From Cirrosporium novae-zelandiae (Eukaryota): a stretch of 64,000 bases of DNA. The notes under the pieces were generated by a model that did no database searches, was not told where the DNA came from, and worked only from the letters and a program-made list of their open reading frames with translations. Within the stretch, counting starts at the first letter, position 1; every line of letters begins with the position of its first letter. Below are positions 1-64,000 of this stretch, piece by piece. Location of the stretch: the NCBI GenBank assembly GCA_026023565.1, contig JAPETS010000011.1, positions 620,001 to 684,000 of the forward strand, read 5' to 3'. The position numbers and the translations under genes are program-made.

Positions 1-330
1 TCGTCAGATTAACCTTCTCCATGAGTGTAAGATTACTGACAAAAGCTTTCGCTCTCTCATAAGCAGCACTCCAGTCTCCAAGTCCCTCGCCCCATGGCGA
101 AGGATATTTTGGCGGAGAAGTCTGGTTCGCTTTGGTACCGGCGATGGTCTCGGGGTTAGAAGAAACGGCGTCTGGGTAGGTAGAGATGTTGACACCCTGC
201 AAGCCAGTTAGAATAAGCCAGTCAGTCTTATGAGGAGATGTGAATGACTGACAGATGGTGATCCAGTTGGCGACTGACCGTTCGTGAGGCCCGCGGCCAA
301 CAGGGCAACGATTGAAAGTGTGAGCCTCAT
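1..330 (-). CDS. Secreted GH3 beta-glucosidase, 5' end only (continues beyond window start)
   Basis: Manual translation, not in the ORF track. Exon 330-253 encodes signal-peptide-like [18 protein letters not shown]. Intron 252-197 (GTCAGT...CTAAC...GCAG). Exon 196-1 encodes ...[39 protein letters not shown], the typical fungal GH3 N-terminus. Confidence 0.9.
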
Positions 331-804
331 GTTTAAGATCGTATGAAGGAATAGTGAGTGAACTGAGGAAAAAGCTGATCAAGCTTAAACGAAGGGTGTC
401 CTGGGGGACATTTAAGAAGGATATTCTGCTGGAGCAGATACCATGTATGGAAACAACAGGATAAGAATACACGGCTCTCGGATCCTGTGAAAATCAATAA
501 AGCGATAGAAGTTCCAAGAGATGGCTTGGATGTGGGGATTTTGGGTAAAGAAATTTAGAAATTGGACGGAAGATTTGTTTTGTAGCAATGCCCAGATAGG
601 TACATTAGCTAGGAGCGCAACTAAACAGGGAATAGCATGCAAGGTTGGTAAGGTGGTCAAGGCAAGGCACGGATGAACAGAAGGGACGGGAAGGTAGAAG
701 ATGCATGATGAGATGATCATGGCCGACAAGGAAACTGGTTATAATCAGAACATCTTACGAAAAATGGTTGTAGGTCAAAGGGGTTCTCTCGCACTTGGAC
801 TGAT

Positions 805-912
805 GTTAGTGGACATTTGTTAGTAGACATTTGTTAGTGGACATTTGTTCGAGACATTTGTTAGGGACATTTGCTAGGGACATTTGTTAAGGACATTTGT
901 TAGTGACATTGT
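805..912. repeat. Minisatellite, about 8 copies of a 13-14 bp unit (consensus GGACATTTGTTAG[T])
   Basis: Read directly: ggacatttgttagt agacatttgttagt ggacatttgttcg agacatttgttag ggacatttgctag ggacatttgttaa ggacatttgttagt gacattgt. Confidence 0.9.
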
Positions 913-2166
913 CTACGAGTATTGTTTCGCACAATCCACAATCCCCGCAACCGATCGACCAACACATTGGTTTCCTAGCACACCGTAGATTTATCACTGG
1001 AGCATAATTTTATGAAGCAAAAGACACTTGACCAAATTGGAGTAATTCCTCTACACATGATCAATTGAAAATAGAAAGCGAGACATTTTTTTGTGGATAA
1101 ACGTGGGTTGACCGTTGCCTGGGAATCCAAGGGAGGGGGACCCAAAGGGAAGCGAGAGAAACAAAGACGTCATAATCAGATTTCGACCTTTTCAAACCAG
1201 ACACACAGTCAAACCAGACACACAGAAACATTCCCCCAATCCGAACTCCGGTTTTCTCCACTCTCCCCTCCATTCCCTCCATTCCCTCCACAACCATTCT
1301 AACCATTCTAACCATTTTAACCATTTTAACCCCTTCATTTTACGCTTATTCTTGGTATAGTCAAACGATCGACCATCTTAATCTCAAATGTCCATTCTTA
1401 TTTCAATTTCTGATTATTCAACTCCTTAATTTCCTTTTCGTCGTCACAAGTATAATAAAGTATTCGAATATTTTCATCTGGCCATCCTGAAAGTTCAACC
1501 ATTCGCACTATTTTCTGGCTAAATGTCGGATCGACACCATAAATAAATTGTGCTGACTGGTTACTCTTCAACCCTCCCCGCCCTTTGACTAACCTGATAA
1601 GTAACGGAAGGATCCATTTAAACATGGAGAACTTGAACATATCAAAGTGCCAGAAGACCGATTACATCCAAACCCTCGACTTTGTATTTGTTGCTTCCCC
1701 GCATTCAGTGCTACCTCACCCAAGCCACAGTTCCTATCTCTTACACGTACCACAGTACGACTCCATGAAATAAGTACTCGAGTAACAGCTCAAGAAAATC
1801 CACGAGTCATGTCATGTTCCATAGCTAAACTTCTAGATGACTGGTGTGTCATGTCCGATATCGCCAAGGTCTCACTCGCCACCTACTCGAGTACCTCGAA
1901 TTGTGCGGGGAAGACTTGGAATCAATTGGACCGCTAGTGGGGCTCCAGTCTCATCGAGAATTTGAATAGCCATTATTATATTTCCTACTGCTCGACGCCA
2001 AGTCAAGACAATAATGACAATAATATAGAGATAGTAAATTCCTGATGGTACTTTTTATTCCTTTTCCTTCAAGGTCGCATCAATAATCCCAATTCAGCTC
2101 TACTCCAAGATGTGCCAATTCCCTAACACTATCTACTCGGCGTTTCTCAGTCGACTAGTAACCATT

Positions 2167-4398
2167 TCACTCAACCTCGAGACCCTCCATCACCACCACC
2201 CCTTGTCTATCGCCATCAATTTCGCTAGGTACATGAAGTATATCATATACAATACCTGCCTCTTCCACAATGCGTTCAGTAGAACAAGAATCTCCCGGAT
2301 CCGTAATTAATAATTTGAAGATAGCGTCCACTTTGGGGTCCCCGATCAGGTCCGTTAACGTTTTCATTACCAAGTAACTATCTTCTTGACGCTCCGCCGT
2401 TTCATAGATGGACACTGTGTCGATAAAACAAAACACGTTGTAGGTAGACGGGAATTGTCGAATTAGATGCCGAAATATCCTACAAAGGCCATGGAGATGG
2501 TGGTGCTTGAGTTGCTTCTGAAGTCGCTTGTCGATAAAGGATAAATCGAAATCAAGTTCCTGTCGAGACAGAAGTTGAGACAATAGGCTTGTTACCATGC
2601 CAATGGAGTTGGCCCAGCGATCTAATGTGTCACTGTGAAGCCCACAGCAATAGCTTAGTGCGATTGTCGATCTAGCCCTCCCATATAAATGGGCCAATTC
2701 TGCCGAGATGAACGAAGTAGGCGATATGAGTGCCAAGGGGTCGGAATTCCCGTTGATCACCAAAACTCGACGATTTACAGGCTCGATTAGCCAGGTTCGT
2801 AGCTGGTCCAAGTTTGCGATATAAGAAGCCCGATCCTTATCCATATCGTCCATAGTGGCTCCATAACGACGACATTCTTCAATGTCATTGAATGGGACAT
2901 TCAAATCATATTGAAGGTGGGAAATGCACCAATTCGCACCAATGACATGATCTAGAGCGTTTGCATTTGAGATGTAATGCGCGTCTCCTGCGTCCTGTTG
3001 AAGGTCCTGGTCGATAGGAGTATATGGCATTCTGGTAGACCTATTCAGGTTTGGGCTAGAGAGAAGCATTTTGAATAAGCCTTCATATATCATTAACTTT
3101 TCCAGCTTTTGTTCGATTTGAGCCAAAGTGCTCGAGTGGCTTTGTTGTGCTTGGAGGACGAGTTTGACATTCTCATCCATCCTTCGCGATCGACGTTGAT
3201 GGCAGATCTCGGCCTCCTTCTCAATCTGTATGGCAGCCGATTCCACATTTTCGATGCCAAGAACAATTGCTTCCTGGTACTTGTCACCCTGCCAAAGAGC
3301 ACCAGCGAGTCTACCTAGGGCTCTCATTAGAAATAGTCATGGTATACAGGGATATGCTCATTCTGCGCCAGTTGCTTTGAATGTGGTTCAAAAAATGTTA
3401 AGATCGTTATTGTTGTACATGAATGTCTCTCGATAACTCCCTGTTTATCTTCGACAGCAATTTTGGAAGATTAAATTAGAACTAGGTAGTCTTGCTTGAA
3501 TCCTTAGAAGAGAATGTCCTTTTTTTCCTGTTCTACTCTTTATAAAGGTAGTGAGTCGAATGGGAGTACTAGAATTTAAACTTTTGGCAACTTTTGGCAA
3601 CTATTGATAATATTGGTGCAGAATGAGAATTCCCGCCTTGTATTTGTAGTTCCTCACCTGCTGAAGACTCTGAGAGATACACCACAATCTTTTCAAGGGC
3701 ATTCAGAATTGTACTGTAGAGGTGGGCTGATGTCTGGCTGAGACTGTATGCTCTCACATCACCATAGATTAACATGTAGTTTCGCGCTTTGTCAATTGCA
3801 GCTGGAATGGTACAAAGGTTATCGTAAATAGTTTCTCGAACATCGTGCATGCGACCTGCAACACCTAATATCAACTTGAAGGCACCACAAATAGGGCCTC
3901 CGTAATCGCCGCTCGGGAGCAGGTTAATCCATTTACTAAAGACGGCTGAGTATTTCCCGACCTTGTCAAGGCATGACAATATTGCACCGCCGATGCCCTT
4001 ATGTCTCTCCTTTTTATAGTAATCCACGGCTCTGTTGAGCTCATCCAAGGCTTGAGGCCAAGAACACCTTTTCAAGTCCATCGGCTTCATCGAGGGGTCC
4101 TTCTTGACTAGCTTCTTCTGGAGGACTTCCATTGCTTTCAGCAACTTCATCTTGTCTTGAATAGTTGCTTCCCATTGTATCGTACTGTGTTAGATACTGT
4201 CAGGTAGGGCAAAATATCTTTATTTTTGAGGAAATTGTACCATTTACTCTCTTGCTCCTTTGCATCGGTTACCTGTACAAAGGCATCTAGTTCATTCACA
4301 TAGATAATTCCTGAGGGAAGCTGCAGTCGATTCTCGATAAATTCGGCTGGAGGGTTAGTAAGGCGCCGTTGAGGAGGTTGAAATGAAAGATCTTCCAT
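2167..4398 (-). CDS. Fungal STAND/NACHT-like protein (~600 aa): helical N-terminal domain, coiled coil and degenerate P-loop domain, no C-terminal repeats
   Basis: Three ORFs join through introns ~4241-4188 (CTAAC..CAG) and ~3657-3316 (GTGAGG..CTAAT..CTAG). The N-terminal helical region (WINLLPSGDYGGPICGAFKLIL...LYSTILNALEKIVVYL) resembles fungal NLR N-terminal domains. The NTPase-like region has WLIEPVNRRVLVINGNSD...SPTSF at the Walker A position, SYCCGLH, SLLSQLL, Walker B-like VFCFIDTVSIYE, and FKLLIT. Confidence 0.7.
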
Positions 4399-4689
4399 AC
4401 TGTGCGTCTTGGTTAATCGCTGTGAAGCTCATAAAGTGAGAGCAACTTTGGCTTATTAAAAAGTGGCATAGAGGAAAGGCGTACACTAAGAGCGATAGCA
4501 AAGGGACACATTGACAAATGACAAGAGAATGGATGCATGGCTACAAATAAAATCTCTAGGAATAAACCCATCTTCTTCTCAGTCCCTTAAAGGCTGCATC
4601 TGAACCAGAGGTTGCTGGCCCACATATCAAATTAGTGTTGGCTTCGCCCTTCGATCACTATTCGTCTATACTAGGATTTCCCACTTGTG

Positions 4690-5870
4690 AAGTCCGGGCA
4701 TACGAGCTACATGTAGTTAAATTCTATTAGCTAGGTAGTTCCATGAAATGCTCCGAGGAAAGTTAATGCCTAAAGAGTAGCTACGAATAGTATTGGCCGG
4801 AAATATCGATGAAATTTTTCCGCGAGTCTAGCTATCTATAGAATCAACTATTATATAATTAATATTTTAATAATGTAATTGGCTAGATCTCTAATAACTA
4901 ATAACCGCCAAGAATGTCAAGGTATATACTGTTGTATGCATTATCTCGATGTATTCACGTGAATACAGTATGTATGATGTATTATCCTAGATACCGTATT
5001 TAGTTAACACTAGCCACGGGACTATAAGTTGTCAGTTAAAATATAGACAGATAAGATCTTCGTCACAATATGGGGCTTCTCTGAAAATTCTAACATAGAT
5101 GAGTAGTACCACTAACAATAGCTGTATTTAGCCGTGTAATATTCGGCTGTAATAAATGAAAAACTGCTCGATGTAAAACAAAAACGTAGGCTAACGTGTT
5201 TTGACATGATAGATAATAACTCACTCATCCATTAAAAAAACTTGAGAAAGATTAAATAATACGCAGTACAGTATTTTAGATAATACATACCATACATATA
5301 TCTTAGCGTTTATATTAGTTTATTGAATTTAACCAATAGTTCTTTTTTCTTTTGTATTTACTTCTATCCTCATATAATAACACATCACATACAAATAAAT
5401 ATTTTTATTTATTAGCACTTCCATATCTTGAACTTTCATGTATACCAAGCATATATGGTTTGAATGACTACACAAATATACGTACACAAACAAGATGGAT
5501 ACAGTAACATAAATTATGGTGGCCGTAGTGTCGGGTAATACTAGTGAATACCCAACCCTTACGGCCACCATATCATATTTTTTATCCAACAGTATCTGAG
5601 TCTATTTGAACATCAGCCAACCTATCAATGCTCTTAGCGGCTTTCATTATGCAAAGGTTAATAACCAAGTACCCTAAGCCTCTACAGATCCTGTTGGAAT
5701 AATATGCCAAGTGGTTTCTTGAAGACACAATTCTTGCTGGTAACCTCATTCGATACTTAAAGCTCCTATACTTTGAAATGTATCAGAGCAAGGCTTACAA
5801 ATTTGATATAAACCTTTGCCTAGTTCTATGTCGTTACCTTGATATATCAAGAAATAATTTAAAATTTACT
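4690..5870. other. AT-rich, TpA-rich intergenic segment, probably a RIP-degraded relic, between the divergent STAND-like and AAA genes
   Basis: Visibly low GC with many TA dinucleotides and no credible ORF. RIP indices were not computed. Confidence 0.4.
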
Positions 5871-5905
5871 TGTCCTTAGCCATTATCTTCGCTCTCCTAT
5901 CCACA

Positions 5906-8900
5906 ATGAGCGTTGCCGTTGAGTCTGGGGTGGCTCAGGCAGCTGGAGCCAAGGGAAATGAAAAAGATCGACTTTATAACTTAGTGAGCAAGGAAAATGC
6001 TTCTACTGTTTCAGTGACTGATGTTGCATCCGAATTGAATAATTAGTCCGATCCTGCAAAAGATATTGATAAAACATCGGACGACGGTGAGGATCAGCTG
6101 TTAAGGTCGCCGTCAACTTCATCGTTAAAGGTTTCATCAAGGTCGTCATCAAGGTCATCAAGACTGGGACCTCTGCCTGACCGTATTTCCAAAGCCAAAA
6201 GGTGGATTGGGAAAGCAAATGCTTATAACCTGCTTACGGAAGAACGCATTTTAGCTTTGGAGGCAGAAGTTAAGCAACTAAAACGATCGAAACAAGATAG
6301 TAGCACTGATCGTTTAAAACGAGATAGTGGCCGTATTGATTTACAAGAAAGCTACTATAAGGGTGTTATCTCTGAAGCAGAGCCTTTGACTACCGGAAAC
6401 AGCGCGATCCCCATATCTACGTTGACGATTACCCGAATGAATTGGGCGGAGTTTACGCCACTTCCAGATTCCCTTAGGAATAGAGAACACGCCGCAGAGA
6501 TTAGTCTGGAGCCTCGCAGTGTTCTAGAAGTTCTCGTAGAAGACCCCCCTAGAGTGAACTTGGGGCGACACCGAAAACACAGGAGTTCTTTTTTAATTGG
6601 CAAAGTCGAGCCTACCGAAGTCAAACCTCGCACTACTATTTCCCACGATGAAGTCCGATCCTTCCCTGGCTCTGGTAGTATCCCTCGTCGGCTACGGATT
6701 CGCTCCCCGGTACTTATCAGATTTCTAATGGATATTACTGGTTTAGATATGTTTATTACTGACCCAGATGGTGACGACGAAACCTACGAGCGGTCTCTAT
6801 CACAGTTTTGGAAGCACAAGATTGTTATCCTGCGCCCATTCAAGCTGTTTGTCATTTATGAAAATGAGATTCGAGAACATTTTAGAGAACTTGAAGAGAA
6901 ATATCAATTCGAGGATACACAAGAGATAAACGACGTAAAGAACGAAGACGGTTCAGTGACTTCGGACTCTGGTTCAGATGATACAAATTTTGAAGTCCAG
7001 CCATACGATACCGATACCACCTCCTTTAAGGCTTTCCAACATCTTCGTCTATTAATACAGTTCATGGACGAAGACCTGAAACCATTGTTTGATCTCCGAC
7101 GTGGTCTTGCTAATGGCACCACGAAGAAAATTGCATTCGACGACCTTTGGCATCTTTTTGATTATGGTCAAGATGTTCGAACAAAGGAAGGCAAATCGAT
7201 CCAAATGTGAGACATTCCATATCCCCTGGCAGCCCAAGAACTGATTTATATAGATATCGAGTCTTGGAATTCACGGGAGGGCGGACGATTCTATATTTAG
7301 ACACACCAGTGTATTCAGACACACATGCACCCCGTAATCATAGATTGAAGGGTTTAAATGAGTCCCCCTCGGAGGCCTTTATTGTCGAGGCATATTGCCT
7401 TGACTTTGATGGATCTATGTTTGGTCCAAAACAAAAACGGTTCAACATTCCGAGGTACGAAGGATTGAAAGATATCACAGCACTAAGTATCTTCCCCTTG
7501 AGCCATGATCCAACGCAGCGAGAAACGCATAGCACAGCACTTCAGCGAGGAGAGAGGTTTTTGGGCTATTTAAACGAGTCAAAAGTTGCTCATTGTCAAT
7601 ACACGGGGTTGACACTTGACGAACAACCAGAACAGGTAAGTCCTGACCCAACCCAGAGAGTAGCATTCTTATGTAGTATAAACTTTTGCCTATTGGCGCA
7701 GGCCTAGGGTATTATCCTCCAATTCCGGCAAGATTCCAGCAAGATTTCAGCATTTATTCACTACTTTACTGCAAAATCCGTCTTTTCTATCTACACGAAT
7801 TAATATAACACGAAGCTAACAGAAACCAGGTTGACTCCCAAGTCATTATTGATAACCGACTTTCTTTTCTCAAGAACAGTTATTATCAACCTCATATCGG
7901 ACTCGAGAGTCTCGTTAGTCATGATATACGGGAGACTCGACAACCAAGTCCATTGGGTGCCAATTGCCTCTTTGATGGATGTTGTGGGAAGGACTGGATT
8001 TACCGTGATTATCAGCTCGATAATAAAAGAAGGGAAGCCTACATGAACCTGAATTCGGGGCTTCTAGACACATTTGAAAATATTGAGGATATGAGTGACG
8101 ACGAAAAAATCCTCCTGCCGTATCTAACCTATGGTTTTGTACTCCGGACTCGAAAGTGGGCCAAACTTGGGATGGATCTCATTACTAATGTGGATTATGG
8201 GAATTCATGGGAAGAACTCATCATCCCTCCAGAAATTAAAGACAATGTGCTTGCTTTAGTAGAAAATCGCTTAAGTAGTCGAGACCAAGGTAGCCAGGAT
8301 GAGTTACATACTTCCATGGACCTTGTACGTGGCAAGGGAAAGGGATTGATCATACTTCTACATGGCGAGCCAGGTGTGGGTAAAACAAGTACGGCAGAAT
8401 GCGTTGCTGACCATACAAAGCGGCCATTGTTCTCTATCACCTGTGGCGACATTGGGGTTACTGCAAATGCTGTGGAAGAAAACCTTGAAAATAACTTTCA
8501 ACTTGCACATAGATGGGGTTGTGTACTTCTTCTTGATGAAGCTGAGTAAGATACCCGTCAGCTTCTGCTATGATATTTATAATAACTGTTATAGTGTGTT
8601 CCTAGCAAAACGTGACAAGTCGGATTTGCAACGCAATGCGATTGTTTCAGGTATAGTTCCTATTGCCTTTCAAAGACTTTGCTAATATGTTTCCCTTTCT
8701 AGTCTTCTTGAGGACGTTAGAATATTATAGCGTATGTAATTCCGTCCGAAATCTCTAATATGTATACTTATCGGTAAACAGGGGATTCTCTTCTTGACAA
8801 CTAACCGCACTGGAGCTATTGACCCAGCATTCAAGTCTCGCATCCACATTAGTCTCCTATATCCTAGGTTGGACAAGCCCTCCACGGCAACAATTTGGAA

Positions 8901-9524
8901 GAACCACCTGAGGAACATCAAAAAGCAATTCAAAGAGCAGGGCAAGAAGATTGAGATCGACAAGAAGGACATATTAGCATATGCAAGATCGCATCACACA
9001 GAGCTTTCCAAGACCAAGACCGGGCCCTGGAATGGCCGGTATGATATTCTCCTTCGTTAAAGTCATGATTTGCATATAGCCTAACTAACATCCACCCCCC
9101 TAGCCAAATCCGCAACGCCTTCCAAACCGCCATAGCGCTATCGCTATACTCGGCTAAAACCTCCGGCATCGACAGAACCCCCAAGCTAAACCGAGACCAA
9201 TTCATCAAAGTCGCAGAAGCCTCCAAGCACTTTGATGACTACCTGAAATCGGTCCACGGCGGCCGGACAGAAGCCGAGATAGCCAAGCGAGAGCAATGGA
9301 GAGATGATGACAATGGTGGTAGTGGTGGCTCCAACATGATGTCGCAGTTGGCGATGAATGAATTCACGGAGAGGCAGGTTAGGGTTCCGCCATCTCCATC
9401 ACCGATTCCGACTCTGGCGAAGAAGAAGGTTAAGATGCGCAAGGAGGTTGAGCTGGAAAGCGATCATTCGTCGGATGAGGACTCTGATGATGATGATGAT
9501 GATGATGAATCAGACTCTGAATAA
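5906..9524 (+). CDS. Fungal AAA+ ATPase with a long N-terminal extension (multi-exon)
   Basis: ATG at 5906. Probable intron 5984-6046, then introns ~7207-7252, 7636-7829, 8546-8594, ~8652-8702, ~8732-8781 and ~9039-9103. Motifs: KGKGLIILLHGEPGVGKTSTAECVA (Walker A), CVLLLDEADVFL (Walker B), RNAIVSVFLRTLEYYSGILFLTTNR, IDPAFKSRIH (arginine finger), WNGRQIRNAFQTA (sensor 2). Acidic tail ends at TAA 9522-9524. Confidence 0.9.
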
Positions 9525-10820
9525 TAGGGCCCGACGTGGAATTATCCTATCCCTTACATTCCATAAGCATACCCCCCCCCCCCGAACTTAGATAGATATA
9601 ACCTAGGCCTTTCCCATCTTCAGGAGAAAAGCGAAGCGCACCCATATACACATATACACACACGCCTACACATCTATATCCATGCCAAACAATCTCGAAA
9701 ATTACAAACACCCCAACAAATCTTAGAACAACCCTTCCTTCCAACCCTTCCAATTATACTTAATTCAACCCCCCCACCCCTTTTTCACTTCTTATCACAT
9801 AAATCCTAGAGTCTCTCTCACCTTTCCAAGTCCATACCCCAATAAACTAAACCAAACAAATAAATACGTCCATGCCATACCATATAACCCCCGTTTAGAT
9901 TCTATTTAGCTAATCGTAATACCATCTCCCTCCCTCATTTTCCCTCTATATATATAGACTATATAGCTCATACACATACACACATACACACCACTCACAC
10001 GTGTGTTTGTAGTAACCAATCACTGGATTGACTTTTTTAAATAAATAAGTAAATAAATAGAATTTGGTTTGTTGTGATGATGGTGTGATAGTGATGGTGG
10101 TATGTAACTTAGATCGTAGGGGGATGGGGGTGGGGGTGGAGGATGATATGAATAGTATATACCTAGATGTATAGTAACGATTATACTATCATACTATCTA
10201 TCTATATATCCTATATATCACCAAATGAAACGAACGCTCCACCACTCCTCCCCCCTTTTATCCTACCCCTCTCTCCAACCCCCCACCACCCACAATATAA
10301 AAAATTTAAAAAATTCACCACCCATTTCCCCCAAAAGTTTTTTCGTTTTATAAAACCCTTATTCCGCCATATAGATATATCAAGTAAATAAATAAAAAGG
10401 TTTTAGGAACTAAGTCTAAAAAAAAGAAACTAAAGGAAAAGAATCTTGAATTTTTTTTTTAATTAACTCTATTGCTTTGGTTTGGTTTGAAGAACTGGCG
10501 GGGGGGGGGGTTGGGAATTAGATTATATAAGTTGGGAGGTGGGTAGGTAGTACTGGAGTTTTATCACGTAGGGTAGAGGGGGGAGGGGGGGGCGGGTGTC
10601 TAGGAGGAAGTGTATATGTATATACATACGCGTTGCACATCATGTGCGCCCTCTCGCTCAATACAATGAGAGAAACGGCAAATGAATAAATGATAAGTAA
10701 CGAATGAATGATAGCGATAGATAATTAGTCAAGATACGTACGGTAGGTATATAGGTATACGGTATACGGTATACGGCAGTGCTAGGAATTAAGCTCAATA
10801 TCTTAACTCTTAGACTAAAA

Positions 10821-10892
10821 GGACGTGTTTACCCGCTAGTTAAAGCAAGTAACCCTATTTAGCTAATTATATAACCATGTTGCTCCGTAACA
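10821..10892 (+). repeat. Dispersed repeat copy 1, LTR-end-like, ending CCGTAACA
   Basis: Aligns by eye with 27779-27846: GGACRTGKYTACCCGCYAGTTAAAGCRAGTAACCCTATTTAGCTA...CCGTAAYA. Confidence 0.7.
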
Positions 10893-11592
10893 AACAGGTA
10901 GTCTATACGATATACGATATAGAATGTGGTTTAATTGCATGCATGGATATATAAAAATAATTACTGAATACATGGATAATTAGGCGAATTGAGTCGAGTC
11001 GAGGTGACAATGATAATGATATTGATAATATTGTAGGTTAGATAGGTACGTTAAGTAAAAGGTAGTAAGTAAGATATAAAATATGTAGGAGTAGAAAGAT
11101 AAAGATAAAGATAAAAAAAATAAAAAATGAAAAATTAGGGTTTGGGTTTGATCAGATTAGATCGGGTTAGGGATGTTCCAATAGATCTCATCTCGTCTCA
11201 TTCCTCTTCTTCCACCTCTTTCTCCTCTGCTCTTTGCGTCTCTCCCACCACCCCACATCCACATACCTTCTGTCATAGTTCAAGTAAAGAGGCATATATA
11301 TAAATGAAAAAAAAAAAAAAAAGAGTAAAGCATGATTTCTCTTGACTTCGTTCTCGTTCACATCACATTCTCATTCACATTCATATCCAAAGGGAAAAAA
11401 CAAAGCAAAAAAACAAAGCAAAAAAACAAAACAAAAAACAAATAGACACCAGAACAAGTGGAATAATGTACTAAGTTTCCTTTGTTCACAAATGCATCCG
11501 CACCATAGATACAACAACATCGGCGACAACGACCACAAGTATCCAACTTCCAACTTCTTTCTTATACGTTCAGGTATACCAACATCAACAAA

Positions 11593-14500
11593 TCACTCTA
11601 TCCAATTAAGATTCCTCAAAATTGCTCCCGTCTCTGGCGACCCCAACCCGCTAACCCCCAGCGCTCTAACCTGCCTCCCCCTTCTCAACCGTTGCAGCCC
11701 AACGGCAACCTTCCACCCTTCCTCTTGAGGCAAAATAAAGACATACTTCTTGCCTTCTTGATCTCTGATGCTTGCTCGAAGCACATGCAAGCCTGCTAGC
11801 TCCCCGCTCTGCGAGGAGGAAATCGAGTTGGCATCATCATCGTCATCATCTCTGGAAAAATACGAGGCACCCGAAGCAACAGAACGTGCATGAGAGGGAC
11901 GAGAATTAAACGCATTTTTGCAGCACTGCTTGCACACGCCCGCCAGCTCGTCGACGAAAAGTTCCGATTGTTCTTGGCTGGGGAGGGCTTGTGCAGCGGC
12001 GGCGCGGTTGTGGCTTGCGCCGCTAAAGAATGTGGCACGGCGGCCAGGGCTTGAAACGGATGAAGAAGAACTTGAAAATGCGTTTTTGGAGCCAGTGCGC
12101 GCTCCCATTGTAGGACACCATACCTCTACCAACTTCATTGTCCATGCCTTGATATCCCATTCTCGCTCTTGGATTTTGCGTACGTCGTCGTCAATAAAGA
12201 GACCTTCAGATTCGATGCGTAGGACGAGGCCCTCGCTGACGCTACCTTGACCTGCTAATATCCGTGCGACCGGAGTTTTTACGCGAGCATCATTGAAGAG
12301 ATAAACTCCTTTAATAACAATCTTCTCGGGGTCTTTCGTGAAGTAGGGCCCTTCGTACCTCGGAGGTGGGCGGACCGTAGATTCCGAAGGTGCGTAGATA
12401 GACTCGGGATAAATTGATGTCGTCGCAGATGTTGAACTGCGGACAGTTCTGGCTCTAGGAATATCGTACGGTCGAAATGAATATTCTGATTCCTGGTCGG
12501 TAACACTTTCTGCTTGTGCGGACACAATACGTGACTTTTTTTGCGGTGATGGGGATCTCAACTTGGGATCAAACATCTTCTTGGGAGTGTTTGGTGTAGT
12601 TGGAGTGGTAGATGAAGATGCTCTCTTCTGACTTGCCTTTGCCGCTGCTTCCTCCCTGGCCTTCGCTTCTGCCCTAGCTTTATCTGCCTTGGCCTTGGCT
12701 TCCTCCCAGGCTTTGGCACTTGCTCTGGCCTTTGCTTCTGCGGCTTCTTTCTCTGCTCTGGCTTTTGCATCCGCCGCCTCCTTTTCTTCCCTTGCCCTGG
12801 CTTCTGCTGCCGCCTTTTCTTCCCTAGCCCTGGCTTCTGCAGCTTCTTTTTCTCTGGCCGCTTTTCGTTGTGCCTCTCTCTCTTCTCTTTCTTTTCTGGC
12901 CTTCTCGAGAGCTTCTCTCTCGCGGACCTCTTTCTCCCTCTGCGCCTTTTCTCGTTCTTCCCTTTCTTTTGCTTCCCTCTTTTCACGGGCCTTTTCCTCA
13001 ACCAGCTCGGCCCATTTTTGGCGAGCCTTTTCTTTTTCCTCTTCTTCTTTTCTTCGCAACTCTTCTTGCCTCGCTTCTTCAGCTTTTCGCAGCTCTTCCA
13101 GTCTTGCTTCTTCTGCCCTTTTTCGTTCTTCTTCAGCCTTTCTTCGCTCTTCTTCACGTCTCCTCGTCTCTTCTTTCGCTTTCTCCCAGGCGGCCTTTGC
13201 ATTGTCAGTGATAATAATATTCTTAGGCTGGGGGCTACTCGCTGCCGTCGATGGTTTAGGGCTTGCTGGGTTGGGGCTCGCGGGTTTAGGAGGTGGCCTC
13301 TGCCATGTAGATTTGGGAGCTGGCCGAGTGTTAGCCTCAGGTGTTGCTGGCGTAGGAGCGGGTTGTGCACTTGATGAAGGCTCAGCAAAAGCTCCAGTAG
13401 CTGAAGTTGCTCCTGCTGGAGTACTTTCTGATGCTGGTGGCTCTGTTTTTGGCAGGGGGGGTGCTGTTGAGTTAGCAGAAGGACCTTCAGCAGACGCTGA
13501 AGCAGACGTTGACGCAGACGGTAATGAAGTGCTAGGAGTGACATTTGCTTGAGGGATTGCTGGGGCTAGGGCTGGGGCAGAAGGGGTTGCAACAGGAGTA
13601 GGTTTAGACGCTGAAACTGAAGCAGGTGCTGGTGGAGGTGAAAAAGCAGATAGTCCTGGTTGAGGACCTGTATTAACACTAGTAGAAGGCCCTGGTGGGC
13701 TTGAAGCAGGAGTAGAAGCATTTGGCGCTTGTTTTGGAACCGAACCTGAATTTGCATGTTCATTTCCGGCATTTGTGCCTGTTTGGTTTGTATCATGAGG
13801 ATTCGCAGGTGAAACCTTTAGACCAACGCTCAATGACGGAGGACGAATAAAAGCCTCTGCAGCAATTTTTGTATATGAGTATGGTGTGGAACGCGAAGGA
13901 GATTTTACTTCAGCTGGAGTAAAAGACTCAGGCTTCGCCGCAATAGCAGGCGCCGAACTCGACGATGCGCTAGACTCAAGAGCAGCAGCTTTGGGGACCT
14001 TTGGAGTTTTTGGAGTCTTTGAAGGACTCTTGGAACCCTTGGTACCAGCACGACGCTTATGATGAGTTTTCTGCTTTGGCGCAGGTTGTGGAGACTCAGA
14101 AGCAAGTTCCACCTTGTCCGACGGGGCTTCAAACTTGGGAGTTGATGGGGGAGGAGCAGTATGCGAAGGCTCAACCTTTGGAGGAGGAGCATTTGAAGGC
14201 TCGACCTTTGGAGGAGGAGCACTTGAAGGCTCAGCCTTTGGAGTAGATGGACGAGCAGTATTCGGAGGCTCGAATTTTGGAGGAGCAGCATACGATGGCT
14301 CGAACTTTGGAGGCGGTGGTGAAGCAAACGTGGGCTCAAATTTTGGTGGAGGTGAAGTATATGAAGATTCGAACTTTGGAGGTGGTGGGGAAGTATGCGA
14401 CTCAAAATCAGGAGGGGGCGCAGAAGCATTCGGTTCAAAATTAGGAGGAGGCGGGGGTGCACGCGACTCAAAATCAGGAGGCGGTGGAGGAGGTGGTGGA

Positions 14501-15267
14501 GGGAATGGACGAGATTCAAACTTCGGAGAAGGTGGAGGAGACGGGGGGCGTGGAGGGGGAGCCGAATGAGCATGCGCAGAACTAGAAGATGGTCCTCCAC
14601 TCCCGTAGCCCCCTCCGGGTGGAGGTGGTCTTGGAGGTGCATCGGTGAAGTCGGCAGCAGATGGGCCTCCTGGATTGTATGAACCTGAATATGACGCTCC
14701 TCCAGGCGGAGCACCTGGATGCGTCCGATTTCGAGCTCCACCTGGAGGTGGTCCTGCTGAAAATCCACCAGTAGGTCCAGCTCTCGCTCCGGGATGACCA
14801 CCCGTACCTGTCGGCCCTCCAGCTGTAAACCCATGTGGACCTTTGGGAGTACCACCAGCTGGTCCATTATTTCCGCCATTTGGTCCATGGCTATCTGTTT
14901 GTATTTTACCCATGGCCCATCCCATAACTCCTACGCCAACCACAATAACAATGTATACCAGGCCACCGGTTGGCATTCTGCGAACAGTCTCTTTCACAAA
15001 GGGCCCTATGATAGACCATATTGCGACAACTGTAAGTGTACAGGCGACACCGGCGAGAAAACTATTGCGTTGAGTATTCATTGAAGGCAGGTAAAGAAAA
15101 CCTCCTCCACTAGAATGTGGTGGGATGATGAAGATATCATAATTGCCTGGAGGTAGTCCTCCCGGCCCTGAACCCGGACTAGGTTCTCGGGGAGGGATTG
15201 GACCGCCATCTTCATCCTTGGGGTTCTCCCCATGAGGTGGTGGGGGAGGCGGCGGAGGGTCATCCAT
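11593..15267 (-). CDS. Hypothetical 1224-aa membrane-anchored protein with Pro-rich repeats, an E/K/R/A coiled coil and a C-terminal globular domain
   Basis: Single long ORF. Two hydrophobic segments near the N-terminus (FLAGVACTLTVVAIWSIIG; GLVYIVIVVGVGVMGWAM), Gly/Pro low-complexity region, ~200-aa charged helix, and complex C-terminal sequence (KIVIKGVYLF...GLVLRIESEGLFIDDD...EWDIKAWTMKLVEVW). Confidence 0.9.
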   Translation of the reverse strand: MDDPPPPPPPPHGENPKDEDGGPIPPREPSPGSGPGGLPPGNYDIFIIPPHSSGGGFLYLPSMNTQRNSFLAGVACTLTVVAIWSIIGPFVKETVRRMPTGGLVYIVIVVGVGVMGWAMGKIQTDSHGPNGGNNGPAGGTPKGPHGFTAGGPTGTGGHPGARAGPTGGFSAGPPPGGARNRTHPGAPPGGASYSGSYNPGGPSAADFTDAPPRPPPPGGGYGSGGPSSSSAHAHSAPPPRPPSPPPSPKFESRPFPPPPPPPPPDFESRAPPPPPNFEPNASAPPPDFESHTSPPPPKFESSYTSPPPKFEPTFASPPPPKFEPSYAAPPKFEPPNTARPSTPKAEPSSAPPPKVEPSNAPPPKVEPSHTAPPPSTPKFEAPSDKVELASESPQPAPKQKTHHKRRAGTKGSKSPSKTPKTPKVPKAAALESSASSSSAPAIAAKPESFTPAEVKSPSRSTPYSYTKIAAEAFIRPPSLSVGLKVSPANPHDTNQTGTNAGNEHANSGSVPKQAPNASTPASSPPGPSTSVNTGPQPGLSAFSPPPAPASVSASKPTPVATPSAPALAPAIPQANVTPSTSLPSASTSASASAEGPSANSTAPPLPKTEPPASESTPAGATSATGAFAEPSSSAQPAPTPATPEANTRPAPKSTWQRPPPKPASPNPASPKPSTAASSPQPKNIIITDNAKAAWEKAKEETRRREEERRKAEEERKRAEEARLEELRKAEEARQEELRRKEEEEKEKARQKWAELVEEKAREKREAKEREEREKAQREKEVREREALEKARKEREEREAQRKAAREKEAAEARAREEKAAAEARAREEKEAADAKARAEKEAAEAKARASAKAWEEAKAKADKARAEAKAREEAAAKASQKRASSSTTPTTPNTPKKMFDPKLRSPSPQKKSRIVSAQAESVTDQESEYSFRPYDIPRARTVRSSTSATTSIYPESIYAPSESTVRPPPRYEGPYFTKDPEKIVIKGVYLFNDARVKTPVARILAGQGSVSEGLVLRIESEGLFIDDDVRKIQEREWDIKAWTMKLVEVWCPTMGARTGSKNAFSSSSSSVSSPGRRATFFSGASHNRAAAAQALPSQEQSELFVDELAGVCKQCCKNAFNSRPSHARSVASGASYFSRDDDDDDANSISSSQSGELAGLHVLRASIRDQEGKKYVFILPQEEGWKVAVGLQRLRRGRQVRALGVSGLGSPETGAILRNLNWIE

Positions 15268-17201
15268 CTTTGATGTTCTTCAGAGTTCAAAGCTCGGGCC
15301 TTGTTGGTTATTTTTTCCAGAATTGACTGCAACTGAGACAAGTTGAGGGAAAGAATAAATTAGCAAAGTCGTCTGTAGAGGAGATGGGTAGATATCAATC
15401 GGTGCTTCATGGTAGAAGCTTTCGACTTATCACAGGTGGCGAGAAGTAAATATTAAAGGAGATATTGGAGGTTCGGTGGGGGGGGGCGGCGCTCGTTGTT
15501 TGAGAAAAGACTTGTTCTGGAAGGTCCTGCGGGTGACATGAGCGGTGAGCTTTTGACATTTCTGCGACGATGATTTGATTACGATCATACACTCAAACAA
15601 ATCAATTGGATCAAAGTTGGAGGGAGATTTTTTGGAAATTTCTGTTAAGTAAAGGCATTGAGGGTTAGTTGATGAGAATGATTTCATCCCATGTGAGGGA
15701 GAGAAGTAGTGGAGGTCGGATGGTTGTACCGATGGAATCCCACATCAAAGCAACCGATCCTTGTCCTACTTGTTCTTTCTTTTTCTCTCTCTCTTCTTCT
15801 TCTTCCTCCACGATTAATTGTTGACTATATAAAGCATCACCCAAATCCAAGATAATAGAATGGATCAGGGATAGAAATTTGTCGTCAGAGTTATAAGGGT
15901 ATTTCGGATGGTGAAGGATGGGGGACGCAGAGCTTCTTTTTTTTTTCGCACAAAGACTGTTTTGTTGACTAGTCCTTGTAGAAACGGAAAGCTTCTTCTT
16001 TAGAGGGAAAATTCATCAACACACGCACACACGCACACACGACACACACGACACAGGGAACCACAAGGCACCACAGGTACCATAGCAGAGTTAAGTTAGT
16101 TACCAACTGGATATTCCTTGGGAGAACCAGCAGAGAGAGAAAGAGGGGAATTTCTACTCTTATTTTCAAACTTTACACGTTGCCTGTTTGTTGACGCTAC
16201 AGAAGACTAAGGGAGGCAGTTCAAGTGATAATGAACCAATGTTGGAATGGGATTTCATTCATTGTTTCCCATAGGTTATAGGGTCGAGGATCACTTTCTC
16301 CAAGAGTGGAAATGCATTAGGCGCTGACGAATCACCCAGGTAGAAATTGATTCCTTTACAGGATTGGCGGGTGATGAGAAGTTTCGGTGACAATTATCGC
16401 CTACCTAATTTCTAATTAATCAATGTTCACAGAGCCAAGGGAATCCTAGAAGGAGTGAAAAGTAAAAGAAAAAAGTAACATATAATTTACACAATGGGAG
16501 ATATATCTATCTAGGTCTCCCATATTGTATTTTTCTTTGTTTGGATGAGGGGGAATTTGTTGTTTACACGGGTCGGCTCGTGCATTAACTCCCTTCCTAC
16601 GTAACTACACGTTTCGGTTGGCCGGGGGGCAGGAGGGACGAGGTTTTGTTGAGAACACCTTTGGCACCAACGGAAGTTTGCATCACTTTGCATCGCTTTG
16701 CATCACTTTGGTAAGCCTTAGACGCTGCACTAGAGCCTGAAGGTGTGCATTAGACTTGCTTTAGGTGTGCATTAGGGTTATCTTGTCCCCTTTAGGCTTG
16801 CATTAATCCTCCATTAACCCTTGTCATCTAACGGCATTGGGTTACTCCGCACCTTGAAGAATCCACTTCATTTTATCCAACCATCTGGAACCCGATATCG
16901 CTCATCTTTTACTCCACCCTGCCCTTGATCCTGGGCCCGATTATACCTCGAGGCCTTTATCACTGTTGTTTTAGAGTAGTTACACATCAAACCGTCAGCC
17001 GAACACCCTATCATTATTCACATCCTAGCATTTGATGAAATCGCTCTCTTTCATGGCCTAGGTAGTAATAGTTACGTACAATTGTGTCCCTCCTTCTATC
17101 CAAGTCATGGGACGAAAACACCTAACCCTCAACCTCTGCACAGATCTCCGTATCCCTCGAGGATGATCTGATAACTCTCCACTCCACCGTTTACGCGGAA
17201 A

Positions 17202-19372
17202 ATGCCGGAAGCTGTACGTCACTCTAACGAACTAGAAATGGACGATAGGAAGCCCACGGACTCCAAACCCTCAGAGGAACGGCCTCTTACCTCTGATGGA
17301 GGGGATAACTCTTCCATCCTCCAGGGCGAAATGACAGATCAATCAACTGAACCGACCTTAATTTCGCAACGTCGTTTGAACAGCTCTCGCGACCCCCGCC
17401 TCGAACGAAGAATCGTTCGGAAATTCGACCTCTTCCTCCTCCCGTTTCTCTGCATCCTATTCCTCCTCAATTCGCTCGATCGGTCGAATATTGGAAATGC
17501 CGAGACAGCAAACTTCACGAGGGATGCGGGACTGCAGCCAGAAGACCTGAATACGGCCGTGGCATGCTTCTTCACATTCTTCGTCTTGCTGCAGCCCGTG
17601 GGCGCTGCGGCTGGAAGAAAGGTCGGGATGGCGAGATGGGTGCCGTCTGTTATGGCAATTTGGGGTCTATGCACTGCGCTACATGTCTGGATTAATAAAC
17701 GATGGCAACTAATAAGCGTCAGAATACTGATCGGGATTCTTGAAGGTGGGTTGGATCCTTTTTTTATAGTCTTTTTCTCTTGAGTCTACAGTGCAACAGT
17801 TTTAGAAGAATCAAGTTTTGCATCCATCGCCCTCAAGCACGTCTGAAGAAAATGTGAAGAAAAGAAGAAGAACAAGAAAAAGAAAAAAAAAATCCCAGTA
17901 AACCAGTCACTAAAACACTTGTCCAACCTATGCCTCCCAACAAGAAAACAGCAGGCTAATCCCATCTCACAGCTGGCTTCTACCCGACAACAGTATCCTA
18001 CCTGTCCCTGTTCTACACCCGCTACGAATTCGCACGGCGCCTAGGATTTTTCTACGGCCAATATGCCATCGCCGGCGCCGTGGGCGGAATCCTCTCATTC
18101 ATCGTATTTTCCTATTTCCCCCCCTCATCCTCCCCAGACACCCAACCCCCCTCCAACGCAAACCCACTTCTCTCTCGAGCCGAAGGCGATTCCAACATCA
18201 ACGGCGACGGCTGGAAAAGTTGGCAAGTGCTATTTCTACTCGAGGGCGGCCTCACGATCCTGATAGCGCTGGTGGGATTCCTGTGGCTACCGCACAGCGC
18301 GGGGGACGCATGGTTCCTAAACCGCGAGGAGAAAGAATACGCGGAATGGCGTATCCAGGAGGATAGAACCGCACAAGATATCGACACGACCACCTTCTCC
18401 GACGAAGAATCCTTAGGAGAAGAAGAAGAAGAAGGAGAAGAAGCCTCATCAGAAACCTCGCCTCTCTATCAAACCGACGACACCTCAAGCTCCCAGCTCT
18501 CACCACTGCTTCTAACGCCCAGCTCAACAACCACCCAAACCTCAACCCAATCCCCACCACCACCACCACCACCACCACAAACCGACCACGGCCTCCCGGT
18601 CTCCTCAATAATCTCAGCACTCCTCTCCCCGCACATCTACCCGCTACTAGCACTAAACATCCTCTCCTCGATCCCGAGCACAGCCTTCAGCATCTTCCTG
18701 CCGCTAATCCTCACCGACCTAACGCCCAACTCCCCGTACCTCTCGAACCTCCTAACAGCGCCACCCTTCCTCGTGGGCTTCATAACCCTCCTCCTATTCA
18801 CGCACTACTCCGACACATTCCACAAACGCCTAACCCCCCTCCTCCTCTCCCTAACTTTGCTCCTAACCGGCCTTTTACTAACCCTCCTGCCCCTCCCCCC
18901 CCTCCTACACTACCTCTCCCTCCACCTCCTCCTCGCAGGGACCTTCATCCCCTCCCCGCTAACAATCGCCTGGCTAACCGACAACACGCCCTCCCCCTCC
19001 AAACGGGCCCTCCTCCTCGGCATCAACGGCTGGGGAAACCTCGCAGGGGTATTCTCAGCACTCATCTTTACACCCGATGCCGCCCCACGGTATACGAGAC
19101 CACTGTGGCTGACAGTGGGGGTCACGGGGGTGGCGTTGGTGGGGTTTGGGGGATTTAGAAAGGGGGTTAGGTGGGAGAATCGGTGGAGGGAAAGGGTTTT
19201 GAGGGGGTGGGGGAGGGAGGGGAGGGAGAAGGAGAGGAGGGAGGGGAGGGGACCAAGAGCGGAGGGAAGGGTTAGAGCTCTTGTCAGAGGGTTGGTGGAG
19301 AGGTGGGGTGGGGAGAATGTTTCCGACGCGAGGGAGGGCGATGAGAGACTTACGTTTGTATATGGGCTGTAG
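17202..19372 (+). CDS. MFS transporter, allantoate-permease/anion:cation symporter family
   Basis: Exons 17202-17745 and 17973-19372. Motifs RIVRKFDLFLLPFLCILFLLNSLDRSNIGNA, RILIGILEAGFYP, YLSLFYTRYEFARRLGFFY, WKSWQVLFLLEG, AWFLNREEK. Confidence 0.92.
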
Positions 19373-20530
19373 TCATCTGTCTGTTTTTTTTATCAGTTCA
19401 GTTTTTATCTCTAGACCCGGGGTGGTGTGCTCTTTTTTCTCTTACTCTCGCATTATAAATCGGCCGGCCGGTAGCAGAGGGACCTTTTCACTTTTTTGCC
19501 TTTTAACATTTTTCCTTTCATCATCATCATCATCATCATCACCATTACTATTATTTTTAAACCAAATCAACCCAATTAATATTTTACTTTTTTTCCTTTA
19601 CTTCTTTTTTTTATATCTACATATACGTATACATTATCCTTTTATTCATACAAACCAAACCAAGCGAAAAGGAAGGAGAAAAAAAAAAGGGGAGGATTGA
19701 AATATTTTGTTTTAATGAACCAAAAACCAAAAACTGAAAACCGAAAACTGAAAAATCAGGTTTATATGGTGCTGGTTGGTTAGTCAAGGGTACCAAGGTA
19801 TATATATGTCTCTATATCTAGAACCAGGATTAGTAGCGATGGTGTTTGCTCCTTTTTCCCTCCCCTAACTTTCTAAACCACCTAGTGGTGAAAGACCTTT
19901 TTTCTATTTCCCATTTCCCACAGATTTCTTTAATTCTTCATTATTATAATTTATCGATTTACAGTTCTTTACCCTACCTAACCTCCCTACCAAACCAACT
20001 ACTCGATTAGATTTAGGACTGCTGCTAGAGGTACATTTTTTTTTATAATTAAGCCGAGGGGATCCTAACCTTGGATTTTTTGCTAGATTAACGAATTATC
20101 TAGGTAATCGGTCTTTGTTATAATGGGTTATTGGAGGTTTGGTAGGTTGTTATAATATTATTTTTCTTATGTTTAAAAACAAACTACAAATCACATCAGC
20201 CAGCTAGCCACCTTTTTCCTCACTCTATATTCCATCATCCCTACAGAGCCCCCCTCCACCTATTAAAAAAAAAGAACAAAAAAAGAAGCACAATAGAACA
20301 GAACAGAACAGAACAAGAAATGATTTTATGCATAGAGGATTCTGAAAACAACTCGAATACGGGGAGGGGAGGGTTTTTCTATAGTATATAGTACATAGCT
20401 TATAGGAGAAATTGTGTTGTTGCCGTTGTCGTTGTCGTTGTCGTTGTCGTCGTATTGAGTGTATGTCCATGTCTATGTATGTATCGCTTTGAGACATTGG
20501 TTCTGGCGTTAGGGTTGGTGTTGGGGGACT

Positions 20531-20532
<2 letters not shown>

Positions 20533-20579
<47 letters not shown>
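20533..20579 (+). repeat. Poly-G tract of about 47 nt
   Basis: Read directly. Confidence 0.9.
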
Positions 20580-20581
<2 letters not shown>

Positions 20582-21850
20582 GGAGGGGTGATAATCTACC
20601 TAGGTACCTAGGTAGATAGATAGTATGATTAGATTATGTCCATCCATACCATCATCCCCTCAACCCCTATCCCCCCGATCGAAATCACACAACCACAACC
20701 ATCACAACCATCACAACTATTAAAACAAGCATATTCCATTTATTTCTTTGTTTATTTATTCAAAGATCGTTGCTCCCTCCATGTACATATGCATGTACTT
20801 CTATACCTCTATACCAAGAATCCAAAAAGCCCAAGTTTTAGTCTTGGTTTTATATGAAATAAAGAAACAGAGACAGAGACAGAAAGGAAAAAAAATTAAC
20901 AAAGAGGTATACTCCAAGTGGGGGGGGGTTATGATGATAATTCCAGTTAGGTAGTTAGATAGTTAGTAAACAGGTATCTGATAGTTCTATTTTCTATTTT
21001 CTATTTTTCTATTCTTTAGATAGACTAAAGGGCTAGGTATTTATTTGTATATTACTCTGTACATGTGCTGTACTTTACTTCGCTTAGGGCATATATCTAA
21101 ATGAGTTTCTTGGCAAGAAATTTTTAGAGATGTGTGCCGTACTCTGTACCCCTTATAGAGTTTTTATTTGTAATTTGGAGGCTATGGATAGATGGGTTAG
21201 GGGTGGAGTGAATGGGGGAGAGGAAGACGTGATTAATTAGTGTCTCTGTTGCTCTACTCCTTCTAGAGATTTCCCCTCCTCTCCACTATCCACTATCCAC
21301 AATCTATCCCAACGATCTATCTCCGCATTCATCCACAGCACCTAAAACCCCTAAAACCCCCAAATTCTTTTTTTGTTTTTTAAAGAAAAAATTGCATTTT
21401 TAAACCACCTTAAAGTTAAACTAATTCTTTCTCAATTCCTCAAGCCAGGCTAGCTAGCTAGTGAGGGATTAAAAAGGAGAGGGGGGTAGGATATCTCTTC
21501 CTCCATTATGTGGTGCTTGGGTGTTTGGTAGCTTGTCGTGAAGAAGGAGGGGGGGGGTATTATTTGTCTATCTGTGGTTTGTGCATGTGCATTCAAAGGA
21601 AAAGGGGAAAGGGGGATGAGGGGATTGTTGTTTAAGGGGATCTTGAAATCATGACGTGTTGGATCAGAGGAAAGGTTTATTGCACTGAAAGAACTATTTT
21701 CGATTAGCTGGTATTTCTTTGGTTATGGACTGGACAGAAAACTTACCAGAAATGTGGGGAGTAGCCTTTCTCCAACAGTTGGTAGCACCCAACAGCAAAA
21801 AGTAGAACAGGTTGCTATCGACAATACACTCTATAGAGAAAACAGTGGAT

Positions 21851-23784
21851 TCATGTCTCTCTATAGCCCCAGGCTGAAGATTTAGTCCCTGCGCAAGCAT
21901 AGCGGATGCTAGTCTTTCCAAACTCCTTCCCGCTGTGGAAAGCTTTGAACAAGAGAGCGCCTGTCTTGTCGCCAATAGTAACTTGAACTTCATAACAGAA
22001 CTCCCAAACTTTACAGCTGTTTTTGTCGACAGTGGATTCAAGATTAGCCAGGTTTACTTCTCTGAAATCAACATCTAGCTTTCCTACAACTTCAACACGT
22101 TCATCTGAGAAATAGTCGGGTGCTTCTTCCGAATTACAGGAAACAAGAGTAGCTGAAAAATGTTTATCGTCTTGTTGGTAATGATCCCTAGAAATATGTA
22201 TCGTATTGATAGTGTCTCGAGTCAAGATATCGCCCTAGGAGATATAAGAATATAAGCCGTTTCGAGATCATAATTTATGTGCGAAACAGAGAGACATACC
22301 TTCGGAAATTTCCAACTCACGCGATTCCGGGCATATTTACAGGGATAAAATAGGGAAACGTAACTAAGATTAGGGTCATCAATCCCTTCGCGGAAGCGCA
22401 TGCTCATCGCTATTCCATAGTGCCGACGGCATCTCCATTTAGTAACTAATGATCCCTCAAGGCCATTGAGGGCTGCTCCTCTAGAAACCGCAGACCAGGG
22501 ATGATCAGGGGTCATGAATCTAAGTCCCCCATTTTGATTGCACCATGCTTTCATTCGTTTCCAGAGATAAGGGGAACTTCCAAGTCCACCAACCAAGATA
22601 ATGGTTTTAATACTTGTAGAACCTTCTTTTGATGTTGCGGTAACCTGCTGTGAGACAAGGTCTTGGATTTTATCAATGATAGGATCAAAACAAGACTGGA
22701 CATCTTGATAAGAGAGTTGTATTTCGCCTTCTTCAGGGTCATAACCTCGGCTATTAAAAAAGCCTCTCGTGAAGTTCTTCATTATCAATCGTAAGGGAAG
22801 AATCGTAGTCGAGCTGTCACCATCAAAGCTTTTCTTGACGGACTCAAAGTCGATCATAACCCTGCTTCCGGGCCCGGTTTTAGACATTGGCAAGTTCGTG
22901 AAAGCTGGTCCGTAGCGCTTAGCCAATAAATCACGGAGATTGCGATCAATGTATGTGGCACCGCATTTCCCTCCGATGCCAACACATGCTTCTTCCAATT
23001 GTAAGGAAGGATCCAGAGCAACTACCACATAGCTTGTGAGGTCAACGGTGCCTCCACCACAGTCACAAACTAGCACACTAGATCCCAGGTCAAGAACATT
23101 TGCTAGGTTAGAAGCAATGGATTTTAGGGCAGCATATGCAGCTGCCTCTGGTTCCTTGATCTGAAACACTTCATCACGGTCACGACTTCCAAAACCGGCT
23201 TTTTTGGCTGCTTCGAGGGTAGCGTCCTGGGCTTTTTCCGACCACATTGCTGGGACAGTACACCAGAACTCAATGGGCGTCATGTCAAGAAGGGGATTGA
23301 CTTCCCTAAGGCATTTCATAAGATGATTATACACGCCGGAAAGATAATCAGCAACAACATCAACTGCAGACTTGTTCGGGGGCAGTCCCAGCATACCACT
23401 CCCAATGCTGGTCTTGAGTGCTGGGTCGTCATAGTCTGTCGCCAAGGCATTCTCATCAAGTAGAAGCTTCATCCAAGTGTAATTGCGGTTACCCGGCTTG
23501 ATCTGGTATCCCCATTGTATATGCTGACGTTGGCTAGGATTGTCAAAGTCATAGGAAACTGCAGATGGCACTTTCTCCAGGTATTCGCTGCTTTTACCAG
23601 TGACACCACCTGGCCAATTTGTAATTACACGAACAAGGGCGTCAGTTGGGTTTTGCGAATTTATATACGCAATTCCTATATACTCATAAGTAAATCAGAG
23701 AAGAAGTGTAGAGTACTTTTACTCACCCGTGTAAGTTGTGCCGAAGTCCAGGCCAACGATGAGTTTGTGTCGATGTTGGACCAT
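21851..23784 (-). CDS. Atypical Hsp70-family (HSPA12-like) actin-fold ATPase
   Basis: ATG at 23784 begins MVQHRHKLIVGLDFGTTYTG (phosphate-1). Intron ~23726-23677, then IAYINS...ITNWPG...EKVPS, IKEPEAAA, VLVCDCGGGTVDL (phosphate-2), GGKCGATYIDRNL, ILVGGLGSSPYL, AVSRGAA. Intron ~22299-22236, then a beta-rich C-terminus with no EEVD. Likely 5'UTR intron ~23922-23803. Confidence 0.92.
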
Positions 23785-24306
23785 CTTTGCTGTTCTAGGA
23801 AGCTATAACCGAGACCAAGTTAGCGTCATTCGCTTCATAGACCTCGCCAAGAATATAAATATAGGAAAGGATAACAGCTGTGCAAGGTGAAGAAAATAAT
23901 GTTTCTTTGCATGTAACTCACGATTTGTTGTTATTTCTTCTAAGTCGATTTGATCTCCAGCTTTGACTCAAAATTTCCTAAGTCAGCAGTGCGGCTTGAT
24001 GTTTGAGTCGAGCTTGGAGAATGTGTGAGATGACTAGAAAAGATCGAGAATAGATGCAAGTAAGGTCAGTCAAGATGGATTTCCACACACTTAAGTAAGT
24101 TTGGTTGAAGTTCTTGGGGAGATAAATGCTTAGGTAACTGTGGCTAAGTGCGGGGTTGGAAAAATCAATAAAGCATTGAGGTGAGGATATGGTGAAAGCT
24201 CAGGAGTTACCTAAGGGACGCACAATCCCGATGCCTTTGTGTTAATGCCTTTAGTTTATCTGCCCTTCCTTTAACCTCAAGCTCCAATCATAGCAGCTCT
24301 GGAAAG

Positions 24307-25886
24307 ATGACGAATCACCATCATTCAACTTTCCATGAAACAGATTCGCAAACCACTAACTCTCACAACGAGCCTATTCATACCGAAGGCCAACAAGAAG
24401 GGTATAACTCTGAAAACTCTATAGTGAGCTCACATCAGATGGTTAGAGCCCCATTCCCAACACAGTGATTTGAATATCATGATATTATGATGCTAACAAA
24501 TGATAGGATTCAAGGACACCTCAAGGTCAGCAAGGCCAATCAACTCCAAGTCATTCAAATCGCAACTTGGACAGAGGCTCGCTCTTCTGGCGTGTTTTCA
24601 ATTACTTCTACCCTAGGTCTGATGGATTCAGCGATATGGCACAACATGTTGTAGATATAGAGCATAAGTATCAACGTCAAGATGAAGATTTTCAAAATCT
24701 AGTACAGAATTGCAATGCCTTGCAGCAGAAGCTAGAGGAAACACGAGACATGCTTTATTCCTTCCGTCACAAATATTCTGAGGCTACAACTACGATCGAT
24801 CGTCTCAAGAAGGAGATCCAAGAACAAGAGCTTCAAGTTAAAGGGGCTCAGGATATTGTATTCTCTCTTCAGCGCAGCCAAGCTCCGCAAGCGCTCGACG
24901 ATGACATGGTTAGGCAGAAACTTCGGATTGCGCTTGCTGGTTTGAAACCGTGGGCAAAGAAGTATGCTATAACTTCTCTTTCAGACATAAAGCAAAAGCA
25001 TAACAACGAAGCAGGAAGAAGCGTACTTTCTCAGATGTCTAATACTTCTAAAGGGCACCCGGGAAGCATTTTGCACAAAAGCCATTATTCTAAAGCTGGC
25101 GCGATCTTCTTAACTATGCTCTTAGCGGATTTTATTTGTGAATCAATTATACGCCGTCCTTTCTTCTTCCTCCATGAGGAAAGAAGCAGCATCACCCTTC
25201 GTAGCCACGGCTCTGGCATATTCAAGCTTGACCCCCCTCCTGGAGAAGCTCTCGAGGCTATCTTAACAAGTTGCAGACCAGGTTAGTTATCCAAATTAAA
25301 GGGCCTTTAAGATGATCTCTAATATCCGTCAATTCTAGAAGATAACGCGTCGACTCAAATCTGGCGTTCGGATACGCTTCGTCTCCTCGATCCCTTTTCA
25401 GACGGAAAGGATGACACAGCAAAAAAAAGGGCAGCAGGAATGACCGAGAGAAAGGAAAGCCAGTATAGAAAACTCGTGCGGGAGTTCCTTACAAAGTCCC
25501 AGGGTCGATTTTTCATAAAAGATATCTCTAAGCAGGAGACTCAAGAGTGCAATGCTGGGCTTCTTTCTATTTTCCACGCCGTCGGTGATGTTTTTACAGT
25601 TCTTCAGAGACAACGTGTCGAAATCACGCCCCATGGCCTCTACACACTTGGATGTAAGAATTTCCAGTCTACTAGCCCCCTTATGCAAGCGCATGCAGCC
25701 CATCTCCTTGACGAGAATGATACTAGGTTAGATGGAAAGCCTATACAGATGGTGGTTCAACCAGCAATTCTTGCTTGGGGAACTGAGGCAGGGAAGGACT
25801 ACGATCAGTATAAAGTTTGGGCGAAAGCTGTGGTTTGGGTTCTAGATGATCGTGTGAAAGAAGATGAAACGGACACCCAAGGCTAG
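24307..25886 (+). CDS. Hypothetical coiled-coil protein divergent from the Hsp70-like gene, with a possible GrpE-like C-terminal beta domain
   Basis: ATG at 24307. Introns 24424-24507 (GTGAGC..GCTAAC..TAG) and ~25282-25338 (GTTAGT..CTAAT..CTAG) keep the frame. Heptad region HVVDIEHKY...LQVKGAQD, motif WRSDTLRLL, C-terminus NFQSTSPLMQAH...IQMVVQPAILAWGTEAGKDYDQYKVWAKAVVWV. Confidence 0.85.
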
Positions 25887-27329
25887 AAGGGCCTCAATGA
25901 TCTCCTCTAGTCTACATTCTTGCCACATGGGCCGATGCCAACTTGAAGGTTTATACAATTTGACAACTCAAAAGAATGTTTATGGAAACCTCTGTTCACT
26001 AATATTATTGCATCCCTTTAACCTTCTTTCGTCGAGCACCGAATTTTGCTTGCTACAGCTTTGCCACTAGGGTTCGGACCTTTCGTGGAGGCTGTGGGGA
26101 CAACACAACACAATCATTCCATCCTACCACCTTTGCTCCATCGAGATAGAGCCTCAAGCAATACGAACAATCTCTCTCTAGATGGCATCTCCCATTCTCC
26201 AATTTTCCATTTTCTAATCTACGAAGCTCTCGTTCTCGCACTCGCGAAGTCTACAGCCTCTCCAAGTTTCTTCTACATCCCCAACCCCAGCTTCTTCCCC
26301 CGGCTTATCAAGTATCAACCAACCCTACCTTCTCAAAGCCCCAACGGAAAATGGTCATACCGTCAAACTCGCCTAGTCTTTTAAATGATCGCGAGCGGTT
26401 AATTCATGGCTGGTTTAGATAGCAAATGGCAACGCATTCACAAACTAGATCCAAGGTCAAGACACCCTAGGAATCCCTAGATCTTCCCCTGAAATTCATA
26501 TGTCCGCATTTCCAAGTTGTAAAACTGCTTCATCCTCCACATGAATAAGTAGGGGTATGTAGCGTCACTTATTTAGAGCCCTAGATAGCCACGCGGGGTC
26601 CCAAGATAGGCGGGACTCACCGATTCCTTTTTTTAAACAATTGTTTTTCCTAGCGAGACCTCAAACAAAATCAATTTTTATGTATTCCTAATCAACTTTG
26701 TTATTGAAATTGAAAACTCTGATTCTGTGTAAAGTTTAAAGGCTTCTCTCTAAAACCAATTTTCCCATTCCATGTTTTTTTGGATCTCTGGTCGGTTTTA
26801 TTTCTATTTCGTCGGGAATAAAATATTATACTAAGTTTACTACGAGTGATTGATTGATTGATTGGTTATATTATCGTTATTTGTAAATAATTGCTATTAT
26901 TATTGTTGTTGTTGTTGCGTTAATGTTATATTGACATATATATATACATTAGGACACCATTTAAATAGTGAGGAAACAAGTTTGTGAGTCCTTTTTTATG
27001 TCTTTTAGGAGTATATCACAATAATGCAGCTGAAAACTCTACATGCTTCCTTCCAGTTTCAAGCCCATCAACCTAACGACTTGACATCATTCTCAATTGT
27101 GAGGATGAGAAAACAAAAAAGTTTGCTCTAGGAGGGAAGGGGGATTATGTCGCTCGTTCTAATCCTTTGTCACATTGCCAGAGTGGGATAAGGAATATTT
27201 GACATCCCCCATTAGGCTGCTGATGAATGAACTAGTTCTAGTGTTTCTCGGGGGGGGGGGGCTTGATATGTGCAGATACCGAGTCCTCATACATTGGTGA
27301 TGAGAAGATCAAGCAAGTCTGTAGGTCTT

Positions 27330-27770
27330 CATGCGGATCACCAGTAGTGATTATTGTGGGAGAATTCTCTTTAATTTGGCTATGTGGAGGTGGACCAATG
27401 TCCGTTTCTGCGCCTTTCGTTATGGTTCCCCCATTTCGTCCGACTCCTCCCGCCTATGCACACAACGATATCTGGAGGAAAGTCGATTGTTTTTCTCGTT
27501 TCGTCGAGGTCTTTGATTCACCAGTAACACCCTGGACCAGTTAAGCATAACATGTAAGTGTAAGGAATCGTTATCATTATAACCTTATAGCTCGGTATGC
27601 GGAATTTAGTTAATCAAGTAGCCAGCCCCTCAATAACACGCGGTACAAATGCCAGGAATGCAAGACTAGTTTTAGTTTCTGCGAAAAGTGTGAGCATTCT
27701 TCTTCTCGGACGCATCCTAGTCATACTTTTAAAGCGATGGAGCCTAAGCAAGGAATGTATGAGGAAGGTA
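27330..27770 (+). pseudogene. Degraded gene relic containing part of a ZZ-type zinc finger
   Basis: From 27641 one frame reads RYKCQECKTSFSFCEKCEHSSSRTHPSHTF (CxxC..CxxC..H..H, ZZ-like). The first CxxC is not recoverable, upstream frames are broken, and the 3' end runs into a repeat fragment. Confidence 0.5.
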
Positions 27771-27846
27771 CGTTACAAGGACATGGCTACCCGCCAGTTA
27801 AAGCGAGTAACCCTATTTAGCTATATAAGCTGACTGTTCCGTAATA
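27771..27846 (+). repeat. Dispersed repeat copy 2, LTR-end-like
   Basis: Matches 10821-10892; most differences in the aligned core are C/T or G/A transitions. Confidence 0.7.
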
Positions 27847-28528
27847 GAAAACTTTAAATCTCGGCAGTCCTCCTTCAGCACAGTCTCTTCCATAACAGAT
27901 AGCTCTTTTAGAAGTTCAGAGAATAATCCCAATATATAGAATCACCTTAAATACTCATCATCAGCCATAATCTAACCAGAGGTGACAAAATATCTAGCAA
28001 CTGAGATATCCGCATGCGCCACAAGAGACTTGGGGAGGCTAAACGGACGGATCTAGCCGTACGACTTTCGGATCCGAATGCCACAATACTTTAACTCTAT
28101 AAAGGTGATAAAGGTCGAGTGATATCGATCTCCAGATGTAGTGCAAAACATCCAAGAAAGGGAAGGAAAGGTAAGGAATCAAACAAAAACCCTTCCCACT
28201 CAAAACCTAGAAAGGAAAAAATAAATAAATGACAAGGACTAGATATATGTAGATGCAAGGATGCAAACTCCACCAAGGGAGGGGGGGGGTCTGCTGTCTA
28301 CAGGGCGGGAGGACCTGATAGTGGAGAGGAGGGAGGGAAGGAGGGAGGGAGGGAGGTTTTAAGGACCTGTCTACGGGAGCTGCTTCGATGGAGAGAGCTA
28401 GGTGGGGAGGAGCAGACATTTAGATATTTGATTGATGAAGCTCATCTGATACAGTAAAAGGAATGTAGATCTGATTTAATCTCATGCGAGATCTCCCTCC
28501 GGTGGAGAAATCAAGCCTAGTACTATAC

Positions 28529-28805
28529 TGTGAAAGAGTTGTGGGCTTGGGCGTTTATATAGGCAGTTGGGGATAGAAATTAGGGCTGAGGAGCTGTTCG
28601 AGGGGAACTGGGAATTATATTGAAGCTTGCCTCAGGTGGTTGTCTACCTTAGGTTCTAGAAACCTAGGAAAGCCATATAAGGCTGGAGGCTTAGGACTAG
28701 CCCGAAAGGGATAGGGCTGATCCAGAAGCCTTAGGCACTATAAGTCGGAGCCTTAGGCCGTAGGGCTGATGCCTCAAGAAGCCAAAAATCGGCAACTCTT
28801 TCACA
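28529..28805 (-). mobile_element. Solo LTR of a retrotransposon (277 bp); a MITE is the less likely alternative
   Basis: Begins TG and ends CA. Perfect 13-bp terminal inverted repeats TGTGAAAGAGTTG (28529-28541) and CAACTCTTTCACA (28793-28805). 4-bp direct repeat ATAC on both flanks (28525-28528, 28806-28809). TATATAA on the minus strand near 28560. Confidence 0.85.
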
Positions 28806-30805
28806 ATACATATACAATCGCTATCTATGGTAACTATCATGTCATATCATAATGCAGGCCAGACCACGACCTTTGGGCCTGAAAGCTGACTGGGCATTCG
28901 TTGTTCGTTGTTCGTTGTTGAGTCACTCACTTATGTAGAACTAGACTAGTCTATATTTTATTTCTATGTATTCTACCTCTAAAAGGCTAAGAGGCCAAGG
29001 TAAAGATGAAAATGAAACTTTAATTTGACGTCCAAATGGACGAATGAACGAAAAGAAAGAAAAAAGGGAAAAAAGGCCATGAGACAGGATAGGATAGGAT
29101 AGGATAGGATAAGATAATAGATAATCAAATGCTTTACTTATATTTATAGTTATAACCACTCACCCTACCTGCTAGCCAATAGATATATATAGATACATAC
29201 ATACATACATACATACATAATAACCGACCAACCAAACCATCCACCATCTACAACTATAAAAAATGGGCACACACATTATATCATCACATCCAACCCATTC
29301 CAATCCAGCCCTTTTTCTTTCTACCAAATCAAATGAAATCAAATTACGGTGAGTATATAGTATGCATGCTTGTATGACTGGCTGTAGATAGGTAAGTAGA
29401 TCGGAGATGAAGAGATGGAATTGTGTTGTGTTGTGTTTGTTTTAATATTTAATATTTAGATAAGTTGGAACTACCTAGGTAATAAATAGGCTTGTGTGTG
29501 TAGGCTAGCTAGTGAGATTGATTTACTGTGGTAGTTATTATATGTGGATGGAGATGGGATAGCGGATAGTGGATGGTGGATAGGATGGGTAGGATAGGGA
29601 TGTCCAGGTGGGGTGACGAGTGGTGGATGGGTGGTTAACTTAGCTACATAGCTGGGTACTAGGTATTAGGTATTAGCCATCAAGCATCAGGTATGGGGAT
29701 TGAATGATATATCACTACCTCTGATAGATGGATGAATGAATGAGTTGGATGGGGCCTTAGGACTTATAAAGAATAGATAACAAAATAACAAAAACAAATA
29801 AATAATTTGTGAAGGTTGAATGGAAAAATAGAAAAATGAATAAGATGTGATTACATTTTAAATAATTACCTATCTCCTGAACTGTCCCGGAGGGAGCTAT
29901 CACTAGTAATTAAGGGATGTCATATAAGGATTAACTATAATAGGTCAGATCACTGTTTTCAGGCAGAACCACTGTCGGCATTAAACTTCATTGCTGAGTC
30001 AAATACTATGCCTCAAGATCTTATCTATCATTATTATCAGTCCTTCTTCAAGTTGGTGAAGTGAGTGAAACGATCTCCCTGGATTGATAATACTATTATT
30101 ATGAGGATGGATGGATGGATGGATGGATGGGATATGAATATTAGTAAGTACTACGTCAATGAATTTAATTATCGAAAACGACAAAGTTGGAATAGGATCT
30201 ATCTACAGAGTTTGAGGTGGTAATGGTTATTTTGGCCAATTGAGGGAAGGCATGTCTCTGGAGTTAGCTTAGATTACTACAACTTGATTCTTTACTGTAA
30301 GCAACAGCACCGCTGTTTACGTATGTATACATCTACCATGCCAGGAGCCCATCATCGATCGAATGAATATATAAATATTATACCTTCTATCGAATAAAAA
30401 AAAAGCTACCTAACGTGGGTCATTGACTTGGGGGGAGGGATAAAATCTGGCCTGTTAATTCCCATTTCCGCCCTCAAAGCCCATGCGCCAAAAGTCCCAC
30501 TTCTTTATCCCCCAAGTATCCTTCCTTCCCTCAGAATGTACATGATATAAAACGCCATATGCTCGGTGTTGGCGTAATCAGAACTGGCTTCAAGTGCTAG
30601 ACGACAACTGTTTCTAATCAAAACGGCTGCCAAACTCTCAACCGTTATATCTTCAGAGAATTTTAAAAAAGAAAGGGCGTAGAATGCAAAATGATCGTTT
30701 CTCATCTTCAGAAAATAGGGTGTATCACCCGTTATGTGGCCAAAAAAAGGAGGCCGTGTCGTTGTGCTAGATACAGGTTGAATGAAGTACAATTGATGTT
30801 GTCCG

Positions 30806-33800
30806 TTAGTGACCTTCTGAAGCGACACTGGCCGATGTGTTCCGCTTTCCCCAGCCACTAAAGAAGCCACCTCCTGAAGAACTTGTTGTTGATGGCTGGG
30901 GTGGTGTGAGCTTCGGAGATTCCGATGTTGCCCTTGAAAGACTTGACATGAACAAGGTTGGCGAAGGTAGCGGGATATTATTGTCGCTAGCAAAGCTAGG
31001 GCGATGATTGGTTATTATGCCATTGGCATTTATCATCTTCTTTAATGCATCCAGCTTTGCTTTAGTTTCCTCCAGCTCCCCTTTCGCGACGGCTTCGGCA
31101 GTTTTTGCATTCACAAGTTCCACAAGCAGCGTATCATCCTCAGCAGGTCTATTGTTCTCGGTTGATAGGACAGCTTGTGTGCTAAGACTGCTGGTACGTT
31201 TGGAATATTGGATTTGGGAGGTGGCTTTGGAGCGAGTTGATGCAGTTCTTCCAAGTCGAAGTTCTCGAAGTCCATTGGTGGAAGACCGGCTATCTAGACT
31301 ATCACTAGATTGGGAAGTTGGACTGTCAGCGCTGCTACCTCTTCTTGATGGCTTGCGAGATCGCAGCTCGTAGATAGTTCTCTCAAGGCGTTGACGATCG
31401 CGGTAATCATCCTGAAGGCGAGATCGAGCTTCTCGAAGTTCTTCCCTTAACTGGTTATTCTTGTGCTCTTCTTCGCCGAGACGCTGAGTAAGATCTAGGC
31501 GGCGGGAAACTTCAATATTATGCTGCTCCTTCCAACGGGTCACATCATCTCGTAATTGATGTTTTGTTTGTAGAATTGACGACCTCCTAGCATCTCTAAG
31601 AGAAAATCTTTCTTCGGCCTTGGATAGAGCAGTATCGAAATCAGCTGATGTAGGACTCTCCGGTATATTTATTAGTTCTTGCTGGGTTAGACTATCACGA
31701 GGGTTTCGAGCGAACTGGGGCTTTACAGCCTTAATCTGAATTAGAAGAGTGGTGATGACTCGTTGGTCTTCCTCACGTTCTTCTCTTTCTTTTTGTAAGT
31801 CACTTGCAAGCTGTGCTTGTTCTCGTTGCATGTCACTCAAAGCAGTAAGCAAATCTTCAATCTGTAGATCCTTGTCCTTGGCTGATGACATTGCGCTTCG
31901 AGCTCGGGTATTTAGGGTTGATTGTTTATCGGATATTTCAATTGGCGATTGAGAAATTTCAGTTGCGACCGTACTGGCATTGGATTCGAAGCTGCTCTCT
32001 GAAGAGTTGAGCGTCGATGCCATGCTTTGCTTTGATGGTGTCCTTCGCAAGATGCTAGTTGGTCTTGAAGAGGCTGAAAGCGGAGGCGAAAGATTCATTG
32101 ACTTGGAAGAATTATGAGAACCTGCCCAGAGTCGGCCGAGGAACCTTGATGCAGCAGCTTGTATATCGGCCAGGCCACTGATTTGCTTCGGAAGACCTTC
32201 ACGTTGCGCAAGCTTAAAATTTGCTTCCAGTGCTTGTAGGCTTTCACGTGTGACAAGCCCAGTTAGGCTGACAAAGTCATTCACGAGATCATTAGCATTA
32301 GACGCATAAGTATCCCATAGACTTCGAGAAAGGAGAAGATGCATAACATCTTCTAATTCATGGCAGCCTAAGATTTTTTCTTCGTTGCGTTTCATCAATG
32401 ATAGCGCGACCCGCATTAGTGTTTCGGAAGCTCCCTCAGCCAAGAGAACATCGTAGATTCTCAATAACATGGGTAGTGGGCAAGTGACTGCGAAGAAGGA
32501 TAAAAACCATTGCGATACGTATACAGGTTCAATTTGAAGATGGTCAAGGTGACTGGCAAGCTGCGGGAGGAAGTGATTGAGGAGTTGTTGGAATTGATAG
32601 ATACGAAGGTGGAGGCCTGACAAGTCAGGAAGAAAACATGATCGTAGATCATAATGCTCCATCAGCCTAAGATAGTTAGTGCAAAGCAGCCAGTATAGGA
32701 GATAGATGATCATACCTTACTAATACGCAAAAGGCCTCTTTGTCGGTCATATGCATCAATAGAGGTCCCACTACAAACCCCAAACCTTGGCAGTATCCAA
32801 TCTTGGAGTCATAAACACTGAAACATTTCAGAACACTGGCTAGCATTCGTTGACCTTCGCCGCCTGGTTCCCGGAACATCTCAACGCCAGGGAAGCTCCT
32901 CCCGATATCCTTACCGATCAGTCCTTCATAGGGGCTGCTCTGTTGACTGAGTTGATCAAACTCATCTTCCAACATTCGATCTCTTGCACCGGCAATACTA
33001 GACCAAACGACGCCCCTCAGAGGAGGAGGGATACCAGCACGGATTTTGTTGGAAGTCAGAGTAGGTAAACGGTGAGCAGTCTGGGGATAGTCGGCAACCA
33101 GCGCTGCCCAGAATTCTAATTCTGTCATAGGAGGAGGTGCAGGGAGCATCGAAAACCTAAGAGAGGATGATCTTGATTCGCTGACAAGGCGCTGGAGATG
33201 ATGTATCGAAGGAGGCCGCGATTGGCTTCGCACACGTGGTTGCTGTGCCAGGCCAGCTTTGGGATCAGTTTCAAGAGCCTGGTTTTCCTGTTCAAGCCTT
33301 GCCAGAAGCAATGCGGTCGACTATAGTAATTAGCGGGGGTAGACAACCTCAGGTACAACTTGCAAACCTCATCCGAGGTGTCATCTCGTGACTCCTGTTC
33401 CTCAGTTTTGTCCAGTTCAACCCAATCCACAGATGTGCCTGGCCCAGAAGATCCTGTACGAGTAGTACTGCCGCTGCTACTTCTTGATCGAGGATCGCTA
33501 GCAGCGTTCTCTTCTTCTTGAGCACCATTCTTATCCTTTGGCTCTTCTGTTGGTGTCTTAGCTCTTGAATCCTCTGATCCATGACCCTCCTCCGACTGAT
33601 CTGTATCTACAGGGGTTTTGCAATCCTCCTCTTCAGGTCCAGCTCGTTCCTCTGGGATTGAAATCTTCAAATCATTTTTCGGACTTCCAAAAACATCGGC
33701 AATATTTCCTCGATTAACGGGCGATTCACCCAGTAATTTGTACATGTTTGGTGACATAGGAGGGCTTGAAAGTGGTACGGTAACCATAGAATCAGTAGGA

Positions 33801-33862
33801 AAGTGACGGATTTCGCTGGCTTGACCTGAGTCTGCCATGGTGGGCGCGTTGTCTTCCATCAT
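30806..33862 (-). CDS. gyp5: TBC-domain Rab GTPase-activating protein, Gyp5/EVI5-like, with C-terminal coiled coils
   Basis: Three exons. Motifs LLARLEQEN, GIPPPLRGVVW, IGKDIGRSFP (Arg finger), IGYCQGLGF (Gln finger), YVSQWFLSFFAVTCPLPMLLRIYD. Confidence 0.9.
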
Positions 33863-35631
33863 AACGATTGTGTCCTCAGCGCCTGTGTAGAAACAATAAT
33901 AACATGGAGAGAGGGGTATGAAGCGAATATAGGTTCGCGTAAAGAGCGTGATCCCACCTGAGGTTCTTTGGGGTGTTTAGGATAGAGACCGAAAGAATGT
34001 AGGTCTACTGTGAGATTGGGGATGATTAGAAGCATGTAGTATTGGTGTAAAGACCGACTAGATATCCAAGCTTTGCCGCCTGCGACCAAGACATGAAAAG
34101 AGAGGGAAAGAAGGGATTACTAGAGAATATCAAGAGAGAGTGGGGATTATCTTGAGAGTTTCAGGGGAAGTTCGCCTCGGTTGTTTTAGAGCCATGGTAG
34201 AACCATGGGTAGGAGACTTTAGCAATGAAAGCGAATGATAGTTGAGTGGTAGTGACTGGGTAGTTGCATGGATCGGGCGCATAAGATCAAGAATGGCGCG
34301 CATACTAATCAACCAACACCAACCAAGTACCAAAGACCGATTGACCATTTGTTTCTCTGATTCCCCTAGTGAAATAAAAAAAAATTAAAGAATGAACATG
34401 GTCAAATCAAATCATTTTTATTTCTTTTTCTGCAGTGAAATCATGGTAACCAGTTGATAGAAATTGAGATGAATTAATTACCTCGGAAGATACTTCTAAC
34501 ATATTTAGGTCTAGTTGATTGATTAGCATAAAGTCTAGAAGTCTAGCTACAGGTCTACAGGGTCAATTAGTCCAAGTAGAAATACTCGAGTAGTTAGAAG
34601 TATCCAGGATGAGTCTAAGGGGAAAAGTCACGGGAATCACGCCAATTGTTTTAGTGGCACGTGAGTGGTTCCACCAAAGATAGCCAATCACTTCATCTCT
34701 AACCTTCAAAACATCTTCGCAAGGAAATCAAACTATTGGCAGTTATAAGCCTAATGGCAACGGGCTTCCAATAAATTCATCAGCCATTTCATATCTATCG
34801 GGAATTTTATAAGAATAGAATATTAAAACATTAAACACTGGAAATGTATTCAAGTCCGACCACTATCATTCATGTACTTTTTTTGGCTGTACCATGCTTG
34901 ATTGACTCACTGTTCAAAGTGTAATTCATTGCATGAATTCTACCTACTATTAATATAGGGATCGCATGAAATTGTTAACCTATGCACAAAGTCTTCAGGG
35001 ACTGATCGACCATGACGGAAACTTATCAATTGGTTTGAAATCTGTGGTCTAGCTTGCTCATTATGGTGGTCTTCGAAGCATGGATTTGATATAGGTCTGA
35101 GACAAGACCGGACAAAACTTAAGGAGAGCGTATCAACTACGGAAGGTTGAGCATCATCCCTTGTTCCCCGCATAGATCCAACCCACCAAGTCTCAAGTCC
35201 TCACCGTAAAAAGATAGTTAGGGGATGAGGCTTGAAAAAAGAAAAGTAACCAAGGCTTCGACAAAGTATTCCAGAAGGTCTTGATTGGGAGTCATCAAAG
35301 TGAATCTAAAATCATTCCAGGAGGAGCAGAAGGTAAAGTTAAAGTTGTACAGAGACAAGCAGATCATGCAAACCATCCAAACAATCTTAACAAACAATGC
35401 AAACATTTCCCCTCTCAGGCAAGCGTTAGGCTTTGTTTAGCGCGTTCTGCTCACCCTTCCAACTGATTTCGTCAAACATCAACAAATAACTAAATCAAGT
35501 CCAACGAGTCGACATTCTCTCCAAATTGACTTTTCTCCACCCACTCAGCACCTTGTTGCTGCCTCTCGTTCCTTTGATTTCCATTCTATCTAACGTAACT
35601 TCTATTGTCATATTGTACACTATTCACCAAG

Positions 35632-38600
35632 ATGGATTCCATACTGGATGATTCCATCTTTGACGCGGCTGAGGATTCTGATGATTTCGCGCCTGAACCA
35701 GTACAGGTAAATCCATACTGACTTGTCAAGTGTCGACTTTTAAACTGACACCTACGGATAGAAACCGAAGAAAGCCACCAAAGCCACCAAAGCAGCGCCA
35801 AAGAAAGCTGCAAAAACAACTACCAAGAAGATGACCCAAACAACTCTCAAGTCTACCAAAGCGAAGAGCGCATCTTCAAAAAAGCGCTCTAAACCAGAAA
35901 CCGACGACGATAACGATGATGCAGCACCGGAACCGAATGGAGATGATGAATCATTACTATTAGATACCCCGCCAAGTGAGAAGAAAAGGAAGAAGAACCC
36001 ACCTGCTGGGCGCAAGGGGACTGGTAAAGCTTTGCATCCAGTAGAAAACGATGCAATGGGGCTGGATGGAGCCGATGACTCTAAATCAAAAGCCAATAGC
36101 TCATCGGATCAATATCAAAAACTCACTCAACTTGAACATATCTTGAAGAGACCAGACACATATGTTGGGTCCATCGAGCATGACAAGAGGCCAATGTGGG
36201 TTTACAACTCGGAAACAGAGTCAATGGAAATGCGTGAAGTCAACTTTGTACCTGGGTTGTACAAAATCTTCGATGAAATTCTTGTGAACGCTGCGGATAA
36301 CAAGCAAAGAGATAAGAACATGGATACCATCAAGGTAACAATCGATAGAGCAAAAGGAGAAATAAGTGTTTATAACAACGGTCGAGGGATTCCTGTCGAG
36401 ATTCATGATGTAAGGATTCCTCTCTTTTTCTTTGCAAGCAATTACTAAGTGATATTGTACACAGAAAGAGCAAATTTACATCCCTGAGATGATTTTCGGT
36501 CATCTTCTTACGTCATCAAATTATGATGATGAGCAACAGAAGGTCACTGGTGGAAGGAATGGATTCGGAGCAAAGCTCTGTAACATATTTAGCACAGAGT
36601 TTACCGTCGAAACCATTGATTCACGGATGAAAAAGAAGTACAGGCAAACCTGGACGGACAACATGAGCCAGATGGAGAAAGCCAAGATCACAGTAGCAAA
36701 AGGAGACAGTTATACAAAGATCATTTTCACACCAGACTACAAGAGGTTTGGTATGGAAGGAATTGATGACGACTTCGAAGCTCTTGTCAAACGCCGAGTT
36801 TATGATTTGGCTGGTACTGTCAAGGTTTCTGTGCACTTAAATGGAGCCAAAATTACTGGAGTTCGTAACTTCAAGAAGTACATGGAAATGTACACCAAAG
36901 CTATCAAGATGGAACGTGGAGAAGAGGCAGTGAACGATAGCACAGAGATTGTCACTGATAACCCTGACCCGCGCTGGGAGATTGGATTTGCTGTCTCTGA
37001 TGGTTCCTTTCAGCAGGTGTCATTTGTGAATTCAATCGCAACAACCTCTGGAGGGACTCATGTCAACTACATTAGCGACCAGATTTGCACCAAACTTCTT
37101 AGTATCGTCAACAAGAAGAACAAGGGTGGTGCAGCACTCAAAGTCCCCCAAATCCGAAACCACATATTCCTCTTCATCAATTGTATGATTGTCAACCCAG
37201 CTTTCAATTCCCAGACCAAAGAACAACTTACGACCAAGTCAAGCCAGTTTGGAAGCAAATGTGTTCTTAGTGATCAATTTCTCAACAAGATTGCAAAAAC
37301 GCAGGTTATTCTAAATATTCTTGACTTTGCGCAGAGAAAGGCAGATCAAATCTTGAGAAAGGGTGATGGACATGGCCGCAAAAGAATCTCCAATGCCAAG
37401 TTGGTTGACGCTAATAAAGCTGGCACCAAAGATGGGCACAGGTGTACATTGATCCTGACCGAAGGAGAATCAGCCAAAGGTTTAGCTATTGCTGGTCGAG
37501 CTGTGGTTGATCCAGATCTCTTTGGAGTATTCCCACTTCGAGGCAAGCTTCTCAATGTTCGTGATGCCTCTGTCGATCAAGTGGCCAAAAATGTCGAAAT
37601 CCAGAGTATCAAAAACTTTTTTGGTCTACAGCACAAAAAGCAATACGCTGATACCAAGGGCTTACGATATGGCCATTTGATGATCATGACCGATCAAGAT
37701 CACGATGGAAGTCATATTAAGGGGCTAATTATCAACTTCCTTCAGGTTGCTTTCCCAAGCTTGTTGAAGATTCCCGAATTCCTTCATGAATTCATTACTC
37801 CAATCGTCAAGGTTTATAAGGGTGACCCCAAGAAACCAAAGGCAATGCACTCATTCTTCACGATACCAGAGTACGAATCATGGATAGAGGAGCATGGGCA
37901 TGAAAAAGGATGGGAACACAAATACTACAAGGGTCTCGGAACCAGTACAACCCAAGATGCTCAAGTATATTTCCGAGATCTGGACAAACATCTCAAGGTC
38001 TTCCATACTATGCAGGACGAAGAAGCACCCTTGATTGAACTAGCATTCTCGAAATATAAGGCAGATGAACGAAAGGAATGGCTTCGCCAGTTCAAGCCGG
38101 GAACTTATTTGGATCATTCAGTCAAGGAGATCACGTATCATGACTTCGTCCACAAAGAACTTATTCTTTTCAGTATGGCAGATAACATGCGATCTATCCC
38201 GTCGGTAGTAGATGGTTTCAAGCCTGGCCAACGCAAGGTGATGTTCACTAGTTTCAAACGCAATCTCAAGAAAGATATAAAGGTGGTGGAACTTGCTGGT
38301 TTGGTATCAGGGCTTACTGCTTACCAACACGGTGATGTGTCCTTGCAGCAAACAATTGTTGGGTTGGCCCAAACTTTTGTTGGGTCGAACAACATCAACG
38401 TTCTAGAACCAAGCGGGAATTTCGGTAGTCGGCTTCAAGGAGGCAGTGATTGTGCATCTGCACGTTACATCTACACCCGTCTCTCCCCTTTTGCCAGGAA
38501 GATCTTTCACCCTGCAGACGATCCTCTATTGGTTTATAACGTCGATGACGGCAAGAAGATTGAACCAGAAATGTACATTCCTGTGGTTCCAATGGCTCTC

Positions 38601-40894
38601 ATCAACGGTGCAGATGGTATTGGGACCGGCTGGAGTACCTCGATCCCTAATTACAATCCCGAAGACGTTGTGGAAAATCTTAAGCTTCTCATGGATGGTC
38701 AAGACCCGAAGCCAATGATTCCTTGGTTTCGAGGATTTAAGGGGGATGTAACCCAAGTTGCGCCAGACCGATTCAAGTTCTCTGGTATCATTACCCAAAT
38801 AAAGGACACAGAAGTTCAGATTACAGAGTTGCCCATCCGAATGTGGACGCAAGATTTCAAAAGCAAACTAGAGGAAATCATCAAAGCGGAAAAAACTCCA
38901 TCCTTTATCAAAGATTATAGAGACAACAACAGTCACACAGATGTAGATTTTGTCATTCAGATGGAAGAAAAGCATATGAAGATTGCCCTTGAAGAAGGCC
39001 TGGAAGAGAAGTTCAAACTGTACAAATCCATTGCAACCTCAAATCTTGTTGCTTTTGACCCAGAGGGGAGAATTCACAAATATGCTAGTGCGGAGGACAT
39101 ATTAAAAGAATTTTTCCTTGTCCGGATCAGGTATTACGAGAAGCGCAAGGTACGTCTTTAATCACCAATTCTCTAATCAGCGACTAACAGTACCCTAGCA
39201 ATGCCAACTCTCAGAGCTCCAGAAACAACTTGATAAATTCAGTAACCAAGCACGCTTTGTTCAAATGATCATAGACGGAAAACTGGTCGTTTCCAAGAAA
39301 AAGAAATCCGTCTTGATTGTAGAGCTGCAAAAGCTGGGCTTTAAGGCTTTACCAAAGATTGAAGACGCCATCAAGGAAGGTGAAATTGTTCCTATTGCTG
39401 ATAAAGATGAGACAGAGGAGGAGGAAGATGAGAAGATAGGCGCTGATGCTTATGATTACCTCCTTGGCGTAAGTAGACATCATCTAGGCTCAACGAGGAT
39501 TGACACTAACTGTATGACAGATGCCTATCTGGTCGTTGACCAAAGAACGTGTGGAAAAGCTCCTTCAACAAATTGGTGATAGGGAGACTGAGATCGATGC
39601 CCTGATCAAGCTTAGTAAAGAAGATCTCTGGAAGAGGGACCTTGAGGAATTCCTCGAGGTATGGCGAGCCGAATTGGATGAAGAGAGAGCGATCCGAAGA
39701 AAGAACTTAAACATGGGTCGCAGAGCTTCTATGAAGTTGAAGATTGCAGGAAAAGGCGTAGCAGCAAGAAAGCGCAAGAACGAAGATGAGGATGATGACG
39801 ACTTTGTGGTTTCGAAGTCAAAGAAAGCTACCAAATCAAAAGCTAGCCAAAGCCAGGAAAAGAGCAGCTTATTGTCATATCTCACGAAAACATCTGGACC
39901 CTCGAAAGCAAAGGAAAAGTCGTCTACGCCATCTATTGCACAAGCCGATGGTTCCAAGGATTCCGATGATTCAGCCATGGCTCCTGTTGTTTCTAAAAGA
40001 GGGCGAACAGCAGCGAAGAATAAAAAGGTCAAAGACGAAGACGAGTCTGATGCCTCTATAAAACCGGTAAAGGCTACCAACTCTCGACGTGCAGCTACCA
40101 GGAAGCCCATTAAGTATGAGATTTCAAGTGACGATGATGATGACATTGGTGATGATCTTCTCGGAGATGTTAGCAAAATGGTCAAAGGAATTGGTGGATC
40201 CTCGGGTGAAGTCGCTCCCAGCGCAAAGACCTTTTTCTCGGCATCTTCAGCAACGAGACCCGGTAGTAGCGGAGGCCTTCAAATACCCGCTTCAAGGCCA
40301 TCCAAGCTAAGCGCAGATATTTCAGATGACGAAACCGACTACGCCAAGCTTTTACAAGGATCTCCACGGAAATCCATAGCAGGAGGTGCGGGTACTATCA
40401 ACTTATCTGATAATGAATACGACTCTTTCAATTTTGGCTCCACTAAACCGTCTTCAACGGATAAAAAGTTAGAGCCAAAAGCGGCAGCCAAGGCGGTTCC
40501 AAAGGTCACTCCGAAGGTTGCTCCAAAGAAGAGAGGCCCAGTCAAGAAACCCGCAACTAGTGCTGCTCCAGCAAAGAAGGTTCCATTGTCTCCCGCAGCT
40601 AAAGTATATGCTACAAAGCAGGCCAAAGGCAAACAGCGGAAAATCATCGACTCTGACGATGAGGAGGAGGCGGATGACCTCGATGCGCTTGCCAACGATA
40701 TTCTAGACTCGGATTCGCCACCCGAAGCGGACGAAGCAGAAAGTTCACCACCTCCTAGAGCCGTAGCATCTCGTAGAGGATTACGTGGAGGTGCCGCGAA
40801 GAAGAAATATGTCATAGAGGATGAAGAGGACGAAGATGAAGAGGAGAGCGAGGAAGCTGATGATTTTTCCGACGACTTTGATGATGATGACTAG
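35632..40894 (+). CDS. top2: DNA topoisomerase II
   Basis: YQKLTQLEHILKRPDTYVGS, EILVNAADN, TGGRNGFGAKLCN, ILTEGESAK, PLRGKLLN, IMTDQDHDGSHIKG, YYKGLGTS, catalytic ASARYIYT, Lys/acidic C-terminal tail. Four introns: ~35708-35761, ~36410-36463, ~39150-39198, ~39469-39520. Confidence 0.98.
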
Positions 40895-43800
40895 ACGGAC
40901 GGAGTCGAATGAGGAGTGGCGGTATCATAGAATTTTTGGTTGAAGGAGCAAAAACTCTGGCGTATGGGAGTTGTTGTTGTCCCGGATTTTTCTTTATCAA
41001 GTTTTATCAAGGCTGATACCGAATTAGTAGCTAGGGGGGTAGTGAAGGAGCAATGTTTACAAATGCGATGAGTTGAAAGTGGTTTTTTATGTTATTGAAA
41101 CTCGATATGCTTAATTATGCGTTATTGGAATGGGTCGATTAAGGGGTGTCTCTATCCTTTGAATATCTTTTCTTTTTTTCTTTTTCTTTTAGATGATTTT
41201 TAAAGATTCTTCAAAATGCTATTTGTGTCTCGTCACTTGCCTACAGTAAAGTATTATTACTAATCCAGTTCCTTGTCTAGTTCAGGTAAACCATAGGATG
41301 AGCAAATTGTCCTTGTTCTGACTCCCATCCTCATTTTTGATTTTGGGGAATTGTTCATGTAATCACGTAGACATCATATAAACTCCCCCTTACCATCAAA
41401 CAACGAAAAGAAGAATAAAAAAACTACACCTCTTTTCCCCTCCCTTCCCTTTCCCATCCTTCAAGCCCCAAAAACAACCCTCCATCCACATTAACCCAAA
41501 CCAACAACCTAAACAAGCAAACAAGCAAACAGCCCCCCCCCCTTCCACCTCTCATAACCAAAACCGCAAAGTAAAAAGTTCAAAAAAATAGAAATTATGC
41601 GCATGTTGGCTACCTACCTAATCTATTACAATATTAGTAACACACACGCTCCCTCCCTCCCTCACTCCCTCGGCAACCCCATAATCATCAACTACTTGTA
41701 ATTACAAGATCCGAAATTTCTCGAAATAGGAAACCCGGGACCGAGAGAGAGAAAGAAAAAAAAGAGAGAAATCCGGGGTAAACGGCTCGCGCACGCGTGT
41801 GCGCATTGTCCATGTGCTCGTTGTTGTGCGCATGTATCTGTGCACATTTTTGGTGTAGCTTTGCATGTATAAATGAGTGTGGATCGTCGCGTGGTATGTA
41901 TGTTGGTGTTTTGTTTTACGTTGTACGTTGTACATCGTACATCTTTTTTTGTGGTTGGAGTTGTTGAAGTTGTGGTGGTGATGATGGTGAGATGGCCATG
42001 GTGGTCGGACAGCTAGGATGCCTCAAGGATCGGAGTGGAGTGAAGTTGTTGAGTCCGTTCGTCCGTCCGTCTGTCTGGCTGTCGGTTGTGTAGGTAGGTT
42101 TGGTGGGTTGGTCGTACGGTACCGAATCACAGAAATGGGTATTAATAATTTACCTTGGTATTTTTCATTATTAAAAGAAGGAGGGATGGAGTTGTTCGGT
42201 TTTTGGGGATCCGGGCCCGCGAGATTTACTAGATTGATGGATAAGCCTTACCCATTACCTTATCTTAAACACCTTCCTTTCTAGATGGTACATCAACGGA
42301 AGATCAAGTCTGGGATGTGATGTGTTCGTGTTTGGGGTACCCCCGCCTCGCACTGCCCTACGGACATACATCCAGATATAGATATATCGGTCCATTCGAA
42401 ACAGTAGTGATGAAACCGATTTCCAGGATTTTTTACCAATCCAAAGGTTGGATGCGGGCGGAGCATATTCTAAGTTTTTTGGGAAATCCCCCTTTGGAAC
42501 GACCGAGGAAGGGGAAAAGGGAAATGAAAAGAAAGAGGTACAGGATAATTTGGGGGGGACCAGTCGGGAGGACGGGATGGGGATTGGCCTTGGTTTCTTT
42601 ATTTTGTTGTTGCCAGGGGCAGGGGAAGGTGGGAAAGGCGAATTGTGATTAGATCCGGACGAAAGGGCTGAATTTCGTGTTGCGTACTCGAGTGTTGATA
42701 TTTTTGATTTTTTTTTCGTGAGATGCCTAATTTTGATGGCATGGATGGATGTACCGGAGCGGTAGTTTTGTTGTGAACTGGCGTACAGAGAACCATTGTT
42801 CAATATGGAAATAGCTATTACTCCAAGAGGTGGTTTATTTAAGGCACGGCTCGAGAATTATTTCTGGAGTAAAAGAGGAAGGCGCAGGGTAAGTAGGAAG
42901 AGGAGAGGGGGCTTAGGGCTTTTGGATCCTCACACAAGGAGAAAGGAAACTATGTTGTCCTTCTCTTTCTGGACTTCTGCTAGCGTATAACATATGCACC
43001 ATTCCATTTCTCTTTCCCCTCAGATCCCTGTAGATATGTGACATGCGTGACGCATGTCATACTCATGCGGATACCTAACCAGTGAGGCGCACAGTGCTAC
43101 TAGAATGTTTTTAGTAATAATGCTCATGCAATGTCACGGATAGAAGCCTTCTAGAAAGCCGTTAGAAGCTTGCTTTGTGTAACGTTTAGGAGATTGAAGG
43201 AACAGAGACAGGGGTTAGGCTAAGAGGGTGTCTTGGTCCTATCGGATAATAAAAAGCGGGTAAATGCAGTGACCAGGTGTTTGGTTAGGCCCATTGGACT
43301 TTGCACCCATGGGGGCCGGGGGAGGGGAAAGAAAAAAAGGGAAACCGCGTGGATATACATGGGACAGAGAGGAGAATGCGATGTAGTACTATGAAAAAGA
43401 GGGAAATAGAGACGACCAAAAACACGGAGGAGCTTCCTGTTCGAGATTTGGATGCTCTAGATTGGACAGGGTAAAGCTGATTAAATAGAATTGAGATGAG
43501 AAATGCGGAGACCCCGAGTCTGATGCGAGTTATCAGTTACCTAGGTTGTCTGATGATGCCGATAGCATTCTTAGAATGTGCTTTTGAACACTCGTTGCTT
43601 GGCTTTTATCGCGGATCACGAATCTCAAGGGTTCGAATGTTATCGTCATGTTGAAGTTAGAAAGGATTTGCGGAGATGAGAAATTGTGGGTTAGCCTGTT
43701 GAGTAGCTGATGTAAATTGGGGAAGGACAAAGGTTTGATAGGTCGGGAAGTGTTCCACGCGACAATCAGCACTTCGACAGAACTGCCTAATTAGATAAAG

Positions 43801-45169
43801 CAAGTCAATGTTAGGAAATGAATGAAAGAGCGGTGGTAGGTAAAAAAGGGCAAATGCATTGGAGAGTATTCCATAAGGAAAAGCCATAGGGCAAAGCTAT
43901 TAGAAGGTTCTGACGACGATACTTCCGATGCATGTTCCCGAGACTACCAAGTCAACGCAGCCCTAGTACCTACTTGCTGGCACTGATGGCGCCCAAGCTT
44001 GCGGGACAAACTTGAACCTTTGGTGTTGTTGTTCTGCCGTTCAGGCACTAGCGCAGCCATGTTTCTACACTCTTGCTCTTTGAGACTTGCCCCGTTTGAA
44101 TTCGCTCTTCACCTTTCAAGAGGAAAAAGAGGCGGTGGAGGCTTGCTGGGGCATTTAGGGCAGCCGCGTTTGAAGAAGATTTGTTTTTGATGGACATTCA
44201 CGGGAGCAAGCAGTCCTGTGTGAGACAGGCTGGAGTCGAAGCCTTTAATGTTCTGTTGATGCTGGTTGTCGGTAGGTTATCAGTTGGTGACAGTAGTAGA
44301 TCTATCTGCTTGCAGAATGAGGGAATGGGATGGAGATAACGAGGCACGGGAAGCGGGTGCAACGAAAAGAAGATATATTTACATCTGCACTTTTTCTCGG
44401 ACGAGTTTCCAATCCAAATCGTTTTCTCTCGCATTTCTTCCTCAGATATATTTTTCTCTGCTTTTTTGAGACATCTCTTGTTAGTCGTCCTTTCACCGAC
44501 CTCTATCCAACCCAACTTCATGCACACGATTGTTGGGCCAATCCATTCACCGCTTGCCAGACAAGCCTTGTGCCTTTCCTCGATGCCCAGGTCACAAGCT
44601 AAGTGGCTCGCGCGCCCGGGACAAACAGACGCAGATCTCCTCCCGGAAGATATCCCACCATCGTCCCCTCCATCTTCTTAGAAGGATCACTACCGCGGTC
44701 CCTCTTGTAACGAAAATTGTTAATGAGAGAGAGCAAAGCAGAAGCTCTTGAGACAGAACACAGACCAACTTCTCGTCCGAACGCCTTTCTTTCTTAAACC
44801 CGGCGTCGGGGCTATTTCTTTCTTTCCATTTCTGCAGAAGTTTTCCAGAAGTTCCTTAGACACCACTTTGAATGTTAGACGAGCATATGCTGAAGCAGAG
44901 ACCTGCATTTGGTATCGTTCTGGCTTTGATTGCATTCTTTGACTCGTTTAGTGAATTTGTTGGAATTGGCCTATTAAGAACTCTACCTCGTCCTCGCGTT
45001 TGTCTCTCTCCACCACGAAGTCACATTCACTCTACTCCAATAAATCGGGCATCACTGCCTCGTTGTTGCCTGCGGGGGTTACACTTGATTTAAGTATTCT
45101 TTCCTGACTATTCTTCCGACTATTATCCCCAAACTTGGTTTTATCATCTCTTCGACTGTGTTGGGCAAA

Positions 45170-46631
45170 ATGTCTTCCGTTGCTTCTCTCCTCAACCCTC
45201 TGCCAGCAAGAGTAGAAAGACACTCCTATCGAAGATCACCTAGTCCTTGCTCAAGCGCAACATATACTTCTGACTTTGCATCACCACCCCCTCTTAAAAA
45301 GCAGAAGACCAGCAAAGATTCTGCTGTCTTCGTAAAGGGCAAGATTAGGGGAGAAGTCAGATATCCGCCATGTGAATACCAAGATGAGAAACTTGCAGCA
45401 GAGTATGAGAAGCTCAAAATCTTCCCAATGGGACATATTGGCGATTACCCTAGACATATCCCTTACAATAGCGAAAAGAAATCATTCTTGGATAAGACTG
45501 GGAGGGAGAGTTTTGAAGGTTAGATATGACATGTTCAGCATTTTCAGTCAAATCCGTCTGACTTCATGGCTGCAGTGTTCCAGTACACGTTTCAGAGGCC
45601 CGGGGAAGAAAAGGAGTATAATGTGATGTGGGATTATAATATTGGTCTCGTTAGGATAACACCATTCTTCAAATGCTGCAAGTATTCAAAGGTCAATATT
45701 CTCACTTTAATCCCAAGATCTAGACTGATCAGTCCAGACAACTCCTGCGAAGATGTTAAACAGCAACCCTGGCCTACGAGATATATGCCACAGCATAACC
45801 GGCGGAGCGCTAGCAGCACAAGGTATGTTATCGTTTGACAGCATTATCTCCAATCAGAGCTAATTTTGAAAAGGATACTGGATGCCATTTGAAGCAGCAA
45901 AAGCGGTTGCTGCGACTTTCTGTTGGAGTATTCGTTATGCATTAACCCCAATCTTTGGAGTGGCCTTCCTCAGCATGTGTATACCTCTTAATGACCCTAG
46001 ATTTGGAAAGATGGTCATTGATCCTGACATCATTCGCCGCTGCACTGCAGAGGCTCATTCTATGCGTATCCTTGAAGGGAGGCCATCGTCAAGAGCAACT
46101 TCCGCGACCAAGAGCCCACAAACACCACCAATGTCTGATATTCCTTTCTGGTCAATGAAATCCCTTAGACCGAAGCCTCTCAGATTTGGCCATGACACCG
46201 GGTACAGCACGGATACAAGCGATGAATATGTCATTTCCCCTTCGACATCTTCAATGAGGAACGGCTGGACCCCAGCGAACATTCCCAGGTCAACAGCCAA
46301 TGAATTGGATACTCGTCTTCCGTCTCCAAGGGCAATCCTTGCTTCTATGCGCGCAGCGCGGGAGAGGGACAACGTTGCACATATGAGCGATAGCTCTAGT
46401 AGTGAGGAGAGTGCCGTAATCCAGAGGCAGCCTCGCAGGAGGTTGGACGAGAATTATGATGCAAGTTCTTCAGCAGAGTCCATAGAACCAGTTGCGGAAT
46501 TATGTGCGCAGAAAAAGAAGCCCAGCATGACAGCAGAAGCACGGGCAGCTTATGCACTGTTAAGGATTCAAGCTGAGGATACGAAGATCAAGGATGAGGG
46601 CTTAACTAAGCGTCGACGAGCTTCCACGTGA
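45170..46631 (+). CDS. APSES/KilA-N domain transcription factor, Xbp1-like
   Basis: Four exons. The spliced domain reads VFQYTF...[69 protein letters not shown]; the N-terminus is SVASLLNP. Confidence 0.9.
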
Positions 46632-47125
46632 CATATGATAAACATGAAGAGTTTGGGCTGTGATGAAAGTGATGACATGAAGTGATGTTAACGTTATTTA
46701 TGAAGGATAGAGTACACACCTTAGTTTGGCGTCTGGCTGCATTTCTTTTCTTCTATCCTTTCGGATTGATTCTGTACGATATAGGGATTCAATGGACTGA
46801 TAGGATTTCTTATTCATTTGGTTTTTTTTTTTCAACCCAAAATCGATTGAGATTGTAACTAAAAGAATAAAAAAGATTGCAAACAAGAGGTTAATTCTAT
46901 GAGATATGTTCTTTGTTTCCTGAAGAGCTAGGAAGATATGTATCCTCGTCATTCAGGATGGCTTTCAATTGCCCCTTCGGCAAGTATTGAGCCGCGGTCC
47001 GATTCAAACCTCCGCGATGACCGGAACAGTCAATAATTTTTGGCCCATCACCTTCATGCCCAAAAGGATCCACAATCAAGTAGGTATCTACCTAGGTATC
47101 TAAATCAAGACTCTTATATCCGGGA

Positions 47126-49051
47126 ATGCGCTGGGCCTTCCAAACTAGGACCGCCACCCTAGTAGGTCGACGCTACTCGTCCATACGATATTACAGCAGA
47201 ATCAAGCCTCCCCCGCTTTCAGCCCAATTGAAGTACGTTAGAGCATCAAAAGAGATGGAAACAAGGGACAGTAACTCAGCAATAGTGGATTACTCCCAGT
47301 GGAATACCACCGATTTGGTCCAGAGGGTTCTTGAGTTGGAAAAGCAATTAAAAAAACAGACACAGAAGTAGGCGTTAGCATGCAATTTACATGAGACGAT
47401 TTAGCATACTGAGCAGCCAAATTTCAGATTCTCTTCCTTGACATCCCCAACGGTCCCCAGACCCCCCTCACCTTCTCCTTCTCCCGGATCTCAAGCGCGC
47501 AAAACTCGCAAATTTGATCACTCGAAGTATTCTACCCGTCTAATTGCGCTCAAGTTCGCTTACCTTGGGCAACGTTACAATGGATTCGAACATCATAACA
47601 ATAATAAAACACCATTGCCTTCAGTCGAAGAGGAATTGTGGAAGGCTCTTGTGAAGGCGCATTTGATATTACCCTCGGCGCAAGATGTAGTAGAAGGAAA
47701 CATTAACTGGGATGGCTGTGAATACTCGAAATGTGGCAGGACAGATAGAGGAGTCAGTGCTTTCGGGCAGGTCATTGGGATTAGGGTCAGGAGCAATAGA
47801 CTAAGCCCTAAAGCTGAGGTTATTGAGGGCGAATCTGATGTTACTGATAAAACTTCTATGCTTTGCGACAATACTGCAGCAGAGACTACACCAAGCGACC
47901 CACCCCCCTTCGACCCCATAAAAGACGAGCTTCCCTACATGCAGATTCTCAACCGCCTCCTCCCAGAAGACATCAGAGTCCTGGCCTGGTGCCCCAGCCC
48001 ACCTTTAGACTTCTCCGCCCGCCTCTCCTGCAAAGAACGACGGTATCGGTATTTCTTCACACAACCCGCCTTCGCCCCAACACCGGGACCCCATGGACTC
48101 AACCATAATGGCAAACGGGACGGATGGCTTGATATAGAAGCGATGAGAGAAGGCGCAAAATACTTCGAAGGTCTCCACGACTTCAGGAACTTTTGCAAGA
48201 TAGATCCAAGCAAGCAAATCACCAATTTCCAGAGACGGATATTCCACACTTCCATCGAAGCCCTAGATCCACGAAGGGAGCCTGTAGGATATGTCAGCCG
48301 ACCAGAATTCCGAAACACAGGTGATGTCGATAATATACCCCACAATCCAGACCACCCATCATCATTATCGTCCTCCTCCTCTTCACAGCCTCCCCAAATC
48401 TACAGCTTCAATCTCCACGGCTCCGCCTTCCTCTGGCACCAAGTCCGCCACATGATCGCCATCCTCTTCCTTATCGGACAAGGACTCGAATCCCCCTCCA
48501 TAATCCCCCACCTCCTCGACATCTCCAAAAACCCAGCCAAACCCTTCTACGAAATGGCAACCGACGCGCCCCTGGTCCTCTGGGACTGCATATTCCCATC
48601 CCTGGAACAAGGAATCGACCATCCAGCAGAAAGCCAACCCGATTCGCTCGAATGGGTCTACGTAGGTGATCCCCGCGGCAAGACGAGCACATCATCAACC
48701 AAAAGCGACGGGAAGTTTGGGTATGGGGGCGTGGCGGATGATGTGTGGAGAATTTGGAGACGGAGGAAGATGGATGAGATTTTGGCGGGGACGTTGCTGG
48801 ATGTGGTGGTGGGGTCTGGGCCTAGGAGGTGGGATTTGGACCAGGTTCGAGCGGGTCCGCCTAGGAGTACCTTGTTCTTTGATGGGGGGAATGGGTCCAG
48901 AGCTACGGGGAAATATGTGCAGTTGTTGCAGAGGAAAAGGGGGGAGAGGGTGGAGGTTGTTAATGCGAGGTATGCGGCTAAAAAGGGGTTGGATGTCGAG
49001 CAGCAACAGCAGCAGCAATCTGCTTTAGAGGTTCAGGCGGCTACAGCGTAG
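47126..49051 (+). CDS. deg1: tRNA pseudouridine(38/39) synthase, TruA family
   Basis: Intron ~47368-47427. IALKFAYLGQRYNG, YSKCGRTDRGVSAFGQV (catalytic Asp), LNRLLPEDIR, FSARLSCKERRYRYFF, GLHDFRNFCK, GSAFLWHQVRHM. Confidence 0.93.
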
Positions 49052-50462
49052 TGAAAGGGTCTCGTTTGAATGACTAGAAAGCTATACACTAGAATTTGTT
49101 TCTAATTGATGTTTGGATAGATACGTCACCGATTCAGAATTATGATACATTATAGTAGATTAATCATCTAAATGGTTTATCGATGCCCTACTGGACCTCC
49201 AACCACCTCCGTCCACATTGATCGGATAATAGCAGTACCCAAAACCCAGAGCCCAGAACAGGAACTTGGTTTTGATCCTCAATCGGTAAATAGTCACTTG
49301 TATACATATTTCCAGACCTGCTTGCATGACTGCATCCACTCCATACCATTTGTAAACATGTTCGTATGCATAGATTCCTGGTTATTATACAGCCCTTGAA
49401 TCAACACTCCATGCTACCAGCGATTACATCCCTCTTCCTTAGTATAGAGTATCTCCCATTCATGGGTTTTCAAAGATTCTTTCCATCTAGATGTTTCGCA
49501 CTAGCATGTATAATAAAGTGGCTCTCGGTGGGACCGGTTTTCCTGCTTGCTGTACGAACGAAACTTCCAGTATTATCGACCAAGGACGGTTTCATCTCAT
49601 TATCGAAAGAGGACGCCCTTGTCGTGGAGATGTCTTGCTTTCCTAGTATACTCCTCCAGCAACCTCCATACCATAAGCGGGATATAATAAGAAGGAAAAG
49701 GAGGAGTAGCATAACACAGGTCACATATAATCTTGGAGAGCAGCTCAGATCTTAATCCGTGTTGCATTTTATCACTCCTGGGGGTACCCTTTTAGCGATC
49801 ACTACAGGGTAGCAGTAGCTAAACGGTATCAAGGTGCGTCTCCTAGTAGATCGATGTATTTCACGGATAACAAGAGAGTCTAGGAACACCACATGTACTC
49901 AATATCTTTGAAGGGCGACACTCTTTGATCTTAAAACGTGAGATTATCCTGGCCAAAACAACACTTCTTCTTTGGAATCTGAAAGCTGAACGGCGAAAAC
50001 CTATGATCCTTCTTATGATTTCCTTTGTGAAGCCTATCCTCTTGAATCCCCCAATGCTAGATTTCAGATCCTTTGAGTTGCCTTTTTATTTTTAGATAGG
50101 CGATGTGATAGCAAAACTTCTTCGTAAATGGCTACTCCAGAATATTGAAATAATGGGGTTAACTCTTCGAGAGACACATGACTTGATAGTGTTAGGAGTA
50201 TGGATGTAGAGGTCAGGCGTAAGATAGGGAGGCCATGATTGGTAAATGATGATCCATAGAAATTTTAGGGTCCAAAGTTGCTCGTCGTAAAGGTCTTGAC
50301 CTCCTTGAGGACTTTTCAATGACGAAGCAGCTTAATCTCGAATGGCAGCTAAATTTTGATGGGACTTCTGCCGGAGTAATCTTGCAAGACTTCTGGACCA
50401 TTGAGATCAACTCAGAACAATCTAATAGGGTTGAAAGGGTATGGAAGGCTCAGAGTCAAATC

Positions 50463-51211
50463 TCACTTGGGCTCATAAAGGCAGTCTTTAGCACCTCTCC
50501 AAACTTCCTCCAGCAATTTTCGTTTTGGCAAAAGATTCTTGAGTAGGTTAGATATAACTTCTTTCATCATCAGAACCTAATTAGAGGGCATTTAACTTAC
50601 AGGGAAGACAACCACTGTCTCCCTTTCCCCATCGCCAATCAATGCTAGGTAGAACCGGACCTCAAATCCCTTAAATGCTTCATGGATGACAATATCTTGG
50701 ATCAGATTTGTTGGGATAAATTTGGTGTGGGAGGTAGAAAGATATGTCGACGAAGATGTAGAGGTTTGAACACCCAAATCACGCATTACTAGAAGTGATT
50801 CCTCTATTACTGGTATCAGTAACCTAGTATGGAGATTGTCAATCTTGGGCCTTTGCTAATTTTGAGCTCACCTTCATACCCCCTATTAAAGATTGTCCAT
50901 ATTGTCGCAAGTGTGAGCGGAAACAGGAACCGCCAATCTAAACGGCATGCTACCAAGCACACAAGACGTCCTACGTAAGAGTGGAAAAAGATATTTGATT
51001 CAAGAAGATCGACATCTGTAATAGTACAGAGCTTGACCTTTGCGAAGACTACCGAGGCAACGAAGAAGCCAACCACAGCTCTTAAGAGAATCGAAACAGC
51101 AAAGATAATTCGCGCAGAAACAACAGATCTAATAGGAGCATTTGAAATTGTGAAGCTTGCAGTCGTCGGTGAAGGACGATGAACAGTAAGATGAAGCGGA
51201 CTTGAGAACAT
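50463..51211 (-). CDS. gpi15: GPI-GlcNAc transferase complex subunit PIG-H/Gpi15
   Basis: Three exons; two hydrophobic segments. EESLLVMRDLGVQTS...FIPTNLIQDIVIHEAFKGFEVRFYLAL...VVVFP joins NLLPKRKLLEEVWRGAKDCLYEPK*. Confidence 0.9.
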
Positions 51212-51434
51212 GTTGTACTGAAGTTTGGATTTCGATTGGCCCCTCTAGGTTGATGCGACAAGGTCGGCTAAAGATTCGGTGACGTTGGCCTTAAACGCTG
51301 CGGAGAGGTCGAGCTGTAGGGCTGAGCTAGAGCTAAAGCTACCGTACCTTATTTCGTCAGAGCTTCCAACGGTACTGTGTGCTTTTACAACAACAATATC
51401 CAACTTTCGTTCACTACAAGTACAGCAAACCAAA

Positions 51435-52253
51435 ATGCCAGACTCACCATCACCAATCCCACTGCGCTCGCCCTCACATTCGCGCCCACGAGAAGAAGAA
51501 GAACCAAGAAAGAAATCTGGAGGCTTCCGATGGAAAGACAAACGGCACGCCGACGATGGCGAACGAACTCGATCACGATCGCGCTCACCTTATTCCCGTA
51601 GACGAGAACGAGAGCGAAGTCGATCGCCAAGGCGGGACCATGACCGCGATGGACCGCATCGAAGTGGAGGGTTTCGATGGAAGGAAAAGCCTCGTTCTGG
51701 GCAGGACGATAGACGGAGATCACCCTCACCGTACTCTCGTCGCCCCCAACGCGAACGAAGTCGATCTCCAAGAAGAAGATACGATAATGAAATGGAAAGA
51801 GATAAGGAAGTTAAAGATACCGGGGACAAAGAAGAGAAAAGAAAGGAGAAAAAGGAGAAGAAAGAGAAAAAGAAAAAGTATAAGATTGCACCAACCTCAG
51901 AGCCCATGATTATTGTCAATGTGAACGATCGGTTAGGTACTAAGGCTGCGATTCCATGCCTTGCTTCAGATCCTATCAGTAAGTCTTTTTTCTTCTCGCA
52001 TTTACATACTATGCACTCCTAATATCTTGACCAGAACTATTCAAAGCGCAGGTCGCAGCCAAGATTGGCCGCCAACCCCATGAGATCATGCTGAAGCGAC
52101 AAGGCGAGAGACCTTTCAAGGATCATTTAACATTAGAGGATTACGGTGTCAGTAATGGGGTGCAACTGGACTTGTAAGTTATTTCCCATTAATTTATAAG
52201 CGCGCAACCAGAAAGCTAACAGCTTGAATAGGGAACTTGATACCGGAGAATGA
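51435..52253 (+). CDS. hub1: Ubiquitin-like protein Hub1/UBL5 with an N-terminal RS-rich and Lys-rich extension
   Basis: Three exons. The UBL domain reads MIIVNVNDRLGTKAAIPCLASDPIKLFKAQVAAKIGRQPHEIMLKRQGERPFKDHLTLEDYGVSNGVQLDLELDTGE*. NDRLG and FKDHLTLEDY are Hub1 signatures. Confidence 0.92.
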
Positions 52254-55200
52254 ATCATATTTACTATGGTATGGTCTGTACGGCATATCAAATACTATTA
52301 GAACCCCTCCGAACATCCTAATATTATGCTCCGCATGCTATCAACTGAAAATGTTACGAGATCACGGAAAAAAGCAAGCCAAGCAGGGCAAACCATAACC
52401 AATAAACGCACAAATAAAAGACAACCATATTTATCCTCCATTCTCCCCTCTCAAGGTAATTGATTGATTACTACCCACCACTACCAGACACACATACCGA
52501 TCATGACTCTGATGATATACGTATACAAATGAAATTCTGTGGTTAGCTATAGGGTTTGCGAAAGGTTGATTGTGGGATGTAAGTGCATATATATATATGT
52601 ATGCATACGTAATCATCGTGCTAATTGTTGGTTTGTTATCTTGTCCTTGCGCTCTGACGTATGTAACATAATATAGAGTCGGTCATCGATAGGTTATTAA
52701 ACTAGGTAGGGATGAAATGAAATTTCATAAGATAGAGGTGACTAGGCTATTTTTATTTATGTGGTGGGCTCGATGATTGATACGTCCTTTGCAATGAGTA
52801 AATATTATATTTACCAGCGAGTAATTTCTACTTTTACTTAGTGTAAGATGGCAGGCCCTTGTTTTTTTAAATTATATTACTCCGGAGTGGTCGTTCTTAG
52901 ATGAGGATTTTTAGGAATCTGATTTCGTTTGGAGACAGAACGTGGCAGGTAGGATAAGATGACATGGGATAGGAGATTAAAGACGTCCGAAGTTCCTCGT
53001 CGTGGGAAAGTATAAGCGAATTGCAGTTAGCAAGACAAGTAGAAGAACATCGATCGACCTTGCAAGACCAGCAAAATCTCCTGAACGGTAAATGATGTTT
53101 GGCACAAGAGAGCAAGGCCAGCACACTTAACCTTGGAGCCAAAAGGACATAAGCATTCGCTAACCGGTAGTGAATGGCTTGCATTTGAGTACGTAGAATG
53201 GTTACGCATAATGGTAGTATCATAGAGAGTGGTATGAAAGCTTGGAGGGGGTCAACATGTAGGGAGTGCTATATATATGAATGCATGCATCCCTGATAGA
53301 GCTAGAAATGCCATTGTCGGACTGACTAGGTACGGGTTCTACCTCTTTCGATAAGGAAGGTCATTGATACCAACTCTCCAAATTTTCTTCTGAAAGCTTT
53401 CGGAATCCACTTTTCATGCTCTTCCTTTTCGGTTGTTATTTGACAGCTCGATCCACAATCCAAAAATCGAAATTGAGAGAAAATCTTGCTGCAAGTAGAA
53501 TGAAACCTTGTCGTTCCACGTATCATCGATCATAATAAATTGCAGCAGGTAAGCTCATTAGCTGTCTTCCGTTGTCGGAGCGTTGGTGTTGATGATGACG
53601 TGTTTATCACCAATAAGGCTCTATGGCCTTATCCAAAGTAACAAAAATTTACCTACTAACAAGATTTTCAACATCTTTCAGGCGTATGAGGAAATCCCCA
53701 ACAGCCAAATTCTAGTCTAGAACAGGGAAGCTCGGCTAAGAAGATATTGGAGACGAGAGGGGCTCTAAAGAGTAAGTTGTTAAGTTATCCTCAACTAATC
53801 TCCTTAGTATAAGGGCAAAATGCGATTATCGGAGGCTCCGAGAATACAGAATCAATTTGTTTCCTGATGAGAACATAGACAATCCTCTTTGCCGGCAGTT
53901 TGCGTTTGAATACGCTCTGCTTTTAGACTCATGGCCCTGGATGGTAGTAACTAATGTGAAATGATATAGAATTCGGGCCCTGGCCACATCTCATCAAGAC
54001 CATCGGAGTAGACTATAGACATGAGCCTGAAAATCCCTGTAAGCTTGTTCATCATTTGGCAGGCCAGCCGGCTGATCAATATTTTCAGATCCTAAAACCC
54101 CAATTCTCTTCTTGCACGATGGGAACATTCACCATTGTGGGGAAAGACATTATGATCAATAGAATTATTTTTTGTTGTTGACCTGACTGAAACTCCTCGG
54201 CGATTTATCAACCTGCTTAATCCAAGGCCGCATGTCAAGATAAAGAGAACGTAGCCGTGTATCATAATTGGGGTGTTTGATCAAAGAGACCATTACCCTG
54301 TTATTACCTTCACATTCAAAAGGACCGGAATAAATCCACCTAAAAAGTGGAATCCTTTTATCATTGTTATGCTGGGGGCCAAAATAGACTACATGGCAAG
54401 GGGGATTGAGGAACCACACAAATGAGGTGGAGATGTGGAGATATGGAACTGCATTCCATGGAGCCGAGAAACATGGATCATGACTTAACAAGCATTTGAG
54501 AGAATCATCATAAAAGATGATGTAGTATTAATGATGAATTGTTCATTAAAGGGAAAACACTCAGGGTAGTTGTTTGGTTAGAAGTGAAATTAAGCTTCTA
54601 GTTTCGGGATGTGGAGAAGTCATTCTCTCGGCACTAAGCCTATTTTTTAACTTTATTGCCACTCCTTTTCCATTATTGACTTGAGGATCTATAAAAAAAT
54701 AACTGGATAATGTAATACTATTAGATAAACCATACAAGGATATTAACATAACGGGAAGGGAATTGCTAGGTGCGGAGTCCAGGAGACTAAGCCCAAGTCT
54801 TAGAGGATGTGTACTATCGATTTTAATTACCCATCATCTCTTACCCCACAAATCCACCCCCGCTTGACTTTCATCGCTAACCGTTAGCATGTCAACATGA
54901 GACGTGAGGGGGATTTTCTCATTGGTACAAGCATGGTTGAAAATTGGTTCATCGACGATAGAGGTATATGTGGCACCGTGATAACAGAGCGGCATAAATG
55001 AAAGGGTGGAGAGTTGTACACCAACAAGTACCACACCCTCCGCAGTAGATGATAGGCAACCCAATCCCATAGCCCAAATGCTTCACGAATACTTCACCAT
55101 GAACTATGCCCTGTTGCCCCTTGATTTATGGTACAGTAGCTTCCCAAACTCCCCATTTTTCTCTTTATTCACCCCCGTTGAGACTTACGTATGAGGCGTC

Positions 55201-55578
55201 TGGGATGTGCTCTCAACAAACTCCACCAAGTTGTCCATCCCAATCAGGATGTTTGTCTACTTGACACATTTTCATTAATATGCCGTCGTTGGTTGCCGAC
55301 CTCCTGCCACTGATAGTGTGAACGTTGACATATCTCAAATGATTTCATACAGAAGGTAGAAATAATCCCAGGACACCTTCGGCCGAACGGTTACTCAACG
55401 TCTTAAAACGGGTCTCTGCATGCCATTTGAAGTCGCATACTCTCTAGGGTGCGTACATCGGTGCTACAAGCGGCCTTAAACCCGAGATAGCTATCTTCCT
55501 TTAATAGAGCATGCCTCTTGTTGTTTTCACCGTGAAATAATTTTGAATTAAACACGTTTACCCAAAAATTTGCCCAGC

Positions 55579-57806
55579 ATGGAGATGAATTATGATGAAA
55601 ATGTAAGACTCTCGAGTTCTTGATATCGGATTGATTCGTGCTCACTGCCGTACTGCAGACGCTCCATGAGATCGAGCAGGAGCTCCACATTCCCATCTAT
55701 CCAGGGACTGAGATAATGTACTTCCAACAAACTAAACTTTATCTTCATCATCTCTGACTATCTAAAGGGCTGATGTTGGCTCGCATCATTTTGTCAAAGC
55801 TTCTGATCATGCACACCATGTCCTTGTGCCACAGCCATCCGATAATCCTAATGATCCTTTGGTCTGTTATAAATTTGCAATCATGGGTGTATCGCTGATT
55901 TTGAGTCTAGAACTGGTCACGAGGGTGGAAGACCTCTGCTATGATTTGTGCTACAGCGGTGTCGTTCGCTCAAGGAATGGGTCCACTTAGCTTGGCACCA
56001 ATGTTTCCAGAATTGATAGAAGCCTTCGATTCAAACCTGACCGATGCTGTCCAATTTACTGGTGTTGCCATCCTTGTTCTTGGCTTTAGCAATTTTATAT
56101 GGTGAGAATCAATTTTTTTGGTATTTCTTTACGAGCACAACTCTATGGTTTCTAATGAGTGGTGATGTGGGACTTGAGACAAAATCCAACATGACACATT
56201 CAGCACTTGTAATTTGATTTTATGTCCTTTACACTTCAAATGTCTCATTTAAAGTTCCTGAAATGATCTAGAATGATATTTTACTTGGATTATGGTTTGA
56301 CATGAGCTTTTGATGTGACTGACTTTGTCTAGGGTTCCGATTGCTACCTCCTTTGGAAGACGCCCTGTATACATCTTTTCTACCATCATCTGTCTCGCAA
56401 GTATGATTTGGCGGGCCCAAGCGAAAACATACGGTAGTTTCATGGGTGCATGTATTCTCAATGGCATAGGATCTGGTCCAGCCGAGGTCAGTCTCCTCGA
56501 ACATAATCTTGACAATTTGCTTATAGCCTTTAGACGGCACAACCAACCGTGATTGCTGATATGATGTTTTTGCATGATCGTGGGGCATATAATACACTAT
56601 ACTTCTGTTTTTATTTTGGGTCTCTCATGGTATGACTAGCAAAAGACTGGTTCCCTCAAAACACCCCAATAACGTGATGTAGGTCGGCCCCATCATCGCT
56701 GGGCCAATGGCATATCACACCAGCTGGCGAGATTTCTGGTGGCTGAATGTCGCACTACATGGTGTAATACTAATCATGGTCATTTTTGGCCTCCCCGAAA
56801 CAAAATGGCATCGCCGCCATCCAGACGAAGTGATAGTGGCCACCACAGTTCCCTCATCCGAAAAGGTTGATGTTGATATGATCGAATCTACGGATCCAGA
56901 GAAGGCGAACCCACCCAATGCCCGTAGTACCATCACACAGGGCCTCGCGGACTTGACCCCTGAAGCCACGGCTCAACGTGATCCTTTCCTCGGGAAAGGG
57001 TATCCTTCAAAAAAACAATTCGCTCTCTTTCAGCCAAATTCCCATCCATTTCGTAGTATCATCATTGATCTCTGGACACCATGGAAACTTTTTGCCTTTC
57101 CTATCATTGAATTTGCAGCTTTTGTGGTATCTTGGTCTGCCGCCTCCTTTTTGACCCTCAACCTTACGCAATCAGAGAACTTTGCTGCACCTCCGTATAA
57201 CTTCTCCAGTCAAACAATTGGATTTTTTAATTTTGCGACATTGATTGGAGCCATTATTGGGTTGGTTACCAATGGCCCGCTATCAGATTGGATATCTATG
57301 AAAGCCACAATGCGCAATAGAGGTATCAGAGAACCGGAGATGCGTTTGCCAACTTTAATTCCATATACTATCATAATGTTGATAGGCAACTTCATTGTGG
57401 CGTTCGGGTATCAATATAAGTGGGACTGGCGGGTATTTTCTTCTTCTTCCCCGCTTATCTGCTCGGACTAATGCTCAGTGCTTCTTAGATCATTGTGATT
57501 CTTGGTTACACTGCCACGGGTATCCAAGTGGCAGCTATCCCGTCCATCGCATCTACCTATGCTGTGGATAGCTACAAACCAGTGGCCGGGTCCATATTTG
57601 TAGCAATTACAGTCAACAAGAACGTGTGGGGTTACGGATTCTCAAAGTTTATCACGCCATGGGTTGAGAAGGACGGATATGTACCGCCGATCATGACAAA
57701 CATGTGTTTGGTATTTTTGTTTTGTGCAACGGGCGTGATATTTTATTATCGATTTGGTAAGTGGTGTAGGAAGGTGACTAAGGATAGTGGGGTACATAAG
57801 ATGTGA
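55579..57806 (+). CDS. MFS transporter, Hol1/DHA1-like, multi-exon
   Basis: ATG at 55579 followed by short exons. IYPGTEIM, VLVPQPSDNPNDPLNWS, VPIATSFGRRPVYI, IADMMFLHDRG, FGLPETKW, RNRGIREPEMRLP, YAVDSYKP. Confidence 0.9.
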
Positions 57807-58487
57807 GGGGGGTGTGGGTCCGTGGGGGTTGTTATAACGGGATTGAAATGAAATCAATTGACATGCGGCTTATTTCAGGGAACTGGGGGATTGGTAGGAT
57901 GAACCATGAACATGTGTACGAACGAATGGAGAAGGAGAGCAGAAAGCGAAGGTGTTGTACAGTAAGTAGTAGATTCGGTAGTGCTTACACAATAATTACT
58001 ATGTTTTGACGTTGGACTGGTTAGGTAATTTCATAAGGCAGGGTGTATATTACACAAACACGACACACGTGACGCTTAACACACCCAAAAGCAAAGAAAC
58101 CTCGGCAACTGACTGCTCAACTCCCTCTAATACACAGTAAGCGACTCCCCACTTTATCGATAAGGCTGGTAAGTTACGGAAAATGCCGCTCGTGTTTCAG
58201 TGTTTTCGCTGACATTGAAATTTTGTCAATCAGTCTTTCATGGCTTGGACGTTCCTGGCCTTAGCAAAGCCAGAGTTTTGGAGATTCTGCCTTTTGCGAA
58301 ACTTCTGTTCCCCATGCAGCGATTTTCTATCCGCCGACTTGCTCATGAAGATCCCTTAAACCATTTTGCCCGCGCATAGCACAACTTTGACTCACCTCTC
58401 ATCTTTTCCCGACATCTGCACCTGGTCCTTTAAAATCACGAAAATTTCCTTCGCTATTCTTGATATCGAGAATTCTAACTTACCAAT

Positions 58488-59940
58488 ATGGTCCGCAATA
58501 TCGTTGTTTTGGGAGGCAGTTCTCATCCTCAATTAAATGAGACTATCTGTAATCATCTTGGTATCGCCCCCGCCGATGTCTTCCTTGGAAAGTTCTCCGT
58601 TGGCGAAACTCGCGTTGAAATCAAAGAATCTGTTCGGGGAAAAGATGTCTACATATTACAAACTGGCAGTGGAAAGGTTAATGATATCTTAATGGAGCTG
58701 TTTATCACAATCTCAGCCTGCAAAACTGCCTCAGCCCAGAAGGTCACGGTGATCCTACCTCTGTTTCCATATTCAAGGCAAAGTGACATTCCATACAATA
58801 AAACCGGCGCACCTTTGGTGAAATCCTCAAATCGGTACAATAGACCAGGTTTCGCCAATGATTATACCTTTAACAGCAGGCCACAGACCCCGCATCCTAA
58901 CATGAGCGAGAGCGCCGGCCTTACCAATGGTACAGACATGTTGGTCAAGCAGCTGGCAAAGACCCAAATCGATGACCCTAACAGCCAGGTCAAAACAAAC
59001 GGGATCAACGGTGTTCCAAAACGCAAAGATACATTAGATTCAATCACATCCGATTCAAGTACTGTTCGGAGACGAAACATGTCTGCTTCTTCGGGTACAA
59101 CAACAGCTCCTCAGGACGATACAGTCAGTATAACTTCTGGCTCTTCAAGAGCCCCAACCTTTCAACCACGTCCGGGCTATAAACAATGGGTCGCTCAAGC
59201 TGGAACGCTTATAGCCGACCTTCTTACCTGCGCCGGTGCAGACCATGTTATTACGATGGATTTACACGATCCCCAATACCAAGGGTTTTTTGATATTCCC
59301 GTCGATAACCTTTACGCAAGACCCTTACTCGAGAATTACATCATGCGCAAAATTCCAGACTTCAGAGAAGCCGTCATTGTGAGTCCAGATGCTGGAGGTG
59401 CAAAAAGGGCCACTGCGATTGCGGAACGCTTAGGCATGCGATTTGCATTGATCCACAAGGTGAATCTCACTTAAGCACATACGTTGGCAATCCTAACAAT
59501 CAAACTCAAGGAACGTCGACCTACACGTATCACCGATCGACAAAACGCCACCATGATATTTGTTGGAAACGTAGCTGGCCGTAGTGCCATCCTGCTCGAT
59601 GACCTTGCTGATACCTCAAATACCATAACAAGAGCAGCGAAGCTGTTGAAAAAGGAGGGCGCAGAAAAGGTATATGCCCTGATTACACACGGGGTTCTTA
59701 GTGGAGATGCGATCGAGCGTATAAATGCTAGCGCTCTTGACAAGGTTGTGGTCACGAATACTGTTCCCCAGGCCGAACACAAGAGACTTTGTCCTAAACT
59801 CGAAGCTCTAGAAGTTGGCCACGTCTTTGCAGAGGTACGGTCAAAACTTGCTCCTAGAAATGGATAATATTAACCTTCTCTAGGCAATCCGACGAGTTCA
59901 TCACGGTGAAAGCCTCAGCGCCCTCTTCCAATACGACTAA
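58488..59940 (+). CDS. prs5: Ribose-phosphate pyrophosphokinase (PRPP synthetase), Prs5-like with a long non-homologous insertion
   Basis: [29 protein letters not shown] followed by a >100-aa S/T/N-rich insert, [49 protein letters not shown]. Last exon [18 protein letters not shown] ends at 59940. The paralogue call rests on insert position only. Confidence 0.88.
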
Positions 59941-61161
59941 TTCTTGACACATCTATCCATATCACCCCTCGTATCAAAATCCTGTGCATCGTATACATTC
60001 GGGAGAAAAGTTTTCTTGGATAATCGGAGTTTTTGATCATCATGTTGCTTCTACCAAGTGCTGGGCGGGGCTTACTCGGGTCGGCCATTCGAATTGTTAA
60101 GAAAAGACTATTCGCTCGGTTTTGGAGGGACCGGGTATATATATGTACAACGCTCAAATTAACATTACTGGATTAAACCATGCAAATGCATATAATGTTT
60201 GCATTAACTTTCCAACAGCTTAGAATTTACTGATATCAAGTTAGAATATGACATCTGGTCCAGACAGCCCACTGATCCGAGATGTATAACGATATGGGAC
60301 AGGGTGACATTCTTATTGAATAGCTGATAGCCATAACTACCAGGGATACCGACGGTTACAGACACATGCATGGTGACATGAGGAATAGGATGAGGTGTCT
60401 GAATTTTTTTTCAATTGCATCGTACCCTTCATCTCTGTAGGAAGTGACATGGCCCAGGTCACCATAGTCGTTGCAACGATGAGCTGTCGATATGAGAAGG
60501 GCAAGACGCCAGGGTTTAAATTTGAATTTGAGTAAGGGAGGTAGGGGCATGAGCTGACTGGGCTGCTGGGATGGAAGGATTCCTGAATTGCTTGATTGCT
60601 GATATAGACTTTATTTAATTCATTTCACTGTTCGCCTCAATGCAATTCGTGGTCTTTCAATAGATTCTGTCGAATCTTTTTTCATAACGAAATTAAAAAG
60701 CTATGACGTTTCGTGGTGTTGCACCAAAAGCGTGGCACGGCACGGTAATCCCAGTAGCCGCTTTAGATTACCCAGACACGACATATCATTCATTGTCTGA
60801 GGTCCAAAAACACCAACCACTAGTAGTTGGCAGTGAGATAACATCCACGGTCAAAAGAGACAAGCAGAACAAGTGCACCCTTTCTAGGATAAGAGGCAAT
60901 GGCAAGAAATCCCTGTCTTGAAATATTTACGCAGCGACTTAATAGATCTTCACTTGCTTGCTCAGCAGCTTGTATAACCCCGCTTTATTTCAAGCATACA
61001 CATTACAAACAAATCAATGTCTCTCGTGAAGCCGCACCAGTCAGATAAAGGGAAAATGGGCCTATAGGCAACCCGCCAAGTTATCAGATTTCACACCACT
61101 ATAATATAACATGTGTTGTCGACCATCTGTTAGCTAACGAGAAAATTAAGTCAAATCAAAG

Positions 61162-64000
61162 ATGTCGGCACAGTTTCATTGGAATTTGCCAGGCTTGGAC
61201 AAGCCTCAGTTTACAGCTTTTGTGAATTTACTGTCTCTACGAAACGGTGGACAGCTTGATCCCTCCTCTATCGATGAATACGACGAACTTGATGACCTCA
61301 CTGATGACAACCCAAGAAGCATGACCGGTAGTATCGTTAATGGCCAAATATCTTTCTCCTTGGATGATGGATTGCGAAAAAGATTCTTGGATAGGCTTGG
61401 AGAGCTACTATCCTGCGAGAAGGGCGCAAGGCATGTTGCGAGTGCAGCCATGAAGGAGTATGAGCAAGAAGATAAGGTCGAAATATGGGTTACACATAAT
61501 GAGCCCTTGGAAAAAGGTGGGGCAGAACCAGAAGCAGCTCTCAAAACTCTTATCATGCATCTAGAAGAGCTACTTTCTTCAGATCCTAGCGCCGACGCTG
61601 TAGGTAAGTACGTTTGATGTCCCCTTGTTTGATAGCACCGACTTTCCTGTTGAAGTCTTTCCTGGTAATTCATGTTGCACCCAGAGAGCGACATTACCAG
61701 ATCCTTTTCAAACTTATTGTATCGATAGGATATGAGGAACTTGAAGAATGCACTTGGCAATCAATGCTCGAATACTACAGACCTAGAATCCGTGATACAT
61801 ATATTCCAAATCTCAAACGTTCCATGAAATCCTGTAGGCGGATATTAATGAGGTGCATTGGAAATCTATCATCGCCCGCTCTGACCCAATTACAAGATGA
61901 TCTCAAGAAGCTTTATGCTACATGTTTTGAACCACAAAATTGGCAGCCATCCATGGCCAGAGATGATGAATTGGTCCAAAGGGCTTTCGATATCCGGCAA
62001 TCTGTGAGCAGCCATCATGACATGCATAAGCTTCTTGATAATGTTGCCTCAGCAGATGATCTCTGGACGAACATATGCTTCCTAGGTCGACTCCGCGCAG
62101 CATTTCATACTTTCTTAGCCATGTCTCTTCAGTTCAAGGGCTTTAGGGATGTAAAGATTCATGTCGTGCAAGGTTTTGGGAGGAAAATAAAACCCAAATC
62201 AGGTCAATTGAGCTTATCAAGCACCCTCGAGCTTCTTGGCCTTAAAGCGGATCAGCCAACGATCAAAACCTATCTTAATAAGAAAATGTCCTTGGCCAAG
62301 GCAACCAACGAGTTTTCAAAATTACAGGCACAAAAGTCGCATTGTCACGCAGAAGTCCAGCTCATTCTTGAACTGGCTAAAAATAATGTACAAAATCCAT
62401 TTCCGTACATTGGGTGTAGTAAACGGAGCTGTTGGATGTGCTATGCATTCATAAAAGCATATGGCGATTTTACCACCCGAGGCTGCCACGGACAACTGTA
62501 TTCGCGATGGATAGTTCCAGACCATATATCACTCCCAAAACCCATGGTCTCTAGGCTATATGCCACACTGCACCATGTCAAAAGCATGCTCAAACAAGAG
62601 CTTATGCATCCGGCATCTCAGCCGAAGAAGCATCTTGTCGAGTCAACGGCAGGACGCACAGAGTCTATGATGATGGTGCCTTCAGAAATTTCAGAGCCAT
62701 CGCCCAACAATAGGCTCTTCCAGGGGGAAGCTGCCAAGGCAGGAAACAATCAGACATTGCTCGATATCATACGACAACCTTGGCCAAACAACTCTGGGGA
62801 AGTCGATTCCTCAAGCGAATATTACAGTGACCCTCAGACCTCGGCCACTGAGAATGAAAACTACAGTACAATATCAGGACGACGAGCGGATAATATTGAG
62901 CCAAGTGGAGGAGAATGCTGCGTTTGCGGGGAGGAAACTACGTATAAGTGTTCGAAGTGTCATAGAGACTGGTTCTGCACCGAAAACTGCGAGGACAATT
63001 CACCCGCCAGTCATTCATTCAGGTGTAACCTTGGGCGACCCTTGGACTCCGCTGACTACCTATATCTTGCTTGCATTCAGGATGAAATGCCTGATGATCC
63101 GCAAACCCTAGTTGATTTTGGCTTTAATCGACTCTACAACTTCATGGAGCGCTCGGCCTTGCTTGGCTTGTATAAGGGATTGTTGCTGTATTCCGACGTC
63201 CCAGCACCTACCCTTCACGACTGGCAGGTAAACGGATCCCTCGTGGAAAATATTACAGACATTTACATGAGGATTCCGGAGAATTGTCGTGGACACTACT
63301 TCCCTTGGTTTTGCAAGAACAAACACATTCTTGATGGGTCGAAGAATGAGGATGAATCCTTGCAAGAGTTTGTTTCAACCTTTTATGATGAGGCAAGACT
63401 GCATCTCCAGGTTGAAGATCGGGACAAGGATCCAACAGCACTACAGCCAGAGGCGAAACGGATTGCTTTTACGTTCTTTGCGTTGACCTTGCATGGAACT
63501 CACCCTTCCCCAGATCAAGAAGAATTATACTATTCATTTGGCTTCTGCACTTCCATCGACGAGAGGAATGAGGATGCGTTAGGCGGCCTCTACCAAGCAC
63601 TTCTGACGGGAAATAAGTTCTGGAAGGAATTTCGAGCATCACCTCATGCCGACCCCATCTACGATTCATTATTCCCCATAACTCCCTGTACTTTCGCCGA
63701 ATTCTGGCAGGCCTTTGAATCCGGGAAGCTGATCCAGCTCATGGATGAAAGGGGGTTACGTGAACAGCGTCAGGATTTTACTGCCCAGGGCCTAGATACA
63801 TTTCTCTCATATCGTCCGGGTGGGGCATGTCCATCGGTATTTACGCTGAAGCATTTTCTCGCTCAGAAAGACACGATCAATGCTCCTGCACCAGTCTTGG
63901 TAGATTATGGCTTTCAGAACTGCAGGACGCATCGTGACAATCTTAGGCTCAAGGAGGTTTACAATCGGCTTTTGAATAAGATGGGTGTGGGCCCGCTGGC
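61162..64000 (+). CDS. OTT_1508-like zinc-dependent deaminase fused to a MYND-type zinc finger and a repeated C-terminal domain (3' end beyond the window)
   Basis: Exon 61162-61603, intron 61604-61728, then a frame I read as open from 61729 to 64000. Deaminase core HCHAEVQLIL...PYIGCSKRSCWMCYAFI...RGCHGQLYSRW at 62340-62510. MYND-like CCVCGEETTYKCSKCHRDWFCTENC...HSFRC at ~62917-63027. Confidence 0.85.

What the first reader, a model, noticed from the sequence alone, without database searches (positions are those of the whole stretch)
21851..25886. Atypical Hsp70 paired head-to-head with a coiled-coil protein ending in a GrpE-like beta-head
Seen: an HSPA12-like Hsp70 (intact nucleotide-binding motifs, no EEVD) and an uncharacterised gene have start codons about 520 bp apart, transcribed divergently. 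The partner has a long coiled coil, a helical middle, and the C-terminus F-QSTSPLMQAH...GKPIQMVVQPAILAWG...YKVWAKAVVWV. Known: GrpE, the DnaK nucleotide-exchange factor, is a long helix, a helical bundle and a beta-head patterned FDPxxHEA...V..V.xxGY.....lrpAxVxV. In eukaryotes it is normally organellar. Inference: this may be a dedicated, probably cytosolic Hsp70 plus divergent GrpE-like cofactor (no obvious targeting peptide on either), possibly for stress or defence. The GrpE resemblance is a by-eye pattern match only.
Basis: partly seen in the sequence, partly recalled or inferred. Interest (0 to 1): 0.8.

Follow-up and report, generated by a model that had tools for sequence, protein, structure and literature searches.

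The report
Conserved fungal Hsp70-like ATPase/coiled-coil gene pair
An unusual Hsp70-type ATPase gene and an unnamed coiled-coil gene sit head-to-head in distantly related fungi, so they probably work together, but the coiled-coil protein shows no detectable relationship to the chaperone cofactor GrpE.

Summary
Both genes are real and their spliced models equal the deposited proteins. The HSPA12-like ATPase is 605 aa (minus strand, 3 exons). The partner is 485 aa (plus strand, 3 exons). Their start codons are 522 bp apart.

The head-to-head pairing is conserved. It occurs in 3 of 3 loci where I hold DNA. Adjacent NCBI locus tags show it in three further fungi. Equal contig lengths fit it in six more pairs; one species has different contig lengths.

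The partner belongs to a large Ascomycota family with no Pfam model (480 representatives at E<=1e-3). An AlphaFold2 model (pLDDT 80.8) shows a disordered N-terminus, an 84-residue helix, a ~215-residue helical domain and six short C-terminal strands.

GrpE homology found no support:
- Pfam GrpE matched 0 of 40 members.
- Profile-profile probability against 31 GrpEs was at most 1.4%.
- Foldseek gave nothing.

The nearest structural leads are Basidiomycota GTPase fusions (TM 0.66) and the plant GIL1/IRKI and animal Mieap families (TM about 0.5).

Verdict: observation confirmed; "dedicated pair" strongly supported; "GrpE-like" not supported. Binding could not be tested.

The parts
21851..23784 (-). 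HSPA12-like Hsp70-superfamily ATPase gene, 605 aa. Exons 23784-23727, 23675-22300 and 22234-21851 (stop 21853-21851). Introns 23726-23676 and 22299-22235.
   Evidence: Splice model read. It is identical to deposited protein P0003. Pfam HSP70 is above cut-off. Nucleotide-binding motifs are conserved.
23785..24306 (.). 522-bp intergenic region between the two start codons; presumed bidirectional promoter.
   Evidence: Coordinates. No heat-shock-element match (GAAnnTTCnnGAA, up to 1 mismatch) falls in it. Promoter function is inferred, not shown.
24307..25886 (+). Partner gene, 485 aa. Exons 24307-24441, 24507-25281 and 25339-25886 (stop 25884-25886). Introns 24442-24506 and 25282-25338.
   Evidence: Splice model. 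It is identical to deposited protein P0001.
24627..24878 (+). Long helix, residues 86-169 of the partner; probable coiled-coil (oligomerisation) segment.
24900..25604 (+). Helical part of the globular region, residues 177-392 (spans intron 25282-25338). Carries family-conserved positions W194, P263-F264, W312-R313 and L392-W393.
   Evidence: Model. Conserved columns.
25620..25841 (+). C-terminal small beta region, residues 398-471: six short strands. Carries H422, P445, G451, Y458, W464 and V469.
   Evidence: Model (pLDDT 95-98). Conserved columns. No GrpE similarity.

Best explanation
This is a conserved, divergently transcribed two-gene module of filamentous ascomycetes. One gene encodes an HSPA12-like ATPase with an Hsp70 nucleotide-binding fold, intact ATP-binding motifs, and no canonical substrate-binding domain or EEVD tail. 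The other encodes a fast-evolving protein of an unnamed family: disordered N-terminus, long coiled-coil helix, then a roughly 300-residue globular region that is mostly helical and ends in six short strands.

Shown: both genes, their structure, the family, and the conservation of the pairing.

Inferred: the shared 522-bp region co-expresses them, and they act together in the cytosol. In that reading the coiled-coil protein is the ATPase's dedicated partner. It could be an oligomeric adaptor or scaffold whose assembly or client binding the ATPase cycle controls, or a cofactor of a new class.

The partner is not a detectable GrpE homologue. The same globular region appears to be fused to a GTPase domain in Basidiomycota. 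That fits an 'NTPase switch plus coiled-coil output module' better than an Hsp70-specific exchange factor.
For: Linkage at DNA level: 3 of 3 loci with DNA in hand (the window, L001, L002) have the Hsp70-like gene head-to-head with the partner gene.

Linkage by names: 12 species have both a looked-up partner relative and an entry in the top-120 Hsp70-like list.
- 3 have adjacent locus tags: GJ744_009994/009995, CNMCM5623_002076/002075 and M1814_004280/004279.
- 1 has ids two apart on contigs of equal length (Aspergillus cavernicola).
- 5 have equal contig lengths only.
- 2 cannot be told.
- 1 has different contig lengths.
. One unnamed pair also shares contig length 126,180.

Similarity matrices of 11 putative pairs correlate (Mantel r 0.94, 1 of 5001 permutations as high). 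This is confounded by species phylogeny.

The family is real and large: 480 representatives at E<=1e-3 and 150 at E<=1e-10, with conserved full-length architecture. The model is confident: pLDDT 80.8, pTM 0.68.

ATPase motifs are conserved.

GTPase fusion lead: TM 0.66 over 264 aligned residues to Basidiomycota G-domain proteins. An AIG1-like GTPase gene lies just downstream of the partner in L001.
Against: There is no direct evidence of binding or co-expression. The complex prediction was not run by the tool, and no RNA data were available.

Adjacency could be kept by a shared promoter without physical interaction.

The name-based counts rest on a truncated list (120 of at least 414 Hsp70-like hits). 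Contig-length equality is only a proxy for the same contig. Most looked-up partner relatives could not be assessed.

One species (Aspergillus multicolor) has the two listed proteins on contigs of different length.

The GTPase-fusion and Mieap/GIL1 similarities come from one automatic service, with predicted models on both sides, and are only leads.
Confidence: 0.55

Rival explanations
1. One reading: the partner is a divergent GrpE-type nucleotide-exchange factor. It would dimerise through the long helix and insert its C-terminal beta-head into the ATPase's nucleotide cleft to release ADP.
For: The gross order of elements resembles GrpE: disordered N-terminus, long helix, helices, small beta region of six short strands (GrpE anatomy recalled). 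It is genomically paired with an Hsp70-type ATPase. Earlier unverified scan notes report coiled-coil, GrpE-like neighbours of HSPA12-type genes in Naegleria and bacteria.
Against: Pfam GrpE matched 0 of 40 C-domain members at E<=10. It matched none of 71 relatives at E<=1e-3.

hhalign probability is 0.08% against E. coli GrpE and 0.07-1.4% against a 31-GrpE profile. The global register scores 5.9, P 0.26.

The domain-level structure search returned no GrpE cluster.

The helical region is about 215 residues, against GrpE's two short helices. The same module appears fused to a GTPase, which a DnaK-type exchange factor would not need.
Confidence: 0.1
2. The two genes are kept together only by a shared bidirectional promoter or by duplication as a cassette. 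Their products act independently.
For: No binding or expression evidence was obtained. Divergent gene pairs sharing a promoter are common in fungi (general knowledge). Both families are multi-copy. For example, there are two partner paralogues in Trichophyton verrucosum and two Hsp70-like paralogues in Arthroderma sp. PD_2.
Against: The arrangement survives at roughly 22-40% partner identity. By the organism names, the taxa span several ascomycete classes (class assignment recalled). Gene order is rarely kept at that distance (general knowledge). The partner and ATPase similarity matrices track each other.
Confidence: 0.2
3. The partner is a fungal counterpart of the animal Mieap (SPATA18) and plant GIL1/IRKI proteins. 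It would be a coiled-coil scaffold with a hydrophobic structured C-terminal region that self-assembles (condensate or membrane/lipid-bound). The HSPA12-like ATPase would control its assembly and disassembly.
For: The structure search of 170-485 gave TM 0.51 over 208 residues to plant DUF641/GIL1_IRKI_C proteins and TM 0.47 over 191 residues to arthropod MIEAP proteins. The language-model feature search names the same two families as nearest named clusters, at 0.82 and 0.77 (similar).

Mieap has IDRs around two coiled coils (residues 92-311), a structured hydrophobic C-terminal half and a basic C-terminal IDR (PMC10845071, passages read). The fungal family has the same order. One subfamily has long basic disordered tails (L002 5113-6123).
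Against: No Pfam MIEAP or GIL1_IRKI_C hit: 0 of 40 at E<=10, and none among 71 relatives at E<=1e-3. TM of about 0.5 and feature scores under 0.9 are, by the tool's own notes, leads only. Both searches are one source of evidence. The Mieap paper's text has no occurrence of Hsp70 or HSPA.
Confidence: 0.15

Closest known systems
GrpE / Mge1 (Pfam PF01025), nucleotide-exchange factor of DnaK-type Hsp70s
   Same: Paired genomically with an Hsp70-superfamily ATPase. The order of elements is also similar: disordered N-terminus, long helix, further helices, small C-terminal beta region (GrpE anatomy recalled).
   Different: No sequence, profile or convincing fold similarity. The helical region is about 215 residues rather than two short helices. 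The protein is 485 aa against about 200. It is presumably cytosolic.
Metazoan HSPA12A/HSPA12B (atypical Hsp70s of unknown function)
   Same: An Hsp70 nucleotide-binding fold with conserved ATP motifs, a non-canonical C-terminal part and no EEVD. Sources name fungal relatives 'heat shock 70 kDa protein 12A/12B'. Like bivalve HSPA12, the fungal family is multi-copy. A 2026 review states that HSPA12 function is unknown (PMC13580251, passages read).
   Different: Orthology to animal HSPA12 was not tested here. No partner gene is known for animal HSPA12 (recalled, and not mentioned in the review passages read).
Mieap/SPATA18 (PF16026) and plant GIL1/IRKI, DUF641 (PF24994)
   Same: IDR plus coiled coil plus structured C-terminal region. 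Weak structural similarity, TM 0.47-0.51 over 191-208 residues.
   Different: No profile match. No known link of these families to Hsp70-type ATPases: one search found 3 papers containing both terms, seen only as a listing and none on such a link; the Mieap paper's text has no Hsp70 or HSPA.
Basidiomycota G-domain (MMR_HSR1) proteins carrying the same C-terminal module
   Same: Best non-family structural match: TM 0.66, 264 aligned residues over 170-477. An NTPase is coupled to the module.
   Different: The NTPase is a GTPase fused in cis, not an Hsp70-like ATPase encoded next door. Known only from an automatic cluster description; I did not see the sequences.
CnuD Hsp70-like proteins of CoCoNuT type III restriction systems (prokaryotes)
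   Same: [quoted passage not shown]
   Different: That system is prokaryotic and nuclease-linked, and its ATP motifs are degenerate. Here the motifs are intact and no nuclease is in view. This is an analogy of design only.

Membership tests
GrpE (PF01025) | Match to the GrpE sequence profile | tested here: not met
   No hit for the window's exon translations at E<=1. 0 of 40 C-domain members at E<=10. None among 71 relatives at E<=1e-3. hhalign probability 0.08% against E. coli GrpE and at most 1.4% against a 31-sequence GrpE alignment.
GrpE (PF01025) | C-terminal compact beta-domain superimposable on the GrpE head | tested here: inconclusive
GrpE (PF01025) | Long N-terminal helix suited to a dimeric coiled coil | tested here: met
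   Helix 86-169 at high pLDDT. Only coiled-coil structural matches. Dimerisation itself was not tested.
GrpE (PF01025) | Short helical hairpin forming a four-helix bundle between the long helix and the beta-domain | tested here: not met
   The model has about ten helices over residues 177-392, roughly 215 residues, instead. GrpE anatomy is recalled.
GrpE (PF01025) | Binds the Hsp70 nucleotide-binding domain and accelerates ADP release | not testable with these tools
   The complex prediction was not folded by the tool. This needs biochemistry.
Hsp70 superfamily, HSPA12-like branch (the ATPase) | Pfam HSP70 match above the curated cut-off | tested here: met
   28.4 bits against a cut-off of 20.6, residues 158-424 on profile positions 138-372 of 599.
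Hsp70 superfamily, HSPA12-like branch (the ATPase) | Conserved nucleotide-binding motifs (phosphate 1, connect 1, phosphate 2, adenosine) | tested here: met
   D13, G15, T16, T17, K54, E194-A197, D224, G226-T229, D231, G382 and G383 are invariant or at least 90% conserved in 49 sequences. Motif names are recalled.
Hsp70 superfamily, HSPA12-like branch (the ATPase) | No canonical substrate-binding domain or EEVD tail | tested here: met
   The Pfam match stops at profile position 372 of 599. The C-terminal 127 residues have no family. The protein ends ...GYRET.
Hsp70 superfamily, HSPA12-like branch (the ATPase) | Orthology or closest kinship to metazoan HSPA12A/B | not tested
   Only sources' automatic names for relatives ('heat shock 70 kDa protein 12A', 'Heat shock protein 12B') were seen.
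MIEAP (PF16026) / GIL1_IRKI_C (PF24994) | Match to the Pfam profile | tested here: not met
   0 of 40 members at E<=10. None among 71 relatives at E<=1e-3. Neither family is among the 11 listed for P0001 or the 25 most frequent of 165 families over 88 members. Rarer matches among the 165 were not shown.
MIEAP (PF16026) / GIL1_IRKI_C (PF24994) | Same fold in the structured C-terminal region | tested here: inconclusive
   TM 0.47 (191 residues) to MIEAP and TM 0.51 (208 residues) to DUF641/GIL1_IRKI_C proteins. Predicted models on both sides.

The most novel reading that the evidence does not exclude
HSPA12-type ATPases do not work as classical chaperones. They would be the switch of an ancient eukaryotic 'NTPase plus coiled-coil scaffold' module. 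The scaffold would be the fungal partner family here, homologous to animal Mieap and plant GIL1/IRKI, and fused to a GTPase instead in Basidiomycota. That scaffold would be a new class of dedicated Hsp70-superfamily partner. This would give the first functional handle on both HSPA12 and the Mieap domain.
Probability: 0.12. Interest if true: 0.85.

Novelty: new variant of a known kind. Interest (0 to 1): 0.6.

Why it matters
A 2026 review still describes the function of HSPA12-type Hsp70s as unknown (PMC13580251, passages read).

A partner gene that stays head-to-head with the fungal HSPA12-like ATPase across distant ascomycetes is a concrete, testable lead. The two proteins can be co-purified, deleted singly and together, and assayed for ATPase and nucleotide-release effects in a tractable mould.

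The partner family is large, has no Pfam model, and I found nothing in print on it. If it is a new cofactor or client-scaffold class, it widens the known repertoire of Hsp70-superfamily machines.

If the Mieap/GIL1 link holds, it connects three orphan families across kingdoms.

Tried and rejected
- Single-sequence AlphaFold2 of P0001 was useless (pLDDT 44.2).
- The VIA-align wide search of the 485-residue model was filled by coiled-coil matches to residues 81-171, so the C-terminal region was barely tested.
- The complex prediction of the ATPase with partner residues 170-485 was answered 'NOT FOLDED' by the tool. It is no evidence either way.
- PDB sequence and profile searches gave only coiled-coil noise. 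P0001 hit GrpE 3a6m_A at E 1.5 within the coiled coil only. Alignment A1 had a best E of 0.45. Alignment A2 hit myosin, hemagglutinin HA2 and similar.
- No whole genome is held for the window, so paralogue pairs within this genome could not be surveyed.
- Alignment A1 was too diverse for the locus scan. A 7-sequence alignment found only 2 metagenome loci.
- No RNA holder was listed for the stretch, so splicing and co-expression could not be checked with reads.
- A heat-shock-element scan found 23 matches in the window against 26.8 expected, none in 23785-24306.
- Literature: locus tags of Trichophyton members found 0 papers. 'HSPA12' with 'fungi' or 'nucleotide exchange factor', 'mitochondria-eating protein' with 'HSPA12', 'GIL1/DUF641/coiled-coil' and 'HSPA12-like / Hsp70-like ATPase / GrpE-like' gave nothing on this pair. 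Supplementary tables were not searched.
- I first read the relatives with the domain at their N-terminus as a different architecture. They are last-exon fragments or members with long basic disordered tails, and have no similarity to the ATPase (L002).
Full report
**What is there**

The window is fungal. The sources' own names attach both proteins to a metagenome-assembled genome labelled Cirrosporium novae-zelandiae.

On the minus strand, a three-exon gene (23784-23727, 23675-22300, 22234-21851) encodes 605 aa. On the plus strand, a three-exon gene (24307-24441, 24507-25281, 25339-25886) encodes 485 aa. I derived both splice models from the raw sequence. They equal the deposited proteins P0003 and P0001 residue for residue. 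The start codons face away from each other across 522 bp (23785-24306). The window holds one copy of each gene.

**The ATPase**

- Pfam HSP70 is above its cut-off (28.4 against 20.6 bits), but only over profile positions 138-372 of 599.
- In a 49-sequence alignment the residues I read as Hsp70's phosphate-1, connect-1, phosphate-2 and adenosine motifs are invariant or nearly so (motif names recalled).
- The last 127 residues match no family, and the protein ends ...GYRET.
- The word-indexed search scored at least 414 relatives at E<=1e-10. The 120 listed are mostly 550-650 aa, 39-48% identical, from many ascomycetes. Several species contribute more than one protein, and some are named 'heat shock 70 kDa protein 12A/12B' by their sources.
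- A 2026 review states that HSPA12 function is unknown (PMC13580251, passages read).

**The partner**

It has no Pfam family beyond weak coiled-coil noise.

Its last exon (181 aa) was searched with phmmer against 1.84 billion representatives. That found 480 proteins at E<=1e-3 and 150 at E<=1e-10. One listed hit (P0210, an immunoglobulin-repeat protein) is a false positive.

Full-length relatives of 414-599 aa share the whole architecture and conserved positions: W194, P263-F264, W312-R313, L392-W393, H422, P445, G451, Y458. None of 71 relatives has a Pfam domain other than sub-threshold coiled-coil matches.

AlphaFold2 with an 88-sequence alignment gave a confident model (pLDDT 80.8, pTM 0.68):
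- residues 1-69 disordered;
- one 84-residue helix (86-169);
- about ten helices (177-392);
- six short strands (398-471);
- a terminal helix.

**Is the pairing more than chance?**

Yes.

DNA evidence. A scan of JGI metagenome contigs with a 7-sequence alignment of the C-terminal domain returned 2 loci. Both carry an Hsp70-like gene immediately upstream on the opposite strand:
- L001: ATPase 8253 down to 5943, partner from about 8.8-9.2 kb to 10534.
- L002: ATPase 3714 down to 1493, partner 3774-6123.

With the window, that is 3 of 3 loci.

Name evidence. I compared the names of looked-up partner relatives with the 120 listed Hsp70-like proteins. Twelve species occur in both sets:

| Result | Species | Detail |
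|---|---|---|
| Adjacent locus tags (3) | Endocarpon pusillum | GJ744_009994/009995 |
| | Aspergillus felis | CNMCM5623_002076/002075 |
| | Vezdaea aestivalis | M1814_004280/004279 |
| Ids two apart, equal contig length (1) | A. cavernicola | 167,460 |
| Equal contig length only (5) | A. carlsbadensis | 233,061 |
| | Mollisia scopiformis | 298,824 |
| | A. unguis | 1,110,383 |
| | A. undulatus | 1,121,189 |
| | Talaromyces proteolyticus | 3,162,851 |
| Cannot be told (2) | A. udagawae, Trichophyton interdigitale | |
| Different contig lengths (1) | A. multicolor | |

One unnamed pair shares contig length 126,180.

Caveats on the name evidence:
- The remaining looked-up relatives come from species absent from the truncated list, or carry no name, and could not be assessed.

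Co-divergence. Across 11 putative pairs, the partner and ATPase similarity matrices correlate (Mantel r 0.94, 1 of 5001 permutations as high). Much of that is species phylogeny. The partner diverges far faster (normalised bit score 0.05-0.33 against 0.31-0.68).

**Is the partner GrpE-like?**

I found no support.

Sequence tests:
- Pfam GrpE matched nothing: exon translations, 0 of 40 members at E<=10, 71 relatives at E<=1e-3.
- Profile against E. coli GrpE: probability 0.08%.
- I built a GrpE alignment of 31 sequences, E. coli plus 30 from unnamed Pseudomonadota genomes. hhalign against A1, A2 and A3 gave probabilities of 0.07-1.4%.

Structure tests:
- Foldseek against the PDB had no hit at E<=1e-3.
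- The wide VIA search tested essentially only the long helix.

So the fold question is formally inconclusive for the small beta region. Everything that could be measured points away from GrpE. In addition, the roughly 215-residue helical domain has no counterpart in GrpE (anatomy recalled).

**What does the globular region resemble?**

The ESM Atlas search, restricted to 300-485 and then to 170-485, returned the following after the protein's own Ascomycota family:

| Match | TM | Aligned residues |
|---|---|---|
| Basidiomycota 'G domain-containing' proteins (MMR_HSR1 in 73% of members) | 0.66 | 264 |
| Plant DUF641/GIL1_IRKI_C proteins | 0.51 | 208 |
| Arthropod Mieap proteins | 0.47 | 191 |

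The feature search named the same two families as nearest named clusters (0.82 and 0.77). By the tool's own notes these are leads, and they are one source of evidence.

They fit an architectural parallel. Mieap has IDRs around two coiled coils, a structured hydrophobic C-terminal half and a basic C-terminal IDR (PMC10845071, passages read). A subfamily of the fungal proteins carries long basic disordered tails (L002). In L001, an AIG1-like GTPase gene with a coiled coil lies directly downstream of the partner.

**Most likely mechanism**

Shown: two intact genes, a conserved head-to-head arrangement, an ATP-motif-intact Hsp70-fold ATPase, and a coiled-coil protein with a conserved globular C-terminal region.

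Inferred: co-expression from the shared intergenic region, and joint action in the cytosol. I put about 0.55 on the following reading. The coiled-coil protein is an oligomeric adaptor or scaffold, or a cofactor of a new class, and the ATPase's nucleotide cycle acts on it or through it.

The apparent cis-fusion of the same module to a GTPase favours an 'NTPase switch plus output module' design over a DnaK-specific exchange factor. A prokaryotic design analogue exists in CoCoNuT systems, where Hsp70-like units work with coiled-coil proteins and a GTPase (PMC11090510, passages read).

| Rival reading | Weight |
|---|---|
| True GrpE-type exchange factor | 0.10 |
| Promoter sharing without interaction | 0.20 |
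| Mieap-like self-assembling scaffold (a special case of the best reading) | 0.15 |

**What remains open**

- Binding: the complex tool did not fold the pair.
- Expression: no RNA holder was listed.
- The fold of the C-terminal region on its own.
- A genome-wide linkage statistic.

Earlier scan notes report coiled-coil neighbours of HSPA12-type genes in Naegleria and bacteria and call them GrpE-like. I did not test those loci. For the fungal partner, the GrpE label fails the tests above.

**Novelty and score**

My literature searches found nothing on this pair or on the partner family. Supplementary files were not searched.

I rate it a new variant of a known kind: an Hsp70-superfamily ATPase with a dedicated, genomically linked partner, where the partner belongs to no known cochaperone class. 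Interest is 0.6. The linkage is solid, and it makes the open question of HSPA12 function testable. Mechanism and binding are unproven.

Noticed in passing
L001:11122-12253 (+): Directly downstream of the partner gene in this metagenome locus lies a P-loop GTPase gene with a long coiled-coil tail (weak Pfam AIG1, E 2e-4). The Atlas search independently reports Basidiomycota G-domain proteins carrying the partner's globular module.
   Followed up: partly
L002:5113-6123 (+); proteins P0131, P0140, P0141, P0143, P0150, P0158, P0173: A subfamily of the partner family continues past the conserved C-terminal domain into a low-complexity, basic disordered tail of about 170-250 residues ending in KKRK-like motifs. 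Database 'N-terminal domain' hits are last-exon fragments of such genes.
   Followed up: partly
window 11593-15279 (-): An uninterrupted 1228-codon open frame with no Pfam match at E<=1e-3. It lies in a stretch of higher GC (0.50-0.51) and strong AT skew (-0.29 at 12-14 kb).
   Followed up: no
window 26400-30500: About 4 kb downstream of the partner gene has no open frame of 110 codons or more on either strand. GC skew is +0.22 at 28-30 kb. It could be intron-rich genes or non-coding DNA.
   Followed up: no
window 17175-19369 (+), 30809-33320 (-), 35762-36445 (+): Neighbouring genes are ordinary: an MFS transporter, a RabGAP-TBC protein and a fragment with an HATPase_c domain. No J-domain, GrpE, BAG or GTPase gene lies next to the pair in this window.
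   Followed up: partly
proteins P0182-cluster and P0311: Dermatophytes (Trichophyton/Arthroderma) carry at least two paralogues of the partner family, for example TRV_00987 and TRV_07789 in T. verrucosum. Ophidiomyces ophidiicola carries a well-conserved copy across many isolates.
   Followed up: no

Follow-up and report, generated by a model that had tools for sequence, protein, structure and literature searches.

[quoted passage not shown] One continuous frame runs on the (+) strand from position 61162 to the window end at 64000 and encodes in succession the deaminase, a linker, a MYND-type finger and a C-terminal domain. The identity of the gene and its architecture are held with high confidence. 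For the locus as a whole, the best explanation appears to be a one-gene fungal OTT_1508-like deaminase that performs adenosine-to-inosine (A-to-I) editing of RNA and is recruited through its MYND module, a reading towards which we lean on balance. The features of the gene are as follows.

61162..61603, + strand: exon 1, with the ATG at 61162; residues 1-147 and the first base of codon 148
in exon 1 (61162..61603), + strand: beginning of the N-terminal region specific to the family, with the predicted deaminase-core elements alpha1-beta1-beta2 (H69-83, E93-100, E105-112)
61604..61728, + strand: intron of 125 nt, GTAAGT...TAG, phase 1
61729..64000, + strand: exon 2, open at the window end; residues 148-904 of 944
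61731..62141, + strand: helical segment; model helices 121-285, with 4-helix-bundle VIA matches over residues 118-295 (Z up to 6.5)
62142..62651, + strand: OTT_1508-like deaminase catalytic half; residues 286-455, Pfam PF14441, domain model pLDDT 89.9
62346-62354, + strand: HAE motif, H354-A-E356
62412-62423, + strand: G-x-x-K motif, G376-C-S-K379, before the CxxC
62430-62441, + strand: CxxC motif, C382-x-x-C385
62487-62519, + strand: H...WxxP loop (HGQLYSRWIVP), H401 and W408-I-V-P411
62652..62903, + strand: low-complexity linker, predicted disordered; residues 456-539, pLDDT below 50
62916..63026, + strand: MYND-type zinc finger; C544, C547, C555, C558, C564, C568, H576, C580
63039..64000, + strand: conserved C-terminal domain, all-helical and without a named family; residues 585-904, with 40 more beyond the window

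When open ends were allowed, the ORF listing gave two frames on the (+) strand, 61162..61617 (151 aa, beginning with ATG) and 61614..63998 (795 aa, 3' end open). P0002, the 944-aa protein for the locus, reads ...SADAV-G-YEELEE... over the exon 1/exon 2 junction; residues 1-904 are encoded in the window, and the final 40 codons, beyond its end, are known from P0002 alone. The 756 codons of exon 2 contain no in-frame stop, compared with 26 and 54 stops in the other two frames, and none of 2000 shuffles of the exon was stop-free, so its open frame is beyond chance. The 84-codon linker taken separately was stop-free in 1.3% of 20000 shuffles (P 0.013). The open exon of more than 2.2 kb without a stop up to the window end, as described in the initial annotation, was thus recovered, and the strings quoted there (HCHAEVQL, YIGCSKRSCWMC and GCHGQLYSRW) all lie in the frame of exon 2 where it had placed them. 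The same annotation regarded the gene as largely missed by the ORF track. The exon 2 ORF is indeed absent from the default listing, in which the locus is represented by the exon-1 ORF and an ORF of 184 aa on the antisense strand alone, but the cause is a trivial window-edge effect, as ORFs running off the window are suppressed. No Pfam family was matched among the 9 antisense ORFs scanned, and Rfam gave no match in 59800-64000. The position of the intron is common to the relatives: in 22 of the 23 related loci whose N-terminal HMM match is split, the split falls at HMM positions 132-142 (135/139 in the window gene), the exception being locus L021 (117/137).

The assignment to the OTT_1508-like clade, already made in the initial annotation, holds on the basis of a Pfam OTT_1508_deam (PF14441) match of 75.1 bits against a cut-off of 27 (E 4.4e-21), which extends over residues 353-412 and covers model positions 1-64 of 64, with the clade motifs intact. 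The same family was matched in all 21 aligned family members and in 42/42 near-length homologues. H354 and E356 as well as C382 and C385 are in frame and, together with W408, invariant in 42 of 42 sequences, in agreement with the intact HAE...CxxC site noticed earlier, and G376-C-S-K379, H401 and W408-I-V-P411 are fully or at least 90% conserved in the family alignment. Table 1 of Iyer, Zhang, Rogozin and Aravind (Iyer 2011) describes for this clade a strand-4/helix-4 loop with a conserved polar residue, usually H, and an aromatic-x-x-P, and the signatures listed there (GxxK, CxxC, polar/H, aromatic-x-x-P) are all present here. Upstream of the catalytic half, a local N-terminal HMM matched at 61162-61596 (E 6e-48) and was found in all 42 near-length homologues and in 111 of 137 new representatives; in the model, helix 69-83 and strands 93-100 and 105-112 are followed by helices 121-285 and then by the HAE helix. 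The catalytic half itself is represented by 1535 representative clusters at E <= 0.001.

Structure comparison was less informative on the fold. In the AF2 models the HAE is found at the N-terminus of helix 355-365 and the CxxC at that of helix 383-392, and a short strand separates the two. Foldseek against pdb returned 0 matches at E <= 0.001, hence no deaminase, with the full model, and likewise 0 matches at this threshold with the 170-residue domain model, which is without beta1 and beta2. The VIA-wide search with the full model was dominated by helix bundles, with no deaminase among its significant rows. With the domain model the best Z was 4.1, and the sole deaminase row was blasticidin-S deaminase (3oj6) at rank 19 (Z 2.5, rmsd 4.2, 66 residues aligned). 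No deaminase chain was matched by the family profile among the PDB sequences, and hhalign of the family alignment against E. coli TadA gave a probability of 0.3, which is uninformative. The C-terminal elements of the fold are described as degraded in the OTT_1508-like clade (Iyer 2011).

The low-complexity linker and the further domains noted initially were recovered as a segment predicted to be disordered (residues 456-539) and, beyond the finger, a helical C-terminal domain (585-904 in the window). All eight zinc ligands of the finger are present, with the spacing C-x2-C-x7-C-x2-C-x5-C-x3-C-x7-H-x3-C, which we take to be the MYND consensus. The description of this finger as MYND-like stands for the family but not for the single protein, which scored 11.4 bits (11.7 in a second scan) against the Pfam zf-MYND (PF01753) cut-off of 22.7 (E 0.36). 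The same model was matched at E <= 1 by 16 of 21 family members (best 1.9e-5), and the 21-member family profile matched in the PDB the MYND finger of ZMYND10 (2d8q, E 3.9e-7), followed by those of ETO2/CBFA2T1 (1.7e-5 to 1.5e-4), SMYD2 (1.3e-4) and DEAF1 (7e-3). At the level of the family profile, the finger can thus be classified from its sequence as MYND-type. In the structure searches, 2dan ranked first for the full model in Foldseek, with a probability of 0.99 and a TM of 0.62 by target, although E was 0.97, and was aligned by VIA over 54 residues (Z 5.5, rmsd 4.6).

The C-terminal domain has no Pfam match; a local C-terminal HMM matched it with E 1e-129, and the domain was found only alongside the OTT_1508-like deaminase family. 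Its sole match in the Atlas structure search was a cluster named 'MYND-type domain-containing protein (Fragment)' (TM 0.63). No SIR2-like, DNA-binding, chromatin-reader, secretion or delivery domain was found by Pfam in the protein. Complex prediction of residues 67-455 with residues 540-944, run without alignments or controls, scored 0.00 and gives no verdict on docking.

The four-part architecture is present in 36 of the 42 near-length homologues, which include both Ascomycota and Basidiomycota, and the N-terminal, deaminase, MYND and C-terminal parts are co-linear on one strand in all 21 related loci holding both halves. Seven of these 21 loci have deaminase and MYND in one uninterrupted frame, and the remainder need a linker intron or represent two adjacent genes. 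The best non-self identity among the relatives is 39-41%, and Pisolithus has several paralogues. No Neurospora protein was found among the 42 near-length homologues or among the 7 matches (from 23 candidates) of a homologue search with residues 340-455. The C-terminal module is absent from 96 of the 137 closest representatives, and all 90 short MYND/C-terminal gene calls are without deaminase. Many of these 90 calls are probably clipped, as at least 26 begin at a conserved internal Met and some others within the finger or the stretch that follows the deaminase; most short calls of the separate halves stem from metagenome gene callers, which do not take introns into account. This weakens the 'Rosetta-stone' reading, in which MYND/C-terminal proteins occurring on their own would act as cofactors for proteins with the deaminase alone. 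In a tree of the deaminase half (FastTree, 146 rows, one being the self-duplicate P0001), fused and non-fused labels were interleaved with 30 changes, from which no conclusion on a single origin of the fusion is drawn because the labels are unreliable. In some relatives (L014, L015, L004 and L017) the frame is interrupted by stops or frameshifts; in L014 and L015 the interruption is a single in-frame TAG codon inside the C-terminal domain. A conserved premature stop in the linker was not supported, as 12 of 14 loci with separate ORFs change frame there; of the two that stay in frame, L018 carries TAA and L021 carries TGA, TAA and TAG.

Fungal OTT_1508-like deaminases have an experimental precedent in OLD-1 and OLD-2 of Neurospora, which are reported in two commentaries to edit mRNA from A to I, in hairpin loops with U at -1 (PMC12754623, PMC13327615); in view of these reports, the remark in the initial annotation that the substrate of fungal members is not known to be established is outdated. 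According to the same sources, the target of OLD is a neighbouring C2H2 zinc-finger gene with a premature UAG, and the resulting OLD-ZAO pair (Honda et al. 2025) is an antiviral editing module of Neurospora crassa. The genomic neighbourhood was searched for a similar arrangement. The 15 kb upstream of the gene contain housekeeping neighbours, namely a PRPP synthetase, an MFS fragment and a pseudouridine synthase, and no repeat or transposon context. No zinc finger was found by Pfam at 46-61 kb, where 14 of 36 ORFs of at least 90 aa were scanned, and no tandem C2H2 pattern was found in the window at 40-64 kb, the 3' neighbour of the gene lying beyond the window. The tandem pattern was likewise found in none of 30 related loci, nor was a C2H2 or Zn-cluster domain found in any of the 126 flank ORFs scanned at related loci. 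Because a ZAO-like C2H2 neighbour is absent in the 15 kb upstream and in the 30 related loci, the gene does not appear to be an OLD-ZAO module, as judged from its 5' side and from those loci. The MYND module was also considered as a counterpart of ZAO and rejected, ZAO/CHE1 being a protein of ~310 aa with three C2H2 fingers. Among the 12 loci whose flanks were scanned, a HET-domain gene adjoins L007 and a NACHT/WD40 NLR-like gene adjoins L016.

MYND fingers bind proline-rich peptides of partner proteins, and recruitment through a partner is accordingly what we would expect of the MYND module. In the mechanism that we propose, the zinc and catalytic site formed by His354/Glu356 and Cys382/Cys385 would deaminate a base in nucleic acid, the reaction most likely being adenosine-to-inosine editing of RNA by analogy with Neurospora OLD-1/2. 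The disordered linker would tether the MYND finger and the family-specific helical domain to the deaminase, and this module would most likely recruit or regulate the enzyme via a partner rather than via a neighbouring target gene as in OLD-ZAO. We infer in this way the activity, the substrate (RNA or DNA, A or C), the partner binding and the biological role. As proposed initially, it is reasonable to see in the protein a candidate enzyme for editing or defence that carries a targeting module. [quoted passage not shown]

The latter argument belongs to the model first put forward by Iyer et al. 2011, a DNA mutator brought to chromatin by the MYND module, where cytosine (or adenine) would be deaminated in selfish elements or fast-evolving genes. 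In that account the extended strand-4/helix-4 loop connects the clade with AID/APOBEC, and the MYND (and SIR2) fusions are read as chromatin-related; most of the solved MYND domains matched by our profile belong to co-regulators of chromatin or transcription (ETO/CBFA2T1, SMYD2, DEAF1). However, activity has been reported for fungal members only in the form of A-to-I editing of mRNA (PMC12754623, PMC13327615), no DNA-binding or chromatin-reader domain was found by Pfam, and the 15 kb upstream hold housekeeping genes without repeats or transposons, so we consider a DNA mutator unlikely. A further possibility, which we regard as quite improbable, is a non-self or heterokaryon-defence effector, in which a toxic deaminase, checked or triggered by the MYND/C-terminal module, would be directed, with no sequence-specific 'editing', at mycoviruses, invading nuclei or incompatible fusions. 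Such a role was proposed by Iyer 2011 for expanded fungal copies, in a clade derived from bacterial toxin domains, and it would suit the patchy, fast-evolving family with its low identities and Pisolithus paralogues. The HET-domain and NLR-like genes beside L007 and L016 point the same way, but they represent only 2 of the 12 flank-scanned loci, and the neighbours in the window are the PRPP synthetase, MFS fragment and pseudouridine synthase listed above.

It could also be argued that the locus does not produce one working fusion. It would then either yield two products, one with the deaminase alone and one, made from an internal start, with the MYND/C-terminal part, or be a scaffold or an inactive relic. 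The short database calls of both halves (the 96 of 137 and 90 of 90 cited above) and the in-frame stops or frameshifts in four relatives are in line with this. In the window, however, the frame is unbroken through the linker to an extent seldom reached by chance, all catalytic and zinc ligands are intact, and many of the short calls look clipped, most being made by intron-blind callers, which makes this explanation very unlikely. One may further speculate that the MYND-fused proteins constitute a second, ZAO-independent class of fungal editing enzymes, whose targets are chosen by the MYND/helical partner; we consider this generalization rather improbable. In such a class the helical C-terminal domain would be an integral specificity or regulatory subunit and, in a bolder extension, the in-frame TAGs of L014 and L015 would be self-directed stop-correction editing sites that gate the full-length enzyme.

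A function for fungal OTT_1508 deaminases, antiviral A-to-I editing in Neurospora, has been reported only recently (PMC12754623, PMC13327615), and our literature search found no experimental study of the MYND-fused branch noted in 2011. If active, such proteins would each combine a compact editor and a detachable recruitment module in a single chain, and would be of interest for fungal defence and editing biology and possibly as editing tools. As a finding of a genome scan, the gene encodes an annotated-type hypothetical protein of described architecture and is no surprise.

Compared with known systems, the protein shares its Pfam family and signature motifs with the bacterial OTT_1508-like polymorphic toxins (Orientia OTT_1508 and others). 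In these, as described by Iyer 2011, the deaminase is the C-terminal tip of a secreted protein, often with an immunity gene, whereas here it lies in the N-terminal half of the product of an intron-containing eukaryotic gene, and the Pfam scans of the protein and of neighbouring ORFs showed no family linked to delivery, repeats or immunity. ZMYND10, ETO/CBFA2T1, SMYD2 and DEAF1 share the eight-ligand C4-C2HC pattern, with profile homology of E 3.9e-7 to 7e-3, but carry their finger with SET, NHR or SAND domains and have neither a deaminase nor the C-terminal helical domain. The Tad2-Tad3-Ame1 complex, an ADAT-derived fungal mRNA editing complex, also contains a zinc deaminase of the same helix-4 division, and its accessory protein is described as setting mRNA specificity, which parallels the specificity-setting role considered here for the MYND/C-terminal module. 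It belongs to a different deaminase clade and is a heterodimer with a cofactor, all from separate genes, in contrast to the single chain described here. OLD-1 and OLD-2, likewise fungal and nuclear-encoded and compared here by description rather than by sequence, are the only experimental precedent for the substrate. The adjacent C2H2 gene is a feature of OLD and the MYND finger a feature of the present protein; the figure legend of the commentary gives only a deaminase domain for Old1/2, and 'MYND' is absent from that text. The closest resemblance is to the MYND-fused deaminases of ascomycetes and basidiomycetes in Iyer 2011, which have the same clade signatures, N-terminal region, helical insert and MYND fusion. 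Their example Magnaporthe MGG_12698, compared by description only, is reported with a SIR2-like domain, which Pfam does not find here, and the ~360-aa helical C-terminal domain of the present protein is not mentioned in that account of the fusions. The deaminase-MYND architecture has thus been in print since Iyer 2011, and the C. novae-zelandiae gene is a fairly ordinary addition to a described family.

A real and intact gene runs off the right-hand end of the window, with the following features.

61162-61617, + strand: 151-aa ORF with an ATG start
61604-61728, + strand: intron of 125 nt, beginning with GTAAGT as donor and closing with TAG as acceptor
from 61614, + strand: 795-aa frame, still open at 63998

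Both frames come from an ORF listing with open ends allowed, and they fuse in phase once the intron is excised. P0002, the 944-aa product of this very locus (protein collection; contig of 795,753 bases), reads ...SADAV-G-YEELEE... across the exon junction, in exact agreement with the predicted splice, and from its length the window therefore encodes residues 1-904, the other 40 lying beyond it. Exon 2 contains no stop in 756 codons, versus 26 and 54 in the remaining two frames. None of 2000 shuffles of this exon was stop-free, and the 84-codon low-complexity linker remained so in 1.3% of 20000 shuffles. Pfam matched none of nine ORFs (six antisense within the gene, three in the upstream spacer), no Rfam family was found in 59800-64000, and local HMMs detected each of the four modules (N-terminal, deaminase, MYND and C-terminal) only once in the window. 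The intact frame and the matching junction bear out the gene proposed in the initial annotation, whose three quoted peptide strings are all found in the 795-aa frame. It was also said to be missed by the ORF track; the default listing is indeed limited to the exon-1 ORF and one antisense ORF of 184 aa, but for the trivial reason that ORFs at the window edge are suppressed and this frame exits the window.

[quoted passage not shown] The Pfam model OTT_1508_deam scores 75 bits (cut-off 27) over its full 64 positions; it is present in all 42 homologues retrieved with exon 2 and was positive on rescoring in 21 of 21 aligned members. Table 1 of Iyer et al. (2011), in the available text, lists as clade signatures a GxxK ahead of the CxxC and, within an extended strand-4/helix-4 loop, an aromatic-x-x-Pro motif and a polar residue that is conserved and usually His. 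All are present, as G376-C-S-K379, H401 and W408-I-V-P411, and H354, E356, C382, C385 and W408 are invariant in the 42 sequences. In the full-length AlphaFold model (mean pLDDT 75.8, pTM 0.51), a helix (69-83) and two strands (93-100 and 105-112) are followed by a long helical bundle (121-285), with HAE at the N-terminus of helix 355-365 and CxxC at that of helix 383-392, the predicted order being that expected for a deaminase core with a helical insert. The family is large: an exhaustive search with the catalytic half gave 1535 representative clusters at E <= 0.001, 198 of them at <= 1e-10.

A deaminase did not rise above noise in any of four fold searches, run with Foldseek and VIA-wide on the full model and on residues 286-455 modelled alone (pLDDT 89.9, pTM 0.84), the latter model being without beta1 and beta2. 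Foldseek gave no match at E <= 0.001 with either. VIA-wide was dominated, for the full model, by four-helix bundles over residues 118-295 (Z up to 6.5); for residues 286-455 the top Z was 4.1, and the sole deaminase, blasticidin-S deaminase 3oj6, ranked 19th (Z 2.5; 66 aligned residues at rmsd 4.2). PDB sequences searched with the family profile yielded no deaminase chain, and hhalign of the family against E. coli TadA gave a probability of 0.3. C-terminal elements are described as degraded in this clade in the available part of Iyer et al. (2011). With these elements degraded and the two strands missing from the shorter model, the misses neither refute nor support a deaminase fold, although the structure prediction proposed as a check in the initial annotation did not recover one.

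The zinc finger is MYND-type. At its eight ligands, C544, C547, C555, C558, C564, C568, H576 and C580, conservation among members is 90% or higher, and the family profile matches solved MYND domains, namely ZMYND10 (3.9e-7), ETO/CBFA2T1, SMYD2 and DEAF1; with the full model, the ZMYND10 structure is the first row in Foldseek and has a Z of 5.5 in VIA. The MYND-like finger of the initial annotation is thus upheld at the level of the family (zf-MYND at E <= 1 in 16 of 21 members, best 1.9e-5), whereas P0002 alone, at 11.4 bits, stays below the Pfam cut-off of 22.7. The C-terminal domain (residues 585-944) is all-helical, well modelled and conserved through to its end. No Pfam family was found for it, and the ESM Atlas offers a single real look-alike, the cluster 'MYND-type domain-containing protein (Fragment)', at TM 0.63.

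Named homologues occur in Ascomycota (Acephala, Wilcoxina, Aspergillus, Lasiosphaeria, Biscogniauxia, Camillea, Fusarium verticillioides, Grosmannia, Periconia and Aaosphaeria) and Basidiomycota (Sparassis, Scleroderma and several Pisolithus paralogues), the highest non-self identity being 39-41%. When the four blocks were scored with local HMMs, the C-terminal module was present in 36 of 42 near-length homologues; among 137 further representatives from the catalytic-half search, 35 have it, 6 show the finger alone and 96 lack both. Both halves are found in 21 of 30 related metagenomic loci, always co-linear and on a single strand. A single stop-free frame runs through both in only seven; in the others the frame shifts within the linker, indicating an extra intron or adjacent genes. 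The N-terminal HMM match is broken at positions 132-142 in 22 of 23 split loci (at 117/137 in L021), and the window intron breaks it at 135/139; an intron position common to such distant relatives argues for an old gene structure. A FastTree of the deaminase half (146 rows, one a self-duplicate) places all named Basidiomycota within one supported clade and interleaves fused and non-fused labels, with 30 changes, and so says little about origins.

Two loci from distant relatives, L029 and L030, carry the N-terminal and deaminase blocks (deaminase at 10184-10390) with no MYND or C-terminal block in the 10 kb downstream or anywhere else in the locus, so that genuine deaminase-only genes exist in the family. 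Conversely, 90 short proteins match the MYND/C-terminal part only, none with deaminase sequence. Their reading as stand-alone partners is weakened, as at least 26 have as their first residue an internal Met that is conserved in the C-terminal domain, further ones start inside the finger or the post-deaminase stretch, and metagenome gene callers produced the majority; many are thus probably clipped, and independent MYND/C-terminal genes are not established. The recurrent start MP[DE][DE]..DFGFN (P0108, P0109, P0113, P0122, P0130 and about 20 others) may reflect either clipped annotation or a real shorter isoform.

Lone in-frame TAG codons interrupt the conserved C-terminal domain of two metagenomic relatives, at L015:2712-2714 (..QEVN*WRIGG..) and L014:11604-11606 (..FFAIVR*SMHPNP..), with the frame strongly conserved beyond each and neither at a conserved Trp position. 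A-to-I editing can convert a TAG codon to Trp; two cases out of two fall short of significance, and the stops are explained equally well by pseudogenes or assembly errors. Frame changes across 2- and 4-nt gaps in conserved blocks (L004:1820-1823 and L017:5083-5088) are likely frameshifts or sequencing errors, the near-identical L016 being intact at the L017 site. In the near-identical contigs L023 (665-1176) and L024 (2213-2724), two partial deaminase matches lie on opposite strands and head-to-head, with some 40 nt between them, suggestive of a copy that has been rearranged or is degenerate.

In the 15 kb upstream of the gene, Pfam identified a pseudouridine synthase, an MFS fragment and a PRPP synthetase (14 of 36 ORFs >=90 aa scanned). 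The last (58479-59867, + strand) occupies two frames, Pribosyltran_N then Pribosyl_synth, its conserved parts being separated by a long low-complexity insertion, as in the long yeast Prs isoforms. Flanking genes vary between loci; 14 loci gave 161 ORFs of 110 aa or longer, and 126 of these were scanned, the remainder being those of the near-duplicate loci L006 and L017, 14 from L002 and the 11 lying farthest out in L014.

The architecture of P0002 is that of a group already described by Iyer et al. (2011), whose available text tells of fungal OTT_1508 deaminases that are extremely divergent, have expanded in particular lineages and carry a distinct alpha+beta domain. The literature searched yielded no study of the function of a MYND-fused protein. 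A function has only recently been reported for the clade: Neurospora OLD-1 and OLD-2, also OTT_1508-like, are described in the accessible parts of PMC12754623 and PMC13327615 as A-to-I mRNA editors (Honda et al. 2025) that correct premature UAG codons in the adjacent zao-1 and zao-2 upon virus infection. Any activity of P0002 is what we infer. It is most likely a zinc-dependent base deaminase; its substrate would, by analogy with OLD-1/2, be adenosine in RNA, and its flexibly tethered MYND/helical module may bind a partner through which the deaminase is recruited or regulated. We hold this mechanism as a whole only tentatively.

Iyer et al. (2011), in the text available, put forward two roles: mutagenesis of DNA directed at chromatin, or protection from the hazards that heterokaryon formation brings. 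A chromatin-directed DNA mutator appears unlikely here, and a non-self defence effector still less probable: a HET-domain ORF lies ~3 kb downstream of one relative (L007:7929-9965, + strand) and an NLR-like NPHP3_N/NACHT and WD40 gene directly upstream of another (L016:5153-8904, + strand), an arrangement that recalls loci for non-self recognition in fungi, though seen at only 2 of 12 flank-scanned loci. That the gene is split or inactive, as the stops and frameshifts of some relatives might suggest, is very improbable for a locus with an uninterrupted frame and intact motifs.

In the OLD-ZAO system, ZAO and its Fusarium homologue CHE1 are described, in the accessible text of PMC11169179, as ~310-aa proteins with three C-terminal C2H2 fingers, and the MYND module, considered as their counterpart, is unrelated. 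A tandem C2H2 pattern is absent from positions 40-64 kb of the window and from all 30 related loci, and neither C2H2 nor Zn-cluster domains occur in the 126 scanned flank ORFs. The MYND-fused branch therefore appears to be organised differently from OLD-ZAO: no C2H2 neighbour turned up in the loci searched (for the studied gene, on the upstream side), whereas the adjacent C2H2 zao gene is a feature of OLD.
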